Assembly (NCBI GenBank): GCA_035505475.1
Contig: DATJQT010000175.1
Coordinates: 1 to 53,333 of the forward strand
Reading direction: 5' to 3'
Length of the DNA: 53,333 nt
Source: Vulcanimicrobiaceae bacterium
GTDB taxonomy: Bacteria; Methylomirabilota; Methylomirabilia; Methylomirabilales; 2-02-FULL-66-22
A model generated the notes under the pieces. That model was not told the origin of the DNA and searched no databases. It saw only the letters and a list, made by a program, of their open reading frames with translations. Position 1 is the stretch's first letter, and each line of letters begins with the position of its first letter. The translations under genes and the position numbers were made by a program. Below, piece after piece: positions 1 through 53,333 of the stretch.

Positions 1-810
1 CCCCTCGACCAGCGCCCGCGAAAAGCTCGCCACGACGCCGTGATTCCTCCGCAGGCGGTCGTTGGCCTCTTTCTGCGAGTACCCGCCCGACAGCGCGACC
101 ACCCTCAGGACCTTGGGATGACTGACGCAGTCGGCGTAGAGGTTGTCTTGCTCCGGCAGGGTGAGCTTGAGCATGACCAACTGCCCCGCTGGTAGCTGGT
201 TGAGCTTCTCGAGAATGGCCGTCTTGAGCAAATCCTCGGCCTTGGCTTTGTCCGGGCAATGAATATCCACTTCCGGCTCGACGATCGGCACGAGGCCCGC
301 GGCGATGATCTGTTGCGCGACATCGAACTGCTGGTTCACGATCGCCTGGATGCCCGCGGCGTTGGCGTGGTTGATGACCGAGCGCATCTTGGTGCCGAAG
401 ATGCGCTTCGCTTTGGCCTTGGCGAGTAGCGCCGCCAGCTCGGGCATCGGCTTCATCAAGCGGACGCCCTCCTGCTCCGCGGCCAGGCCCTGGTCCACTT
501 TCAGGAACGGCACCACGCGTTTCACCTTCCACAGGTAGTCCGCGCTCGGCTGCCCCGCGATGTCTCTGTCCATGGTGTTCTCGAACAGGATGGCCCCCAG
601 AATCCGCTCGCCGGTGAAGCTGGGGCTGGTGATGAGGCGCGTGCGCATCTGGTGCACGAGCGCAAACATCTCATCCTCGGTGGACCAGGCATCTTCCTTG
701 ATTCCGTAAGCGAGCAGCGCCTTGGGCGTACTGCCACCGCTTTGATCCAGCGCCGCCACGAATCCGGGATGTGCTTTCATCTTCTGCAGTTGTTGCGGAT
801 AGTCGCTCAT
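1..810 (-). CDS. fba: Fructose-bisphosphate aldolase, class I (C-terminus runs off the left edge)
   Basis: Not in the ORF track because no stop lies in the window. My translation from ATG 810..808 gives [37 protein letters not shown]...ILFENTMDR...[10 protein letters not shown]...IVEPEVDIH, typical of bacterial class I FBA. RBS GAGGTG lies upstream. Confidence 0.85.
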
Positions 811-869
811 CTTGTTCACCTCGATCCTTGGAGCTCAGGCTACGTCTATGCTGGCCCAAGGGTCCGTTG

Positions 870-2513
870 TCATGAGGCTCCCTTGAGTCTCCGGTACCGG
901 CGAATCAGGGAATTCGTCGAGCTGTCATGCCCGAGCGCCGGCTCGGCCGGGCTCTCAAGCTCCGGCACGATACGCTGGGCCAGCACCTTGCCCAGTTCGA
1001 CCCCCCACTGATCGAACGAGTTGATCTGCCAGATGGTGCCCTGCGTAAAGACCACGTGCTCATAGAGCGCCACGAGCTTTCCGAGGGTCTCCGGCGTGAG
1101 CCGCTCGGCGAGGATGGTGGACGAGGGACGATTGCCCTCGAAGACCCGGTGGGGCACGAGCCATTTCGGCGTGCCCTCGGTTTTGACTGCTTCCGCCGTC
1201 TTGCCGAACGCCAACGCCTCGGTCTGGGCGAACACGTTCGCGAGGAGTAGCTCGTGGTGCCGGCCCAGCGGATTCAGGGCCTGGGCGAAGGCGATGAAGT
1301 CGCACGGGACGACCCGGGTTCCCTGGTGAATCAACTGATAGAACGAGTGCTGGCCGTTGGTCCCGGGCTCTCCCCAGTAGATCGGGCCGGTCTCGTACGT
1401 GACGGGCTTCCCGCCGAGCATGACGTGCTTGCCGTTGCTCTCCATGGTGAGCTGCTGGAGGTAGGCCGGGAAGCGCTTCAGGTACTGCTCGTAGGGCAGC
1501 ACGGCCACCGTCTCCGCGCCGAAGAAATCGGCGTACCAGATCCCTAAGAGCCCCATCAAGACCGGCAGGTTCCGCTCGAAGGGTGCGGTGCGGAAGTGTT
1601 CGTCCATCTGGTGGAAGCCGTCGAGCATCTGGCGGAAGTGCTCCGGGCCGATGGCCAGCATGGTCGAGAGCCCGATGGCCGAGTCCATCGAGTATCGCCC
1701 GCCGACCCAGTCCCAGAACCCGAACATGTTGGCAGGATCAATCCCGAACTTCGCCACCTCTGCCCCGTTCGTCGAGACCGCGACAAAGTGCTTGGCCACT
1801 GCCGTGTCTTCCCCTCCCAGTCCCGCCAGGGACCAGGCGCGCGCCGTGTGGGCGTTGGTCATGGTTTCAAGCGTAGTGAAGGTCTTCGAGGCGACGATGA
1901 ACAGCGTCTCCGCCGGGTCTAGGTCGCGTACCGCTTCCGCGAAATCCGTCCCATCCACGTTGGAGACGAATCGGAGCGTCCGGGCGCGGTCGCTGTAGAA
2001 TTTGAGCGCCTCGTAGGCCATGACCGGGCCCAGGTCGGATCCGCCGATACCGATATTGACCACATGCTTGATCGGCTTCCCGGTGTGGCCGGTCCAGGCC
2101 GCGCTCCGCACGCGGTGGGCAAAGTCGGCCATCTTGTCGAGCACCGCGTGGACCTGCGGGACCACGTCCTCCCCGTCCACCACGATGGATGCTCCTCGCG
2201 GGGCGCGCAAAGCCACGTGCAACACCGCGCGCTGCTCGGTCCCATTGATTTTCTCCCCCCGGAACATGGCCTCGATCCGTGCCCGCAGGCCGGATTCCTC
2301 GGCTAACCGGAGGAGCAGGGTAAGTGTCTCGTCGGTGACCCGATGCTTCGAGTAGTCCAGGAAAAGCCCCAGGGCCTCGACGGTGAGACGCTCGCCGCGC
2401 CCGGGGTCCTGGGCAAACAGCTCGCGCAGATGCCGTTCCCGCATCTGCTTGTAATGCGCGGCCAGCGCCTTCCAGGCGGGGCGTTTGGTGAGGCGCATGA
2501 GTTCAGCTGGCAT
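870..2513 (-). CDS. pgi: Glucose-6-phosphate isomerase
   Basis: ORF 870..2543. PGI-like throughout ([41 protein letters not shown]). Start placed at M11 (2513) to limit overlap with the upstream kinase; 2543 is also possible. Confidence 0.93.
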
Positions 2514-3237
2514 GGTCGCGATCCTTTCCGCGTGCGCGCTCATCCGAGGCGTGTCTCGGCCGGACCGGACCGGCGGGGTTGCGATCTCTCGCTGCCTCCC
2601 ACAAGCGGAAGCCTCCCAGAAACGCGTTGTCGTTGTTGCCGAATCGGCAACCAGGAGGGAGCTCTTTCAGTCTGTGCACGTTTCCTCCCCCCAAGACCAC
2701 ATCCTCGGGTTCCAGGGCGGCAATCAGGCGGGCGATTACGTCCGCGACATGCTGCCGCCACCGCTTGTCGCCCAGCCGCTTTAATCCCCGGATTCCGACG
2801 TAATCTTCGAAGGTGTGGGCCTTGTAAGGAAGATGGCCCAGCTCCATGGGCTCAACAATGCCGTCCACGATCATGGCGGAACCGAGCCCGGTGCCCAGTC
2901 CCAAGAAAAGCATCTTCCCGCCCCTATAGCTTCCCAGGGCTTGCATGGCGGCATCGTTCACGACCTTGACGGGACGCTGGAACGCAGCTTCATAGTTGTA
3001 TCCCACCCATCCCGCTCCGAGGTTCCACGGATCTGCCAGCGGTCGGTTCTTGATGACCAATCCGGGATAGCCGATCGATACCACGTCATACTTCCAGTGC
3101 CTGGCAAGCTCCTTGACGCCGGCGACCATCTGCCTGGCCGTCAATGTGGGCCCGGAGGGACATTTCCGAGGCGCGGTTTGTCCCGTCGCCAGGACCTTCA
3201 CGTGGGTCCCGCCCACGTCGACAACCAGTACGTTCAT
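2503..3237 (-). CDS. ROK-family sugar kinase (glucokinase / polyphosphate-glucokinase-like)
   Basis: [16 protein letters not shown]-terminal ATPase motif, [11 protein letters not shown] and [14 protein letters not shown]. Lacks the Cys-rich Zn motif of classical ROK Glk. Position between tal and pgi supports the call. Confidence 0.75.
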
Positions 3238-3255
3238 GGTGCCATCTTCCCGGCC

Positions 3256-4344
3256 CTACGCGGCCCTCGCAAGCCTGGCGCTCTTGGCAGTGATGACGCC
3301 CATTAGCTCGTTCCAGGAATTGACGAAGGACTTGGCCCCCTCGTCCTGGAGCTTGGCGGCCAGGGCATCGAGATCGATTGTGGCGTTGGCGAACTCCGTC
3401 AACACCGTCTCACAATCGCCGCCATCGGCGGACATGATCTCGCTCAGGTCGCCGTGGTCCGCGAGCGCATTCAGCGTCCCCTCGGGCATGGTGTTGACGG
3501 TGAAAGGCGCCGCCAGTGCTTTGACATACAGGACATCGGAGGCTTTGGGGTCCTTGGTCCCGGTGCTGGCCCACAGCAGACGTTGAGGACGCGCGCCGGC
3601 GTTGTAGATGCGTTGCCACCGGGGAGAGACGAGCAGGTTGCGGGCCGCCTTGTACGTGCGTTGTGCCATGGCGATGCCGAGCGTGTTATTCAGCGCGGCG
3701 GGCACCTTGCCCGCGACCGCAGCATCCCACCGACTGATGAACACCGAAGCCACGGAGCCCACCTCGGGCGAGAGCCCGGCAGCCACGCGGCGCTCGATGC
3801 CGCCCAGAAACGCGTCGGCTGCCGCCAGGTAATGCTCGCGGGAAAACAGGAGCGTGACATTGATCGGAATGCCGGCAAAGATCGCCTCCTCGATCGCAGG
3901 CAGGCCCTCCTTGGTGCCTGGAATCTTGATGAACACGTTGGGACGGCCCGCCCGGGCGTGCAGGTCCTTCGCTGCAGCGAGGGTGCTGGCCGCGTCGTGA
4001 GCCAGCAAGGGAGACACCTCCAACGATACCCACCCGTCAACGCCGTTGGTCCGCTCGTAGATGGGCCGAAACAGATCGGCGGCCCCTGTGAGATCCTCGA
4101 GAGCTAGCTCAAAGAACAACTCCTCCCCCGACTTCCCTTCCGTGAGCTTCTTGCGGATCGCGGCATCGTAGGCGGTGCTGTTCTTGATGGCGTGATCGAA
4201 GATCGTTGGATTGGACGTGAGCCCCGTCACCGACAACTCATCGATGTAGCGTTTAAGCGTCCCGCTGTTCAGTAGGTCGCGCGTAATGTTGTCGAGCCAG
4301 AGGCTTTGACCAAGATTGTGAAGCAGCTGTGTCGCTTTCATCAT
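3256..4344 (-). CDS. tal: Transaldolase (long form)
   Basis: MMKATQLLHNLGQSLWLDNITRDLL...GLTSNPTIF...FIKIPGT. Start at the ATG ATG pair 4344/4341, preceded by GAGGTG. Confidence 0.9.
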   Translation of the reverse strand: MMKATQLLHNLGQSLWLDNITRDLLNSGTLKRYIDELSVTGLTSNPTIFDHAIKNSTAYDAAIRKKLTEGKSGEELFFELALEDLTGAADLFRPIYERTNGVDGWVSLEVSPLLAHDAASTLAAAKDLHARAGRPNVFIKIPGTKEGLPAIEEAIFAGIPINVTLLFSREHYLAAADAFLGGIERRVAAGLSPEVGSVASVFISRWDAAVAGKVPAALNNTLGIAMAQRTYKAARNLLVSPRWQRIYNAGARPQRLLWASTGTKDPKASDVLYVKALAAPFTVNTMPEGTLNALADHGDLSEIMSADGGDCETVLTEFANATIDLDALAAKLQDEGAKSFVNSWNELMGVITAKSARLARAA

Positions 4345-4448
4345 GTCACCTCGGTTTTCCCGCCCGCCGCTGACCATTCATGAATGACATCGCCTAGGGA
4401 TCGTGGCCGCAGAATGTGTAATCCCCTTCGCCCACGAGGACCATTGCC

Positions 4449-6038
4449 TCAGGTTCGATAAAGCACCTCCCGGTTCTGACCCACGCGTGGACTAAGAAGG
4501 GGCCTCGGCCGATTCGAGTTCTTCGTCAGATCGCGCAGCCAGTCGAACGACCCTTGCCACAGCGGGCCTTCCGTACAGCGCCAGCGCCAGTTCCCGTCCG
4601 CCTGACCTGGAACGTTCATCCGGGCCTCTTTTCCCAGATTCAGGACATCCTGCAGCGGAGCCATGGAGACCGAGGCCACAGACGACCAAGCCAAACCCAT
4701 CAACGCTCTCGCAGCCTCGCGGCTCTCTCCGCCGACCCGCTTCAGGTATTGCCAGAGCACCTGTCGTTGGGAATCCGGCAATTCCTCATACCACCCGCGC
4801 GTCGTGGGATTGTCATGGGTGCCGGTATAAACCACTGCATTGCTGATGTAGTTGTCAGGAAGGTACGGGTTATCCGCATGCCCGTCGAATGCGAACTGGA
4901 GGACCCGCATTCCCGGCAGGTGAAACTGGTCGCGGAGCGCATACACATCCGGCGTGATGAGTCCCAAATCCTCGGCGATGAACGGGAGAGCGCCGATGTG
5001 TCTTTGCACGGCGTCAAAGAAGTCGGCACCCGGCCCGGGGACCCACGTTCCGGACTGCGCGGTCGGTGCACCGGTCGGCACGTGCCAGGCTGCCGCGAAG
5101 GCCCGGAAATGATCCAAACGGATCACATCAACGTGGGCCAGCAGCGATCGCAATCGGGCGACGCACCAGTCATACCCGGACTCGCGCAGCGCATCCCAGT
5201 TGTAGATAGGATTGCCCCACAGCTGGCCCTGCGCGCTGAAATAATCGGGCGGGACGCCGGCGACGACCCGAGGTCGGCACTGCTCGTCCAGCAGAAAGAG
5301 TTCCGGATGCGCCCAGACGTCACTCGAGTCGGGAGCCACGAAGAACGGCAGGTCTCCGATCAGGCCCACGCCCTTGCTGTGGGCATACACCTTGAGCCGC
5401 TCACCCTGGCGGAACAACAGGAACTGCGCGAAGCACACCTGGGCGATTTGGTTTGCCAGTTCGCGTCGGGCCCGGTCAAGCGCCCCCGGCTCGCGCAGGA
5501 CCAATGCTGCCGGCCAGTCGAGATAATACGCATCATTGAACCGGACCTTGAGCGCGCGGAAAAGCGCGTAATCCTCCAACCAGTACGCTTGATCATTGCG
5601 GAACTGCTCATAGGCGGACTGTAAATCAGCCCGCCTCCCAGCGGTGAAGTTGATCCAGGCGGTCTTGAGTAACTGGTGCTTGAACGGGATGACCGTGCTG
5701 TAATCAACGACATCGTGCGGGAACGATCGCCCCTGGCAGTCATCTGCCTTGACGAGTTCATCTTCGATCAGCCAGTCTGGACTAATGAGCAGCCCGTTCC
5801 CCGCAAAAGAAGACAAGGACTGATACGGCGAATTGCCGTATCCGGTTGGGCCGAGCGGCAGCGCCTGCCACCAGCTTTGCTCTGCGGGCTCCAGCCGATC
5901 GATCCAGGACACCGCCGCGGGTCCGACATCACCGATCCCGTACGGCGAAGGCAGGGAGGTGACGTGCAGCAGCACGCCCGAGGCGCGGTAGCCTGGCGCG
6001 AAGGGCGGAACGCTTACCGAGCAGCTGCCCATGCTCAT
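4449..6038 (-). CDS. malQ: 4-alpha-glucanotransferase (amylomaltase)
   Basis: GVLLHVTSLPSPYGIGDVG, SPYQSLSSFAGN and YTGTHDN motifs. The 149-aa Arg/Gly-rich N-terminal extension in the track is discarded. ATG 6038 overlaps the pgm stop (ATGA at 6035-6038). Confidence 0.9.
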   Translation of the reverse strand: MSMGSCSVSVPPFAPGYRASGVLLHVTSLPSPYGIGDVGPAAVSWIDRLEPAEQSWWQALPLGPTGYGNSPYQSLSSFAGNGLLISPDWLIEDELVKADDCQGRSFPHDVVDYSTVIPFKHQLLKTAWINFTAGRRADLQSAYEQFRNDQAYWLEDYALFRALKVRFNDAYYLDWPAALVLREPGALDRARRELANQIAQVCFAQFLLFRQGERLKVYAHSKGVGLIGDLPFFVAPDSSDVWAHPELFLLDEQCRPRVVAGVPPDYFSAQGQLWGNPIYNWDALRESGYDWCVARLRSLLAHVDVIRLDHFRAFAAAWHVPTGAPTAQSGTWVPGPGADFFDAVQRHIGALPFIAEDLGLITPDVYALRDQFHLPGMRVLQFAFDGHADNPYLPDNYISNAVVYTGTHDNPTTRGWYEELPDSQRQVLWQYLKRVGGESREAARALMGLAWSSVASVSMAPLQDVLNLGKEARMNVPGQADGNWRWRCTEGPLWQGSFDWLRDLTKNSNRPRPLLSPRVGQNREVLYRT

Positions 6039-7732
6039 TGGCGCCCGCCGCGTGGACGCGATGTCTTCAAGGCGCCGTCCACAATGTCCTGAGCCGCACT
6101 CACAATAGCGTTCAGGTGCGTCGGATCCCGGAAACTTTCCGCGTAGATCTTGTACAGGTTCTCCGTGCCCGAGGGCCGGGCCGCAAACCAGCCCGTCTCG
6201 GCCACGACCTTCAACCCGCCGATGGGGGCGTTGTTGCCGCTGGCGCTGGTCAGCTTGGCGATGATCGGCTCGCCAGCCAGGGTCGACTCTCGGACCGCAT
6301 CCGGCGCCAAATCCCGCAGTCTCGCTTTCTGCTCGGGTGTGGCCGGTGCGTCGATGCGAGTGTAATACGGCACGCCGAACTCGGCCGTCAGTTCTCGATA
6401 GTGCTCTGAAGGATCCTTGCCGGTGCGGGCGGTGATTTCTGCCGCGAGGAGGTCCATGATCGGACCATCCTTGTCGGTGGTCCACACGGTACCGTCATGC
6501 CGCAGGAAGGTTGCCCCGGCACTCTCTTCGCCCCCGAAACAATACGAGCCGTTGCAGAGCCCCGGAACGAACCACTTGAAGCCCACGGGCACCTCGGCCA
6601 GCCGGCGGCCCATCCGGTGCACTACCTTGTCGATCAGGCTGCTGCTCACGAGCGTCTTGCCGATGACGGCCTGCATTGGCCACTGGGGACGGTGCGCGAG
6701 GAGATAGTGGATCGCCACCGCGAGGTAGTGATTGGGGTTCATCAATCCCATGGACGGCGTGACGATCCCGTGGCGGTCGGAGTCCGGATCGTTGGCAAAC
6801 GCCAGGCGGTATCTGTCTTTGAGACCGATCAGCCGAGCCATCGCGTACGGGCTGGAACAGTCCATGCGAATTGCGCCGTCGTGGTCGACGGTCATGAACG
6901 CGAAGGTTGGATCGATCGTCGGGTTGACGACGACGATGTCCAGGTGGTACGTGGCGTTGATCGGCTCCCAGTATGGAAGAGCAGCTCCCCCAAGGGGGTC
7001 GACGGCGAGTCGGAGGCCGGCATCCCGAATGGCATCCATGTCGACGACGTTCCGGAGGTCGTGGACGTACGGGAGGACGAAGTCTTCCTGGTGAGTGCTC
7101 CCCGCTTTGATGGCTGTGGCAAACGGCACACGCTTCACGTCGGCATTATGTCCTCGGAGCAGTTCGTTGGCGCGCTCCTCCACCCACCGTGTCACCTCCG
7201 TATCGGCCGGGCCACCGTTCGGCGGGTTGTATTTGACCCCACCATCCTCGGGCGGGTTGTGCGACGGCGTGATCACGATTCCGTCTGCACGGTGCTGTGT
7301 GCGGTCGCGGTTATAGACGAGGATGGCCCGCGAGATGACCGGTGTCGGCGTCACGCCATTGTCCTGTTGCAGGATCGTCTCGACGTTGTTGGCTGCCAGA
7401 ACCTCCAGCGCGGTCCGCTGGGCCAGATCGGAGACGGCGTGCGTATCCTTGCCCAGGTACAGCGGGCCGTCGGTTCCGGCGCCGCGTCGGTAGTCGCAGA
7501 TTGCCTGGGTAATGGCCAGGAGGTGCGCTTCCGTGAAGGTGCCCCGGAGCGGCGAGCCCCGGTGTCCGCTGGTTCCGAAGCTGACCAGCTGATTGGCATC
7601 GCTCAGGTCCGGACCATGGGCGAAGTACTCACGTTCGAGCTGGGCGACGTCGACCAACATCTCCCTCGTCGCCGGGTGACCCGCGCGTGGTGAGACGCTT
7701 TGGACGGGGTGGGCGACTACACCACTGGGCAT
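6035..7732 (-). CDS. pgm: Phosphoglucomutase (alpha-D-glucose-phosphate specific)
   Basis: FGTSGHRGS active-site loop, GIVITPSHNP, DPDSDRHG and GGEESAG. Start at M107 of the track ORF, 12 nt after the glgP stop. Confidence 0.9.
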   Translation of the reverse strand: MPSGVVAHPVQSVSPRAGHPATREMLVDVAQLEREYFAHGPDLSDANQLVSFGTSGHRGSPLRGTFTEAHLLAITQAICDYRRGAGTDGPLYLGKDTHAVSDLAQRTALEVLAANNVETILQQDNGVTPTPVISRAILVYNRDRTQHRADGIVITPSHNPPEDGGVKYNPPNGGPADTEVTRWVEERANELLRGHNADVKRVPFATAIKAGSTHQEDFVLPYVHDLRNVVDMDAIRDAGLRLAVDPLGGAALPYWEPINATYHLDIVVVNPTIDPTFAFMTVDHDGAIRMDCSSPYAMARLIGLKDRYRLAFANDPDSDRHGIVTPSMGLMNPNHYLAVAIHYLLAHRPQWPMQAVIGKTLVSSSLIDKVVHRMGRRLAEVPVGFKWFVPGLCNGSYCFGGEESAGATFLRHDGTVWTTDKDGPIMDLLAAEITARTGKDPSEHYRELTAEFGVPYYTRIDAPATPEQKARLRDLAPDAVRESTLAGEPIIAKLTSASGNNAPIGGLKVVAETGWFAARPSGTENLYKIYAESFRDPTHLNAIVSAAQDIVDGALKTSRPRGGRQ

Positions 7733-10230
7733 GGCTGCACCCCCCAAATCTGGCTGGCGTATTCGGCGATTGTCCGATCGCTGGAGAACTTCCCGGAACC
7801 CGCCACGTTCAGGAGCGCCGTGCGTGCCCAGGCGTCGGCGTTGGCGTAGAGCTGAAGCAGTCGCTGATCGGCATCCAGATACGACCTCAGGTCCGCCAGG
7901 TGCATGTAGTGGTCCCCGTGGGTCACGAGCGTGTCGTATAACGGAACGAACACCCCCGGCTCCTTGCGGCTGAAATGATCGCCCTGGATCAGGTCCAACG
8001 CCGCGCGGGTCTCTGGCTCGTGTTCGTAGTGCCAGTGCGGGTTGTACCACCCGCGGCTGCCGGCCACCTGGTCTGCGGTCAGGCCAAAGAGAAAGAAATT
8101 CTCCTCGCCCGCCTCCTCCGCCATTTCGATCGTCGCGCCATCGCGGGTGCCGATGGTCAAGGCGCCGTTCATCATGAACTTCATGTTGCTGGTGCCGCTG
8201 GCCTCGTAGCCGGCGGTCGAGATCTGGTTCGAGACGTCACTGGCCGGGATCAGCCGCTCCGCGAGGGACACGTCGTATTCGGGCAGGAACAGCACCTTGA
8301 GCCGACCGCGCATGGCCGGGTCGGCCTCGATGGTGTCGGCCAGGTTCTCGATGAACTTGATGATCAGCTTGGCGAGCTGGTAGGCCGGCGCTGCCTTGCC
8401 GGCGAAGAAGAACGTCCGCGGCGCCATATCGAGTGTCGGATCCCGCCGCAGCCGGTCGTACAGCACCACGATGCGCAGCGCATTGAGCAGTTGCCGCTTG
8501 TATTCATGGATGCGCTTGATCTGGCAATCAAAGATCGTGTCCGGATCGACCGTCTGGCCGGATGCCGATTTCAGCCAGGCGGCAAACTCCAATTTGGCCC
8601 GGCGCTTGGCTTGATGGAAGCCCGCGCGCACGCTGGCGTCATCGGCAAGCGGTTTCAGGTTTTTAAGTTCCCCGAGGTCCGTGATCCATGCCTCGCCGAT
8701 GGCCTCCGTGATCAGGTGGGCGAGCGCCGGATTCGCGAGCAGCAGCCAGCGGCGCGGGGTGACACCATTGGTCTTGTTGCTGAACCGTTCCGGAAATAGC
8801 TCGGCCAGATCCTTGACGGTGGTCGTGCGCAGGAGCTCCGAGTGAATCGCGGCAACCCCGTTGGTACTGTGAGAGCCGACGATGGCAAGGTTAGCCATGC
8901 GCACGTGCTTGACCGGGCCCTCCTCAATCAGGCTCACCCGCTGCACGCGTCCGTTATCGCCGGGGAACCGGGTGCGAACCGAGTCCAGCAGTCGTCGGTT
9001 GATCTCGTAGATGATCTCCAGGTGACGCGGCAAGAGCGCCTCGAACCACGCGAGCGGCCATTTCTCCAGCGCCTCGGGCAGCAGCGTGTGGTTCGTATAG
9101 CCCAGCGTCCGTTGGGTGAGATCCCACGCCCGGCCCCAGCCCAGCTGAGCCTCGTCGAGCAGAATCCGCATCAACTCGGGAACCGCCAGGCTCGGGTGCG
9201 TGTCGTTGAGCTGGATGGCGACCTTCGCCGGAAGCATGTCCCAATCGGTGTTGCCGCGCCGAAAGCGTCGGATGAGATCAGCAATCGAGCAGGCCACGAG
9301 AAAGTATTCCTGCACGAAGCGGAGTCCCTGCCCGAAGCTCGTGGAGTCATCTGGGTACAGGACCCGTGTGAGCGATTCGGCCGCGAGCGTCTCCGCGACC
9401 GCGCCGACGAAATCGCCATGGCTGAATGCCCGAAATTCGAAGTAATCGGCGGCATGTGCAGCCCAGAGGCGCAGCGTGTTGATGGTCTTGCCGCCATATC
9501 CGACTACCGGCCGATCAAAGGGAGCCCCGATCAGGCTCGACGGCTTGCCAAGGATAGGGTGCAAACTCCCCCCGCGAACCTTGAAGGAGCAGTTCAGCTT
9601 AATCTCCACCGTCTCGTGCGGCCGGGCGACCTCCCAGGGATCCGGACGGCGGAGCCAGTTGTCCGGCTGTTCCTGTTGCCAGCCATCCTGGATGGCCTGG
9701 TTGAAGATGCCGTATTCGTACCGCAAGCCGTAGCCCAGGGCCGGGAGTTGCATCGTCGCCATGGAATCGAGGAAGCAGGCAGCCAAGCGCCCGAGTCCGC
9801 CATTACCCAGGCCGGCGTCGGGTTCCTGCTCGAGCAGTCCGAGCCAATCGAGGCTCTTCTCTTTGACCGCATGCTGCACAAGCGGATCGAGCAGGAGATT
9901 GCTCACGTTATTCGCGAGTGAGCGGCCAATCAGAAACTCCATCGAAAGGTAGTAGACATGCTTGGGGTTCTGGCGGACATAGGTGCTCTCGGTCATTGCC
10001 CATCGCTGCGACAGAATATCCCGTACGGACCGGGCGATCGCCTCATACCGCTCACGGGGGGCGGCGATCGCCGGATCCATGACGTTGTCGAAGACCAGGT
10101 GGCGCTCATACAACGCGTTGGCAGTCCCCGCGAAATCAATCGGGCCGCACCCGTATTGGTTCCGCAGTCGTGCAATCCGCTCGGATTCCGCTGATGGCGG
10201 AAACTCCAGCACCCTCTTTGCGTTTCTCAT
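7717..10230 (-). CDS. glgP: Glycogen/maltodextrin phosphorylase
   Basis: 837 aa. YLSMEFLIGR, and EASGTSNMKFMMNGALTIGTRDGATIEM containing the PLP lysine region. Confidence 0.95.
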   Translation of the reverse strand: MRNAKRVLEFPPSAESERIARLRNQYGCGPIDFAGTANALYERHLVFDNVMDPAIAAPRERYEAIARSVRDILSQRWAMTESTYVRQNPKHVYYLSMEFLIGRSLANNVSNLLLDPLVQHAVKEKSLDWLGLLEQEPDAGLGNGGLGRLAACFLDSMATMQLPALGYGLRYEYGIFNQAIQDGWQQEQPDNWLRRPDPWEVARPHETVEIKLNCSFKVRGGSLHPILGKPSSLIGAPFDRPVVGYGGKTINTLRLWAAHAADYFEFRAFSHGDFVGAVAETLAAESLTRVLYPDDSTSFGQGLRFVQEYFLVACSIADLIRRFRRGNTDWDMLPAKVAIQLNDTHPSLAVPELMRILLDEAQLGWGRAWDLTQRTLGYTNHTLLPEALEKWPLAWFEALLPRHLEIIYEINRRLLDSVRTRFPGDNGRVQRVSLIEEGPVKHVRMANLAIVGSHSTNGVAAIHSELLRTTTVKDLAELFPERFSNKTNGVTPRRWLLLANPALAHLITEAIGEAWITDLGELKNLKPLADDASVRAGFHQAKRRAKLEFAAWLKSASGQTVDPDTIFDCQIKRIHEYKRQLLNALRIVVLYDRLRRDPTLDMAPRTFFFAGKAAPAYQLAKLIIKFIENLADTIEADPAMRGRLKVLFLPEYDVSLAERLIPASDVSNQISTAGYEASGTSNMKFMMNGALTIGTRDGATIEMAEEAGEENFFLFGLTADQVAGSRGWYNPHWHYEHEPETRAALDLIQGDHFSRKEPGVFVPLYDTLVTHGDHYMHLADLRSYLDADQRLLQLYANADAWARTALLNVAGSGKFSSDRTIAEYASQIWGVQPCPVV

Positions 10231-10929
10231 AATGAGACGTCCTTAACTGTGGTTTCCGTCGTGTGATTTCCCTCGCGGAACTCGGCTCATCGACGCCAAG
10301 AATGACACGAGCCGAGGCTTTAGGTGCAGGCGTTCCCAAATCAGAACCGCATATTCAGCCCTTGCGCGCACTGCTCCGCTCGACTGATCACAAGGCAAGC
10401 GCAGGGCCAAATAGGCAGGGAACGCGATCGTTGCGCAAAAGGTTGAACTGGAACGTATTCGGCACATTGCGTTTCGTCGGTGAGTCCGAATGCTAACGTC
10501 GGGGTGCCAGCGGGTTCCCAGTTGCCAGCCTGCTAACACTCACCGGGCGTGGCCCTAAGTACCGAATATAGACCGCGATCGGGCAGTGGCTGGCACACTG
10601 GCAACTCACTTGCGGATCATCTCCGGGACGGTGACTGCGTTCGTAGCCCGCCCGAGTAGACCGCGCTCACAATGCTCGGCACGTCGATTGCTCGCTTGCA
10701 TGGAGGGACGAGCCTCGGCGAATGAAAAAGGAGAACTGGTTCTACTATTAGCCAGGCTTTCTTTGGCGACGTACCGACGCGTTCGGGTCGGGGGGTCCAG
10801 GCTGTCCTTCGAGACAATCGGCGTACGACAGGCGGCAAGTCAATCGAGAGCCGACCAATTACCCGAACACGAGCCGCCGATCGGTCGCCGTGTAATGTGT
10901 GATTTTATGTAATGATAGGCTAATTCCAA

Positions 10930-11220
10930 ATGCTGAAGATCACAGTGCAGGATGAGCCTGAGCACGTCAGGCTCCAACTCGAAGGCAATCTCGCGGGACC
11001 CTGGGTTGGGGACCTGGAGGAGGCCTGGCGGGCGGCACAGTCGACCCTCAATGGCCGCTCATTGTCCCTGGACGTGACAGCCGTCGGGTTCGTCGATCCA
11101 GCGGGCAGATACCTTTTGGCTCTTTTACGGTGCAGGGGTTCCCGCCTGATAGCGTCCGGAACGGTGATGACGGAGTTTGTCCTCACGCTTGAGGAAGACT
11201 GGTCTCCCAGGCATGAATAA
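10930..11220 (+). CDS. STAS-domain protein (anti-sigma-factor-antagonist-like), orphan
   Basis: 96 aa. MLKITVQDEPEHVRLQLEGNLAGPWVGDLEEAW...SLDVTAVGFVDPAGRYLL matches the SpoIIAA/STAS pattern. No partner kinase or phosphatase is nearby. Confidence 0.6.
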   Translation: MLKITVQDEPEHVRLQLEGNLAGPWVGDLEEAWRAAQSTLNGRSLSLDVTAVGFVDPAGRYLLALLRCRGSRLIASGTVMTEFVLTLEEDWSPRHE

Positions 11221-11522
11221 CAAAAAGGGGTAGGGTCTACTACCCACATTAGCTCGCGCTTGGGGGTTGGCGCGCACCTCCACATCTTATTTCCGCGTGA
11301 CGCCTCACGCGCGGCCTGCTCTGCGCGATTCTACACTGCCTGCACGGTCTCCCACTTATCGGGTCAGCCCCTTCTTTTGCGGCCAAAGAGCTCGCTCCCT
11401 ATCAGAATTGGGCGGGAGCCCGGCGCAGCTCGCAATGACTAGCGTCGCGGCTCGCGCCGTAGGGTTGAAGTTAAACCATGGTGCCTGTCGTGGCTTAGAG
11501 CGAAGCGCAACAGCCCAGTGCC

Positions 11523-12338
11523 TCAGGGACGAATCGGGATCGGACCCCCCTCTCCGAAGTATCTCTTCCAGAGGGTGTCGTAAGTGCCATCCGCCTTGGC
11601 GTTTTGAAGCTGGCCATTCACCCATGCGAGCAACTCTTGATCGTCCTTTCGCACGGCGACGGCTACCGGGTGTGGTGGCCGGAATTGGTTGCCAACAGCA
11701 GCCAATTGTGGGTACTGCCTTGCGAGTGCCCAGACCAAGACATCGTCCTCCGCGAAGGCGTCCACCTGGCCCGTCCGCAGTGCCTCGACTGCAGCAGAGA
11801 CGCTCCAGAACTTTACGAGTGTAACTCCCTGGATAGCCGGCCCCAAGACGCCCTCCTGAACGCCCTCCTGAACTGAGCCTTCTATGACAGCTACTTTCTT
11901 CCCCACCACATCCGGAAAGTCGCTGATGGAGCTGCCTCGGCGAACCAGCAGGAGAGAGCCGGACATCAAGTAAGGCTCAGAGAAAGCGAATACAGATGCA
12001 CTGTAGTCGGTGACCATCACGCCCGCTATGAGCATGTCGATCGATCCGCTGAGGAGAGAAGTGATTCGGTCACCCGCCTGGACCCGCTGAACCTGCAGTT
12101 TGCCCTCGTCGCCCAGCAGGTGCCGCGCGAGATAGCGCGCGAGGTCCACCTCGAAGCCGACGAGTTGACCGGTGCCGTCAATATACCCGAGCGGCGGAAA
12201 ATCCTTTCTCACTCCAACAATGAGCGCCCCCCGCTGCTTCGCCGCCTCCAGGGTGCCGGCGTGGGCCTGTAGGGCTGCGACGAGAAGCATGACCGCGACT
12301 TGTATGACAGCGAACCTCTTTCTCTGCATCGCACGCAC
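11523..12338 (-). CDS. Periplasmic solute-binding protein, family 3 (amino-acid ABC type), orphan
   Basis: Signal peptide, then GALIVGVRKDFPPLGYIDGTGQLVGFEVDLARYLA...DMLIAG...FSEPY. No permease or ATPase is adjacent. Confidence 0.8.
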   Translation of the reverse strand: MRAMQRKRFAVIQVAVMLLVAALQAHAGTLEAAKQRGALIVGVRKDFPPLGYIDGTGQLVGFEVDLARYLARHLLGDEGKLQVQRVQAGDRITSLLSGSIDMLIAGVMVTDYSASVFAFSEPYLMSGSLLLVRRGSSISDFPDVVGKKVAVIEGSVQEGVQEGVLGPAIQGVTLVKFWSVSAAVEALRTGQVDAFAEDDVLVWALARQYPQLAAVGNQFRPPHPVAVAVRKDDQELLAWVNGQLQNAKADGTYDTLWKRYFGEGGPIPIRP

Positions 12339-12687
12339 TCCGTAAACGGGTAGCGGTCGGTCGCTGTTCCGGAGTGACCAATGGCCCCGACAACGTTCAA
12401 GTGTTTCATCCCGGATGGCCGGTCAAGCGCCCGAAAAACAGCAACGCCTATTCGCAGTCCCTCATTTTGCCATCTTCCTTCGCTTTTTTTCTTCTTTTTC
12501 TGCGTTGTCTCCTCTCTTTCCTTCATTCTATCTATCGTTTCCAGTGCCGCTACAATCCCTGCTACGCTCATTTCTGTGTCCTTCCCTAGCCCGCGACAAG
12601 ATCCTGCAAATACTGCGCGTACCCAGTTAGAGATGTCTGATTTTCCGCCGATCACCCCAACCCACGGCCATCGCCACGAGCCTCCCG

Positions 12688-13293
12688 CTACGCCGCCTCG
12701 CTGCCGACGTTTGCTCTGCGCGCGAGAGCGCGCGCGGCGACCGTCGGGCATGTAGGGGCCCGGCCATTCCCGGGCTCCGCTCGCAGCCACCAATTATCGT
12801 CGACTTGGCCCGCGTCATGGCGCTGAGCTGCAAATCCGCGTTCCTCGACGCGTCGCCGCACGATCTCGGCGGCGGCATCGGCCGCGGCACGCACCTGCCG
12901 ACTCAAGCCCGCACCTAGTTCTAGGGAGGAGGGCACGGCACCCACGAGACACACATCGTAGGGGCCGGTGCCGGCGAGCCGCGCCACGGCGAGGGCCTCG
13001 GACACGGCCGGGTCGTGCGGGCTCACGCGCGGAGCGGCAGGCAGGCGCTCCAGCTCAGCCCCTTCGTACACCCTGAGTTCCCCCGGCGCCCCCCCACCCG
13101 CGATGGTGTCCACGATCACCACGGCGTCATGCCCGTGCAGGTAACTGATCAGGCCCAGCCCGGGCGTCCCCAGATCGAGCAGCTCCACCTCGGGCGGGAA
13201 CGCGTACCGCCTGCGGAGCAGCTCGACGACAAAGGGGCCGAAGCCGTCGTCGCCCAGGAGAACATTGCCGAGGCCGATGACCGCGAGACTCAC
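12688..13293 (-). CDS. hybD: [NiFe]-hydrogenase maturation endopeptidase (HybD/HyaD family)
   Basis: GTG 13293 overlaps the large-subunit stop (GTGA). VSLAVIGLGNVLLGDDGFGPFVVELL...LDLGTPGLGL...VVIVD. The long upstream part of track ORF 12688..13902 is antisense noise. Confidence 0.85.
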   Translation of the reverse strand: MSLAVIGLGNVLLGDDGFGPFVVELLRRRYAFPPEVELLDLGTPGLGLISYLHGHDAVVIVDTIAGGGAPGELRVYEGAELERLPAAPRVSPHDPAVSEALAVARLAGTGPYDVCLVGAVPSSLELGAGLSRQVRAAADAAAEIVRRRVEERGFAAQRHDAGQVDDNWWLRAEPGNGRAPTCPTVAARALARRANVGSEAA

Positions 13294-14987
13294 AGCACCT
13301 GCACCGTCGCGATCGTGCGGCCTGCCGGATCCAGGGTATGGCAGGCGCAGGCCATGCACGGGTCGAAGGAGTGCACCGTGCGCAGGATCTCGAGCGGCTT
13401 CTCGGGGTCCGCGATCGGCGTTCCGATCAGGGAGGCCTCGTACGGGCCCGGGAGACCCCCCTCGTCCCGGGGGCTCGCGTTCCAGGTGGTGGGAACGACG
13501 GCCTGGTAATTCGAGAGGACGCCATCCTTGATGACGACCCAGTGGGACAGCGTGCCCCGCGGAGCCTCGTGCAGGCCGACACCTTCGACCGGGCCCTTCG
13601 GGAAGGAGGGGGCCTGGTAGCTGGTCGTGTCTCCCTTGCTGATATTGTCCACCAGGCGCTCCCAGTGCTTGAGCGCCAGCTCGGCCAGCATGGCGCTGCG
13701 GACGGCCCGGGAGAGGTAGCGGCCCATGGTGGACTGCAGCCGATCGACACCGACCGGCCGCCCCGCGATCTTCGAGACGCGGGCCAGGGCGTCGTCGGTC
13801 CACTTGCGGGTGAGGGCATGCTGCTCTGCGTAGCCCACCAGCACGTTCGCCAGCGGCCCCACTTGCATCGGCTTGCCCTCGAAGCGCGGGGCCTTCACCC
13901 ACGTGTATTTCCCGTCGTCCCGGAAGTCGGTGTAGTACGGGTCGGTCTCGCCCTGCCAGGGATGCTGTGCCCCCCGCCCCTTGTACCAGGCATGGGTCAG
14001 GTCCTCGACGACTCCCTGGCGAAAAACTTCGTCGCGGGCGCCCGTAATCGGTTTGACGCTAGCCTGCTCCCCTCCCAGGATGCGTCCGCCCGGCAGATCG
14101 AACGCGGTGGCTTTTCCGTCCACCGGCAGATCCGGCACGGCCAGGTAGTTCCGCACCCCCGCCCCGATCCCGAACCAGTCCGGGTAGAAGCCGGCGATGG
14201 CGCAGGCGTCCGGGAGGTAGACCTGCTGGACGAAGGGCACGATCTCGTCGAAGAGACCCTTGATCATGTACAGCCGGTCCAGGTTGAGGGTGGCCAGGCT
14301 GTCGAAGTTGATGGCGTTCATCACCCCGCCCACGGCTAGGTTCTGGATGTGCGGTGTCTTGCCGCCGAGAATAGCCACCACCTGGTTGGCCTTCCGCTGG
14401 AAGTCGAGGGCCTGGAAGTAGTGGGTCAGGGCCAGCAGGTTCACCTCGGGCGGCAGCTTCATGGCGGGATGCCCCCAGTAGCCGTTGGCAAAGATGCCGA
14501 GCTGCCCACTCTGGAGCAGGGCCACCACTTTGCCCTGAACCTTCTTCATCTCCTGCGGGGAGTTCCCCGGCCAGTCGGAGAGGCTCGCCGCGATGGCCGC
14601 GGCCTTGGTCGGGTCCGCCTTGGGAATCGCGGCCACGTCCACCCAGTCCAGCGCGGACAGGTGGTAGAAGTGGACGATGTGGTCGTGCAGCGCGTGCGCG
14701 ATCAGAATGAGGTTCCGGATGAGCTGGGCGTTGAGCGGCACGTCGAGGCCCAGGGCATCCTCCACCGCCCGCACCGAGGCCATGGCATGGACGGTCGTGC
14801 ACACCCCGCAGAAGCGTTGGGCGAAGACCCAGGCCTCGCGCGGGTCGCGCCCGCGCAGAATGGTCTCGATGCCCCGCCACATCGTGCACGAGGCCCAGGC
14901 CTTGCTCACGGCGCCTCCGTCCACCTCCGTGTCGATGCGCAGGTGGCCTTCGATGCGGGTGACGGGATCGATGGTGATGCGACGCAT
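13290..14987 (-). CDS. hybC: [NiFe]-hydrogenase large subunit (group 1, uptake type)
   Basis: MRRITIDPVTRIEGHLRI, RFCGVCTTVH, and C-terminal HSFDPCMACACH followed by a 15-aa cleavable tail. Start at M150 of the track ORF, preceded by GGGGGA. Confidence 0.93.
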   Translation of the reverse strand: MRRITIDPVTRIEGHLRIDTEVDGGAVSKAWASCTMWRGIETILRGRDPREAWVFAQRFCGVCTTVHAMASVRAVEDALGLDVPLNAQLIRNLILIAHALHDHIVHFYHLSALDWVDVAAIPKADPTKAAAIAASLSDWPGNSPQEMKKVQGKVVALLQSGQLGIFANGYWGHPAMKLPPEVNLLALTHYFQALDFQRKANQVVAILGGKTPHIQNLAVGGVMNAINFDSLATLNLDRLYMIKGLFDEIVPFVQQVYLPDACAIAGFYPDWFGIGAGVRNYLAVPDLPVDGKATAFDLPGGRILGGEQASVKPITGARDEVFRQGVVEDLTHAWYKGRGAQHPWQGETDPYYTDFRDDGKYTWVKAPRFEGKPMQVGPLANVLVGYAEQHALTRKWTDDALARVSKIAGRPVGVDRLQSTMGRYLSRAVRSAMLAELALKHWERLVDNISKGDTTSYQAPSFPKGPVEGVGLHEAPRGTLSHWVVIKDGVLSNYQAVVPTTWNASPRDEGGLPGPYEASLIGTPIADPEKPLEILRTVHSFDPCMACACHTLDPAGRTIATVQVL

Positions 14988-15001
14988 GGCGGGTTCCCCC
15001 C

Positions 15002-16264
15002 TCAGGCCGCCGCCGGGCGGCCCCGGCGCACGCGCCTGAACATGTAGTTCCATTCCTCGGTCTCCGCGGGCAGCACCGCGAAGTACTTGACGGCGAGGCC
15101 GAAGGCCGCGACCCCGAGCGCGAGGTAGCCGAGGGTCATGAGCACCTCGGGGAGGGCCGGGAAGTAGCTGGCGTGTCGGCCCGGGTTGAAGGCGACGGTG
15201 GTGGGAACGAAACGGTAGCACAGCCCCCCCAAACACGCCAACGTCGCCATGTGTATCAGGGTGCGTGGCGTCTCGCGCGCGGCCCGGCTCCGGAGCATCA
15301 CGGCCGGGACGAGGATGAGCGCGGTCTCGACCAGGAAGAGGACGCTCATCTTGTCGAACGCGAAGGCCGCCCCGAGCTGTCCCCGCCAGGCGAGGTCGCC
15401 GAAGCGGACGGCGAGGAACCCGAAACACACCCACGACAGCAGGTTGCCCAGCTCCCCCAAATCTCCCAGATCGAGCGGCCGCGCGTAGCGCAGACAGGCG
15501 ATGAGGAGCACGAAGGTCACGAAGCCGAGCCCAGCCACGCCCGCGGCCATGAGGTAGAGGAGCGGCAGGAACGGCGTCTGCCAGAGAGGGTGGATCTTGT
15601 CACCGGCCAGGAGCAGCAGCCCCCCCAGGGAGGACTGGTGCATGAGCGGCAGGACGTATGCCCCGGTGATCACGAAGGGATAGATCCGCCGCAGGAAGGG
15701 CGCGGCTCCTCGGAGCGTGGCGCGGGTCGCGTCGCCGCCCGTGTAGTACAGCCGCTCCAGGACCAGCGGCAGATTCTCGAAGGCCAGGAACACCGCGCAG
15801 TAGAGTGGCATGCAGACCGCCACCTCGAGCATCGCCGAATGGGTGTTCCAGTGCCAGGGGAGCAGGACGTGCCAGAAGTTCCAGGCCCGTCCCACGTCGA
15901 AGCCGAGGGCCAGGAGCCCGGTCGCATAGAAGAGGAACCCCGTCACGAGGGCCGTCCGCATGATCACATGCAGCTTCTGCCGGTTGAACACCCAGGCGGC
16001 CATGCCCACCGCCAGCGGGCCCGACCCCAGGGCGGTGAGGGTCATGACGTTGAAGGTCTTCCAGATCCCCCAGGCGTACGCGTCGTTCATGCCGGAGAGG
16101 GGGCCCAGGGGCGAGAAGAACCGCACGACGGCCAGGCCGAGGCCGAGGGCGGCCAGCGCCGCAAAGAACAGCAGCGTGCGTGTGATCACCGGCTCGCGAT
16201 AGACGGGCACGCCCCGCTGCCAGTGGTTGACGAGGATCGTTCCGGTCGTGTCTTGCGCGCTCAT
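15002..16264 (-). CDS. hybB: Integral membrane subunit, NrfD/HybB family (putative quinone-interacting)
   Basis: 421 aa and polytopic (LLFFAALAALGLGLAVV, GIWKTFNVMTLTALGSGPLAVG ...). ATG 16264 overlaps the hybA stop (ATGA). Position matches hybOABCD order. Confidence 0.8.
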   Translation of the reverse strand: MSAQDTTGTILVNHWQRGVPVYREPVITRTLLFFAALAALGLGLAVVRFFSPLGPLSGMNDAYAWGIWKTFNVMTLTALGSGPLAVGMAAWVFNRQKLHVIMRTALVTGFLFYATGLLALGFDVGRAWNFWHVLLPWHWNTHSAMLEVAVCMPLYCAVFLAFENLPLVLERLYYTGGDATRATLRGAAPFLRRIYPFVITGAYVLPLMHQSSLGGLLLLAGDKIHPLWQTPFLPLLYLMAAGVAGLGFVTFVLLIACLRYARPLDLGDLGELGNLLSWVCFGFLAVRFGDLAWRGQLGAAFAFDKMSVLFLVETALILVPAVMLRSRAARETPRTLIHMATLACLGGLCYRFVPTTVAFNPGRHASYFPALPEVLMTLGYLALGVAAFGLAVKYFAVLPAETEEWNYMFRRVRRGRPAAA

Positions 16265-17199
16265 AGCTGCTCCGGGAAGCCGGTCTTCCGTTCGTGTTCG
16301 GGCCGTTCCGCCTCGTGGCGGTTCCAGTTCCGCTTGATCAAAGCGCCCAGCAGCCCCGCGACGAGAATGGGTCCCGAGAGCCACTTGTAGATCACCGACG
16401 TGACCTTGGTGGCGTAGTGACCCAAGGAGGTGGAGCCGAGCTTGGGGAGGCCGATCTTGTCGAACGGCACGCTGGACAGATAGAGCACCTGCGTTCCCCC
16501 CGCCTCGTGTTCCCCGTAGACCCGGTTCTCGAAGTACTTGCTCGGCGAGGCCGCGATGCGCTCTTTCGCCTTGGCCAGAAGGTCCATCCGGGTACCGAAG
16601 ACCACCGCCCCCGTAGGGCAGACGGCGGTGCAGGCCGGCTCCTGGTTCTGCTTCAGGCGCTGGTCGAAGCAGAACTCGCACTTGACGATCTTGGGGTTCC
16701 ATTGGTCCCACTCGAATTTCGGGACCTCGAATGGGCAAGCCACCTCGCAGTAGCGGCACCCGATGCAGCGCGAGCCGGTCCAGGTGACGGCGCCCCACTG
16801 ATTCTTCTCGAGCGCCCCGAAGGGGCAGCCGGTCACGCAGGCGGGGTCGAGACAGTGCATGCACTGCCGTTTGACGAAGGCAAAGCCGGGCCCCTGCGGC
16901 TCCTGGTAGAGCTTGATGATGTTCTTGGTCTTCGCGTTGAGGTCCAACGGCATGTGCCAGAGGCCCGCGGAAAGCGACGTGTCGGGCGGCAGGCCGTTGG
17001 CCTCGCTGCAGGCCACCATGCAGGCCTTGCAGCCCGTGCAGATCGTGCTGTCGTAGAGCATGGCCACGGCGCCCGGCGGGGCTTCGGGGTGCGCGGGGTG
17101 TTCACTGGCGGCGGCGGGCGCCGCCACAGCGGCGGCCACGGTCCCCCCAACCCCGACGATCCCCAGCAAGGCCTGACGGCGAGTGATCCCAGTGTTCAT
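16261..17199 (-). CDS. hybA: Tat-exported 4Fe-4S ferredoxin-type subunit (HybA-like) with C-terminal TM helix
   Basis: TRRQALLG twin-arginine signal. Several CxxCxxC(P)-type cluster motifs (CTGCKACMVAC, CMHCLDPACVTGCP, CIGCRYCEVACP, CTAVCP). Hydrophobic tail ILVAGLLGALI. Confidence 0.88.
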   Translation of the reverse strand: MNTGITRRQALLGIVGVGGTVAAAVAAPAAASEHPAHPEAPPGAVAMLYDSTICTGCKACMVACSEANGLPPDTSLSAGLWHMPLDLNAKTKNIIKLYQEPQGPGFAFVKRQCMHCLDPACVTGCPFGALEKNQWGAVTWTGSRCIGCRYCEVACPFEVPKFEWDQWNPKIVKCEFCFDQRLKQNQEPACTAVCPTGAVVFGTRMDLLAKAKERIAASPSKYFENRVYGEHEAGGTQVLYLSSVPFDKIGLPKLGSTSLGHYATKVTSVIYKWLSGPILVAGLLGALIKRNWNRHEAERPEHERKTGFPEQL

Positions 17200-18413
17200 G
17201 GTCGTTCCTTCGGGCCCGCATTCGAGCCCCCGTCGGGGGGTCCGCTCTCGGCGGGAGGTCCGGACCCGGGCACGCTCTGGTCGCCCCGCACGGCCGAGAA
17301 CTTGCGCGACGCCACATAGCCCGCCCCGAGAAGGGCGCCCGCCACGCCGCCGACGACGGCCGCGGCGGGGACGCTCCAGGAGCCCTGCGGCGACTCGATG
17401 GGCGCATAGGATTCGGGCGGCTTCGCATCGTGGATGGGGATGACCTGGAACAGCGGCACCCGGAAGGCCAGCTTCTTCTCGGTGCAGCCGATGCAGGGGG
17501 CGCCGATGCCGATGGGCCAGGCGTCCACGACCTCGTTGAAGTGGCGCGTGGAGCAGCCGGCGTGCGTCTCAGGGCCCTTGCAGCCGAGGTGGTAGAGGCA
17601 CCAGCCCTGCCGGTGGCCCGCGTCGCCGAACTGGCGCGCAAAATTCCCGGCGTCGAAATGCGCCCGTCGCGGGCAGTGCTCGTGGATGTCCCGATCGTAG
17701 GCGAACTTGGGACGCTTCTCGGCGTCCAGTTCCGGCAGCGTGCCGTTTCGCGCGTACTGAAGCACCGTGCCCAGGAGCGTGTAGGGATTGGGTGGACAGC
17801 CCGGAATGTTCACGATGGGCTTGCCCTTCACGAGGGCGTCCACGCCGACGGCGCCGGTCGGGTCGGGGTCGGCCGAGGGAATGCCGCCCCAGGCCGCGCA
17901 GGAGCCGATCCCGATCACGGCCGCCGCCTGCGCCGCCACCTCCTCGAGCATCGTGACCGCGGGTTTGCCGGCGATCTTCATGTAGATGCCTTTGTCTTTC
18001 GTCGGGATGGACCCCTCGACCACGAGGACGTACTTCCCGGCATTCTCCTGCATCGAGGTGCGAAGGGCCGCCTCCGCCGCCTTCCCCGCGGCGGCCATCA
18101 GCGTCTCGTGGTAGTCGAGGGAGATCAGATGGAGGATCAACTCGCCGAGGTCGGGCTTGGAGGTGCGGAGCAGGGTCTCGGTGCAGCCGGTGCAGTCCTG
18201 GAAGTGGAGCCAGATCACCGGGAGCCGTCGCGCCTTCGCGACCTCGCGCGCCACCTCCGCGGCGCGCGCACGGTCGGTCAGGGCGAGGCCGAAGGGGGCG
18301 GCCACCATGAGCTTCGCACAGAAGACGACGAAGTCGCGCCGGCTCACCCCGCAGCGCGCGATGTGCTGGCCGATCGTCTCAGACTTGCCACCCAATCCGG
18401 CTTCGCGTGACAT
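17196..18413 (-). CDS. hybO: [NiFe]-hydrogenase small subunit, Tat signal, C-terminal membrane anchor
   Basis: SRRDFVVF Tat motif, LHFQDCTGCTETLL, GSCAAWGGIP, IPGCPPNP, GWCLYHLGCKGP and PCIGCTE. C-terminal TM plus a Pro/Gly-rich tail. ATGA overlap with hybA. Confidence 0.93.
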   Translation of the reverse strand: MSREAGLGGKSETIGQHIARCGVSRRDFVVFCAKLMVAAPFGLALTDRARAAEVAREVAKARRLPVIWLHFQDCTGCTETLLRTSKPDLGELILHLISLDYHETLMAAAGKAAEAALRTSMQENAGKYVLVVEGSIPTKDKGIYMKIAGKPAVTMLEEVAAQAAAVIGIGSCAAWGGIPSADPDPTGAVGVDALVKGKPIVNIPGCPPNPYTLLGTVLQYARNGTLPELDAEKRPKFAYDRDIHEHCPRRAHFDAGNFARQFGDAGHRQGWCLYHLGCKGPETHAGCSTRHFNEVVDAWPIGIGAPCIGCTEKKLAFRVPLFQVIPIHDAKPPESYAPIESPQGSWSVPAAAVVGGVAGALLGAGYVASRKFSAVRGDQSVPGSGPPAESGPPDGGSNAGPKERP

Positions 18414-18588
18414 GGCATCCCCTCCAAAAAAACGTCGCCACTACAAGACTCCGTGCTTTTCAGGGGCGGGGGTCCACACGCGGGAGTCCAACTCAGGCGA
18501 GGCAGTGCAAGCGAACTCGTAGTGTCGCCTCGCTCGGTCGTATGCCGCGTTGGTACGGGAACACCGAGCCGCCCCCGAGAGAATGCTC

Positions 18589-19257
18589 TCAGCGATGCAC
18601 ATTGGATACGGCTCGCGTGGGCGGAGACTCCTCGTTATCGCTCCCGGTTACGGTATGACCCGTCAGCATGAAACGGAACAGGGTGCCAGGCGTCTCCCCC
18701 GTTGTCCCCAAGTAGATGTGGACCACCATGAAGAGCGATCCGAAATATCCAAGGTAGCTGTGTGCCATCGCCCACAGGGCGATGCCAGACAAACCGAACA
18801 GGTTCTCCGGCAGATGCTCGGGGAAGAACAGGGCCCATCCGGCGAGGATGACCATCGGGAGCAGGCCGAACATCACCGCCAGGTAGGTCAGCTTCTGGAG
18901 GGGATTGAACTTCCGCTCCTCGCTATGCGGAAAGGGATGGGGCTCCCCCAGAAAGATCCCCAGCAAATAGTAGCGGGTCTGGCGGAGCGCACCGTACGTG
19001 AGATCGCCGGGCACAAGCCGGTAGTAGCGGCCGTTCCTGAATCGGAGATTCCCGAGGAGAAAAAGGCCGTAGCACAGCGTCAGCAAGATCCCGGCCGCGT
19101 TATGGATCAGGACGCTCGTTCGGAAGCCCACTTCCGGCCGACCGGGCCCGGAGTAGTGCATGCTGAGCCCGGTAATCAGCAGCACTACGAAAAGCAGCGC
19201 GTTGCTCCAGTGCCAAACACGGAGCCAGACGGGATACTGACGGACCTCGCCTTTCAT
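18589..19257 (-). CDS. b-type cytochrome, Ni/Fe-hydrogenase/FdnI/PhsC-like (PF01292-type)
   Basis: 222 aa. MKGEVRQYPVWLRVWHWSNALLFVVLLITG, with conserved His in TM helices (WHW, LIHNAAG, AMAHSYLGYFGSLFMVVHIYLG). ATG 19257 overlaps the cytochrome c stop (ATGA). Confidence 0.8.
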   Translation of the reverse strand: MKGEVRQYPVWLRVWHWSNALLFVVLLITGLSMHYSGPGRPEVGFRTSVLIHNAAGILLTLCYGLFLLGNLRFRNGRYYRLVPGDLTYGALRQTRYYLLGIFLGEPHPFPHSEERKFNPLQKLTYLAVMFGLLPMVILAGWALFFPEHLPENLFGLSGIALWAMAHSYLGYFGSLFMVVHIYLGTTGETPGTLFRFMLTGHTVTGSDNEESPPTRAVSNVHR

Positions 19258-20123
19258 GATCGTTTCCTCATTCGATCGCCCAGCCACCGGCCTGCTGCGT
19301 GCGCACCGACCCCCAGAATGGTGACGGCCGTCAGGCCCAGCGTCCCCCAGTCGAGCCAGCGGTTCCTGGTGGCCCCACTGACATACGCGGTGTTGAAGAG
19401 GATCGAGTTCAGCCAGCCCTGTTCGGCACGCTCCTTCGCCGCGAGGTGCGTGTAGAGTTTGGTCACCAGCATCGAGTTGCGGGCATGGCAGGTGGTGCAA
19501 TCCCTCAGCGCCGCCGAGGCCGGGAGGACGAGATGGACGGTCCTTTGGCCGCTGGGGGTGTGACAGGCAACACATGGAGCGCTCCGGAGGTGGAGCTCCC
19601 AGTGGGGCACCCAGCGGTGCCGGGTCGCGAGCCGGTCCAGCGCGACCTGTCTCTGGCGCGCGGTGTCTCCCTTCGCGTGGCACCCCAGGCAAATCTGGTT
19701 GGCGGTGCGAATGGCTTCGGAGGCATCCTTCAGGCGGGTTCCCGGCACGAAGTAGTGCGGTGAATGGCAATTGGCGCAGCGGAATGCAGGATCGACCGCC
19801 TTGGCATGGACGCTCTCCTTGACCGCCTTCGCAATGCCATCGAAGTCGTAGGGTGAGGCGCCTTCGTGGCAAGCGGTGCAGTCGGGCGCGCCGGTCCGTG
19901 TGCCACTGTGCGGAAACGCCGAGAACCCTTCCGTGTGGCACATGGCGCAGTCCAGCTGCCCGTGCACGGATTGCGCATACCGCGCCGGATCGATCGTGGT
20001 GTCAGTCGGCTTGTGGCACCCGATACACGGCGTCTCGTCCGCCGCTCCGGCCTGTGGCATGGGAACAGCGCCCAGCACCGAAAAGACGAGGCCGACGAGA
20101 ACGCCCAGACGCAACAGAGACAT
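19254..20123 (-). CDS. Heptahaem c-type cytochrome with signal peptide and C-terminal TM helix
   Basis: Seven CxxCH motifs: CIGCH, CAMCH, CTACH, CANCH, CLGCH, CVACH, CTTCH. Start at MSLLRLGVLVGLVF (20123), preceded by GGGAG. C-terminal LGLTAVTILGVGAHAAG helix. Confidence 0.85.
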   Translation of the reverse strand: MSLLRLGVLVGLVFSVLGAVPMPQAGAADETPCIGCHKPTDTTIDPARYAQSVHGQLDCAMCHTEGFSAFPHSGTRTGAPDCTACHEGASPYDFDGIAKAVKESVHAKAVDPAFRCANCHSPHYFVPGTRLKDASEAIRTANQICLGCHAKGDTARQRQVALDRLATRHRWVPHWELHLRSAPCVACHTPSGQRTVHLVLPASAALRDCTTCHARNSMLVTKLYTHLAAKERAEQGWLNSILFNTAYVSGATRNRWLDWGTLGLTAVTILGVGAHAAGRWLGDRMRKRS

Positions 20124-20344
20124 GACCGTGTCTCCCGGAACCCTGATCATCGACCCCCGCCTATGCGGCTTCCATGCGCAAGATCTTGGGCGTGTCGAAT
20201 GCGGTCAATGCGACGCGGGGTACTCCGGATCCTCCCCGCGCAATCCCCGTGCTTGGTGGACACGGTGGAGGGGGCAAGAAATGCGCGAGCTTCGTTCGTT
20301 TGGCCTGCAGGCAGCGCCCGCTCGCGGCGGTGGGGGCCATCGAC

Positions 20345-20470
20345 AGTCACCTTCTCCACCGCCATGATGAGATCGCCCTCGTTCTCCCGACCATCGTCGT
20401 CCGCGACGATTACCATCGTCCCGTCCTGGATGGTTTGGATGGCATCTTCGATCGCTGCGAAGTGACGTGG
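20345..20470 (-). pseudogene. ribB: Remnant of the N-terminus of 3,4-dihydroxy-2-butanone-4-phosphate synthase (ribB/ribBA)
   Basis: Own translation: [40 protein letters not shown], the DHBP synthase signature. Similarity stops after about 42 aa and the frame runs into the cytochrome c start. Confidence 0.6.
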
Positions 20471-20743
20471 GCTTGGCCACGGGTCCGCCCGCTGCTCATT
20501 GCCCCCGCCTTCAGGTCGCAGACGGGATCGCTAGGGACCGAGCCGGGATGTCTGTGATCATGCATTGGGCCCTGAACTCCTGCGCGGATGGCCGTCCGCC
20601 GGCACTCCGCAGTTTCGCACGAGGGTTACTGAGACTCGCTCGGCCGATGCGCACCGTCACGCGGTGTACGGCCGACGTCCCGCATGCGCGGGCGTCGCAT
20701 TCCTCCCGCTTGCTGAGTGCCTGGACGGGCGAGTACTCGTGCA

Positions 20744-21799
20744 TCAGCAGATCCTCGGGAGCTGCTCGCCGGACAGCCGCGTCAGGAATCGATGGCTGCC
20801 CAGGCGCGTGCACAGGACCACGCGGCCCGGATCTTCCGGCACCACGCGGCCCACCCGCCGGGCCTGGCCACCGTCGGGGTGCGCGTGGAGGGCGGCCAGG
20901 GCACGCTTCGCGTCCTCCTCGGGCAAGATGGCCAGGAATCGCCCTTCGCAGGCCACGTACAGGGGGTCGAAGCCCAGCAGCTCGCACGCCCCCTCCACCT
21001 CGGGCCGCACCGGGACCTGCGCTTCCTCGATGTGGATGCCCACCTGCGAGGCCACGGCGATCTCGTTGAGGGCGGTGGCCAGGCCGCCCCGCGTCGGGTC
21101 ACGGAGGACGTGCGTGCTCGGTGCGACGTCGAGGAGCGATGCCACCAGGGAGGCCACGGGCGCGCTGTCGGAAAGGAGCGCCGTCTCGAACTCTAGGTCC
21201 TCCCGGGCCGCCATGACTGCGATGCCGTGGTCCCCCACGGGCCCCGAGACCAGCACCGCGTCTCCCGCCCGCGCCCGCCCGGGGCCCACCGCGACGCCCT
21301 CGCGGACCCGCCCGATCCCCGCCGTATTGATGAAGATGCCGTCGCCCTTCCCCTTGTCCACCACCTTGGTGTCGCCGGTGACCAGGGGCGCCCCCAGCGC
21401 GGCACAGGCCCGCGCCATGGACGCCACGATCCGCCCGAGGTCGGCCAGCCTGAAGCCTTCTTCCAGTACGAGGCCGGCGCTGAGGAAGAGCGGCGCGGCA
21501 CCGCACATGGCGAGATCGTTGGCCGTGCCGTGGACGGCTAGCGAGCCGATGTCGCCCCCGGGGAAGAAGATGGGCTTGACGACGAACGTGTCGGTGCTGA
21601 AGGCCAGGCGGGCGCCAGCCACGGTGAGAATCGCCCCGTCGGCGAGGGCCTCAAGGTGCTCGTTCCGGAAGGCGGGCAGAAACAGGCGCTCGATGAGCCC
21701 CGCCGTCTTCGTCCCGCCCCCGCCGTGGGCAAGCTGGATGATGTCGTCATGGGCGATGGGCACTGGACAGGTGAGCATGGACTCGATTGTCTTCGACAT
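20744..21799 (-). CDS. hypE: Hydrogenase maturation carbamoyl dehydratase HypE
   Basis: MSKTIESMLTCPVP...HGGGG...GTANDLAMCGA... ending in the PRIC motif. Start at internal ATG 21799, 2 nt after the hypD stop. Confidence 0.93.
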   Translation of the reverse strand: MSKTIESMLTCPVPIAHDDIIQLAHGGGGTKTAGLIERLFLPAFRNEHLEALADGAILTVAGARLAFSTDTFVVKPIFFPGGDIGSLAVHGTANDLAMCGAAPLFLSAGLVLEEGFRLADLGRIVASMARACAALGAPLVTGDTKVVDKGKGDGIFINTAGIGRVREGVAVGPGRARAGDAVLVSGPVGDHGIAVMAAREDLEFETALLSDSAPVASLVASLLDVAPSTHVLRDPTRGGLATALNEIAVASQVGIHIEEAQVPVRPEVEGACELLGFDPLYVACEGRFLAILPEEDAKRALAALHAHPDGGQARRVGRVVPEDPGRVVLCTRLGSHRFLTRLSGEQLPRIC

Positions 21800-21801
21800 G
21801 G

Positions 21802-22917
21802 CTACCTCGCCGCCGGCGCGGCCGGCTCGGGGACGGGCCGGCGATAGTGGAAGTAGGCCGCGCAGGCCCCTTCCGAAGAGACCATGGTGGCCCCGAGCGG
21901 ATGCTCGGGCGTGCACCGGTGGCCGAACTCCGGGCACTCGGGGGGCTTGAGCCTGCCCTGGAGGACGAGGCCGCTCCGGCACTCTGCGGGCTCGCGCACG
22001 TCGAGTCCCTTCACGTCGAACACCTTCTCGGCGTCGAAGCGCGCGTACTTCGGTGCGAGGGTCAGGCCGCTCTCGGGGATCTCGCCCAGGCCCCGCCATT
22101 TCCGGTCCGAGACGACGAACACATCGTCTACCACCCGGCGTGCTGCCGGGTTCCCCTCGGCCTGCACTACCCGCGGGTAGGCGTTCTCCACCCGGCACGT
22201 GCCCGCCTCAAGCTGGCGCACGACGGCGTGCACGCCCCGCAGCAGGTCGAGAGGCTCGAAGCCCGTCACCGCGATGGGGATGCTGTGGCGTGCCGCGAGC
22301 GGCTCGTAGTCGCGGTATCCCGTGACGGCGCAGACGTGGCCGGGAGCGAGCAGGCCCTGGATGCGTGCGTCGGGACACGAGAGCAACACCTCGAGCGCCG
22401 GCGGCACGAGCACGTGGGCCACGATCACAGCGAAGTTGTCGAGGCCGAGTGTGGCCGCGCGCAGGACGGCCATGGCGTTGGCGGGCGCAGTGGTCTCGAA
22501 GCCCACCGCGAAGAAGACCACCCGCCGGTCCGGATGCTGGCGCGCTATCTTGAGTGCGTCCAGCGGCGAGTAGACGATGCGGACGTCGCCGCCGCGGGCC
22601 TTCACCGACAAGAGATCCTCGCGCGACCCGGGCACGCGTAGCATGTCCCCGAAGGAGCAGAAGACGACATCGGGACGGCCGGCAATCGCGACGGCTCGGT
22701 CGATCAGCTCTAGCGGCGTCACGCACACCGGGCAGCCGGGTCCGTGGACCAGCTCGACCTGCTCGGGCAGGAGCTGCTCCAGCCCGAACTTCAAGATGGA
22801 GTGCGTCTGGCCGCCACACACCTCCATGAGCGTCCAGGGCCGGGTCACCGTCTCGCGGATCTGCCGGCCCGCCGCCGCCACGGCGGAGGGATCGCGGTAC
22901 TCGTCAATGTGGCGCAT
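21802..22917 (-). CDS. hypD: Hydrogenase maturation protein HypD
   Basis: [10 protein letters not shown]..., MEVCGGQTH, and [10 protein letters not shown]. Confidence 0.93.
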
Positions 22918-23164
22918 CGCTCTCCTCCTCCGGAAGCTCGAGGGCACCGATCTCGGCCAGGATCGCGTACGTCTCGCGCGCGGTGTCCTCGTCGATGCGC
23001 GAGATGGCGAACCCCACGTGCACGAGCACGTAATCGCCCACCTGCGCCTCGGGCACGTATGCCAGGCACGCCGGCCGCACCACGCCTCCGAACTCCACGC
23101 GCGCGGTGCGTAGCTCGTCGCTCCCGGCGATCTCCACGACCCGACCCGGAACGGCTAGGCACAT
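22904..23164 (-). CDS. hypC: Hydrogenase maturation chaperone HypC
   Basis: [12 protein letters not shown]... with the canonical N-terminal Met-Cys and VLVHVGFAI. Confidence 0.9.
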
Positions 23165-23418
23165 GACGTGTGCTCCTCCTCGGTCGAGGGCATCTCCCCC
23201 CCTCGCACGACCGCCACCGCTGCTCCCGCCTCCACCAGCACCGCGTCACCCACGCCCGCCTCGGGCACGGCGTCCAGCGCGATCGCCCGGAGCGCACCGC
23301 GCAGGCTCACCGTCCCTTCGCGCCCCTCGGGGGTCTGCCGTGCCTCGATCAGCCGCCCGATGAAGAGGCTCACGACGCCCTCCCCGCCGCCGCAGTCGGC
23401 CGTCCCGCCACGACGCAC
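23155..23418 (-). CDS. HypC/HupF-like paralogue lacking the N-terminal Cys
   Basis: SLFIGRLIEARQTPEGREGTVSLRGALRAIALDAVPEAGVGDAVLVEAGAAVAVV aligns with HypC ([11 protein letters not shown]...[21 protein letters not shown]). It has a 17-aa extension, Ser in place of Cys, and Glu in place of the conserved His. Confidence 0.6.
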   Translation of the reverse strand: MRRGGTADCGGGEGVVSLFIGRLIEARQTPEGREGTVSLRGALRAIALDAVPEAGVGDAVLVEAGAAVAVVRGGEMPSTEEEHTSCA

Positions 23419-23496
23419 GCCACCGAGTCGTACCGCACGATACGCAGTGCAAATACTTCTCGCTTGACACTGTCTATATGTGAGCTCTCCATGCCT

Positions 23497-23922
23497 TTAA
23501 CCGTTCGTCGCGGGGCGTACCGTTGTACCCATGCCCCTCTGTTTCTGGCAGACACCGCGGTCAAACCGGGTGATCTCGCGGATCGCGACGACGAGCGCTT
23601 CCGCATGCTCCCGAGTGTTGAACTGACCGAAGCTGGCCCGCACCGTCCCCGCCGGAAAGGTCCCGAGAGCCCGGTGGGCAGCGGAGGCGCAATGCAGGCC
23701 GCCCCGGACCGCGATCCCGAACGCTTCGTCGAGCATCGTGGCCGCGAGGGCAACGTCAGCGCGATCCATCGTGAACGAAACGACGCCGGTCTGCGGGTCA
23801 CCCGGTCCGCACCACACATGCACGCCTTCGAGCTGGCGCAATCCGTCCACCAGGATGCGTGCGAGCATGGCCTCGTGTGCGGCAATGGTGGTCATTCCCA
23901 CGCAGCCGCAGGTGTCACACAT
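23497..23922 (-). CDS. Stand-alone C-terminal domain of a class-V aminotransferase / cysteine-desulfurase-like protein (may be a truncated pseudogene)
   Basis: MCDTCGCVGMTTIAAHEAMLARILVDGL...GVVSFTM...FGIAVRGGLHCASAAHRALG..GTVRASFGQFNT matches the small C-terminal domain (SufS/CsdA style ...AVRAGHHCA...RASF..YNT). The roughly 250-aa PLP-binding part is absent. The ATG lies 12 nt after the hypA stop. Confidence 0.55.
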   Translation of the reverse strand: MCDTCGCVGMTTIAAHEAMLARILVDGLRQLEGVHVWCGPGDPQTGVVSFTMDRADVALAATMLDEAFGIAVRGGLHCASAAHRALGTFPAGTVRASFGQFNTREHAEALVVAIREITRFDRGVCQKQRGMGTTVRPATNG

Positions 23923-23933
23923 TGGCTCGCCTC

Positions 23934-24275
23934 TTACTCGCCGTCGAACGACTTCACTCGCAACTCTCGTCCTTGCAAGAGATGGGCCCCCAACCGTCCA
24001 CACGCGGGGCACGGCGCCAACATGCCGATCGGTTCGAACTCATGGAGACAGTTTCGGAAGCGAGCGCGCAGCAGCACCGCCGCGATGACCGGTTCGGCGC
24101 CGTGCGCCACCGTCTCCTCCACCACAACGTCGAAGCAGAATTGCAGCGCTGTCGGATCGACACCCGCGGCGGCACCGATTTCTACGACCACGCGGGTCAC
24201 GGTGCGTATCCCCTCGGTTCGCGTGCATCCCAACACCAAGTCGACGATGCTCTGGCTCAGCGCCAGTTCGTGCAT
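23934..24275 (-). CDS. hypA: Hydrogenase nickel-insertion protein HypA (atypical Zn site)
   Basis: MHELALSQSIVDLV... 113 aa. C-terminal FRNCLHEF-x9-CPACG, where the usual CxxC...CxxC has Phe in place of the first Cys. Confidence 0.85.
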   Translation of the reverse strand: MHELALSQSIVDLVLGCTRTEGIRTVTRVVVEIGAAAGVDPTALQFCFDVVVEETVAHGAEPVIAAVLLRARFRNCLHEFEPIGMLAPCPACGRLGAHLLQGRELRVKSFDGE

Positions 24276-24342
24276 CGGTTCCCATGACCCCGAGCAGCAG
24301 CACACTGCCACCGGAAGAAAGCACAGAACGGGCCCGGAGTGC

Positions 24343-24798
24343 TCATGGTTGACCTCCTCCTGCCGGGCTACCATCCTTGCCCTGCGCCCGCAGGAGAAGG
24401 ACCGGAACGCGCGCGTGCCGGACCACGTGCTCCGCGACGCTCCCGAGCAACAAACGACTGAGGTTGCTCCGCCCGTGCGTCGACATCGCCACCAAGTCGA
24501 TCGCATTGTCCGCGATATGGGCGAGGATTTCGTGAGACGCTTCCCCGTAGCGCACGGCGGTGTGGACGCGGATCCCTGCCGCACGGAGGCGCACGGCCAA
24601 GTTCGCGACATACGCTTCGGCTTTTTGGACGACGTCGACCTCCTCCGCGGTGGGATCGACCCCGGGGAACACATGGGCCTCGGTGACCCGGAGCAGGCAC
24701 AGCTCGGCCCCGAGGGACCGAACCAATTCCTGTACTCGGGGCAGGACGGCTTCCGCCAGGGGCGATCCGTCGAGCGGGACTAAAATCCGCTTGAACAT
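24343..24798 (-). CDS. Universal stress protein (UspA family)
   Basis: MFKRILVPLDGSPLAE...MSTHGRSNLSRLLLGSVAEHVVRHARVPVLLL. Strong RBS GGAGGGGAGGAAA upstream of ATG 24798. Confidence 0.9.
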   Translation of the reverse strand: MFKRILVPLDGSPLAEAVLPRVQELVRSLGAELCLLRVTEAHVFPGVDPTAEEVDVVQKAEAYVANLAVRLRAAGIRVHTAVRYGEASHEILAHIADNAIDLVAMSTHGRSNLSRLLLGSVAEHVVRHARVPVLLLRAQGKDGSPAGGGQP

Positions 24799-24884
24799 GG
24801 CCCTTTCCTCCCCTCCGCGCCCGGCGCAAGGACCCGCGCCGGGTCGGCGGTCCCGAGTACTTCGATGAAATCGTGCATGGCCAG

Positions 24885-24980
24885 GGGCACGGTTAGCACG
24901 GGACAGCGCGCCGTGCGGACGATCCGCTCCGCAACACTCGTTAGCATCAGATGCGACAGTCCCCGCCGGCCGTGGGCCCC
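24885..24980 (-). pseudogene. C-terminal remnant of a second Usp gene
   Basis: Own translation of another minus frame: GRRGLSHLMLTSVAERIVRTARCPVLTVP, the Usp C-terminal signature. A stop (TAG 25002-25004) lies just upstream and there is no N-terminal part. Confidence 0.55.
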
Positions 24981-25031
24981 ATTTTCCGGCGCGAGCGACG
25001 GCTAAATCCGTTGATAGCAGAGAGGTACTTG

Positions 25032-25202
25032 TTACTCGCGGTTTGCTTGTCTTTCGCGGACGATGAAACCGCCGAACAGGTATGCGGCCGAGACGACGAG
25101 GAGGACTGTGCCCAGGGCCTTCAGGTCGCCTTCGGAAGACATGTAATAGCTTGCACCTCCGCCAAATATCATCACCAGGCACAAGGTAAGCATTGCCGAC
25201 AT
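25032..25202 (-). CDS. Small two-helix membrane protein (56 aa), hypothetical
   Basis: MSAMLTLCLVMIFGGGASYYMSSEGDLKALGTVLLVVSAAYLFGGFIV. GGGGGAGG RBS 6 nt upstream of ATG 25202. The longer track ORF (to 25313) is possible. Confidence 0.45.
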   Translation of the reverse strand: MSAMLTLCLVMIFGGGASYYMSSEGDLKALGTVLLVVSAAYLFGGFIVRERQANRE

Positions 25203-25376
25203 GGAAAACCTCCCCCGTAGACGCGCCCGAGGGGGGCGAGAGCCTTCCCAGGTGAAAAGCCCAGAGTCCGGCCATCCGTCGCCACGCCAAGAAGATGCCA
25301 AGTTATTGCTCATCAGATTTCAACAAGTTGGCGTCTGAACCATTGACGAATGGAAGCCGATCTCATCTGCCCAGGG

Positions 25377-25451
25377 TCATGGAAGAATCACTTCTGAAAA
25401 AGATTCCGTGGCCAACTTCCCGATGATGCGCTCAACCGCTGTTTGACTCAT
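25377..25451 (-). CDS. 24-codon micro-ORF directly downstream of a sigma-54 promoter
   Basis: MSQTAVERIIGKLATESFSEVILP*. The ATG lies about 30 nt downstream of the predicted TSS, with GGAAGGAA upstream. Below the ORF-track cutoff. It may be the head of a decayed longer gene, because the frame continues after the TGA. Confidence 0.3.
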   Translation of the reverse strand: MSQTAVERIIGKLATESFSEVILP

Positions 25452-25489
25452 GATTCCCTGTTCCTTCCTTTCGGACGGCAGACAGGAAT

Positions 25490-25505
25490 TGCATCGTCGG
25501 TGCCA
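25490..25505 (-). promoter_or_regulatory. Sigma-54 type promoter (-24/-12)
   Basis: The minus strand reads TGGCAC-CGACG-ATGCA. GG-N10-GC spacing is exact, and the site is about 110 nt downstream of motif copy D. Confidence 0.6.
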
Positions 25506-25578
25506 CGGGTCGACGGGGATCAGGCGCTTGAAATCTCACGCGATGCGAGGCTCACTCCGTCTGGCTTGATTCGGCGAT

Positions 25579-25614
25579 TTCCAATAGATTGGAAGTGGTC
25601 ACGAAATATTGGAA
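25579..25614 (-). promoter_or_regulatory. Enhancer-like bipartite motif, copy D
   Basis: Minus strand: TTCCAATATTTCGTG-ACCACTTC-CAATCTATTG-GAA. It shares the 15-nt core and the CAA-N4-TTG palindrome with copies A, B and C. Confidence 0.6.
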
Positions 25615-25707
25615 GGGCTTTCTCTGCCATGGCGCTTGCGGCGAGATCGCGGGGCTCCCGTCACCTCCCGGAGAAGGGTTTAAGCTAACGCGGCACCCGT
25701 GGTCGAA

Positions 25708-27057
25708 CTACTCCCGGTCACTACTCGCCGTCTCTTCGGAGCGGATGTCTTCGTGAGCTAGGCGTGGCATCACGCCGCGCCTCCGCCGGGCCACCCGCCA
25801 GATGCCCAGCACGAGCAGCCCCAGGCCCAAGCCACTCATCAGGCTGATACCCAATCGCCGGGCCAGCCCGCCGGGCCCGGCCGCCTGCATCCGCACCCGG
25901 GCCTTGACGCCGAGCTGGGCGACATCCATGAACCCCGGCCGAATCCGCTCGGCGGCCTCGACGGCCTGGAGGGTGCGCCGGTAGTCCTGCTGGAAGAAGC
26001 TGTGCACCGCCTGATCCCAGGCGCGCGCAAAGGGGCTGTCCGCCGTCGGGGTCAAGTTAATCGTGCGCGCGAACTCCTGGACCGTCTCGACCGGGATCAG
26101 GAAATTGAACCCTTGGATCGCCTGATCGCCATCCAGGGTCGTGGAGATGAACGTGGCCACGCCGATCACCTTTCCGCCCGGGCCGAAGGCGGGGCCGCCG
26201 CTATCTCCCCAGGTGATGGCCGCATCCGTCTGGATCACCCGGCGGTTGGTGATGTCAGTCTTGAATCCGGACACCCGGCCGACGGTGACCGAAGCGTCCA
26301 GGGCGGACTGCTTGCTCAGGAAATCATGGTTGAGAACCACCCCGGGATACCCGATCACGAAGAGGGGCTCCCCAATCAACACCCCCTGACTGTTCAAGGC
26401 TAGGGGCACGGTGGGGAGGTCGGTTGCGGCAATCTTGAGCAGGGCGACGTCCTTGCCGAAACGGTCCATCGGACCCATGTCCTGGCGGGCGATCCGGGCA
26501 GGGGCATCGGGGTTGAGTGCGGGGCTATAGGCCATGACCTCGGCCGGGAAGGTCTGGCCGTTCGAGAGGTGGACCTCGAGGTCGGCGGTCAGCTGCACCT
26601 GCCCGCGATTCCGCGGATCGGCGGCCAGGGCGGCGAGCCGCGCCGTGCGGATCCGGTCGGGCAACCGGGCCAGCCCGGGACCACAGGCCTTTTGCACGGC
26701 GGTGTGCACGAAGTCGTCCACGAGCGTCGGATCATTCCTCTTCTCGTAGGAGGCCGTGACCACATGGCCGTTCGTGGCGATGTAGCCATCCGGATGGATC
26801 ACAAACCCGCTGCCGGTTTCGTAATACGGATCGGGCTGGACGGTCTGCGCTGGGCCGGACCCGCAGCGGAGGGTCACCTCGGCGTTGACTTGGCTGCTGA
26901 TCAACACCACGGCCGGCCGGACCCGCAGAATGCTGGCCTCGAGCCGGATTGCGCCCGGGCTCGGACCGGACGTCACCCAGGTAGGCAGCGCCAACCAGCA
27001 GATTGCGGTCGCAATCAGCATCGGACCATGCCGGCAAATCGACATCATCGTCCCCAT
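25708..27057 (-). CDS. Trypsin-like (S1/S1C) serine protease with N-terminal signal and C-terminal TM anchor; no PDZ domain seen
   Basis: Catalytic triad contexts TNGHVV, DVALLKI and GDSGGPAF. C-terminal LMSGLGLGLLVLGIW followed by RVARRRRG. Confidence 0.85.
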   Translation of the reverse strand: MGTMMSICRHGPMLIATAICWLALPTWVTSGPSPGAIRLEASILRVRPAVVLISSQVNAEVTLRCGSGPAQTVQPDPYYETGSGFVIHPDGYIATNGHVVTASYEKRNDPTLVDDFVHTAVQKACGPGLARLPDRIRTARLAALAADPRNRGQVQLTADLEVHLSNGQTFPAEVMAYSPALNPDAPARIARQDMGPMDRFGKDVALLKIAATDLPTVPLALNSQGVLIGEPLFVIGYPGVVLNHDFLSKQSALDASVTVGRVSGFKTDITNRRVIQTDAAITWGDSGGPAFGPGGKVIGVATFISTTLDGDQAIQGFNFLIPVETVQEFARTINLTPTADSPFARAWDQAVHSFFQQDYRRTLQAVEAAERIRPGFMDVAQLGVKARVRMQAAGPGGLARRLGISLMSGLGLGLLVLGIWRVARRRRGVMPRLAHEDIRSEETASSDRE

Positions 27058-27337
27058 GCTGATGGGTATTCCAACACTCGCTGAGCCGGTCGGCCCGCAC
27101 TCAGAACAGCGTTTGTCGCCGCGGCCGCGCTCAGGCCGCCTTGGACTTCCGCTCTGCCCGTGTCAAGAAAGGCCTGCCGTTCCCGGTTGATGTCGTCCGC
27201 CTGCAGTCCGCGGTACGTCCTTCATCACTCCGAGGTGGACGCCTTTGAGCAAAGCCGACGGCTGGGCCGTCCCCCGGACCCGCAGGCGTGCCGGGCCATG
27301 CTGGCTGCTGCGAAGTGGGACAGCAGGCATGGCAAGA

Positions 27338-27616
27338 TCACAACTCGGGCACGTTCCGTTGCAATATGTTCTTGAAGGTCCGGCGCAGCTCGCGGAGCAA
27401 TGCCTCGTCCGGGATGGGCCGCAGAATCGTCCGCACGGTGAAGCCGCAGGTCCGGCAGCGCGTGTACTGGTACTCCCACTCGCCGTCTTGCTCGACGGGA
27501 CTCACGGCCTCCATACCCGTGAAGCAACAGGCGTTCGCTCGCGAGGGGGAGATGATCCGTTCCGGGTACAGGTTCTTCGGCGCTTTCGCGTCGGTGTACT
27601 CAACGATACTCGCCAT
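27338..27616 (-). CDS. Small Cys-containing (zinc-ribbon-like) protein, 92 aa, hypothetical
   Basis: MASIVEYTDAKAPKNLYPERIISPSRANACCFTG...YQYTRCRTCGFTV.... Internal start of track ORF 27338..27793; the upstream part of that ORF covers a promoter-like site. Confidence 0.45.
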   Translation of the reverse strand: MASIVEYTDAKAPKNLYPERIISPSRANACCFTGMEAVSPVEQDGEWEYQYTRCRTCGFTVRTILRPIPDEALLRELRRTFKNILQRNVPEL

Positions 27617-27716
27617 GACTGATGCTCCTACGCACCTCGTGCTTCGAGACATAACCCTCATCACGGCCGGTCGGGGCTCGTTCTGTCGTTCAACAACCGC
27701 GGCAGCAGATGTGTCG

Positions 27717-27732
27717 TGCACGCGGGATGCCA
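27717..27732 (-). promoter_or_regulatory. Sigma-54-like promoter (weaker)
   Basis: The minus strand reads TGGCAT-CCCGC-GTGCA with correct GG-N10-GC spacing. It lies about 100 nt upstream of ATG 27616 and about 240 nt from motif copy A, in divergent arrangement. Confidence 0.4.
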
Positions 27733-27972
27733 CGACCCGTGAAAAAGTCCTGAGCGCAAGAGCAGGCCCACCGGAGGTGGAGGGATAGCGCACAATCCGA
27801 GCGCCCTGGCGGGATAGCGGTAAACGAGCAGGACAACACCCAACACCAAATTATCGTGTTTTTCCGACCAGGACGGGTCGCTGGGTCGCCCGCCTGAAAG
27901 GTACCGCACATCACCGACATCATTCGAGATTTGCCGCCAGATCGATCTGGAGATCGACCGCATCGTTCTGTC

Positions 27973-28010
27973 TTCCAACATTTCGTCACGCGCTTCCAAC
28001 ATCTTGCAAC
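27973..28010 (+). promoter_or_regulatory. Enhancer-like bipartite motif, copy A
   Basis: TTCCAACATTTCGTC-ACGCGCTTC-CAACATCTTG-CAAC. Confidence 0.6.
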
Positions 28011-28082
28011 GCTGGTGCGCCTCGCCTGCATGAAACTGCTGAATGATGGTGCGGGTGTGCGATTCGCGGCCGACCGCTCGCT

Positions 28083-28098
28083 TGGCCCATCGCTTGCT
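28083..28098 (+). promoter_or_regulatory. Sigma-54 type promoter
   Basis: TGGCCC-ATCGC-TTGCT. Exact spacing with one mismatch in the -24 box. It is 111 nt downstream of the start of motif A. Confidence 0.5.
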
Positions 28099-28201
28099 CA
28101 GATGTTCAGCGAGGGCCGGTGATAGGGCCGACAGCAAGCGCGTGGAACAAATCCAGGACTGCTCGGGTGGTCCAGGATCCAGTATATAGAGGGAGGTTGC
28201 G

Positions 28202-28381
28202 ATGCAGAGCCCGTGCTCATTCTATGCTCACGTGCATAACGGAGAGACTTGGGAGCAGATCGCTGAAGCCGTCACGGTCTGCCGGGACCAGCAGAGGGCC
28301 GAAGTACTGGACATCTTCCCAGACGAGCTCTGGACGGCCAGGCGGATAAGCTCGGCCGAACCCATGCCGACGCAAGCGTAA
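28202..28381 (+). CDS. 59-aa hypothetical protein
   Basis: MQSPCSFYAHVHNGETWEQIAEAVTVCRDQQRAEVLDIFPDELWTARRISSAEPMPTQA. It is one codon below the ORF-track cutoff. RBS AGAGGGAGG lies 6 nt upstream. It is bracketed by a sigma-54 promoter and a GC hairpin with a T-run. Confidence 0.45.
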   Translation: MQSPCSFYAHVHNGETWEQIAEAVTVCRDQQRAEVLDIFPDELWTARRISSAEPMPTQA

Positions 28382-28503
28382 TGTCTTAGTCAGAAGTTAA
28401 TTGACGGAACGCCCATAGCGACTTTGACAGTCGCCATTTGCCGACTCTTGCCTGGCCGCCCCACTACTCGCCATCCTTCCCTCCCCGCGAGCTTCCTCCC
28501 CAA

Positions 28504-28541
28504 GCGCCCCGACACAGTTCGGGGCGCCCCGCCTCCGTTTT
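28504..28541 (+). terminator. Intrinsic-terminator-like hairpin
   Basis: GCGCCCCG-acacagtt-CGGGGCGC (8-bp GC stem), followed by CCCGCCTCCGTTTT. Confidence 0.5.
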
Positions 28542-28583
28542 AGCTTCCGCTGCTATCGGTCGGGCGATCCGCTTCGATGGCTT

Positions 28584-28615
28584 TTCCAATATTTCGTGGC
28601 GCTCACAATATGTTG
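28584..28615 (+). promoter_or_regulatory. Enhancer-like bipartite motif, copy B
   Basis: TTCCAATATTTCGTG-GCGCTCA-CAATATGTTG. Confidence 0.65.
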
Positions 28616-28716
28616 CGCGGCCAGGACTGTTTGCCCGACAGATTTGCGAGGTGCGGCCTGACGTAAGTCCCCGGCCAGCCGGCACTTCAGATATTTCGGC
28701 ACGGGAAACACTCTCC

Positions 28717-28732
28717 TGGCACTTCGGTTGCT
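28717..28732 (+). promoter_or_regulatory. Sigma-54 promoter (consensus)
   Basis: TGGCAC-TTCGG-TTGCT, a perfect match to TGGCAC-N5-TTGCW. It is 134 nt downstream of the start of motif B and about 130 nt upstream of ATG 28862. Confidence 0.75.
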
Positions 28733-28861
28733 GATCCAAGGGCACGTAGACGGCAGGCTTCATAGACTGAGAGTCGTGAGCGAGTGCCGCATTCGCAACG
28801 GGTGCCAGGACGCATGGTGCGTCTTGGGACCACTCAATCAACCGCATAGGAGGAAGATCCA

Positions 28862-29299
28862 ATGCAGCGGAAAATGATGTGGGGAGTCTTGATCGCAGTT
28901 CTGGTGGGCGTCAGCATGGTGCCATTCACCCAAGCCGCCAGCCCTGACGCAACCCTCAAGCTGTCCGAGGGATCGGTGGCGGCGGGCGTCGGGTACAGTT
29001 GGGGGAGCGGGACCCTGACCTTCCGCGGCCAGAACTATGCGTTCAAGGTGGACGGAATCTCGGTAGGCACCGTGGGGATCAATCGCGCCGATGCGACCGG
29101 GAGTGTTTACAATCTGAAAAGCCTGGAAGATTTCAATGGGACCTACACCGCGGTGGGCGTCGGGGCCACCGTAGCCGGTGGCGGGCTCGCCGTCACGATG
29201 CGGAACCAGAAGGGCGTCGAGCTCAATCTTGTGGGGATGACCCAGGGACTGGATTTCAAATTCTCCGTGGACGGGGTGAAGTTCACCTTGAATATGTAA
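28862..29299 (+). CDS. Secreted Gly-rich beta-type protein, 145 aa, family not recognised
   Basis: Signal peptide MQRKMMWGVLIAVLVGVSMVPFTQA|AS. Strong RBS AGGAGG. The mature part looks like two related Gly-rich units (VGYSWGSGTLTF.. / VGATVAGGGLAVTM..). Confidence 0.75.
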   Translation: MQRKMMWGVLIAVLVGVSMVPFTQAASPDATLKLSEGSVAAGVGYSWGSGTLTFRGQNYAFKVDGISVGTVGINRADATGSVYNLKSLEDFNGTYTAVGVGATVAGGGLAVTMRNQKGVELNLVGMTQGLDFKFSVDGVKFTLNM

Positions 29300-29312
29300 C
29301 ATGATGGAAATT

Positions 29313-29337
29313 GGGCGGGGCGATTGTCGCCCCGCCC
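29313..29337 (+). terminator. GC-rich hairpin after the secreted-protein gene
   Basis: GGGCGGGGC-gattgtc-GCCCCGCCC (9-bp perfect stem), 14 nt after the stop. No U-tract. Confidence 0.45.
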
Positions 29338-29537
29338 GCCCCCTCGCCGCCTCGAACGTGTCCCCCTGTTATCTCACAATCCTAATCGCCGACTCGACCG
29401 GTTCGGCCAGAAGGCATCTTCGGCCGGAGGCCGTTCTTCTCTGGTCTGGGCAAGGCGCGGGGCCGAGGCGGCGCCAGGCGTGCAAGTCGATTCCAAGCTG
29501 GTGTTCTCCACGGACAAGGTTACGCCATCCGCCCCGC

Positions 29538-29569
29538 TTCCAACATTTCGTGACGCTCGCAACATGTTG
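29538..29569 (+). promoter_or_regulatory. Enhancer-like bipartite motif, copy C
   Basis: TTCCAACATTTCGTG-ACGCTCG-CAACATGTTG. Confidence 0.65.
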
Positions 29570-29666
29570 TGGGCCTCTGGTGGACGCCCACCGCGCCGCA
29601 CCAAAGGCCCTTCGGTAACGTCCCTGCCGGCTACCTTTTCCGGACCGACACACGAAGCCCCCTCCC

Positions 29667-29682
29667 TGGCACTCCTGTTGCT
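29667..29682 (+). promoter_or_regulatory. Sigma-54 promoter (consensus)
   Basis: TGGCAC-TCCTG-TTGCT, 130 nt downstream of the start of motif C. Confidence 0.75.
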
Positions 29683-29742
29683 GTCCTCAGTAGTAGTCGA
29701 GGTAAGCGTTCGGCAGGGACATTGCCGTGGGAGGATCAGGTC

Positions 29743-29883
29743 GTGCGTACGATTGTCCAGCATCACTTCAATAGCCTACACGTCATGGCGCGGCTCACCC
29801 GGTTGGGCGTTTCTCGCCCTCGCGCCCGTGCCTGGGCCCGCAAGTGGGAATCGCTGGTGCACCCGTGGCTGTACGGCCAATAG
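29743..29883 (+). CDS. 46-aa basic leader protein, hypothetical
   Basis: GTG start 7 nt after GGGAGGA. (V/M)RTIVQHHFNSLHVMARLTRLGVSRPRARAWARKWESLVHPWLYGQ. It is the first ORF after sigma-54 promoter C. Confidence 0.4.
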   Translation: MRTIVQHHFNSLHVMARLTRLGVSRPRARAWARKWESLVHPWLYGQ

Positions 29884-29931
29884 ACGCGGGCGTCCATCGT
29901 GCTGCGCAGTGGAGTGGAAGGAAGTCCACGC

Positions 29932-30666
29932 ATGCCGACCAATGCAACCACCCAAGGGATACTCACCGCCTCTGCCGCACTTGGAGGCCAGGGCATCGCG
30001 CTCGAGGCCAAACATCTCTCACGGGCGATCGCGGGCAAGGTGCTGGTTGACGACATCAGCGTCCAGGTGCAGCCAGGCGAGATTCTGGCGGTGGTCGGGC
30101 CAAGCGGGGCGGGCAAATCCTCCTTCCTTCGATTGCTCAATCGGCTGGATGAGCCAACCGGCGGGACCGTGTTCTTCCAGGGCCAGGACTATCGGACGAT
30201 CGCGCCGCAAACCCTGCGGCGTCGCGTCGGCATGGTCATGCAGATGGCCTCCCTCTTCCCGGGGACAGTGGCGGACAACATTGCCTTTGGCCCTCGCCAG
30301 AACCAAAAGACCATCGCTCCCGAACAGATCCTGGCCCTGTTGGGCCGCGTGGGGCTGCCCGGATACAAGGACCGGGATGTCAGCCACCTCTCGGGAGGTG
30401 AAGCACAACGCGTCTCGCTGGCCCGCACGCTGGCGAACGACCCTGTGGTGCTCCTCTTGGATGAGCCCACGTCGGCCCTCGATGACGCGTCGGAACGGGG
30501 CATCGAAGGGCTGCTGCTGAGCATCATCCGAGAGCGGCAGATGACCTGTGTGATGATCACCCACGACATGCCGCAGGCCACGCGCATCGCCCACCGCACC
30601 ATGATCATCGAAGCCGGCAAGATGGTGGCGATTGGCCTAACCGAGGAGGTGCTCCGTGCTGGCTGA
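29932..30666 (+). CDS. ABC transporter ATP-binding protein, FetA/YbbL-like
   Basis: Walker A GPSGAGKSS, signature LSGGEAQRVSLAR, Walker B LLLDEPTSALD. Paired with a UPF0014 permease. The start could also be GTG 29899. Confidence 0.8.
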   Translation: MPTNATTQGILTASAALGGQGIALEAKHLSRAIAGKVLVDDISVQVQPGEILAVVGPSGAGKSSFLRLLNRLDEPTGGTVFFQGQDYRTIAPQTLRRRVGMVMQMASLFPGTVADNIAFGPRQNQKTIAPEQILALLGRVGLPGYKDRDVSHLSGGEAQRVSLARTLANDPVVLLLDEPTSALDDASERGIEGLLLSIIRERQMTCVMITHDMPQATRIAHRTMIIEAGKMVAIGLTEEVLRAG

Positions 30667-31498
30667 GGTGATGCACAGCCTGAGTCGTGATGTCCTCGAG
30701 GGATTCGCCCAGGCAGGAGTCGCCATCGGGCTGTGCCTCGTCGTGGCGCTGCTGTGCCGCCGATTCGCCGTCCACGTCGAGCGGGAGACGGTGGTTTCGC
30801 TCGCGCGGGGCCTCGCGCAGATGACCCTGGTGGGGTTGATCCTCGCCCTGCTCCTCCAGCGCCATCTCCTCGTGGGCGGGTTCATCCTGCTCGCCATGAC
30901 GGGGGCCGCAGCCCTGACGGCCGCACGCCGGGCCCAGGGAATACCGGACGCGCTGCGGCTCTCGTTCTATTCGATTGCGGCCGGCTCGGGCATCGTGGTC
31001 GCGGGGATGCTCACGACCGGCACGCTCGCTGCGAACGTCGCCACCCTGGTGCCGGTGGGCAGCATGATCGTCGCCAACACTATGAATGCGTGCGCCCAGG
31101 CCCTCGAGCGGTTCCGGGCCGAGGTCACCGCGCACGTGGGCCAGGTCGAGGCGGGCCTGGCGCTCGGGGCCGACCCTGCCGTGGCCGTGGCGCCCTGCAT
31201 GGAGCGCGCGGTCTACGCCAGCCTCCTCCCCCGCCTGGACATGCTGAAATCGTTAGGCTTGGTCTGGATCCCGGGGGTCATGGCGGGCATGGTGGTGTCC
31301 GGGGCCAGCCCCCTCTATGCCGGGATCTACCAGTTTGTCATTGTCGCCATGATTCTGGCCGCGTCTGGCATCACCGGCCTAGTGGCCACGCTGCTCATTC
31401 GGGCGCGCGTCTTCTCGCCAGCCGCGCAGCTCCTGCTCCGCCCGTCGGAGCCGCGCCCCGTGGTAGCGGGCTACGCAGGTCCTGGGAAGGAGGCATGA
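30656..31498 (+). CDS. ABC permease of the UPF0014 / FetB (YbbM) family
   Basis: VPVGSMIVANTMNA, EAGLALGADP and SLGLVWIPGVMAGMVVSGASPLYAGIYQFVIVAM parallel conserved blocks of E. coli FetB. It overlaps the ATPase gene by 11 nt. Confidence 0.65.
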   Translation: MLAEVMHSLSRDVLEGFAQAGVAIGLCLVVALLCRRFAVHVERETVVSLARGLAQMTLVGLILALLLQRHLLVGGFILLAMTGAAALTAARRAQGIPDALRLSFYSIAAGSGIVVAGMLTTGTLAANVATLVPVGSMIVANTMNACAQALERFRAEVTAHVGQVEAGLALGADPAVAVAPCMERAVYASLLPRLDMLKSLGLVWIPGVMAGMVVSGASPLYAGIYQFVIVAMILAASGITGLVATLLIRARVFSPAAQLLLRPSEPRPVVAGYAGPGKEA

Positions 31499-32757
31499 TG
31501 AAGATCCGGCCCTTCTCTCAGTATCCCCGATACCCCATAGCACTTGCCACCGCGGTCCTGATTGTAGGCATGGCGGTCGCCGGCTGCTCGGTCCCCTCTT
31601 CGGGCCAGCCCCAGGCCACGACGGCCAAGCAGGCGAACAGCATCCCCGTCACTGCGGCCACAGTGGAGAGCCGCGCCGTGCCCGTCCAGGTGAACGCCAT
31701 CGGCAATGTGCAGGCCTCTTCCAGGGTGACGATCAAGACCCGGGTAGACGGCCCGCTGACGCAGATCGCGTTTCGCGAGGGGCAGGAAGTCAAGTCGGGG
31801 GATCCGCTCTTTGTCATCGACCCCTGCCCGTTCCAGATAGCCCAGGAGCAGGCACAGGCAAAACTCGGCGAGGCCCAAGCGATGGTCCGGCGGGCCCAGG
31901 CCAACCTGGCCCGCGACCAGGCCCAGCTGAAGTACGCGCAGATTGAGGAGAGGCGTTACGACGATCTGGTCCGGAACGGAGACATCTCCCAGCAGCAATA
32001 TGACCTGAAGAAAACCGCTGCCGATGCCGCGCAGGCCACCGTCGCGGCGGACGGGGAGACCATCGCGAACGCCATGGCCGCCGTGCAGGCGGCTCAGGAG
32101 GCCGTGGAGGCTGCCCGGCTCCAGCTCAGCTATACCACAATCCATTCCCCCATCGCCGGGCAGACCGGCCCACTTCTCGTGCACCTGGGGGCCATCGTCA
32201 AGAACAACGCGACATCTCTGGTGGTCATCAACCAGATCCACCCCACGTATGTCGCGTTCGCCGTTCCCGAGCAGCATCTTCCCGAGATCAAGCAGTTCAC
32301 GGCCCAGCATCCGCTCAAGGTCGAAGTGTTCGTCCCCAACACCAGTACCCCATTGGCGCAGGGGACACTGACATTCATCGACAACACGGTGGACCAGGCC
32401 ACGGGAACGATCCAGTTGAAGGCCACCTTCTCGAATCCCCAGAACACCCTGTGGCCGGGACAGTTCGTGAATGTGGTCCTCACGCTGAGGACCGTGCCGA
32501 ATGCCACAGTCGTGCCGGGCCAGTCCGTTCAGACGGGCCAGCAGGGCCAGTTCGTGTACGTGATCCGGCCCGATCAGACGGTGGAGTCGCGCCCCGTGGC
32601 GGTGTCCCGGACGGCTGAGCCCCTGAGCATCATCGCCAAAGGCCTCTCGCCGGGCGAGCAGGTGGTGACCGACGGTCAGGTGCAGTTGCATCCCGGCGCT
32701 CGGGTCTCCATCCAGCCCACCGCGTCGGTGGCGGCTGCGGGAGGGTCCGGGTCATGA
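31495..32757 (+). CDS. RND efflux periplasmic adaptor (MFP) lipoprotein
   Basis: Lipobox VAGC. RVDGPLTQIAFREGQEVKSGDPLFVIDP, coiled-coil segment, and YTTIHSPIAGQTG. ATG 31495 overlaps the fetB-like stop (ATGA). The track ORF start at 30733 is spurious. Confidence 0.88.
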   Translation: MMKIRPFSQYPRYPIALATAVLIVGMAVAGCSVPSSGQPQATTAKQANSIPVTAATVESRAVPVQVNAIGNVQASSRVTIKTRVDGPLTQIAFREGQEVKSGDPLFVIDPCPFQIAQEQAQAKLGEAQAMVRRAQANLARDQAQLKYAQIEERRYDDLVRNGDISQQQYDLKKTAADAAQATVAADGETIANAMAAVQAAQEAVEAARLQLSYTTIHSPIAGQTGPLLVHLGAIVKNNATSLVVINQIHPTYVAFAVPEQHLPEIKQFTAQHPLKVEVFVPNTSTPLAQGTLTFIDNTVDQATGTIQLKATFSNPQNTLWPGQFVNVVLTLRTVPNATVVPGQSVQTGQQGQFVYVIRPDQTVESRPVAVSRTAEPLSIIAKGLSPGEQVVTDGQVQLHPGARVSIQPTASVAAAGGSGS

Positions 32758-35700
32758 ACATGCCTGAGATGTTCATCCGCCGGCCCGTCATGACGAGCCT
32801 CGTCATGCTGGGCATCCTGCTCTTCGGTATCATGGGTTACCGTCTCCTGCCCCTGAGCGACCTCCCCACCGTGGACTTCCCAACGATCCAGGTTTCGGCC
32901 TCGCTCCCCGGGGCCAGCTCCGAGACGATGGCCTCGTCCGTGGCGACTCCCCTGGAGAAGCAGTTCTCCACCATCGCGGGCATCGACAATATGACCTCGA
33001 CCAGCGCGCTCGGGGCGACCCAGATCACCATCCAGTTTGCCTTGAGTCGTGACATCAATACGGCAGCGCAAGATGTTCAGGCGGCCATCAGCGCCGCCCA
33101 GCGGCAGCTCCCTCTGGGCATGCCCAGCCCGCCCACCTATAGCAAGGTGAACCCGGCGGACGCCCCGGTCCTGTACCTGTCCCTCAGCTCCAACATGCTG
33201 CCGCTCTCCACGGTGGACAACTATGCGGAGACCACCATGGCCCAGCGCCTCTCCATGGTGAGCGGCGTCTCGCAGGTCATGGTCTTCGGAGCCCAGCAAT
33301 ACGCCGTCCGTGTCCAGCTCGACCCCTCGGCCCTCGCGTCGCGCGGGATCGGCATCGATGACGTGCAGACCGCCATCGCCAAGGCCAACGTGAACCGGCC
33401 CACGGGGACGCTGCAGGGCCGCCATCAGACTTTCACCATCCAGGCCACGGGGCAGCTCACGGACGCCGCGGCCTACCGGCCGGTCATCGTGGCGTACCGG
33501 AACGGCTCCCCCGTGCGCCTTACGCAGCTGGGGCGGGTCATCGACAGCGTCCAGAACGACCTGACGGCCGCCTGGCAGGACGACACGCGCGCGATCGTGC
33601 TGGCCATCCAGCGGCAGCCCGGCAGCAACACGGTCCAGGTCGTGGACGCGGTCCGCCAGCTCCTCCCCACCTTTCGCTCCCAGATCCCAGGCGGCGTCGC
33701 CATGAACGTCCTCTACGATCGGTCCGTGTCCATCCGCGCCTCCGTGAGCGACGTGAAGTTTACCCTGCTGCTCACCATCGGCCTGGTGATCCTGGTGATC
33801 TTCCTCTTCCTCAGGAATGTCCCGGCCACCCTGATCCCCAGCCTGGCCCTCCCCATGTCCATCGTGGGAACCTTCGCGGTCATGTACGTACTGGGCTTCA
33901 CTCTGGACAACCTGTCGCTCATGGCCCTCACCCTTTCCGTCGGCTTCGTGGTGGACGATGCCGTGGTCACGCTGGAGAACATCGTCCGGCACATCGAGCG
34001 CGGGGAAGGCGTGTTGGAGGCGGCGCTTCAAGGCTCTCGCGAGATCGGCTTCACCATCCTGTCCATGACGCTGTCGCTGGCGGCGGTCTTCATCCCCCTG
34101 CTCTTCATGGGGGGCATCGTCGGCCGCCTCTTCCACGAGTTCGCCGTCACTGTCACATCCGCCATCCTGGTCTCGGGCTTCGTCTCGCTGACACTCACCC
34201 CCATGCTCTGCTCCCGGTTCTTGCGCCCGCTCAGCGGGAGGCGGCATGGCCGGCTCTACAACTGGACCGAGCAGGGCTTCGACGTCATGCTCGCGGTCTA
34301 TCGGCGCACGCTGGAAGGGGTCCTGGGACACCGCCGAGTGATCCTGGTCATCTTCCTGCTCTCGCTCGCGGGCACCGGCTACCTCTTCATGGTGGTGCCG
34401 AAGGGATTTCTTTCCAGCGAGGACACGGGCCAGATCATCGGCTTCACCCAGGCGGCGCAGGACATCTCGTTCGAGGCCATGGTGCGTCATCAGCAGCAGG
34501 CGGCCGCCATCGTCCGCCAGGATCCGAACGTGAGGACGTTCATGTCCAGCGTGGGCGGCACCGGGGCCAACTCGACCGGCAACACCGGCCGGCTGAACAT
34601 CTACTTGAAACCCTTGAAGCAGCGGACGCTGTCGGCGGACCAGGTTATCCAGGAGCTGCGGCCCAAGTTTGCCAAGCTGGTCGGCCTGCAGGTGTTCCTG
34701 CAGAACCCCCCAACCATCCCCATCGGCGGGAACCTCACCAAGGCCCTGTACCAGTACACCTTGACGGGGCCGGACACCAAGGCCCTGTACCAGGCCGCGC
34801 TGCAGATGGAGGCCAAGATGCGGGCGCTGCCGGGCTTGCAGAGCGTGAACTCCGATATGCAGATCAGCAGCCCACAGGCCACGGTCCAGATCGACCGGGA
34901 CAAGGCCTCGGCGCTCGGCGTGACGGCCGACCAGGTCGAGAGCGCCTTGTACGACGCCTACGGCAGTCGGCAGGTGTCCACCATCTACACCCCGAGCAAC
35001 GAGTACTGGGTGATTATGGAGCTGTTGCCCCAGTACCAGCAGGACCCTGCGGCCCTGTCCATGCTTTACATCCGTGCCGCCACGGGGCAGCTCGTGCCCT
35101 TGAACGCCGTGGCGCGGATCACGCGCGGCGTGGGGCCCCTCACGGTGAACCACCTGGGACAGCTCCCGGCGGTAACCATCTCTTTCGACCTGAGCCCCGG
35201 GACCTCACTCGGCGCGGCGGTGGCCGCGATCCAGCAGGCCGCTCAGGGGACCCTGCCCGCTGCAATCTCGGGGAGCTTCCAGGGAAGCGCGCAGGCCTTC
35301 CAGGCATCCCTGCAGGGGCTCGGCCTCCTCCTCGTGTTGGCCATCCTGGTCATTTACATCGTGCTGGGGATCCTGTACGAGAGTTTCATCCATCCGCTGA
35401 CCATCCTCTCGGGCCTCCCCACGGCAGGCTTCGGGGCGCTCTTGACCCTGCTCCTCTTCCGGACGGATCTCAACATCTACGCCTTCGTGGGCATCATCAT
35501 GCTGGTGGAGATCGTGAAGAAGAACGCCATCATGATGATCGACTTCGCCGTGGCGGAACAACGCAAGGGCTTGCCGGCGGCCGACGCCATATTTCAGGGG
35601 TGTCTCCTTCGCTTCCGCCCCATCATGATGACCACCATGGCCGCCCTGATGGGCACGCTCCCCATCGCGCTGGCCACCGGGCAGGGTGCCGAATCCCGAG

Positions 35701-35862
35701 CTGAGTCTCGCCGTGGTCGGCGGCCTGCTGGTCTCTCAGCTCCTGACCCTCTACCTCACGCCCGTGATCTACCTCTTCATGGAAGAAGCGCGCGGCTGGC
35801 TGACGCGGTACCGGAGATCCGCCAGGATCGTGTCGACGGAGGAGCGCAGGCAGGCCGCATGA
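32754..35862 (+). CDS. RND (HAE1, AcrB/MdtB-like) inner-membrane efflux pump with an apparent +1 frameshift near 35695-35700
   Basis: MPEMFIRRPVMTSLVMLGILLFG... is RND-like throughout. After ...ATGQGAES the track frame becomes non-homologous. The +1 frame from 35698 reads ELSLAVVGGLLVSQLLTLYLTPVIYLFMEEARGW...* (stop 35860-35862), the canonical TM12. Confidence 0.85.
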
Positions 35863-35894
35863 GGTACTGCTCCCCGACGCAATGTATTCCGTGC

Positions 35895-38126
35895 TCAGGG
35901 TAATGGGACCCGCAAAAGGTCGTGCAGGATGGCGTCGAGGGTGTTGACGGCGTCCACCAGCGCGTCCGTCAAATTAGCGAAGGGGGCGTTGGCCAGCGGC
36001 GGCTCGCCCCGGAGCGCAGCCTGGAGTGGGCGGAGCGCGGGAATCGGGAGCGGGGGTTTCAGGGTTCTGAGCGAGACGGCCAGGTGGCTCATCGTGGTGC
36101 TGAGTGCCGCGGCTAGCGCGTCCACTCGCCGAGCTGTCACTTCGCTCTCCCCATCGGCCTCACCGGTCGGCGAGGACGGCGACACGGCGAGCGAGTGTAG
36201 GGCCAGCTCTTCATGGGCCAGCCGGCCCACCGCCGCCATCACGGCGATAGCGACCGGAGGCGTGAGGGGCGGCTGCGCCGGTTCGGCGACCAGTCGGGCC
36301 GTGGAAGCCTCGGCGTCGCTGCGCGCGCGGCGGGCGGCGCCTTGGAGCGCCCGGAGGCGGGCGAGGTCGAGTTGCTTGGGGTGGGCGATTTGTCGGAGCA
36401 GTGCGACTGCATACTCGCGGTGAGCCTCGATGAGGCGAGCGAGTTTCTCCGGAGCGGTGCCCCCCTCCCAGGTCGGCCACAGGACGTAGGCGGTGAGCGC
36501 CAAGACCGCTCCGATGGCCGTGTCGATCAGCCGAGCCTCGGCCGTGGGGATCGCCGGGATGCCGAGGATGTCGAGGAGCATCACGATGAACGCGGTAATG
36601 AACCCGCTGAAGAGGAGGTAGTTCACCTCGAACAGGGCGTAGGCCGCCGCGATGCTAATGCCGGCCGCGGCAAACAGCCCGCCTTGATCCAGGTGACCGA
36701 GCTGCACTGCTGCTGCACTGAGGCCGACTCCCAGCACCGTGCCCACTGCACGCTGGATGCTGCGGGAAAGCGTGGAGCTGTAGTCCGGCTTGAGTACAAT
36801 AAAGATCGTCAGCACCACCCAGCGGCCCACGCTCAAGCCGGTCGCTTGAACCAGCACCTCCGCCACACCCGCGACCACCGCCACGCGCAGTGCGTGCCGC
36901 CCCGCTTCGGTGGCGAGGGTCAGATTGGCTCGGAGCGTCGCGACGACGGCCGTGACGCCGCCGTCCGCCCGCGCCACGATAGGCACAGTTCCCGCGCCCT
37001 CCACGGCGGACTGCGTGGGCAGGGCATCGAGGCGGGCCAGGATACCCGCGACGGCGCGCACCTGCCCGAGCAGCGCCTCGCCGGCCCAGCGCCAGGACGC
37101 CCCGGCGGACACGGTCAGCCTCGCCGCCCGCCGGCTCAGCTCAGACACCCGCGCGGCCCGCTCCGCTCGCCCCGCACCCAGGGCGCCCACGATGTCGTCC
37201 AGGATCCTGGCGGCGACGCCAGCAAACTTCCGGATCTCCCTCGCGTCGCCCGCGGGGGCGGAAGCCGCGTGGGCGGCCAGCGCGGCCAGCGCGGCGCGGA
37301 TCCGCTCGGCTTCCTCGAGCAGGTCGACGAAGGTCAGCCGGGCGGCCAGGGGCAGCAGCGGGTTGGGATCCTCAAAGGCATTGGTTGCGGGGAAAGCGAC
37401 CGGCGAGGGCGGCCCGAATCTGCCTGCCGCCAGGCTGGAGGCGTATTCGGCCAGCGCCCGGTAGGACTCGGCCAGTGCGGCCCGTTCGGCTTGACCTGGC
37501 CAGACGATCCAGGATCCGGCGACCAGGGCCGCTTGGAACAGTCCGCCGGCGAGCACAAAGCCGGCCCGCACCGCCGCGCCTGCAGGGCCGAGCGGCAGCC
37601 CGACGGCGATGAGCAGGCCGACCGACCACTGAAGGACCGCGACGCTCAGCCGGGGCCCCAGGCAGACCACGAGGCCGGCGACGTACGCCCAGACGATCAC
37701 CACCGGCACCAAGAGCCACGGCAACGTGGCAGCCGTGGTCGCTCCCACGAAGGTGGAGACCGCCATGCCGACGCTGGCTACCACGATCGCCGCGAGGCGA
37801 CTCCGGCTCACGCCCTGAAACGACGCGAACCCCGCGGGCAGCGCCCCCAGGGCGGCGAAGGCGCCATCTTCGATCCTGCCACTGGCCCAGCCGAGGATAA
37901 GCGGCAGGACAACACCAACAGCTACCCGAGCGGCGCGCCAGGCAGCGATAGCGCGCCACTGGAAAGGCCCGAGCTGCAGTGTGCTCCACCGAAACCCACT
38001 GAGGAGGCTCGGGCGGGACCGCGCAACGCCCTGCACTAGCCGATGCCGCCCGGGCGACGACTGGCTTCTGTGGGTTGCAGACCTAGAGCCATTAGAGGGC
38101 TTCTTCATTCTTGCCGCAGTTCCCAT
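35895..38126 (-). CDS. FUSC-family (YccS/fusaric-acid-resistance-like) integral membrane protein
   Basis: 743 aa. N-terminal polytopic half, a long Ala/Arg-rich helical linker, and a second membrane half. The true start may be an internal Met. Confidence 0.65.
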   Translation of the reverse strand: MGTAARMKKPSNGSRSATHRSQSSPGRHRLVQGVARSRPSLLSGFRWSTLQLGPFQWRAIAAWRAARVAVGVVLPLILGWASGRIEDGAFAALGALPAGFASFQGVSRSRLAAIVVASVGMAVSTFVGATTAATLPWLLVPVVIVWAYVAGLVVCLGPRLSVAVLQWSVGLLIAVGLPLGPAGAAVRAGFVLAGGLFQAALVAGSWIVWPGQAERAALAESYRALAEYASSLAAGRFGPPSPVAFPATNAFEDPNPLLPLAARLTFVDLLEEAERIRAALAALAAHAASAPAGDAREIRKFAGVAARILDDIVGALGAGRAERAARVSELSRRAARLTVSAGASWRWAGEALLGQVRAVAGILARLDALPTQSAVEGAGTVPIVARADGGVTAVVATLRANLTLATEAGRHALRVAVVAGVAEVLVQATGLSVGRWVVLTIFIVLKPDYSSTLSRSIQRAVGTVLGVGLSAAAVQLGHLDQGGLFAAAGISIAAAYALFEVNYLLFSGFITAFIVMLLDILGIPAIPTAEARLIDTAIGAVLALTAYVLWPTWEGGTAPEKLARLIEAHREYAVALLRQIAHPKQLDLARLRALQGAARRARSDAEASTARLVAEPAQPPLTPPVAIAVMAAVGRLAHEELALHSLAVSPSSPTGEADGESEVTARRVDALAAALSTTMSHLAVSLRTLKPPLPIPALRPLQAALRGEPPLANAPFANLTDALVDAVNTLDAILHDLLRVPLP

Positions 38127-38182
38127 TGGCGTTGTGGGCGTTCAAGCAGGTCGCCAGGCGGCGGCGATTGCCCTCATTTTTC

Positions 38183-38300
38183 TCACTTCATGAGTATCAC
38201 GATGATGATCCCACAGAACGCCAGGACGCTCCGGGCAACGCCATAGGGAATGGTGCACCCAATTGCCGGGGGCGTACTCTTGGCGGCTGCCTGTATCCGC
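38183..38300 (-). pseudogene. C-terminal remnant of a YidE/YbjL-type transporter paralogue
   Basis: ...IQAAAKSTPPAIGCTIPYGVARSVLAFCGIIIVILMK* parallels the C-terminus of the intact gene at 39114 (..LQEAANSPIPAIGYTIPYAVGRIVLAICGVIIVLLMQ*). Nothing upstream of it is homologous. Confidence 0.6.
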
Positions 38301-38301
38301 G

Positions 38302-39054
38302 TCATACCCGATCGCCTTGGCGAGCGTGGGCAGGGGACGACGTCAGGAGCAGGTCGCATGCGGTGAGGGCGAGCACCACCACCGGCACGAGGAGTGGGAA
38401 CTGGAGTCCCGTCGCGGCTGCAGCCCCGATCCCGGCTCCCACCATGTACGCCAGCCAGGCGCAAGCGGGCACGATGACGTCCGCGATATCGGCTCGCCTG
38501 CCTGCCGTATCCGCGGTTTCCGACCTCGTCCTCAGGGGTGTATACCGACCGATGAGCCCGTCCGCGAACTTCAGGATCGTGTTCGTCACAACGATCGTTT
38601 GTATCGAAAGCCCGCCGAACCGGGAGACAGTCTGGCCCTGCATCGCCATGGCGATCGCAAGCAGAGAGAGCTCGACAAACGCCAGGGGGCCAGCATGCAT
38701 ACGAATTGCCCCCGCCAGGAGCAAGACACCGGCCATTATGAGCAGCTCGAATGCAGGCCGCCGCAGATGTCGTCGTATGATGCTCCCCAGCAAGCCACCT
38801 CCGAAAAAGGCCGCCAGCGTCCAGGCGGTAAGCGCGAAGCGCGGCCATTCCCCGCGCACGAAGGCGATCCCCAACTGCGTCGTATTCCCGGTCATCGCAG
38901 CCGTGTAAACACCATGCAAATCTACTACGCCAAGGGCGTCTACACAGCCGGCGACGAAGCCCAGGGCCACCACGCGTCTGACCGGAACCGCGAGACCCGA
39001 TAGCGCCAGATCCAGTTCGGCCTCATTGGATATGGCCCGTTCAGGCGACACCAT
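38302..39054 (-). CDS. YoaK/DUF1275-family membrane protein
   Basis: GFVAGCVDALG...YTAAMTGNTTQLG signature, with six hydrophobic segments. Confidence 0.75.
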   Translation of the reverse strand: MVSPERAISNEAELDLALSGLAVPVRRVVALGFVAGCVDALGVVDLHGVYTAAMTGNTTQLGIAFVRGEWPRFALTAWTLAAFFGGGLLGSIIRRHLRRPAFELLIMAGVLLLAGAIRMHAGPLAFVELSLLAIAMAMQGQTVSRFGGLSIQTIVVTNTILKFADGLIGRYTPLRTRSETADTAGRRADIADVIVPACAWLAYMVGAGIGAAAATGLQFPLLVPVVVLALTACDLLLTSSPAHARQGDRV

Positions 39055-39113
39055 CAGGTGCTCGAGCCTGTCTTGTCAGTCGAGGTTCCCATCGACTGTG
39101 CTCCTCATTCCGC

Positions 39114-40814
39114 TCACTGCATCAACAGGACGATGATCACGCCGCAGATCGCGAGAACGATCCGGCCGACGGCGTACGGAATTGTGTATCCGATCGCCGG
39201 TATAGGACTATTCGCAGCTTCCTGTAGTGCGCCCAGGGCCGCCGTTGTCGTCCGCGCGCCGGCACAGGCGCCGAGGGTGATGGCCGGATGGAACTTGAAG
39301 ATGTACTTTCCCGCAAAGATTCCAACGACAAGCGGCACGATGGAGACGACCATACCGGCCAGGAACAGCCCAAGCCCATAGGCTTTCAGACCGGCAATCA
39401 GCCCGGGGGCCGCATCCAGACCCACGACGGCGATGAAGCCGTTGAGGCCAACATTGTTGAACACCCACAGCGCCGGATCAGGAATCCGGCCGAAAGTACG
39501 ATAGGCGGACCGCAGGTAGCCGCACACTAAGCCCGCGATGAGCGCACCGACGCTCGTGCTCAAGCTCAGTGGGATGCCGCTAACATGGATAGTCATTGCG
39601 CCGATCATGGCCCCGATGACCACGGCCACGCTCATAAACGCTATGTCCGATGTGGGGGTTGCACGATCGGCATAGCCAAGGAACTTCGCGGCATCCTCGA
39701 TTTCCTTTCGGGGGCCCAGCAGCGTCAAGACGTCATGGCGCTGAAGCCGAAGGTCCGGATGTCGCTTGACCTCGCTGCCGCCTCGCATGAGCTTGGACAG
39801 GAAGAGCCTGTGGCCGGTCCGGGCGAGTTCGGCGTCCTGCAGTTCCTTGATCGTATGGTTCGCCGCATCCTTTTTTGTGATGACGATGTCCAGCTGTTCC
39901 GTGGGGAAACCCAGCAGCTCGGCATCGTCCACCTCAGGGCCTACTGTCTTTGCCGCAGTCAATAGCGCTTGCGGGTGCCCGGCGATGGCCACCGTGGCCC
40001 CATTTTGAAGGATCGTTCCCGTATTCGGCTCGATGATCCCGCCATTCTGACGAACGCGCACGACGAAGGCGTCGGTCGTACCGAGGGTGGCGGCGATCTG
40101 GCGCACATCTTGTCCGACCAGGCCATCGTTCTCCACCCGATATGCGCGTGCCGTCACGGGGCGATAGGCCGACCCGACACCTGGCTCGGCCCCGCGCACC
40201 CCCATCGTGCGCTCGAGCTCCTTGCTGGCCGCGGCGAGGTCCACCTTCAGGAGTTTCGGCCCGAGCGTGCCAAGGAACCAAGCCGCGCCTGCAGTTCCGA
40301 ACGGGTAGGTCACTGCATAGGCGATTGCGGCAAGGCTCGCCATGGCCGCCGCCTCATCGGCGCCCAGACCCAGCTGGTGGAAATAGCCGCTTGCGACGCC
40401 CAGGGTTCCGGAGTTGGTGTATCCGCCGGAGAGCAGCCCTGCCGTAAGGCCAGGGTTGAACCCGAGCAGCTTCCCGAGCGCGAACGCGCAGAGCAGACCA
40501 CTGGCGGCCACGAGAAGCGCGAATGCAACTTGCGGCAGTCCATCCTTCTTCAACGCGCGAAAGAATTGCGGACCGACACCGTACCCGACAGCGAACAGGA
40601 ACATCATAAAGAATGTCGATTGCGCCACCGGCGCGATCGGGATGTGAAGTTGCCCGATCAACAGGCCTGCGATCAGGCTGCTCGTGACAGCCCCCAGGCT
40701 GAACGAGCCAAATTTGAGGCTGCCGAACCAGAACCCGATTGCCAGTGTGAGGAATATGGCGATCTCGGGGTACTGGCGAATCGTGTCAACCGGGTAGTGC
40801 ATTAGAGAGTACAT
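39114..40814 (-). CDS. Putative transporter of the YidE/YbjL (AAE, aspartate:alanine-exchanger-like) family with central RCK_C domains
   Basis: MYSLMHYPVDTIRQYPEIAIFLTLAIGFWFGSLKFGSFSLGAVTSSLIAGLLIG. Duplicated membrane halves flank a soluble segment. RBS GGGAGG. Confidence 0.8.
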   Translation of the reverse strand: MYSLMHYPVDTIRQYPEIAIFLTLAIGFWFGSLKFGSFSLGAVTSSLIAGLLIGQLHIPIAPVAQSTFFMMFLFAVGYGVGPQFFRALKKDGLPQVAFALLVAASGLLCAFALGKLLGFNPGLTAGLLSGGYTNSGTLGVASGYFHQLGLGADEAAAMASLAAIAYAVTYPFGTAGAAWFLGTLGPKLLKVDLAAASKELERTMGVRGAEPGVGSAYRPVTARAYRVENDGLVGQDVRQIAATLGTTDAFVVRVRQNGGIIEPNTGTILQNGATVAIAGHPQALLTAAKTVGPEVDDAELLGFPTEQLDIVITKKDAANHTIKELQDAELARTGHRLFLSKLMRGGSEVKRHPDLRLQRHDVLTLLGPRKEIEDAAKFLGYADRATPTSDIAFMSVAVVIGAMIGAMTIHVSGIPLSLSTSVGALIAGLVCGYLRSAYRTFGRIPDPALWVFNNVGLNGFIAVVGLDAAPGLIAGLKAYGLGLFLAGMVVSIVPLVVGIFAGKYIFKFHPAITLGACAGARTTTAALGALQEAANSPIPAIGYTIPYAVGRIVLAICGVIIVLLMQ

Positions 40815-40910
40815 AGAGACCTCCCGTCTCTGAACCCGCAGCGGGCCTGGGAGGATCTGCCAAATCCTCCCAGGCTACGTGCGGATAGCCGTATCCTGTG
40901 CAGTCGTAGG

Positions 40911-42599
40911 CTAGTACCGCGGGACGTAGAGTTGCCCCTCGATCCAGCCGCGTACATCTTTGGGATGCGGGACCTGGGCCAGTCCCTTGTCGAACATGTA
41001 CTCTGCGATCCGGGTCGCGGTAGTAACCTCGATCTCGAGGATGTTCGATTGCGCGGGATACAGCCGTCCTCTTGCCCGAAGATCCGGGTCAACTTGATCG
41101 GCCGTCGCCTGCGCCGCAACAATGAAGCACTCGTCGGTCAGTCGCTTCGGTCGCGCGACATAGGTCGCGAGCCCGATCGCTGGATAGACGTAGAAATTGT
41201 TGGCCTGGCCGGGGTGGAAGGTGTTTCCGCCAACCGTTACGTCCGGGAACTGCACTCCCGCGGCGTACAGAGCCTTGCCTTTGGACCAGGTGTACGCCTG
41301 CTCCGCCGTGCACTCCGCCTTGGCTGTCGGGTTAGACAGCGCAAAGATGATCGGCCGGTCATTCATCCGGCTCATCGCCTCGACCACCTCACGGCTGAAC
41401 AGACCTCCCTTGGTGCTGACGCCGATTAGCACGGTAGGCTTGAACGTCTCGATGGCCGCGATGACCTCGGGGTGCTCAGTCGCCAAATCGCCAGGATCGA
41501 ACGGCTTGCTGGCCGGTAGTTTCTGCGCCCACGGCTGCTTGTGTGCGGCGAGGCCGGCGCGACCTTCGACCACGAGTCCTTTGGTATCAAACAGCGCAAT
41601 CCGGCTACGAGCCTCGCTCTCCGAATGACCTTGCATCTTCATTGCAGAGACGATGAGCTTGGAGATTCCGGTACCCGCCGAGCCCGCACCGAGGAACAGG
41701 ATGCGTTGGCTGATAACCGGCGACTGATTGATCTTCAGCGCGGTCATCAAGCCGGCAAGCGCGATAGAGGCCGTACCCTGGATGTCGTCGTTGTAGCAGA
41801 GGACCTTGTCCTTATAGCGGTTGATATATCGGACGGCATCAGTTCCCTTCCAATCCTCGAAGTGGATGCAGCACTGCGGGAATACCGTCTGCACTGCTTG
41901 CACGAACTCCTCGACCAACTCGTCCAGTTCTTGCTCCGGTGGGGGCACCTCGCGAATGCCGAGATACAGCGGGTCCGCCCGCAACACCGCGTTCGTCGTC
42001 CCGATATCGAACAGGACCGGCAGCATGTATTGGGGGGGGACGGCCGCGCAGGCCGTGTAGAGTTGGAGCTTGCCAATCGGAATACCCATGCCGTTGGCCC
42101 CAATATCACCGAGGCCGAGAATGCGGCCACCGGTCGAGACGCAGATGAACCGCACGTCGGATTGAGACCAGTTGCGCAGAACTTTGGCCATCCGGCCTTT
42201 CATCTCGCGGGTGATGTACATACCGCGCGGGCGGCGATAGATGTGTCCGAATGCCTCGCACGCGTCCGCAACCGTCGGGTCATATAGGATTGGTATGAAG
42301 CGCGCCGGATCGGACATGACGGTGCGGTAGAACAGCGTCTCGTTCCGGTCCGCCAGACCGATCAGATAGATGTAGCGCTCGATGTCGTTTGCTTTCGCAT
42401 CCACTTGCTGCAACACACGCTCGGCCTGCCGCTCGAGGCTTTCCGCCGCGTGAGGCAGAAGCCCTTCAAGCCCGTATTGGCGGCGCTCTTCCGTCGTGAA
42501 CGCCGTATCCTTGTTCAAGCTCGGGTTGTCGAGCAATTCCCGGCCCCAGAGGTGCGGTTGCTCCACGGTCTTGCGGGCCGTCTGCTTCTGTCTTGCCAT
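40911..42599 (-). CDS. maeA: NAD(P)-dependent malic enzyme
   Basis: NKDTAFTTEER, IPILYDPTVADAC, FEDWKGTDAVRYINRYK..CYNDDIQGTASIALAG and FLGAGSAGTGI. Start at M37 (42599), 5 nt after AAGGAGAAC. Confidence 0.92.
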   Translation of the reverse strand: MARQKQTARKTVEQPHLWGRELLDNPSLNKDTAFTTEERRQYGLEGLLPHAAESLERQAERVLQQVDAKANDIERYIYLIGLADRNETLFYRTVMSDPARFIPILYDPTVADACEAFGHIYRRPRGMYITREMKGRMAKVLRNWSQSDVRFICVSTGGRILGLGDIGANGMGIPIGKLQLYTACAAVPPQYMLPVLFDIGTTNAVLRADPLYLGIREVPPPEQELDELVEEFVQAVQTVFPQCCIHFEDWKGTDAVRYINRYKDKVLCYNDDIQGTASIALAGLMTALKINQSPVISQRILFLGAGSAGTGISKLIVSAMKMQGHSESEARSRIALFDTKGLVVEGRAGLAAHKQPWAQKLPASKPFDPGDLATEHPEVIAAIETFKPTVLIGVSTKGGLFSREVVEAMSRMNDRPIIFALSNPTAKAECTAEQAYTWSKGKALYAAGVQFPDVTVGGNTFHPGQANNFYVYPAIGLATYVARPKRLTDECFIVAAQATADQVDPDLRARGRLYPAQSNILEIEVTTATRIAEYMFDKGLAQVPHPKDVRGWIEGQLYVPRY

Positions 42600-42621
42600 C
42601 GCATGTTCTCCTTTTCCAAAG

Positions 42622-42642
42622 CCTTGGACGTCACGTCCAAGG
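42622..42642. promoter_or_regulatory. Perfect 21-bp palindrome immediately upstream of the malic-enzyme RBS
   Basis: CCTTGGACGT-C-ACGTCCAAGG, 23-43 nt upstream of ATG 42599. Confidence 0.5.
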
Positions 42643-42904
42643 AGTCTTCCTGCTGCCGTGACGGGGTCTGCCGCCGACCGCATGATATACGGCAAGCGAC
42701 GTGCCAAGAGACTGCTCTCGACGTCGAAGGCTTGCCACGGTCCGTAGTGTGGGCAATCGGTGTTTCGCGGACACCCAAGGTCGCAGTATATTGCGAGAGT
42801 GACGAAATGTTGGTAGGCACAAGCGCGACCCGCACGATGATGACCTGCACTTTCACCGTCGCCACGGTGCAGCGCCTTGGCTGCGGCGCGCCGGGGCGAG
42901 CTTC

Positions 42905-43180
42905 CCCTCAGGCGGACGAGGCCGCCTCGCCAAAACCCGGCGCCAGTCGATGCCGGTGCCCACGGCGGTCCCGCCCAGTGCCAGCCGGTACACGCCCGTT
43001 AACGTCCCCTCGATCCCTTCTTCGTCATCCTTCAGCATGCCGGCGTAGCCGGACCACACCCCTGGCCCAATGTCAGCGGGGTGGCATCCTGCATGTGAGT
43101 CCGGCCGATCTTGACGATGTCCCGACCCGCCTGCGCCTTCGCCTCGATCGCATGGCGCAACGCGGTCACCGACGGAAGCA
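42905..43180 (-). pseudogene. Internal fragment of a class II fumarase paralogue (frameshifted)
   Basis: Nucleotide and protein similarity to fumC 46860-47150. [36 protein letters not shown] / [36 protein letters not shown] are split over two frames. No start, and no N- or C-terminal parts. Confidence 0.8.
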
Positions 43181-43333
43181 GACGCTGGCCACCACGATCG
43201 CCGCGTGGCGGCTGCGGCTTACACCCTGAAACGACGCGAACCCCGCGGGCAGCGCCCCCAGGGCGGCGAAGGCGCCATACTCGATGCTGCCGCTGGCCCA
43301 GCCGAGGAAGAACGGCAAGAGAACACCAATAGC
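43181..43333 (-). pseudogene. Fragment of a FUSC-family gene N-terminus, fused to the fumarase fragment
   Basis: About 150 nt nearly collinear with 37770-37920 of the intact FUSC gene, including an identical run of about 55 nt (cctgaaacgacgcgaaccccgcgggcagcgcccccagggcggcgaaggcgccat). Confidence 0.8.
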
Positions 43334-43368
43334 GGTTCAGGAATTTCGCTGTGGGGGGTATCAGACCC

Positions 43369-43971
43369 TCAGACGCGTCGCAGAAAGAACACGTCCAACG
43401 AGCGCGCGCCTTGAGCGCCGTGGACCAGGGTGGCCTCAATATCCGCCGTCGCTGATGGTCCCGCCATGAAACAGCCATACGCCGTCTCATGCATCCGCAC
43501 GCGACGATATGCCTGATGCATGTCTGACACGATCTCGTTGGGATCCAGCAGCACGACCAGGTGCTGGGAGAGGAAGCCCAGGGCGGTGACGATCAGGTCC
43601 TCCTGGGTCACCCACACCGCGCCACCTTCCACGACCCCGAACTGGGCGCGGAAGACACCGACGTCCACGTCGGCCAGGGCATGCGGATCCTGAACGTCCG
43701 CCGCGCGGCGCGTACCGGCAATTTCGGGCACGGCCGAGCACACGACCTTTGCCTCCGGGAACATCGCGGTCAATTTGGCCGCGGCCTCCGCCGGGCTGCC
43801 AATCGAATGCGCGGCTGCTCCAGCCTTCCCAAGGTGTTCCTCGAACATCTGCCGGATTGGCTGATCCTGGCGGGCGAATGCCGGAATTCCCGGACGGCTG
43901 ACTCGCTCTTTCGGCAGGTTCTCGCGGATCGCGGCGAGAATGGAGTCACGACTGAGGGTCTGGGCTTCCAT
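43369..43971 (-). CDS. lutC: Lactate utilisation protein C (LutC/YkgG, LUD domain)
   Basis: 200 aa, downstream of and overlapping lutB. ...AVWVTQEDL...[12 protein letters not shown]...GPSATADIE. Confidence 0.8.
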
Positions 43972-45358
43972 TATTCCTCCGATGCGCGAGGTACCACTCG
44001 CGAAAGGTCTGCTGCGCCACCTTGGGAATCTCGCGTTCGCGCCCCCAGGGGTTCAATGTGTGGTTGTACAGGAGAAAGTGCGGCGCATGGCCGATCGCCG
44101 GACCGGCCCCTTTCTGCAGGGTGTGGTATTCCCCGGGATGGGCGAACACGTGGCCGGCGACGGCAAACGAGAGGCGCTTGGCCAGCGGAAGGTAGCTCTT
44201 GCTCGCCATCACCCGGCGCCATTTGAGGATCTGGTCACTAATGTCGATCTTCACCGGACACACCGCTGAGCAGGACCCACACAGCGTGGAGTGGAACGGC
44301 AGCTCGCTGTACTTGTACTCGTTGAAGGTCGGATCGAGGATGACGCCAATGGGCCCCGAATATGTGGCACCGTAGGCCAGGCCGCCTCCCCGCCGGTACA
44401 CCGGACAGGTGTTCATACAGGCGCCACAGCGGATGCATTTGAGCGAGTGCCAGAAATCGGCCATGCCCAGCCGCCGGCTACGGCCATTGTCTACTAGCAC
44501 GATGTGCAACTCGCCGCCCTTCCTCGGCCCCGTGAAGTGGGATGAGTATTGGGTGAGCGGCGTACCAGTGCCACTCCGCGCCAACAGTCTCAGAAACACC
44601 CCTAAGTCTTCCACCCGAGGGAGGATCTTTTCGATGCCGATGCTCGCGATGTGCAGCGGCGGGACCGCAGCGCCAATGTCCGCGTTGCCCTCGTTGGTGC
44701 ACACAACGAACGTCCCCGTTTCCGCAATAGCGAAATTGGCGCCCGTCATGCCGGCCCCGGCCGCGAGGAACCTCGGACGCGCGTTGTTGCGCATCGCCTC
44801 GGTGAGCACGTGCGGATCGTCGTTGTTAGGATCGGTGCCGATCGTGCGGGCGAATAGCTGCGCCACATCTTTCCGCGTCTTGTGAATGGCCGGAAACACA
44901 ATGTGGCTGGGCGGCTGGCCGTCGAGCTGCTGAATCCGTTCACCCAGGTCCGATTCAGTGACAGTGATCCCCCGCCTCTCCAGGTAGGGGGTCATCACGC
45001 ACTCTTCCTGAAGCATGGACTTGCTCTTGATCAGTTCTGTCGTGCCGTGCGCTTTGAGGATCGCGTACACGATCTCGTTATGTTCGGCTCCGTCCCGCGC
45101 CCAATGCACCTGCGCACCGCGTTGTGTGGCGTTGGCCTCGAACTGTGTCAGATACTCATCGAGGTGGGTGAGGGCATGCTCCTTGATTTGCGACGCGAGC
45201 TCGCGCAACTCTTCCCATTCCGGCAGGGCGGCCGCCTGCGCATTCCGACGCTGCATAGTCGCCCAGAGGAAGCGGTCGTGCATCGGCTCGTGGATGTCGT
45301 CCTGTCGGATGAACTGCTCAGCCTTCGTCGCGACCTCAACCGGTCGGTTCGTGCTCAT
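43946..45358 (-). CDS. lutB: Lactate utilisation protein B (LutB/YkgF, 4Fe-4S)
   Basis: CIRCGACMNTCPVY and CGSCSAVCPVKI ferredoxin motifs, plus a DUF162-like region. Confidence 0.88.
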   Translation of the reverse strand: MSTNRPVEVATKAEQFIRQDDIHEPMHDRFLWATMQRRNAQAAALPEWEELRELASQIKEHALTHLDEYLTQFEANATQRGAQVHWARDGAEHNEIVYAILKAHGTTELIKSKSMLQEECVMTPYLERRGITVTESDLGERIQQLDGQPPSHIVFPAIHKTRKDVAQLFARTIGTDPNNDDPHVLTEAMRNNARPRFLAAGAGMTGANFAIAETGTFVVCTNEGNADIGAAVPPLHIASIGIEKILPRVEDLGVFLRLLARSGTGTPLTQYSSHFTGPRKGGELHIVLVDNGRSRRLGMADFWHSLKCIRCGACMNTCPVYRRGGGLAYGATYSGPIGVILDPTFNEYKYSELPFHSTLCGSCSAVCPVKIDISDQILKWRRVMASKSYLPLAKRLSFAVAGHVFAHPGEYHTLQKGAGPAIGHAPHFLLYNHTLNPWGREREIPKVAQQTFREWYLAHRRNNGSPDPQS

Positions 45359-46118
45359 CGGGGTCTCCCCTCTGCCGGAACGGTCCGCCGTTCAGGATCT
45401 GAGCCACATGGATATATTTGATGTCCAGCCCCGCCCGTCGCGCAATGCCCTGCTGATGCATGAGGCAGGACATATCCGGCGAAGCAACGTACCCCGCCCC
45501 GTGGCGGAGATGATCGCGGACCTTTTCCATCCCCATGCGCGCAGACACGGCCGGGTCCGTCACGCAGAAGGTGCCGCCGAACCCACAGCAATCGTCAGGA
45601 CGGTCGATGGGTACTAGGACGAGCCCCTTGACCTTGGCGAGAAGATCGGCGGTCTTATTGAACGGAGTTCCCATGATCTCCGAGGGCTTCGCCAGTCCCA
45701 GGCCACGAATGGAGCTGCAACTATTGTGTAGCGCCACCGAATGCGGAAACTCTGCCCAGGGGAAGTCCTGGACCTTCAAAATGTCGTGCAGGAATTCGAC
45801 CAACTCGTAGGTGTGCTGGCGCACGTGTCGCACGGTCTCGGTTTGCTCAATGCTGTCGAAGTGATGGCGTACCTGCTTGACGCAGCTCCCGGCCGGTCCA
45901 ACAATGCAATCGAAATCCTTGAAGTTCTGCATGAAGAGGTGCTCCGTCGCCGCGGCGTTGGCCTCGTCTCCGCTGTTCGCCATCGGCTGTCCACAGCAGG
46001 TCTGCTCCAGCGGATAGCCGACGTCGAGACCGAGCCGCTCCAATAGCTCGAGCGTCGCTATGCCGACTTCTGGGAACAGCATATCGACGTAGCACGGAAT
46101 GAACAGACCAACCCTCAT
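45336..46118 (-). CDS. lutA: Lactate utilisation protein A (LutA/YkgE, CCG-domain Fe-S oxidoreductase)
   Basis: MRVGLFIPCYVDMLFPEVG, and the EQTCCGQP and DDCCGFGGTF CCG motifs. Start at M17 of the track ORF. Confidence 0.88.
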   Translation of the reverse strand: MRVGLFIPCYVDMLFPEVGIATLELLERLGLDVGYPLEQTCCGQPMANSGDEANAAATEHLFMQNFKDFDCIVGPAGSCVKQVRHHFDSIEQTETVRHVRQHTYELVEFLHDILKVQDFPWAEFPHSVALHNSCSSIRGLGLAKPSEIMGTPFNKTADLLAKVKGLVLVPIDRPDDCCGFGGTFCVTDPAVSARMGMEKVRDHLRHGAGYVASPDMSCLMHQQGIARRAGLDIKYIHVAQILNGGPFRQRGDPDEHEPTG

Positions 46119-46216
46119 CGCGCTGGGCGCGGTCATCCGATGGGCCGCTGCAGTGTGTGTCACCATCTTCTACCTCACGCGTGCCATCGTGCAAGGTCTC
46201 TTGCCTGGATCCCCCC

Positions 46217-47623
46217 TCAAGCTGCTTTCGCCACGTACGGATGCACCATCTTGCGGGGGTCGACAATGCGATCGAACTCCGCCTCGGTGACAAATCCCAA
46301 CTGCAAAGCCGCTGCCTTCAGCGTCAGATCGTGATTCATGGCGTGGTGGGCGATCTTTGACGCCTTGTCATAGCCGATCACCGGCGAGAGGGCCGTCACC
46401 AGCATGAGCGACCGCTCGACGTATTCGTTGATCTTCTTCAGATTGGGCTTGGTGCCCTCCACCAAGAACTTGCAAAAGTTGGTGCAGCCATCGGTCAGGA
46501 TCGTGAGGGAATGGGTGATGTTGAAGATCATCAGCGGTTTGTAGACGTTCATCTCGAGATAGCCGCTCGCCCCGCCAAACCCGACGGCGACGTCGTTTGC
46601 CATGACCTGCGCGGCGATCATGGTGAGGGCCTCACACTGAGTCGGATTCACCTTGCCGGGCATGATCGACGAGCCCGGCTCATTTTCCGGGATCACGAGC
46701 TCGGCAAAGCCGGCGCGCGGGCCACACGACATCAGCCGCACGTCGTTCGCGATCTTGAAGAGGGACACGGCGAGGGTCCGCAGGGTCCCAGACAGCTGCA
46801 CCAGCGCGTCGTGCGCCCCCTGGACGGTGAACTTGTTGGGGGCGGTCGTGAAGGGCAGGCCGGTCAGCCGGGCGATCTCGGCCGCCGCCGCCTCGGCAAA
46901 CCCGGGCGCCGAGTTGATGCCCGTGCCCACGGCGGTCCCGCCCAGCGCCAGGCGGTACACCCCCGGCAGGGCGCCCTCGATGCGCTCGACATCATCCGCC
47001 AGCATGCCCGCATAGCCCGACCACTCCTGCCCCAACGTCAGGGGGGTGGCGTCCTGCATGTGGGTGCGACCGATCTTGATGACATCCTGCCACGCCTCCG
47101 CTTTCGCCGCGATCGCCGCCTGCAACGCCGTCACCGTCGGCAGCAGGCGTTGCTTCGCATTGACCGCCGCCGCGATATACATGGCCGACGGAAAGGTATC
47201 GTTCGACGACTGCGCCATGTTGACGTGATCGTTCGGGTGCACCGGCGTCTTGCTCCCGAGGGGCGTGCCCGCGAGCTGGCAGCAGCGGTTGGAGATCACC
47301 TCGTTTACGTTCATGTTGAACTGCGTCCCGCTCCCCGTCATCCAGACGTGCAGCGGGAACATGTCGTGGTGCTGGCCGCCGAGGATTTCGTCGCACGTCT
47401 GCACGATCAGCTTGTAGCGCTCGTCGTCGAGCCGCTGGCTGGTATAGTTCGCGCTGGCCGCGCCCTTCTTCAAGGTGGCATAGGCGGTGATCATCTCCCG
47501 CGGAATCAGGTCCTGGCCGATGCTGAAATGCTCGATCGACCGCTGTGTCTGCGCGCCCCACAGCTTGTCCGCGGGGACTTCCACCACCCCGAGGCTATCG
47601 GTTTCCTGTCGCGTGTTGCTCAT
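46217..47623 (-). CDS. fumC: Fumarate hydratase, class II
   Basis: [37 protein letters not shown] signature. RBS GAGGAGA. Confidence 0.95.
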
Positions 47624-47893
47624 GGGATCTCTCCTCGGTCACGTGACCATGCGGGTCGAGGCGGGGCGTGAGTTCCTTGACCAACCTTACGAGTACGGCC
47701 AGGTCAATGGCCAAGACGTTGCCGTCGGCAAGGGGCACGTCCGGTCTGCAGCTCCTGACGTTGTCGATCCGCTCCAAGCGCCTGCAGGTGTTCCCTTGTG
47801 GCCCGCGTGGTGTCAGACGGGGAATCCACACGCAGTGGAGTCATACCGGTCCTCTACTGGTTCTCCACGTTAGGTAGCGTTCGGTACTCCTGG

Positions 47894-48021
47894 TCACCGC
47901 TTGTCGCGCTTACCCGGTGTCGGCGCGCCGTTGTGGTCGGCGCGCACCACGGGAACATCGACCAGGTGCTCCCCGAGGAACCAGGTCTGCAATTCGTTGG
48001 TGCGGAGGACTTGGCTAACTA
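47894..48021 (-). pseudogene. dps: 3' part of a dps gene split by the IS element
   Basis: With the IS and one TA copy removed, the minus frame continues in phase: ...NDLL|VSQVLRTNELQTWFLGEHLVDVPVVRADHNGAPTPGKRDKR* (stop 47894-47896). Confidence 0.8.
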
Positions 48022-49163
48022 GTGTCTAATTGCATAAATAATAGACATATGCCATATTCTTGGGCATCAACGAAAGGAGGCCCGGATGCCCAGGAGACCC
48101 CCGATCCCGCGGTGCTCTGAGCAGGATCGTCACACGATCGAGGAGTGGGCGGCCAGTCGGACGCTGGAGGCGCGCTTGGTGGAACGGGCGCAGATCGTAA
48201 AGCGGGCCTTGGCCGGGGAAGGCGTCACCCCGATCGCCCGGGCGTTGGGGATTCGTCCGAACACGGTGATCGCCTGGCGCGACCGCTTCGATGCGCACGG
48301 ACTCCCGGGACTCCGCGACCAGCCGCGATCTGGCAAACCGCCCACCTACGGGGCCGCGTTTCGCGCCCGGGTCCTGCAGGCCCTGGAGCTGCCGCCGCCC
48401 CGCGGGCAGGCGCGCTGGGACGGCCCCGCGCTGGCCCAGCACTTGGCCGCCTCCGTCGATGCGGTCTGGCGAGTGCTCCGGAAGGAGGGGATCTGTCTCG
48501 CCCGGCGGCGGAGCTGGTGCGTGAGCACCGATCCGGAGTTTGCGGCGAAGGCCGCCGACATCGTGGGGCTCTACCTCAACCCGCCGGAGAATGCCGTGGT
48601 CCTCTCGATCGATGAGAAGCCGAGTATCCAGGCCTTGGAGCGGGCAACGGGCTATGTGTGCGCGAGCGACGGCAAGCTCGTCCGCGGGCTCAAGAGCACG
48701 GCCAAACGGCATGGGACGCTGACCCTCTGTGCGGCGCTGGAGGTGGCGACCGGGGCCATTCATACCCAGACCACCACGCGCAAGCGCCGCGTCGAATTCC
48801 TGGCCTTCATGGACCAACTGGTCGCAGACCTCCCGGTGCGCCCGGGCCGCGAGCTGCACGTGATCCTCGACAACTACTGCATCCATAAGCGCAACGCGGA
48901 GTGGTTGGCCGCCCATCCCGCCGTGACCTTCCACTTCACTCCGACGTCCGCCAGTTGGCTGAATCAAGTCGAGATCTGGTTCGGCATTCTCTCCCGCAAG
49001 GCCTTGAAGGATGGCAGCTTCCGCAGCGTCCAGCAGCTGCGCGAGGCCATTGAGGCGTTCATCGCCGCCTATGGTCCCACGGCCAAGCCGTTCAGGTGGC
49101 GCAAGCGGGAGGTCAAGGGTTCCCAATTGAGAAATACTATCTATAACTTACGCAATTAAACAC
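48022..49163 (+). mobile_element. IS630-family insertion sequence (1142 bp) with TA target-site duplication
   Basis: Imperfect terminal IRs of about 27 bp: GTGTCTAATTGCATAAATAATAGACAT versus the reverse complement of the right end, GTGTTTAATTGCGTAAGTTATAGATAG. Flanking TA at 48020-21 and 49164-65. A single DDE transposase ORF. Confidence 0.9.
48086..49159 (+). CDS. IS630-family transposase
   Basis: 357 aa. N-terminal HTH (GVTPIARALGIRPNTVIAWRDRF), then SIDEKPSIQALER...ILDNYCIHK...SWLNQVEIWF, typical of IS630/Tc1-mariner DDE. RBS AAAGGAGG. Confidence 0.92.
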   Translation: MPRRPPIPRCSEQDRHTIEEWAASRTLEARLVERAQIVKRALAGEGVTPIARALGIRPNTVIAWRDRFDAHGLPGLRDQPRSGKPPTYGAAFRARVLQALELPPPRGQARWDGPALAQHLAASVDAVWRVLRKEGICLARRRSWCVSTDPEFAAKAADIVGLYLNPPENAVVLSIDEKPSIQALERATGYVCASDGKLVRGLKSTAKRHGTLTLCAALEVATGAIHTQTTTRKRRVEFLAFMDQLVADLPVRPGRELHVILDNYCIHKRNAEWLAAHPAVTFHFTPTSASWLNQVEIWFGILSRKALKDGSFRSVQQLREAIEAFIAAYGPTAKPFRWRKREVKGSQLRNTIYNLRN

Positions 49164-49691
49164 TAGGAGGTCATTGGTCCCGTCATCGCCGGCCTCCGCG
49201 GCCTACCGGGCCATGGTGCGTACTTCCTGGAGGATCAGTTCGTGGGCCGCGAGCAGGCGGGAGAGTTGCACGGCCACCTCCTCTCGGCCCCGCGGCGGCC
49301 GGGGGATGCGCGTGGTCTCGGCCACGTCGGCCGCCATCGCCAGGCTGACCCCCCCGAGGAGCTGGATACGCTCGGCGATGGCATCGACCAGCTCCGCTTG
49401 CTCCCCGTAGTGCTTGTCGAAGAGTAGGTGGAGTTGGTAGAAGGTGGGGCCGGCCACCTGCCAGTGGTGCTTCTTGTAGAGATCGCGCAGCGTCATCGTA
49501 TCGGCCAGCAGCTGATTGAGATTGGCGACACTCCCCTGGCAGACCTTCTCGTCGAGCGCGATCGGCAGGCGGGCAATCCGGCCAAACGGCTGGATTTCTT
49601 GGCCGCGCTGGTGAAGCACCGGGCGAGCGCGCTCCGTCCCGGCGGCGAGGTCGCTGTAGCTCGGGCCATGCTTCTCTTTATAGGGGCTCAC
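49164..49691 (-). pseudogene. dps: 5' part of dps (Dps/ferritin-like), carrying an in-frame TAG before the IS junction
   Basis: LRDLYKKHHWQVAGPTFYQLHLLFDKHYGEQAELVDAIAERIQLLGG is a Dps signature. The frame reads ...EVRTMAR-TAG(49203-49205)-AAEAGDDGTNDLL and then meets the IS. Confidence 0.85.
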
Positions 49692-49783
49692 GATCTCTCC
49701 TTTCGGTGCCGTGTGAGAGCAACCCGGGAGAACACCCGGATGGCAGCCTCAAGCCTGTCAACCGTATCCTCAGTTCCGAGCGG

Positions 49784-49882
49784 GTCCTTCCAGAACTGCG
49801 AGCGGTCCGCAAGGACAGATGCGCAGATCTGATCGAACACTCCGATCGCGTCCCCCCGGGATGCGTTTCCGTTTTCAGGATG
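49784..49882 (-). pseudogene. Possible internal fragment of an alpha/beta-hydrolase (haloperoxidase/esterase-like)
   Basis: HPENGNASRGDAIGVFDQICASVLADRSQFWKD resembles the cap-region block HPEG...FD.I....DR.QF.KD. No nucleophile or His blocks are nearby. Confidence 0.3.
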
Positions 49883-49994
49883 AGCGGCGTGCCGTGGCGG
49901 GCGATGTAGCGGGCCCACGTCCGCCAGCGTCTCGATGACCCTCGTGTCTTGCGCCATCATTTCCTCTTCCAAGGACGTCGATGCGCCTTCTACC

Positions 49995-51746
49995 TCAGGG
50001 GACCAACGCCGGGTGCGGGATGTTGCGCAGGTTGGCGCGCGCCATGTCCAGCATCCGCCCCACCCCGCCGCTCAGCATCACCTTGCTGGCCGCGAGGGCA
50101 AAGCCCCTGATCTCCCCGGCGGTGATGTGCGGCGGGATCGAGAGCGCGTTGGGATCGGTGACCAGGTCGACCAGGGCCGGGCCCGGATGCTGCAACGCCT
50201 CAGTGAAGCCTGCCCTGATGTCCGTCGGCTGCTCGATCCGGACCGCGTGCAGACCGGCGGCCTGGGCGATGGCCGCGTAGTTTACGGGGGCGTGGTCGGT
50301 TTCGAAGTCCGGGATCCCGTCCACGAGCATCTCCAACTTCACCATGCCCAGGGACGAGTTGTTGAAGGTGATGATCTTCATCGGGAGGCGGTGGAGCGCA
50401 ACGGTGAGGAGTTCCCCGAGCAACATCCCGAGGCCGCCGTCGCCGGACAGGGAGATCACCTGCCGGCCCGGGTAGGCGCACTGGGCGCCGATCGCGTGCG
50501 GGAGGGCATTGGCCATCGTGCCGTGCAGGAACGAGCCGATCACCCGGCGCCGGCCGTTCGGGGTGAGGTAGCGCGCCGCCCAGACGTTGCACATGCCCGT
50601 ATCGACGGTAAAGACCGCATCATCGGCCGCCAGCTCGTCGAGGAGGCGCGCCGCGTACTCGGGGTGGATCGGGAGATGCGCCTCGATATTTTGGGTGTAG
50701 GCGTCCACCACCTGCTCGAGCGCCCGCGCGTGCTCGCGGAGCATGTGGTCGAGAAACGAGCGATCCGGCTTCTGCTCGACCAGGGGCAGCACGGCCCGAA
50801 GCGTGGCGGCGACGTCGCCGTGCACGGCGAGATCGAGGGGAGTGCGCCTTCCCAGATGAGAGAGGTTGTGATCGACCTGCACGGTGTTCCGTTGGGGAAG
50901 GAAGGCGTCGTAGGGGAAATCGGTGCCGAGCAGGAGCAGCAGGTCGGCCTGGTGCGTGGCGTCGTAGCAGGCGCCATAGCCGAGGAGCCCGCTCATGCCG
51001 ACATCATAGGGATTGTTGTACTGGATCCACTCCTTGCCGCGGAGCGAATGGCCGACCGGGCTGTAGAGCTTCCCGGCGAGGGCCATCACCACATCGTGGG
51101 CGCCCTGCACGCCCGCGCCGCAGAAGAGGGTCACCGTCCGGGCGGCGTTGAGCCGTTCTGCAAGCGCCTGCACCTTTTCGGGGGCGGGGACCACCGTCCC
51201 GCGCTCGATCACCAGGCCGTTCTCGCCGGTGGGATGGATTGCCGCGCGGTGGAGGACGTCGCCGGGCAGGACGAGCACGGCCACGCCACCCTTTCCCACC
51301 GCGTGCTGGAGGGCGATACGGGCGAGCCGGGGCATCTGGGACGCCTGGCTCACCAGCTCGCAGTAGTGGCTGCACTCGACAAACAGCCGCTCGGGATGGG
51401 TCTCCTGGAAGAACCCCGTGCCGATCTGCGTTGTCGGGATGTGGGAGGCCAGGGCGAGCACCGGCACGCCGCTGCGCTGCGCATCGTAGAGGCCCTGGAT
51501 CAGGTGCGTGTTCCCGGGACCGCAGCTGCCCGCGCAGACCGCGAGCCGACCGGTGATCTGGGCCTCGGCCGCCGCGGCAAAGGCGCCCGCCTCCTCGTTG
51601 CGGACGTGGACCCATTCGATCCCATCGGTCCGCCGGATGGCATCGACGACCGGGTTGAGGCTGTCGCCGACCACGCCGTAGACGTGCGTCACGCCGGCCT
51701 GAAGGAGGATCTGGATCAACTGCTCAGCCAACGTTGGATTGCTCAT
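49995..51746 (-). CDS. poxB: Pyruvate dehydrogenase (quinone) / pyruvate oxidase, TPP- and FAD-dependent
   Basis: Closely parallels E. coli PoxB blocks: GDSLNPVVDAI, EWVHVRNEEAGAFAAAAEAQITGRLAVCAGSCGPGNTHLIQGLYDA, and FQETHPERLFVECSHYCELV. Confidence 0.9.
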   Translation of the reverse strand: MSNPTLAEQLIQILLQAGVTHVYGVVGDSLNPVVDAIRRTDGIEWVHVRNEEAGAFAAAAEAQITGRLAVCAGSCGPGNTHLIQGLYDAQRSGVPVLALASHIPTTQIGTGFFQETHPERLFVECSHYCELVSQASQMPRLARIALQHAVGKGGVAVLVLPGDVLHRAAIHPTGENGLVIERGTVVPAPEKVQALAERLNAARTVTLFCGAGVQGAHDVVMALAGKLYSPVGHSLRGKEWIQYNNPYDVGMSGLLGYGACYDATHQADLLLLLGTDFPYDAFLPQRNTVQVDHNLSHLGRRTPLDLAVHGDVAATLRAVLPLVEQKPDRSFLDHMLREHARALEQVVDAYTQNIEAHLPIHPEYAARLLDELAADDAVFTVDTGMCNVWAARYLTPNGRRRVIGSFLHGTMANALPHAIGAQCAYPGRQVISLSGDGGLGMLLGELLTVALHRLPMKIITFNNSSLGMVKLEMLVDGIPDFETDHAPVNYAAIAQAAGLHAVRIEQPTDIRAGFTEALQHPGPALVDLVTDPNALSIPPHITAGEIRGFALAASKVMLSGGVGRMLDMARANLRNIPHPALVP

Positions 51747-51966
51747 CTCAATCCTTTCGGAAGGTCCATCGGACCACTAGGGTTCACGGCATCCCTCGCC
51801 GGTCTCAACGGGTGATGGTCGTATAAGGGCCATGGCATGCGGCGTTTGGAGGGCCTGCGCCGTTTCGAACGGGCAAGGCACGAGTCCCCCGCCCCCACAC
51901 CTATTCGAAGCCATGGCCCGAGGTCGTTCACCTGCGAGGCAATGAGCGGATTCGTCAGGCTCCGAA

Positions 51967-52449
51967 TTAATGCGCACACCCACTGTCAGAACCCTTGGCG
52001 AGCGCCGTTACAGCAGCCGGGGGTTCGTAGACGAGTAGCGGTCGGTCGCTGTTCCGTCGAAGCTGCTCCGCCAGGCTGCTGTGCCACCAAGACCCGATGC
52101 CAGTTCGGTGTAGGTCCAAGATCACCACCAGGTCCGCTGGCCATGCGGCCGCCTCCTCCAGGATCTGCTCTGCCGCCTCTCCGAAGCGGACCACACGCTC
52201 CGTGGCAACGCCGCGGAATCCTTTCGCCACCCGGTCCAGATAGTTCTCACTCTGAGTGGTGAGACCAGCGACGCGCTGATCGGCGTACGCCATGACGCAG
52301 CCGTCCACTGCCTGGACGGTTTCAGGCCAGGGCGTCACGTGGAGGAATCGTACTGTCGCGCCGGCACCGCGTGCCAGATGCTCGACAATCGGCAGCACGT
52401 GTTCACTTTCGGCCGTGCCATCCAGCGGCACCAAGATCCGTTTGAGCAT
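51967..52449 (-). CDS. Universal stress protein (UspA family)
   Basis: MLKRILVPLDGTAESEHVLPIVEHLA.... The C-terminal ATP-binding G-x2-G-x9-G(S/T) region looks degenerate (HRTGIGSWWHSSLAEQLL). Confidence 0.8.
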   Translation of the reverse strand: MLKRILVPLDGTAESEHVLPIVEHLARGAGATVRFLHVTPWPETVQAVDGCVMAYADQRVAGLTTQSENYLDRVAKGFRGVATERVVRFGEAAEQILEEAAAWPADLVVILDLHRTGIGSWWHSSLAEQLRRNSDRPLLVYEPPAAVTALAKGSDSGCAH

Positions 52450-52851
52450 GATCGCCCTTCGCCCGTGTCACATAGCCGTCGACCGCCTTCGCTCACCGGG
52501 CCATCAGCAGCGCCACGCCAAACCCAGCAGGGCTGCCAGGACCGAATCATCCAATCGCCGTGCCAAGCGGTGAAACATGCGCCACCGTTTCGGAAACAGT
52601 TGACTGGAAAGACTCACGCGCGAAAGAAAGAAGGCTCAATCGAACCACCGTTCTCACCAGCGGTGCTAAGGCGCTGGCAGTCTGGTAGCCAGCTAGCACC
52701 ACGATGGAGGCCCACTCGCGGTAGAGTTTCTCAGATCGTCGAGCCGGTTCGCTGCGGGGCCCGGCCGTTGGCGACGGCGACGCGGCGGGGTTTGTCGAAC
52801 ATGGTGGGGAACAGCACCGTCTGGACACTCTGTTCGGCCACTCACGTTCCT

Positions 52852-52885
52852 CCTCTGTGATCAGAAGCGGGTGGGATCACAGAGG
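52852..52885. other. 11-bp perfect inverted repeat (hairpin) in an apparently non-coding stretch
   Basis: CCTCTGTGATC-agaagcgggtgg-GATCACAGAGG. Confidence 0.5.
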
Positions 52886-52937
52886 GTTACGACGCTATCA
52901 CCAGCTGTGTTTCGCATGTTCGTGAATTTTCCGGGTT

Positions 52938-52968
52938 AATAACTTGCGAGCGCCAAGCAATATTGGAA
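52938..52968 (-). promoter_or_regulatory. Enhancer-like motif, degenerate copy E (no convincing -24/-12 partner found)
   Basis: Minus strand: TTCCAATATTGCTTG-GCGCTCG-CAAGTTATT. Matches copy C at TTCCAA-ATT and GCGCTCGCAA. Confidence 0.35.
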
Positions 52969-53011
52969 GACCGCGACAGCGGGAGGATCCTTCGATAACA
53001 CAAATGTTTTG

Positions 53012-53333
53012 CTATGAGATGTCATTCGACCCGGAGAAACAACGCCAGTTGTCGGGAACGCTGCGAGGCCTGCCGCGATCATCGATGGCAACATACCGAA
53101 AGATGCCCTCGGTCACCAAATGGCGCTCGGCTCTGAATTCGCCAGAGAGTGGTTTGGCCCAGACTTCGATACTTATATCCATCGATGAATTGCCTATCTG
53201 CAGCAGCGTCCCATGAATGCTCACGGTTTCACCCGCGCGCACCGGCAATTTGAACACCATTTTCTCCACGGCCACGGTGACCGTGCGGCCGCCAGCAATT
53301 TCGTCTGCCATCATCCCCCCGGCTATGTCCATC
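53012..53333 (-). CDS. Acyl-CoA thioesterase, hotdog fold (YciA-like); N-terminus beyond the right edge
   Basis: MDIAGGMMADEIAGGRTVTVAVEKMVFKLPVRAGETV...SMDISIEVWA...VTEGIFRYVAIDDRGRPRSVP parallels E. coli YciA from about residue 38. Confidence 0.8.
   Translation of the reverse strand, partial: MDIAGGMMADEIAGGRTVTVAVEKMVFKLPVRAGETVSIHGTLLQIGNSSMDISIEVWAKPLSGEFRAERHLVTEGIFRYVAIDDRGRPRSVPDNWRCFSGSNDIS

Follow-up and report, generated by a model that had tools for sequence, protein, structure and literature searches.

A ~35-bp element paired with sigma-54-type promoters is a likely enhancer of an FhlA-like activator in a Vulcanimicrobiaceae contig

The initial annotation of a 53,333-nucleotide stretch of a Vulcanimicrobiaceae contig (the window, analysed here over its whole length) described four intergenic copies of one element, each followed by a GG-N10-GC sequence, which raises the question of whether they are enhancers of a common sigma-54 regulon or something else. 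When we searched the window with the core CCAAYATTTCGTS we identified five exact matches, compared to 0.01 expected from shuffles, and the tally for the element came to five full copies (A–E) and one degenerate copy (F), all intergenic and in the same orientation as the downstream gene. The element has a tandem architecture, with two 16-mers of the form TYSCAA-N4-TTGSRA placed 19–21 bp apart from start to start (about two helical turns) and ~35 bp overall; the promoter-distal 16-mer, TTCCAAYATTTCGTSA, is nearly invariant, and the proximal one is a looser dyad. Copies A to D were recovered in place and on the same strands as described. Copy A (27973..28009, plus strand) consists of TTCCAACATTTCGTCA at 27973 and TTCCAACATCTTGCAA at 27994, a step of 21 bp, with PWM scores of 25.7 and 21.8; copies B (28584..28618, plus strand; TTCCAATATTTCGTGG and TCACAATATGTTGCGC) and C (29538..29572, plus strand; TTCCAACATTTCGTGA and TCGCAACATGTTGTGG) each have a step of 19 bp and were recognized by both sequence and PWM; and copy D (25579..25614, minus strand) combines TTCCAATATTTCGTGA with the perfect dyad TTCCAATCTATTGGAA at a step of 20 bp (PWM 28.0 and 18.1). 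Copy E (42781..42815, minus strand; TACCAACATTTCGTCACTCTCGCAATATACTGCGA), which was absent from the earlier list, precedes a malic-enzyme gene and has the 16-mers TACCAACATTTCGTCA and TCGCAATATACTGCGA at a step of 19 bp (PWM 22.9 and 18.7). In a PWM scan of the 53 kb, for which the 99.99th percentile of the window was 16.8, scores above 13 bits were returned by the loci of this element alone.

A near-consensus -24/-12 partner accompanies each of the five full copies. The partners of copies B and C, P_B (28717..28732, plus strand; TGGCACTTCGGTTGCT) and P_C (29667..29682, plus strand; TGGCACTCCTGTTGCT), are perfect matches to TGGCAC-N5-TTGCW, as had been claimed, while P_A (28083..28098, plus strand; TGGCCCATCGCTTGCT), P_D (25490..25505, minus strand; TGGCACCGACGATGCA) and P_E (42691..42706, minus strand; TGGCACGTCGCTTGCC) each have one mismatch. 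Measured from the CCAAY of the respective copy, the spacing is 109, 132, 128, 108 and 108 nt for A to E, and the predicted transcription starts are at ~28109, ~28743, ~29693, ~25479 and ~42680. The four GG-N10-GC elements reported previously, at 28083, 28717 and 29667 on the plus strand and 25505 on the minus strand, are present; we measured 109–133 nt from the motif start to the TGGC start, where 110–134 nt had been reported. The promoters are followed after 27–120 nt by a start codon, each with a ribosome-binding site. At one mismatch or less there are eight sites for TGGCACNNNNNTTGCW in the window versus 1.75 expected, a number reached in 0 of 100 shuffles, and five of the eight lie on the same strand as a motif copy and 108–132 nt 3' of it; when eight sites were placed at random in 200,000 rounds, no round gave three or more pairings (maximum two). 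The elements therefore exist, are statistically non-random and are paired with promoters in a fixed geometry. A weaker divergent -24/-12 site suggested at 27717-27732 did not hold up: it has two mismatches, and as the window contains 25 such sites versus 23.3 expected, this site alone is not above chance.

The presence of several copies within 27 kb, with an IS630-type transposase and duplicated gene fragments close by, could point to a dispersed repeat (REP- or MITE-like, or the remnant of a segmental duplication) with no regulatory role. This explanation is already largely refuted and we consider it extremely improbable, as the common part is only ~35 bp with unrelated flanks, the copies are all intergenic, gene-oriented and -24/-12-paired, and the element is kept at a syntenic regulatory position in a different phylum. 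Among the window copies, the sequences separating motif from promoter are also mutually unrelated (alignment A2), showing that these are not duplications.

We found the same element in ~20 Nitrospira/Nitrospirales genomes, 132–145 nt 5' of an invariant TGGCAY-N5-TTGCT and with an IHF-like box between the two, and it is thus conserved across two phyla. Every Nitrospira locus holding enough sequence has a module in the order multi-GAF/PAS sigma-54 activator, motif, sigma-54 promoter, STAS, ECF sigma and anti-sigma factor. When the interval from the activator to STAS was aligned for 10 Nitrospira genomes (alignment A1), the only invariant blocks were the motif, a TCAA-N4-TT box and TGGCA...GTTGC; across the alignments conservation is confined to the motif, the IHF-like box (in Nitrospira only; none is evident at the window copies) and the -24/-12 element, the rest being variable. 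Five related metagenome loci (L124, L125, L126, L129 and L131) also keep the motif and a -24/-12 element at a spacing of 133–145 nt, among them the orthologue of unit B (L129), which retains a counterpart to copy B and has the promoter TGGCATTTCGGTTGCT at 133 nt. Over the window, the related metagenome contigs and the ~20 Nitrospira genomes, the pairing distance is 108–145 nt in a fixed orientation. Homologues of the unit B protein EipA at 70–82% identity had no motif upstream, which argues that regulon membership turns over quickly.

The Nitrospira loci also bear on whether the motif is itself a promoter, either of sigma-70 type (-35 TTCCAA, -10 CAAYAT) or an autoregulated ECF promoter, in tandem with the sigma-54 site. 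The Nitrospira version can be read as TTCCCA-N17-CAATAT, and ECF sigma operons, one of which the motif precedes in Nitrospira, are often autoregulated. However, ATTTCGT, the most conserved bases, would then sit in the spacer, a region without conservation in promoters; the hexamers are poor relative to the sigma-70 consensus, and a scan of 22.5–31 kb found no sigma-70-like promoter; alignment A1 shows no conserved -10 after GGGAAT at ECF spacing; and the strict fixed-distance pairing with -24/-12 elements would stay unexplained. We therefore regard a promoter as very unlikely. There was also no Rfam RNA match.

The motif is linked to the activator gene in Nitrospira, and 56% of the positions in the AAA+ ATPase and HTH domains of this activator, with the recognition helix included, are identical to E. 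coli FhlA. FhlA is also its top NCBIfam match, extending to the C-terminus. Furthermore, the motif includes the published FhlA half-site CATTTCGT, and TTTCGTCACG is common to copy A and the E. coli fdhF enhancer, with copy E matching it at 9 of 10 bases as TTTCGTCAC. The half-site match may be coincidental, since one Nitrospira lineage (L146) has a second TCCCAA-N4-TTGGGA dyad as its distal site, without CATTTCGT; the half-site that is contacted may then be TYCCAA. Based on the strict motif and -24/-12 pairing, the alignment footprint and the activator-gene module of Nitrospira, the enhancer (UAS) reading proposed in the initial annotation is upheld, and the ~35-bp element is likely to be the enhancer of one GAF-sensor, FhlA-like AAA+ bEBP that would head a sigma-54 regulon. 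The presence of rpoN, activator binding, sigma-54 dependence, transcription starts and operon extents are here predictions. Dimers of the activator would occupy both 16-bp sites and form the active oligomer, DNA looping (which the IHF-like site may aid in Nitrospira) would carry the oligomer to the sigma-54 RNA polymerase held in a closed complex on the GG-N10-GC promoter 108–132 nt downstream, and ATP hydrolysis would open the promoter. We agree with the earlier observation that there is no enhancer-binding protein gene in the window, and neither such an activator gene nor rpoN was found in the 62.5-kb source contig, which comes from a soil bacterium and is probably of acidobacterial origin; we infer that the activator of this organism is a counterpart to the Nitrospira protein, encoded outside the contig. 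Judging from its GAF/PAS sensor domains and from the genes in the set, the activator may respond to redox, hypoxia or energy stress.

A different protein could occupy these sites, as the 6-4-6 dyad TTCCAA-N4-TTGGAA is typical for many dimeric HTH regulators and the window copies have no activator gene nearby. The motif would then be the operator of a non-AAA+ regulator (a repressor or accessory dimeric HTH protein) modulating sigma-54 promoters whose true enhancer lies elsewhere, unrecognized. The STAS gene of the window is relevant here: this 96-aa STAS-domain gene (10930-11220, plus strand) matches the Nitrospira STAS gene by tblastn (34% identity, E-value 9e-8; Pfam STAS_2 E-value 0.001, below the cut-off) and is preceded by the near-consensus sigma-54-type promoter CGGCACGTCGATTGCT (10677-10692, plus strand), which is nearly identical in L124. 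While the Nitrospira STAS homologue is under the enhancer, no canonical copy was identified by PWM upstream of the window gene, and a good -24/-12 element standing without the motif means that this organism must also have some other type of enhancer. Nevertheless, an operator seems unlikely to us, as the Nitrospira alignment offers no conserved upstream block besides the motif and IHF-like box, a position 108–145 nt 5' of the -24 is the classical one for an enhancer and too distant for direct polymerase occlusion, and Nitrospira has an activator gene genetically linked to the motif. Copies E and F, the likeness to the FhlA enhancer, and the STAS gene together with its sigma-54-type promoter were missed initially.

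Degenerate copy F (52935..52968, minus strand; TTCCAATATTGCTTGG-CGC-TCGCAAGTTATTAACC, PWM 13.2) falls outside the canonical motif/promoter pairing. Downstream of it come a 36-aa ORF and a Usp gene. Within 160 nt no -24/-12 element is convincing, and the only -24/-12-like site, TGGCACGGCGATTGGA (52565-52550), is 403 nt off and lacks the -12 GC. Copy F is probably decayed or weak.

With the element as an enhancer, at least five units in the contig (A–E) would be under such control. Copy D would drive the proximal genes at 24343..25452 on the minus strand: a 24-aa micro-ORF (25452-25378), a 56-aa membrane protein (25202-25032), a Usp C-terminal fragment (24947-24780) and a Usp gene (24801-24343, Pfam Usp). 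Beyond usp the same strand carries hypA, hypC, hypD, hypE and a Hyb-type NiFe hydrogenase, to ~12.7 kb, with domain matches to HypA, AIRS (as in HypE), NiFeSe_Hases, Oxidored_q6, NrfD and HycI, hypC and hypD being identified by inspection of their ORF positions and translations rather than by a domain scan. No terminator-like site was found from P_D to hypD, and transcription probably reads through into the hyp and hydrogenase genes. Copy A would drive a 59-aa protein (28202..28381, plus strand), an ORF that public collections also list as a gene and that has no Pfam match or family; hairpins follow its stop codon, with a terminator-like one at 28520-28537. The target of copy B would be a secreted 145-aa envelope protein (28862..29299, plus strand) of the EipA/DUF1134 family (envelope integrity protein A), which matched Pfam PF06577 with an E-value of 1.3e-7 and 32 bits (cut-off 30.8) and has 353 homologues, one of them named DUF1134. 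Unit C (29743..35903, plus strand) comprises a 46-aa basic ORF (29743-29883), a FetAB-like ABC transporter made up of a FetA-like ATPase (to 30666, Pfam ABC_tran) and a FetB/UPF0014 permease (30656-31498, Pfam UPF0014), a membrane-fusion protein (to 32757, Pfam HlyD_D23) and an AcrB-type RND pump (32754-35903, Pfam ACR_tran); their common strand and short gaps suggest that these genes are co-transcribed, driven by copy C. Finally, copy E would drive unit E (39114..42599, minus strand), which contains an NAD-dependent malic enzyme (42599-40911; Pfam malic and Malic_M), the 562-aa gene call of which was confirmed in L119, and an Asp-Al_Ex/TrkA_C permease (40814-39114; Pfam Asp-Al_Ex).

The initial annotation had described four copies of a motif, A (27973, +), B (28584, +), C (29538, +) and D (25614, −), each followed by a GG-N10-GC element, and both the copies and the elements were confirmed where it had placed them. 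The 13-nt core of the motif, CCAAYATTTCGTS, had five exact matches in the 53.3 kb, where dinucleotide-preserving shuffles gave an expectation of 0.01, and our searches added a fifth copy, E (42815–42781, −), and a degenerate sixth, F (52968–52935); a PWM derived from the motif sites gave no other match above 13 bits in the window. With at most one mismatch to TGGCAC-N5-TTGCW there were eight promoter-like sites in the window against 1.75 expected, and five of these eight lie 108–132 nt 3' of a motif copy on the same strand; when the eight sites were placed at random, none of 200,000 trials paired three or more of the five motifs, against the five observed. The five paired promoters (P_A to P_E, after the copies that they follow) have zero or one mismatch, with GG and GC exactly 10 bp apart in a TGGCAC-N5-TTGCW-like context, and lie 27–120 nt before start codons with ribosome-binding sites, on the strand of the gene; the predicted transcription starts are at approximately 25479 (−), 28109 (+), 28743 (+), 29693 (+) and 42680 (−). 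At two mismatches the promoter pattern was not enriched in the window (25 sites vs 23.3 expected), so the ‘divergent’ site at 27717–27732, once proposed as a further promoter and belonging to this class, carries no weight alone and is no longer counted. Over the window, its relatives, Nitrospira and an Acidobacteriota locus (L055, 118 nt), the distance from the motif to the −24/−12 sequence was 108–145 nt at 26 of 27 measured sites, the sole exception being a metagenome contig (L123) whose best −24/−12 partner in the 260 nt scanned is a 7/11 match at 163 nt. The motif thus has what is expected of an enhancer, namely repeated or dyad sites in fixed association with a −24/−12 sequence ~80–150 bp downstream, and in our alignments of ten Nitrospira genomes, and of the window copies with their relatives, it appears as the discrete conserved block that a phylogenetic footprint would leave. 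We consider it likely that these are an enhancer and its sigma-54 promoters.

In the initial annotation the motif was divided into a 15-nt core and a 10-nt palindrome; the motif is better described as two tandem 16-mers, each of the form TYSCAA-N4-TTGSRA. Measured start to start, the 16-mers are 19 bp apart in four copies (B, C, E and F); D has 20 bp and A has 21 bp. The promoter-distal 16-mer is nearly invariant (TTCCAAYATTTCGTSA), and the proximal one is a looser dyad that becomes a perfect one in copy D (TTCCAATCTATTGGAA). We also observed a weak third 16-mer-like site (TTCAGATATTTCGGCA, 11.2 bits) in the unit B spacer at 28686–28701 (+), 31 nt 5' of the −24 element. When five window regions were aligned with two relatives, identity was restricted to the element and the −24/−12 sequence, and the 70–95 nt separating the two were unrelated among the copies, so the copies are not segmental duplications. 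We give next to no credence to the idea that the motif is a functionless dispersed repeat of the REP or MITE type, as the similarity between copies is confined to 25–37 nt and every copy is intergenic and oriented toward the gene downstream. It is also very improbable that the motif is itself a sigma-70 or ECF promoter: in the alignments the strongest conservation sits in what would be the spacer, there is no conserved −10 element, and a scan of 22.5–31 kb detected no sigma-70-like promoter. An Rfam scan of the whole window matched no RNA family, which means that no known RNA motif accounts for the conserved blocks.

Five gene units follow these promoters. Unit D (the genes after P_D) begins with a 24-aa ORF, a 56-aa membrane protein, a Usp fragment and a Usp gene, and further along the same strand are a HypA domain and AIRS domains (as in HypE); hypC and hypD, after the proximal genes, were assigned by eye from ORF position and translation, and the stretch from P_D to hypD showed no terminator-like site. 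The Usp fragment, an apparent C-terminal fragment ORF (24780–24947, −) overlapping the start of the intact usp, is probably the remnant of a tandem usp pair. Directly 3' of the hyp genes is a Hyb-type (group 1) NiFe hydrogenase cluster (12688–20150, −): a multihaem cytochrome c and a cytochrome b come beyond the hyp genes, and then the small subunit, FeS protein, NrfD-like protein, large subunit and HycI protease, in a Hyb-like layout. Unit A encodes a 59-aa orphan protein, unit B a secreted EipA/DUF1134 protein, unit C a 46-aa basic ORF, a FetA/FetB-like ABC transporter, a membrane-fusion protein and an AcrB-type pump, and unit E a NAD-dependent malic enzyme and an Asp-Al_Ex permease. No sigma factor gene occurs 3' of the motif copies in the window.

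A metagenome scan with the window-type pattern identified six high-GC contigs. In L129, which carries an orthologue of gene B (88.6% nucleotide identity), the motif is followed by TGGCATTTCGGTTGCT 133 nt downstream; in L125, L126 and L131 it is followed by TGGCACGGCTCCTGCC at 135–136 nt, upstream of a small ORF; and in L124 a −24/−12 element lies at 145 nt. The A-like copy of L123 stands in sequence whose homology to the window stops before P_A, with no good −24/−12 element after it. Among homologues of the unit B protein (EipA) the motif was present at 87% identity (L129) and absent upstream of those at 82%, 80%, 77%, 73%, 70% and 65% identity; because the 65–82% homologues are without it, the wiring of single genes to the enhancer is evolutionarily recent and changeable. 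In L142, the 82%-identical homologue of the same sample, a sigma-54-like promoter, CGGCACCGCGATTGCT (3089–3104), lies 92 nt before the start codon, no copy of the enhancer accompanies it, and the gene may be under a different activator there.

A scan of a genome collection containing one genome per species yielded at least 118 loci, and among those listed 22 are from Nitrospira or Nitrospirales genomes. Most of the remaining listed matches are conserved sequence of Burkholderia and Chitinophagaceae that has neither a second site nor a −24/−12 element, and these were used as negative controls. A second acidobacterial instance was found in an Acidobacteriota genome (L055, 5355–5490), where CTCCAATATTTCGTGG-N3-ACCCAATATCTTGGGT is followed at 118 nt by CGGCTCAAAGCTTGCT, ahead of a small secreted protein. 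In Nitrospira the element, TCCCAAYATTTCGTGA-N3-TCCCAATATTTTGGGA, is located 132–145 nt upstream of TGGCAY-N5-TTGCT, and the gene order was identical at every Nitrospira locus with enough sequence: a large sigma-54 activator (3–5 GAF domains, usually a PAS domain, Sigma54_activat and HTH_8), the element and then the sigma-54 promoter, an 89-aa STAS protein, an ECF sigma factor and, where the sequence was followed that far (L084 and L146), one or two zf-HC2 anti-sigma-like ORFs with weak matches. Strain Nam80 (L145) has an Mla-like operon inserted behind its activator gene, yet keeps the element beside the STAS-ECF operon, which marks this operon as the target of the element. The only invariant blocks in the ten-genome alignment were the element, a TCAA-N4-TT box, the −24/−12 sequence and the gene start; the box, between element and promoter, resembles the IHF consensus and is present in Nitrospira only, no convincing IHF-like box being found near the window copies. 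The module has the look of a cascade, so far undescribed, that leads from sigma-54 to an ECF sigma factor, and a full-text search of the literature on Nitrospira and sigma-54 activators found no description of the motif or of the module.

Several further features of these loci were noted. MsrPQ-like, Zn-ADH and AhpC-like genes are often near the Nitrospira module (L003–L118, L145 and L146). The L146 locus has a variant enhancer (13473–13507) without the ATTTCGT string, each of its 16-mers being a perfect TCCCAA-N4-TTGGGA dyad, which suggests that TCCCAA is the contacted half-site. Two contigs of a genome labelled Chloroflexota (BC3.16; L031 and L118) bear the Nitrospira module; the surroundings of the motif in L118 are identical to those in Nitrospira sp. 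HKST-UBA08 (L039), those in L031 differ at a few bases, and both contigs are probably mis-binned.

No sigma-54 activator gene had been seen in the window by the initial annotation, and our searches bore this out and found none in the remaining 9.1 kb of the source contig (L119) either. This is the 62,468-bp metagenome contig k141_2361738 of ENA assembly ERZ27256505, of which the window takes up all but a small part. A tblastn search with the Nitrospira activator gave no match in the window, in L119 or in the related metagenome loci, and the best 120 matches of a protein search were Nitrospira orthologues only; in Nitrospira, motif and activator gene are linked, and the source contig has no such gene. 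A motif of this kind might alternatively be the operator of a regulator outside the AAA+ class, which we regard as improbable. As for the AAA+ activator that we favor, the chances that the activator of the window's organism is a counterpart of the Nitrospira protein seem to us about evenly balanced. The window proteins were singletons when clustered at 90% identity. The fumarase has very many soil relatives (87–91% identity), the only named ones being those of Candidatus Angelobacter (Acidobacteriota, Terriglobia; 87–88% identity), and on the basis of this single protein the organism is a probable soil acidobacterium.

The Nitrospira activator shares a GAF-type sensor with FhlA, which controls the formate hydrogenlyase regulon of E. 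coli and Salmonella (hyc, hyp, fdhF and hydN-hypF), and is 56% identical to E. coli FhlA across the ATPase (AAA+) and DNA-binding (HTH) domains (HTH GAAAILGLKPTTLEARMKKLGI vs GAAQRLGLKRTTLLSRMKRLGI in FhlA). Its N-terminal region gave no alignment with FhlA and, unlike FhlA, it has 3–5 GAF domains and a PAS domain. FhlA was also its top NCBIfam match, and the only one of the best three to reach the C-terminus, and the JGI name for these proteins is ‘formate hydrogenlyase transcriptional activator’; as an FhlA equivalog it was rejected, its score of 414 bits falling far short of the curated cut-off (830) and its alignment covering the AAA+/HTH half only. The published FhlA enhancer consensus, CATTTCGTACGAAATG, is a 16-bp 6-4-6 dyad (Leonhartsberger et al. 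2000, tabulated in PMC4987338). The new sites are likewise 16-bp 6-4-6 dyads, and in copies A, C and E the distal one has an exact CATTTCGT, the left half of the FhlA consensus. The motif is not, however, the FhlA enhancer: the right half is missing, the dyad axis lies elsewhere, and the dyad half-site is TYCCAA vs CATTTC in the FhlA enhancer. In addition, CATTTCGT is out of register with the new dyad and dispensable in the L146 distal site (TCCCAA-N4-TTGGGA), and the two tandem 16-mers, 19–21 bp apart, also distinguish the new element. The E. coli fdhF and hyp enhancers have repeated TTTCGTC units ~70–90 nt before the −24/−12 element (upstream of hyp, GAATTTCGTCGCC and GTCATTTCGACATC); copy A shares 10/10 bases with the fdhF enhancer string TTTCGTCACG, and copy E shares nine (TTTCGTCAC).

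As in the FhlA regulon, unit D precedes hyp and hydrogenase genes. Unlike formate hydrogenlyase, the window hydrogenase is of the uptake Hyb type, with hyp genes, no Pfam domain indicative of formate dehydrogenase or of a hyc-type (group 4) hydrogenase was present in the window ORFs scanned, and the targets extend beyond the FhlA regulon to envelope, efflux, malic-enzyme and sigma-factor genes. Membership of the FhlA regulon fails on enhancer consensus, equivalog score and formate hydrogenlyase gene content; judged by sequence likeness, the predicted system works like FhlA and its candidate activator is FhlA-like. The tandem or dyad sites ~100–150 bp before GG-N10-GC are likewise found in the NtrC, NifA, NorR, DctD and ZraR systems with IHF-assisted looping, and in Nitrospira the general likeness to bacterial enhancer-binding protein systems includes the IHF-like box between sites and promoter and the activator gene beside its target. 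The NtrC enhancer is TGCACC-N5-GGTGCA and that of NifA TGT-N10-ACA, and the new motif is unlike both. It is also unlike the listed enhancers of NorR (GT-N7-AC), GlrR (TGTC-N10-GACA) and PspF (PMC4987338). Since the Nitrospira enhancer and sigma-54 promoter drive a second, ECF, sigma gene, activator and sigma-54 would there turn on another sigma regulon. This can be compared with Borrelia, where Rrp2, RpoN and RpoS form a sigma cascade; the Borrelia system is generally described as being without a classical distal enhancer. Unlike that of Borrelia, the second sigma factor in Nitrospira is of the ECF type, and its gene is predicted to share a transcript with those of a STAS protein and of zf-HC2-like anti-sigma factors.

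We propose that dimers of a GAF-sensor AAA+ activator would bind both 16-mers and then oligomerise, and that the oligomer would loop to the closed complex of the sigma-54 holoenzyme and open it by ATP hydrolysis. This is a well-known kind of system, and no new mechanism is revealed. Redox, hypoxia or energy stress may be the inducing signal, to judge from the sensor domains and from the genes concerned, which include those for hydrogenase, Usp, Dps, malic enzyme and efflux in the window and MsrPQ-like and AhpC-like genes beside the Nitrospira module. A broader joint reading, which we offer tentatively and think rather doubtful as a whole, is that the motif is the DNA code of an uncharacterised multi-GAF/PAS FhlA-like activator conserved in Nitrospira and soil Acidobacteriota. 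In Nitrospira there would be three tiers, with activator and sigma-54 leading to an ECF sigma factor gated by STAS and anti-sigma factors; in the acidobacterium the motif would have been co-opted to connect the genes of a clustered ‘energy-limitation and envelope-stress island’ (Hyb-type hydrogenase and hyp, Usp, malic enzyme, EipA, FetAB, RND efflux and several tiny proteins). If true, two lineages that are among the most abundant in soil and wastewater would have this activator as their master switch for persistence or hypoxia. For uncultured soil Acidobacteriota and for Nitrospira, which are key nitrifiers, regulation is almost unmapped, and there is now a concrete testable model that comprises a defined enhancer of 35 bp, predictions for five transcription starts, and candidates for both the activator family and the sigma cascade. 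Orphan tiny proteins and an EipA-family protein would have one switch in common with hydrogenase maturation and central-carbon genes, which hints at when these unannotatable genes are likely to be expressed. Scanning any complete genome from these groups with the motif as a PWM could delimit the regulon as a whole, and the sigma-54-to-ECF cascade can be tested in cultured Nitrospira.

The window also contains a gene for a 96-aa STAS-domain protein (10930–11220, +), a homologue of the Nitrospira target STAS (34% identity). A sigma-54-type promoter with a good match, CGGCACGTCGATTGCT (10677, +), lies upstream of it and is nearly identical in the related contig L124; the ~700 nt of non-coding DNA upstream held no canonical enhancer above the PWM background. 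Other genes in the window include glycogen and glycolysis genes, lutABC, fumarase, Dps/ferritin, a TPP enzyme and another Usp, for whose promoter (52550) nothing above the PWM background was found as a canonical enhancer. An IS630-type transposase gene (DDE_3 and HTH domains; 48086–49159, +) is situated between the fumarase and Dps genes. Immediately 5' of enhancer E, at 42945–43333, there is non-coding debris duplicating pieces of the fumarase gene (46912–47152, 79–80% identity) and of a FUSC-family gene (37767–37922, 89% identity), showing signs of past rearrangement. Finally, a 31-nt direct repeat (94% identity) occurs at 12341–12371 and 52026–52056, the one copy lying within the usp gene at 52 kb and the other, which may be a usp fragment, just 5' of a solute-binding-protein gene.
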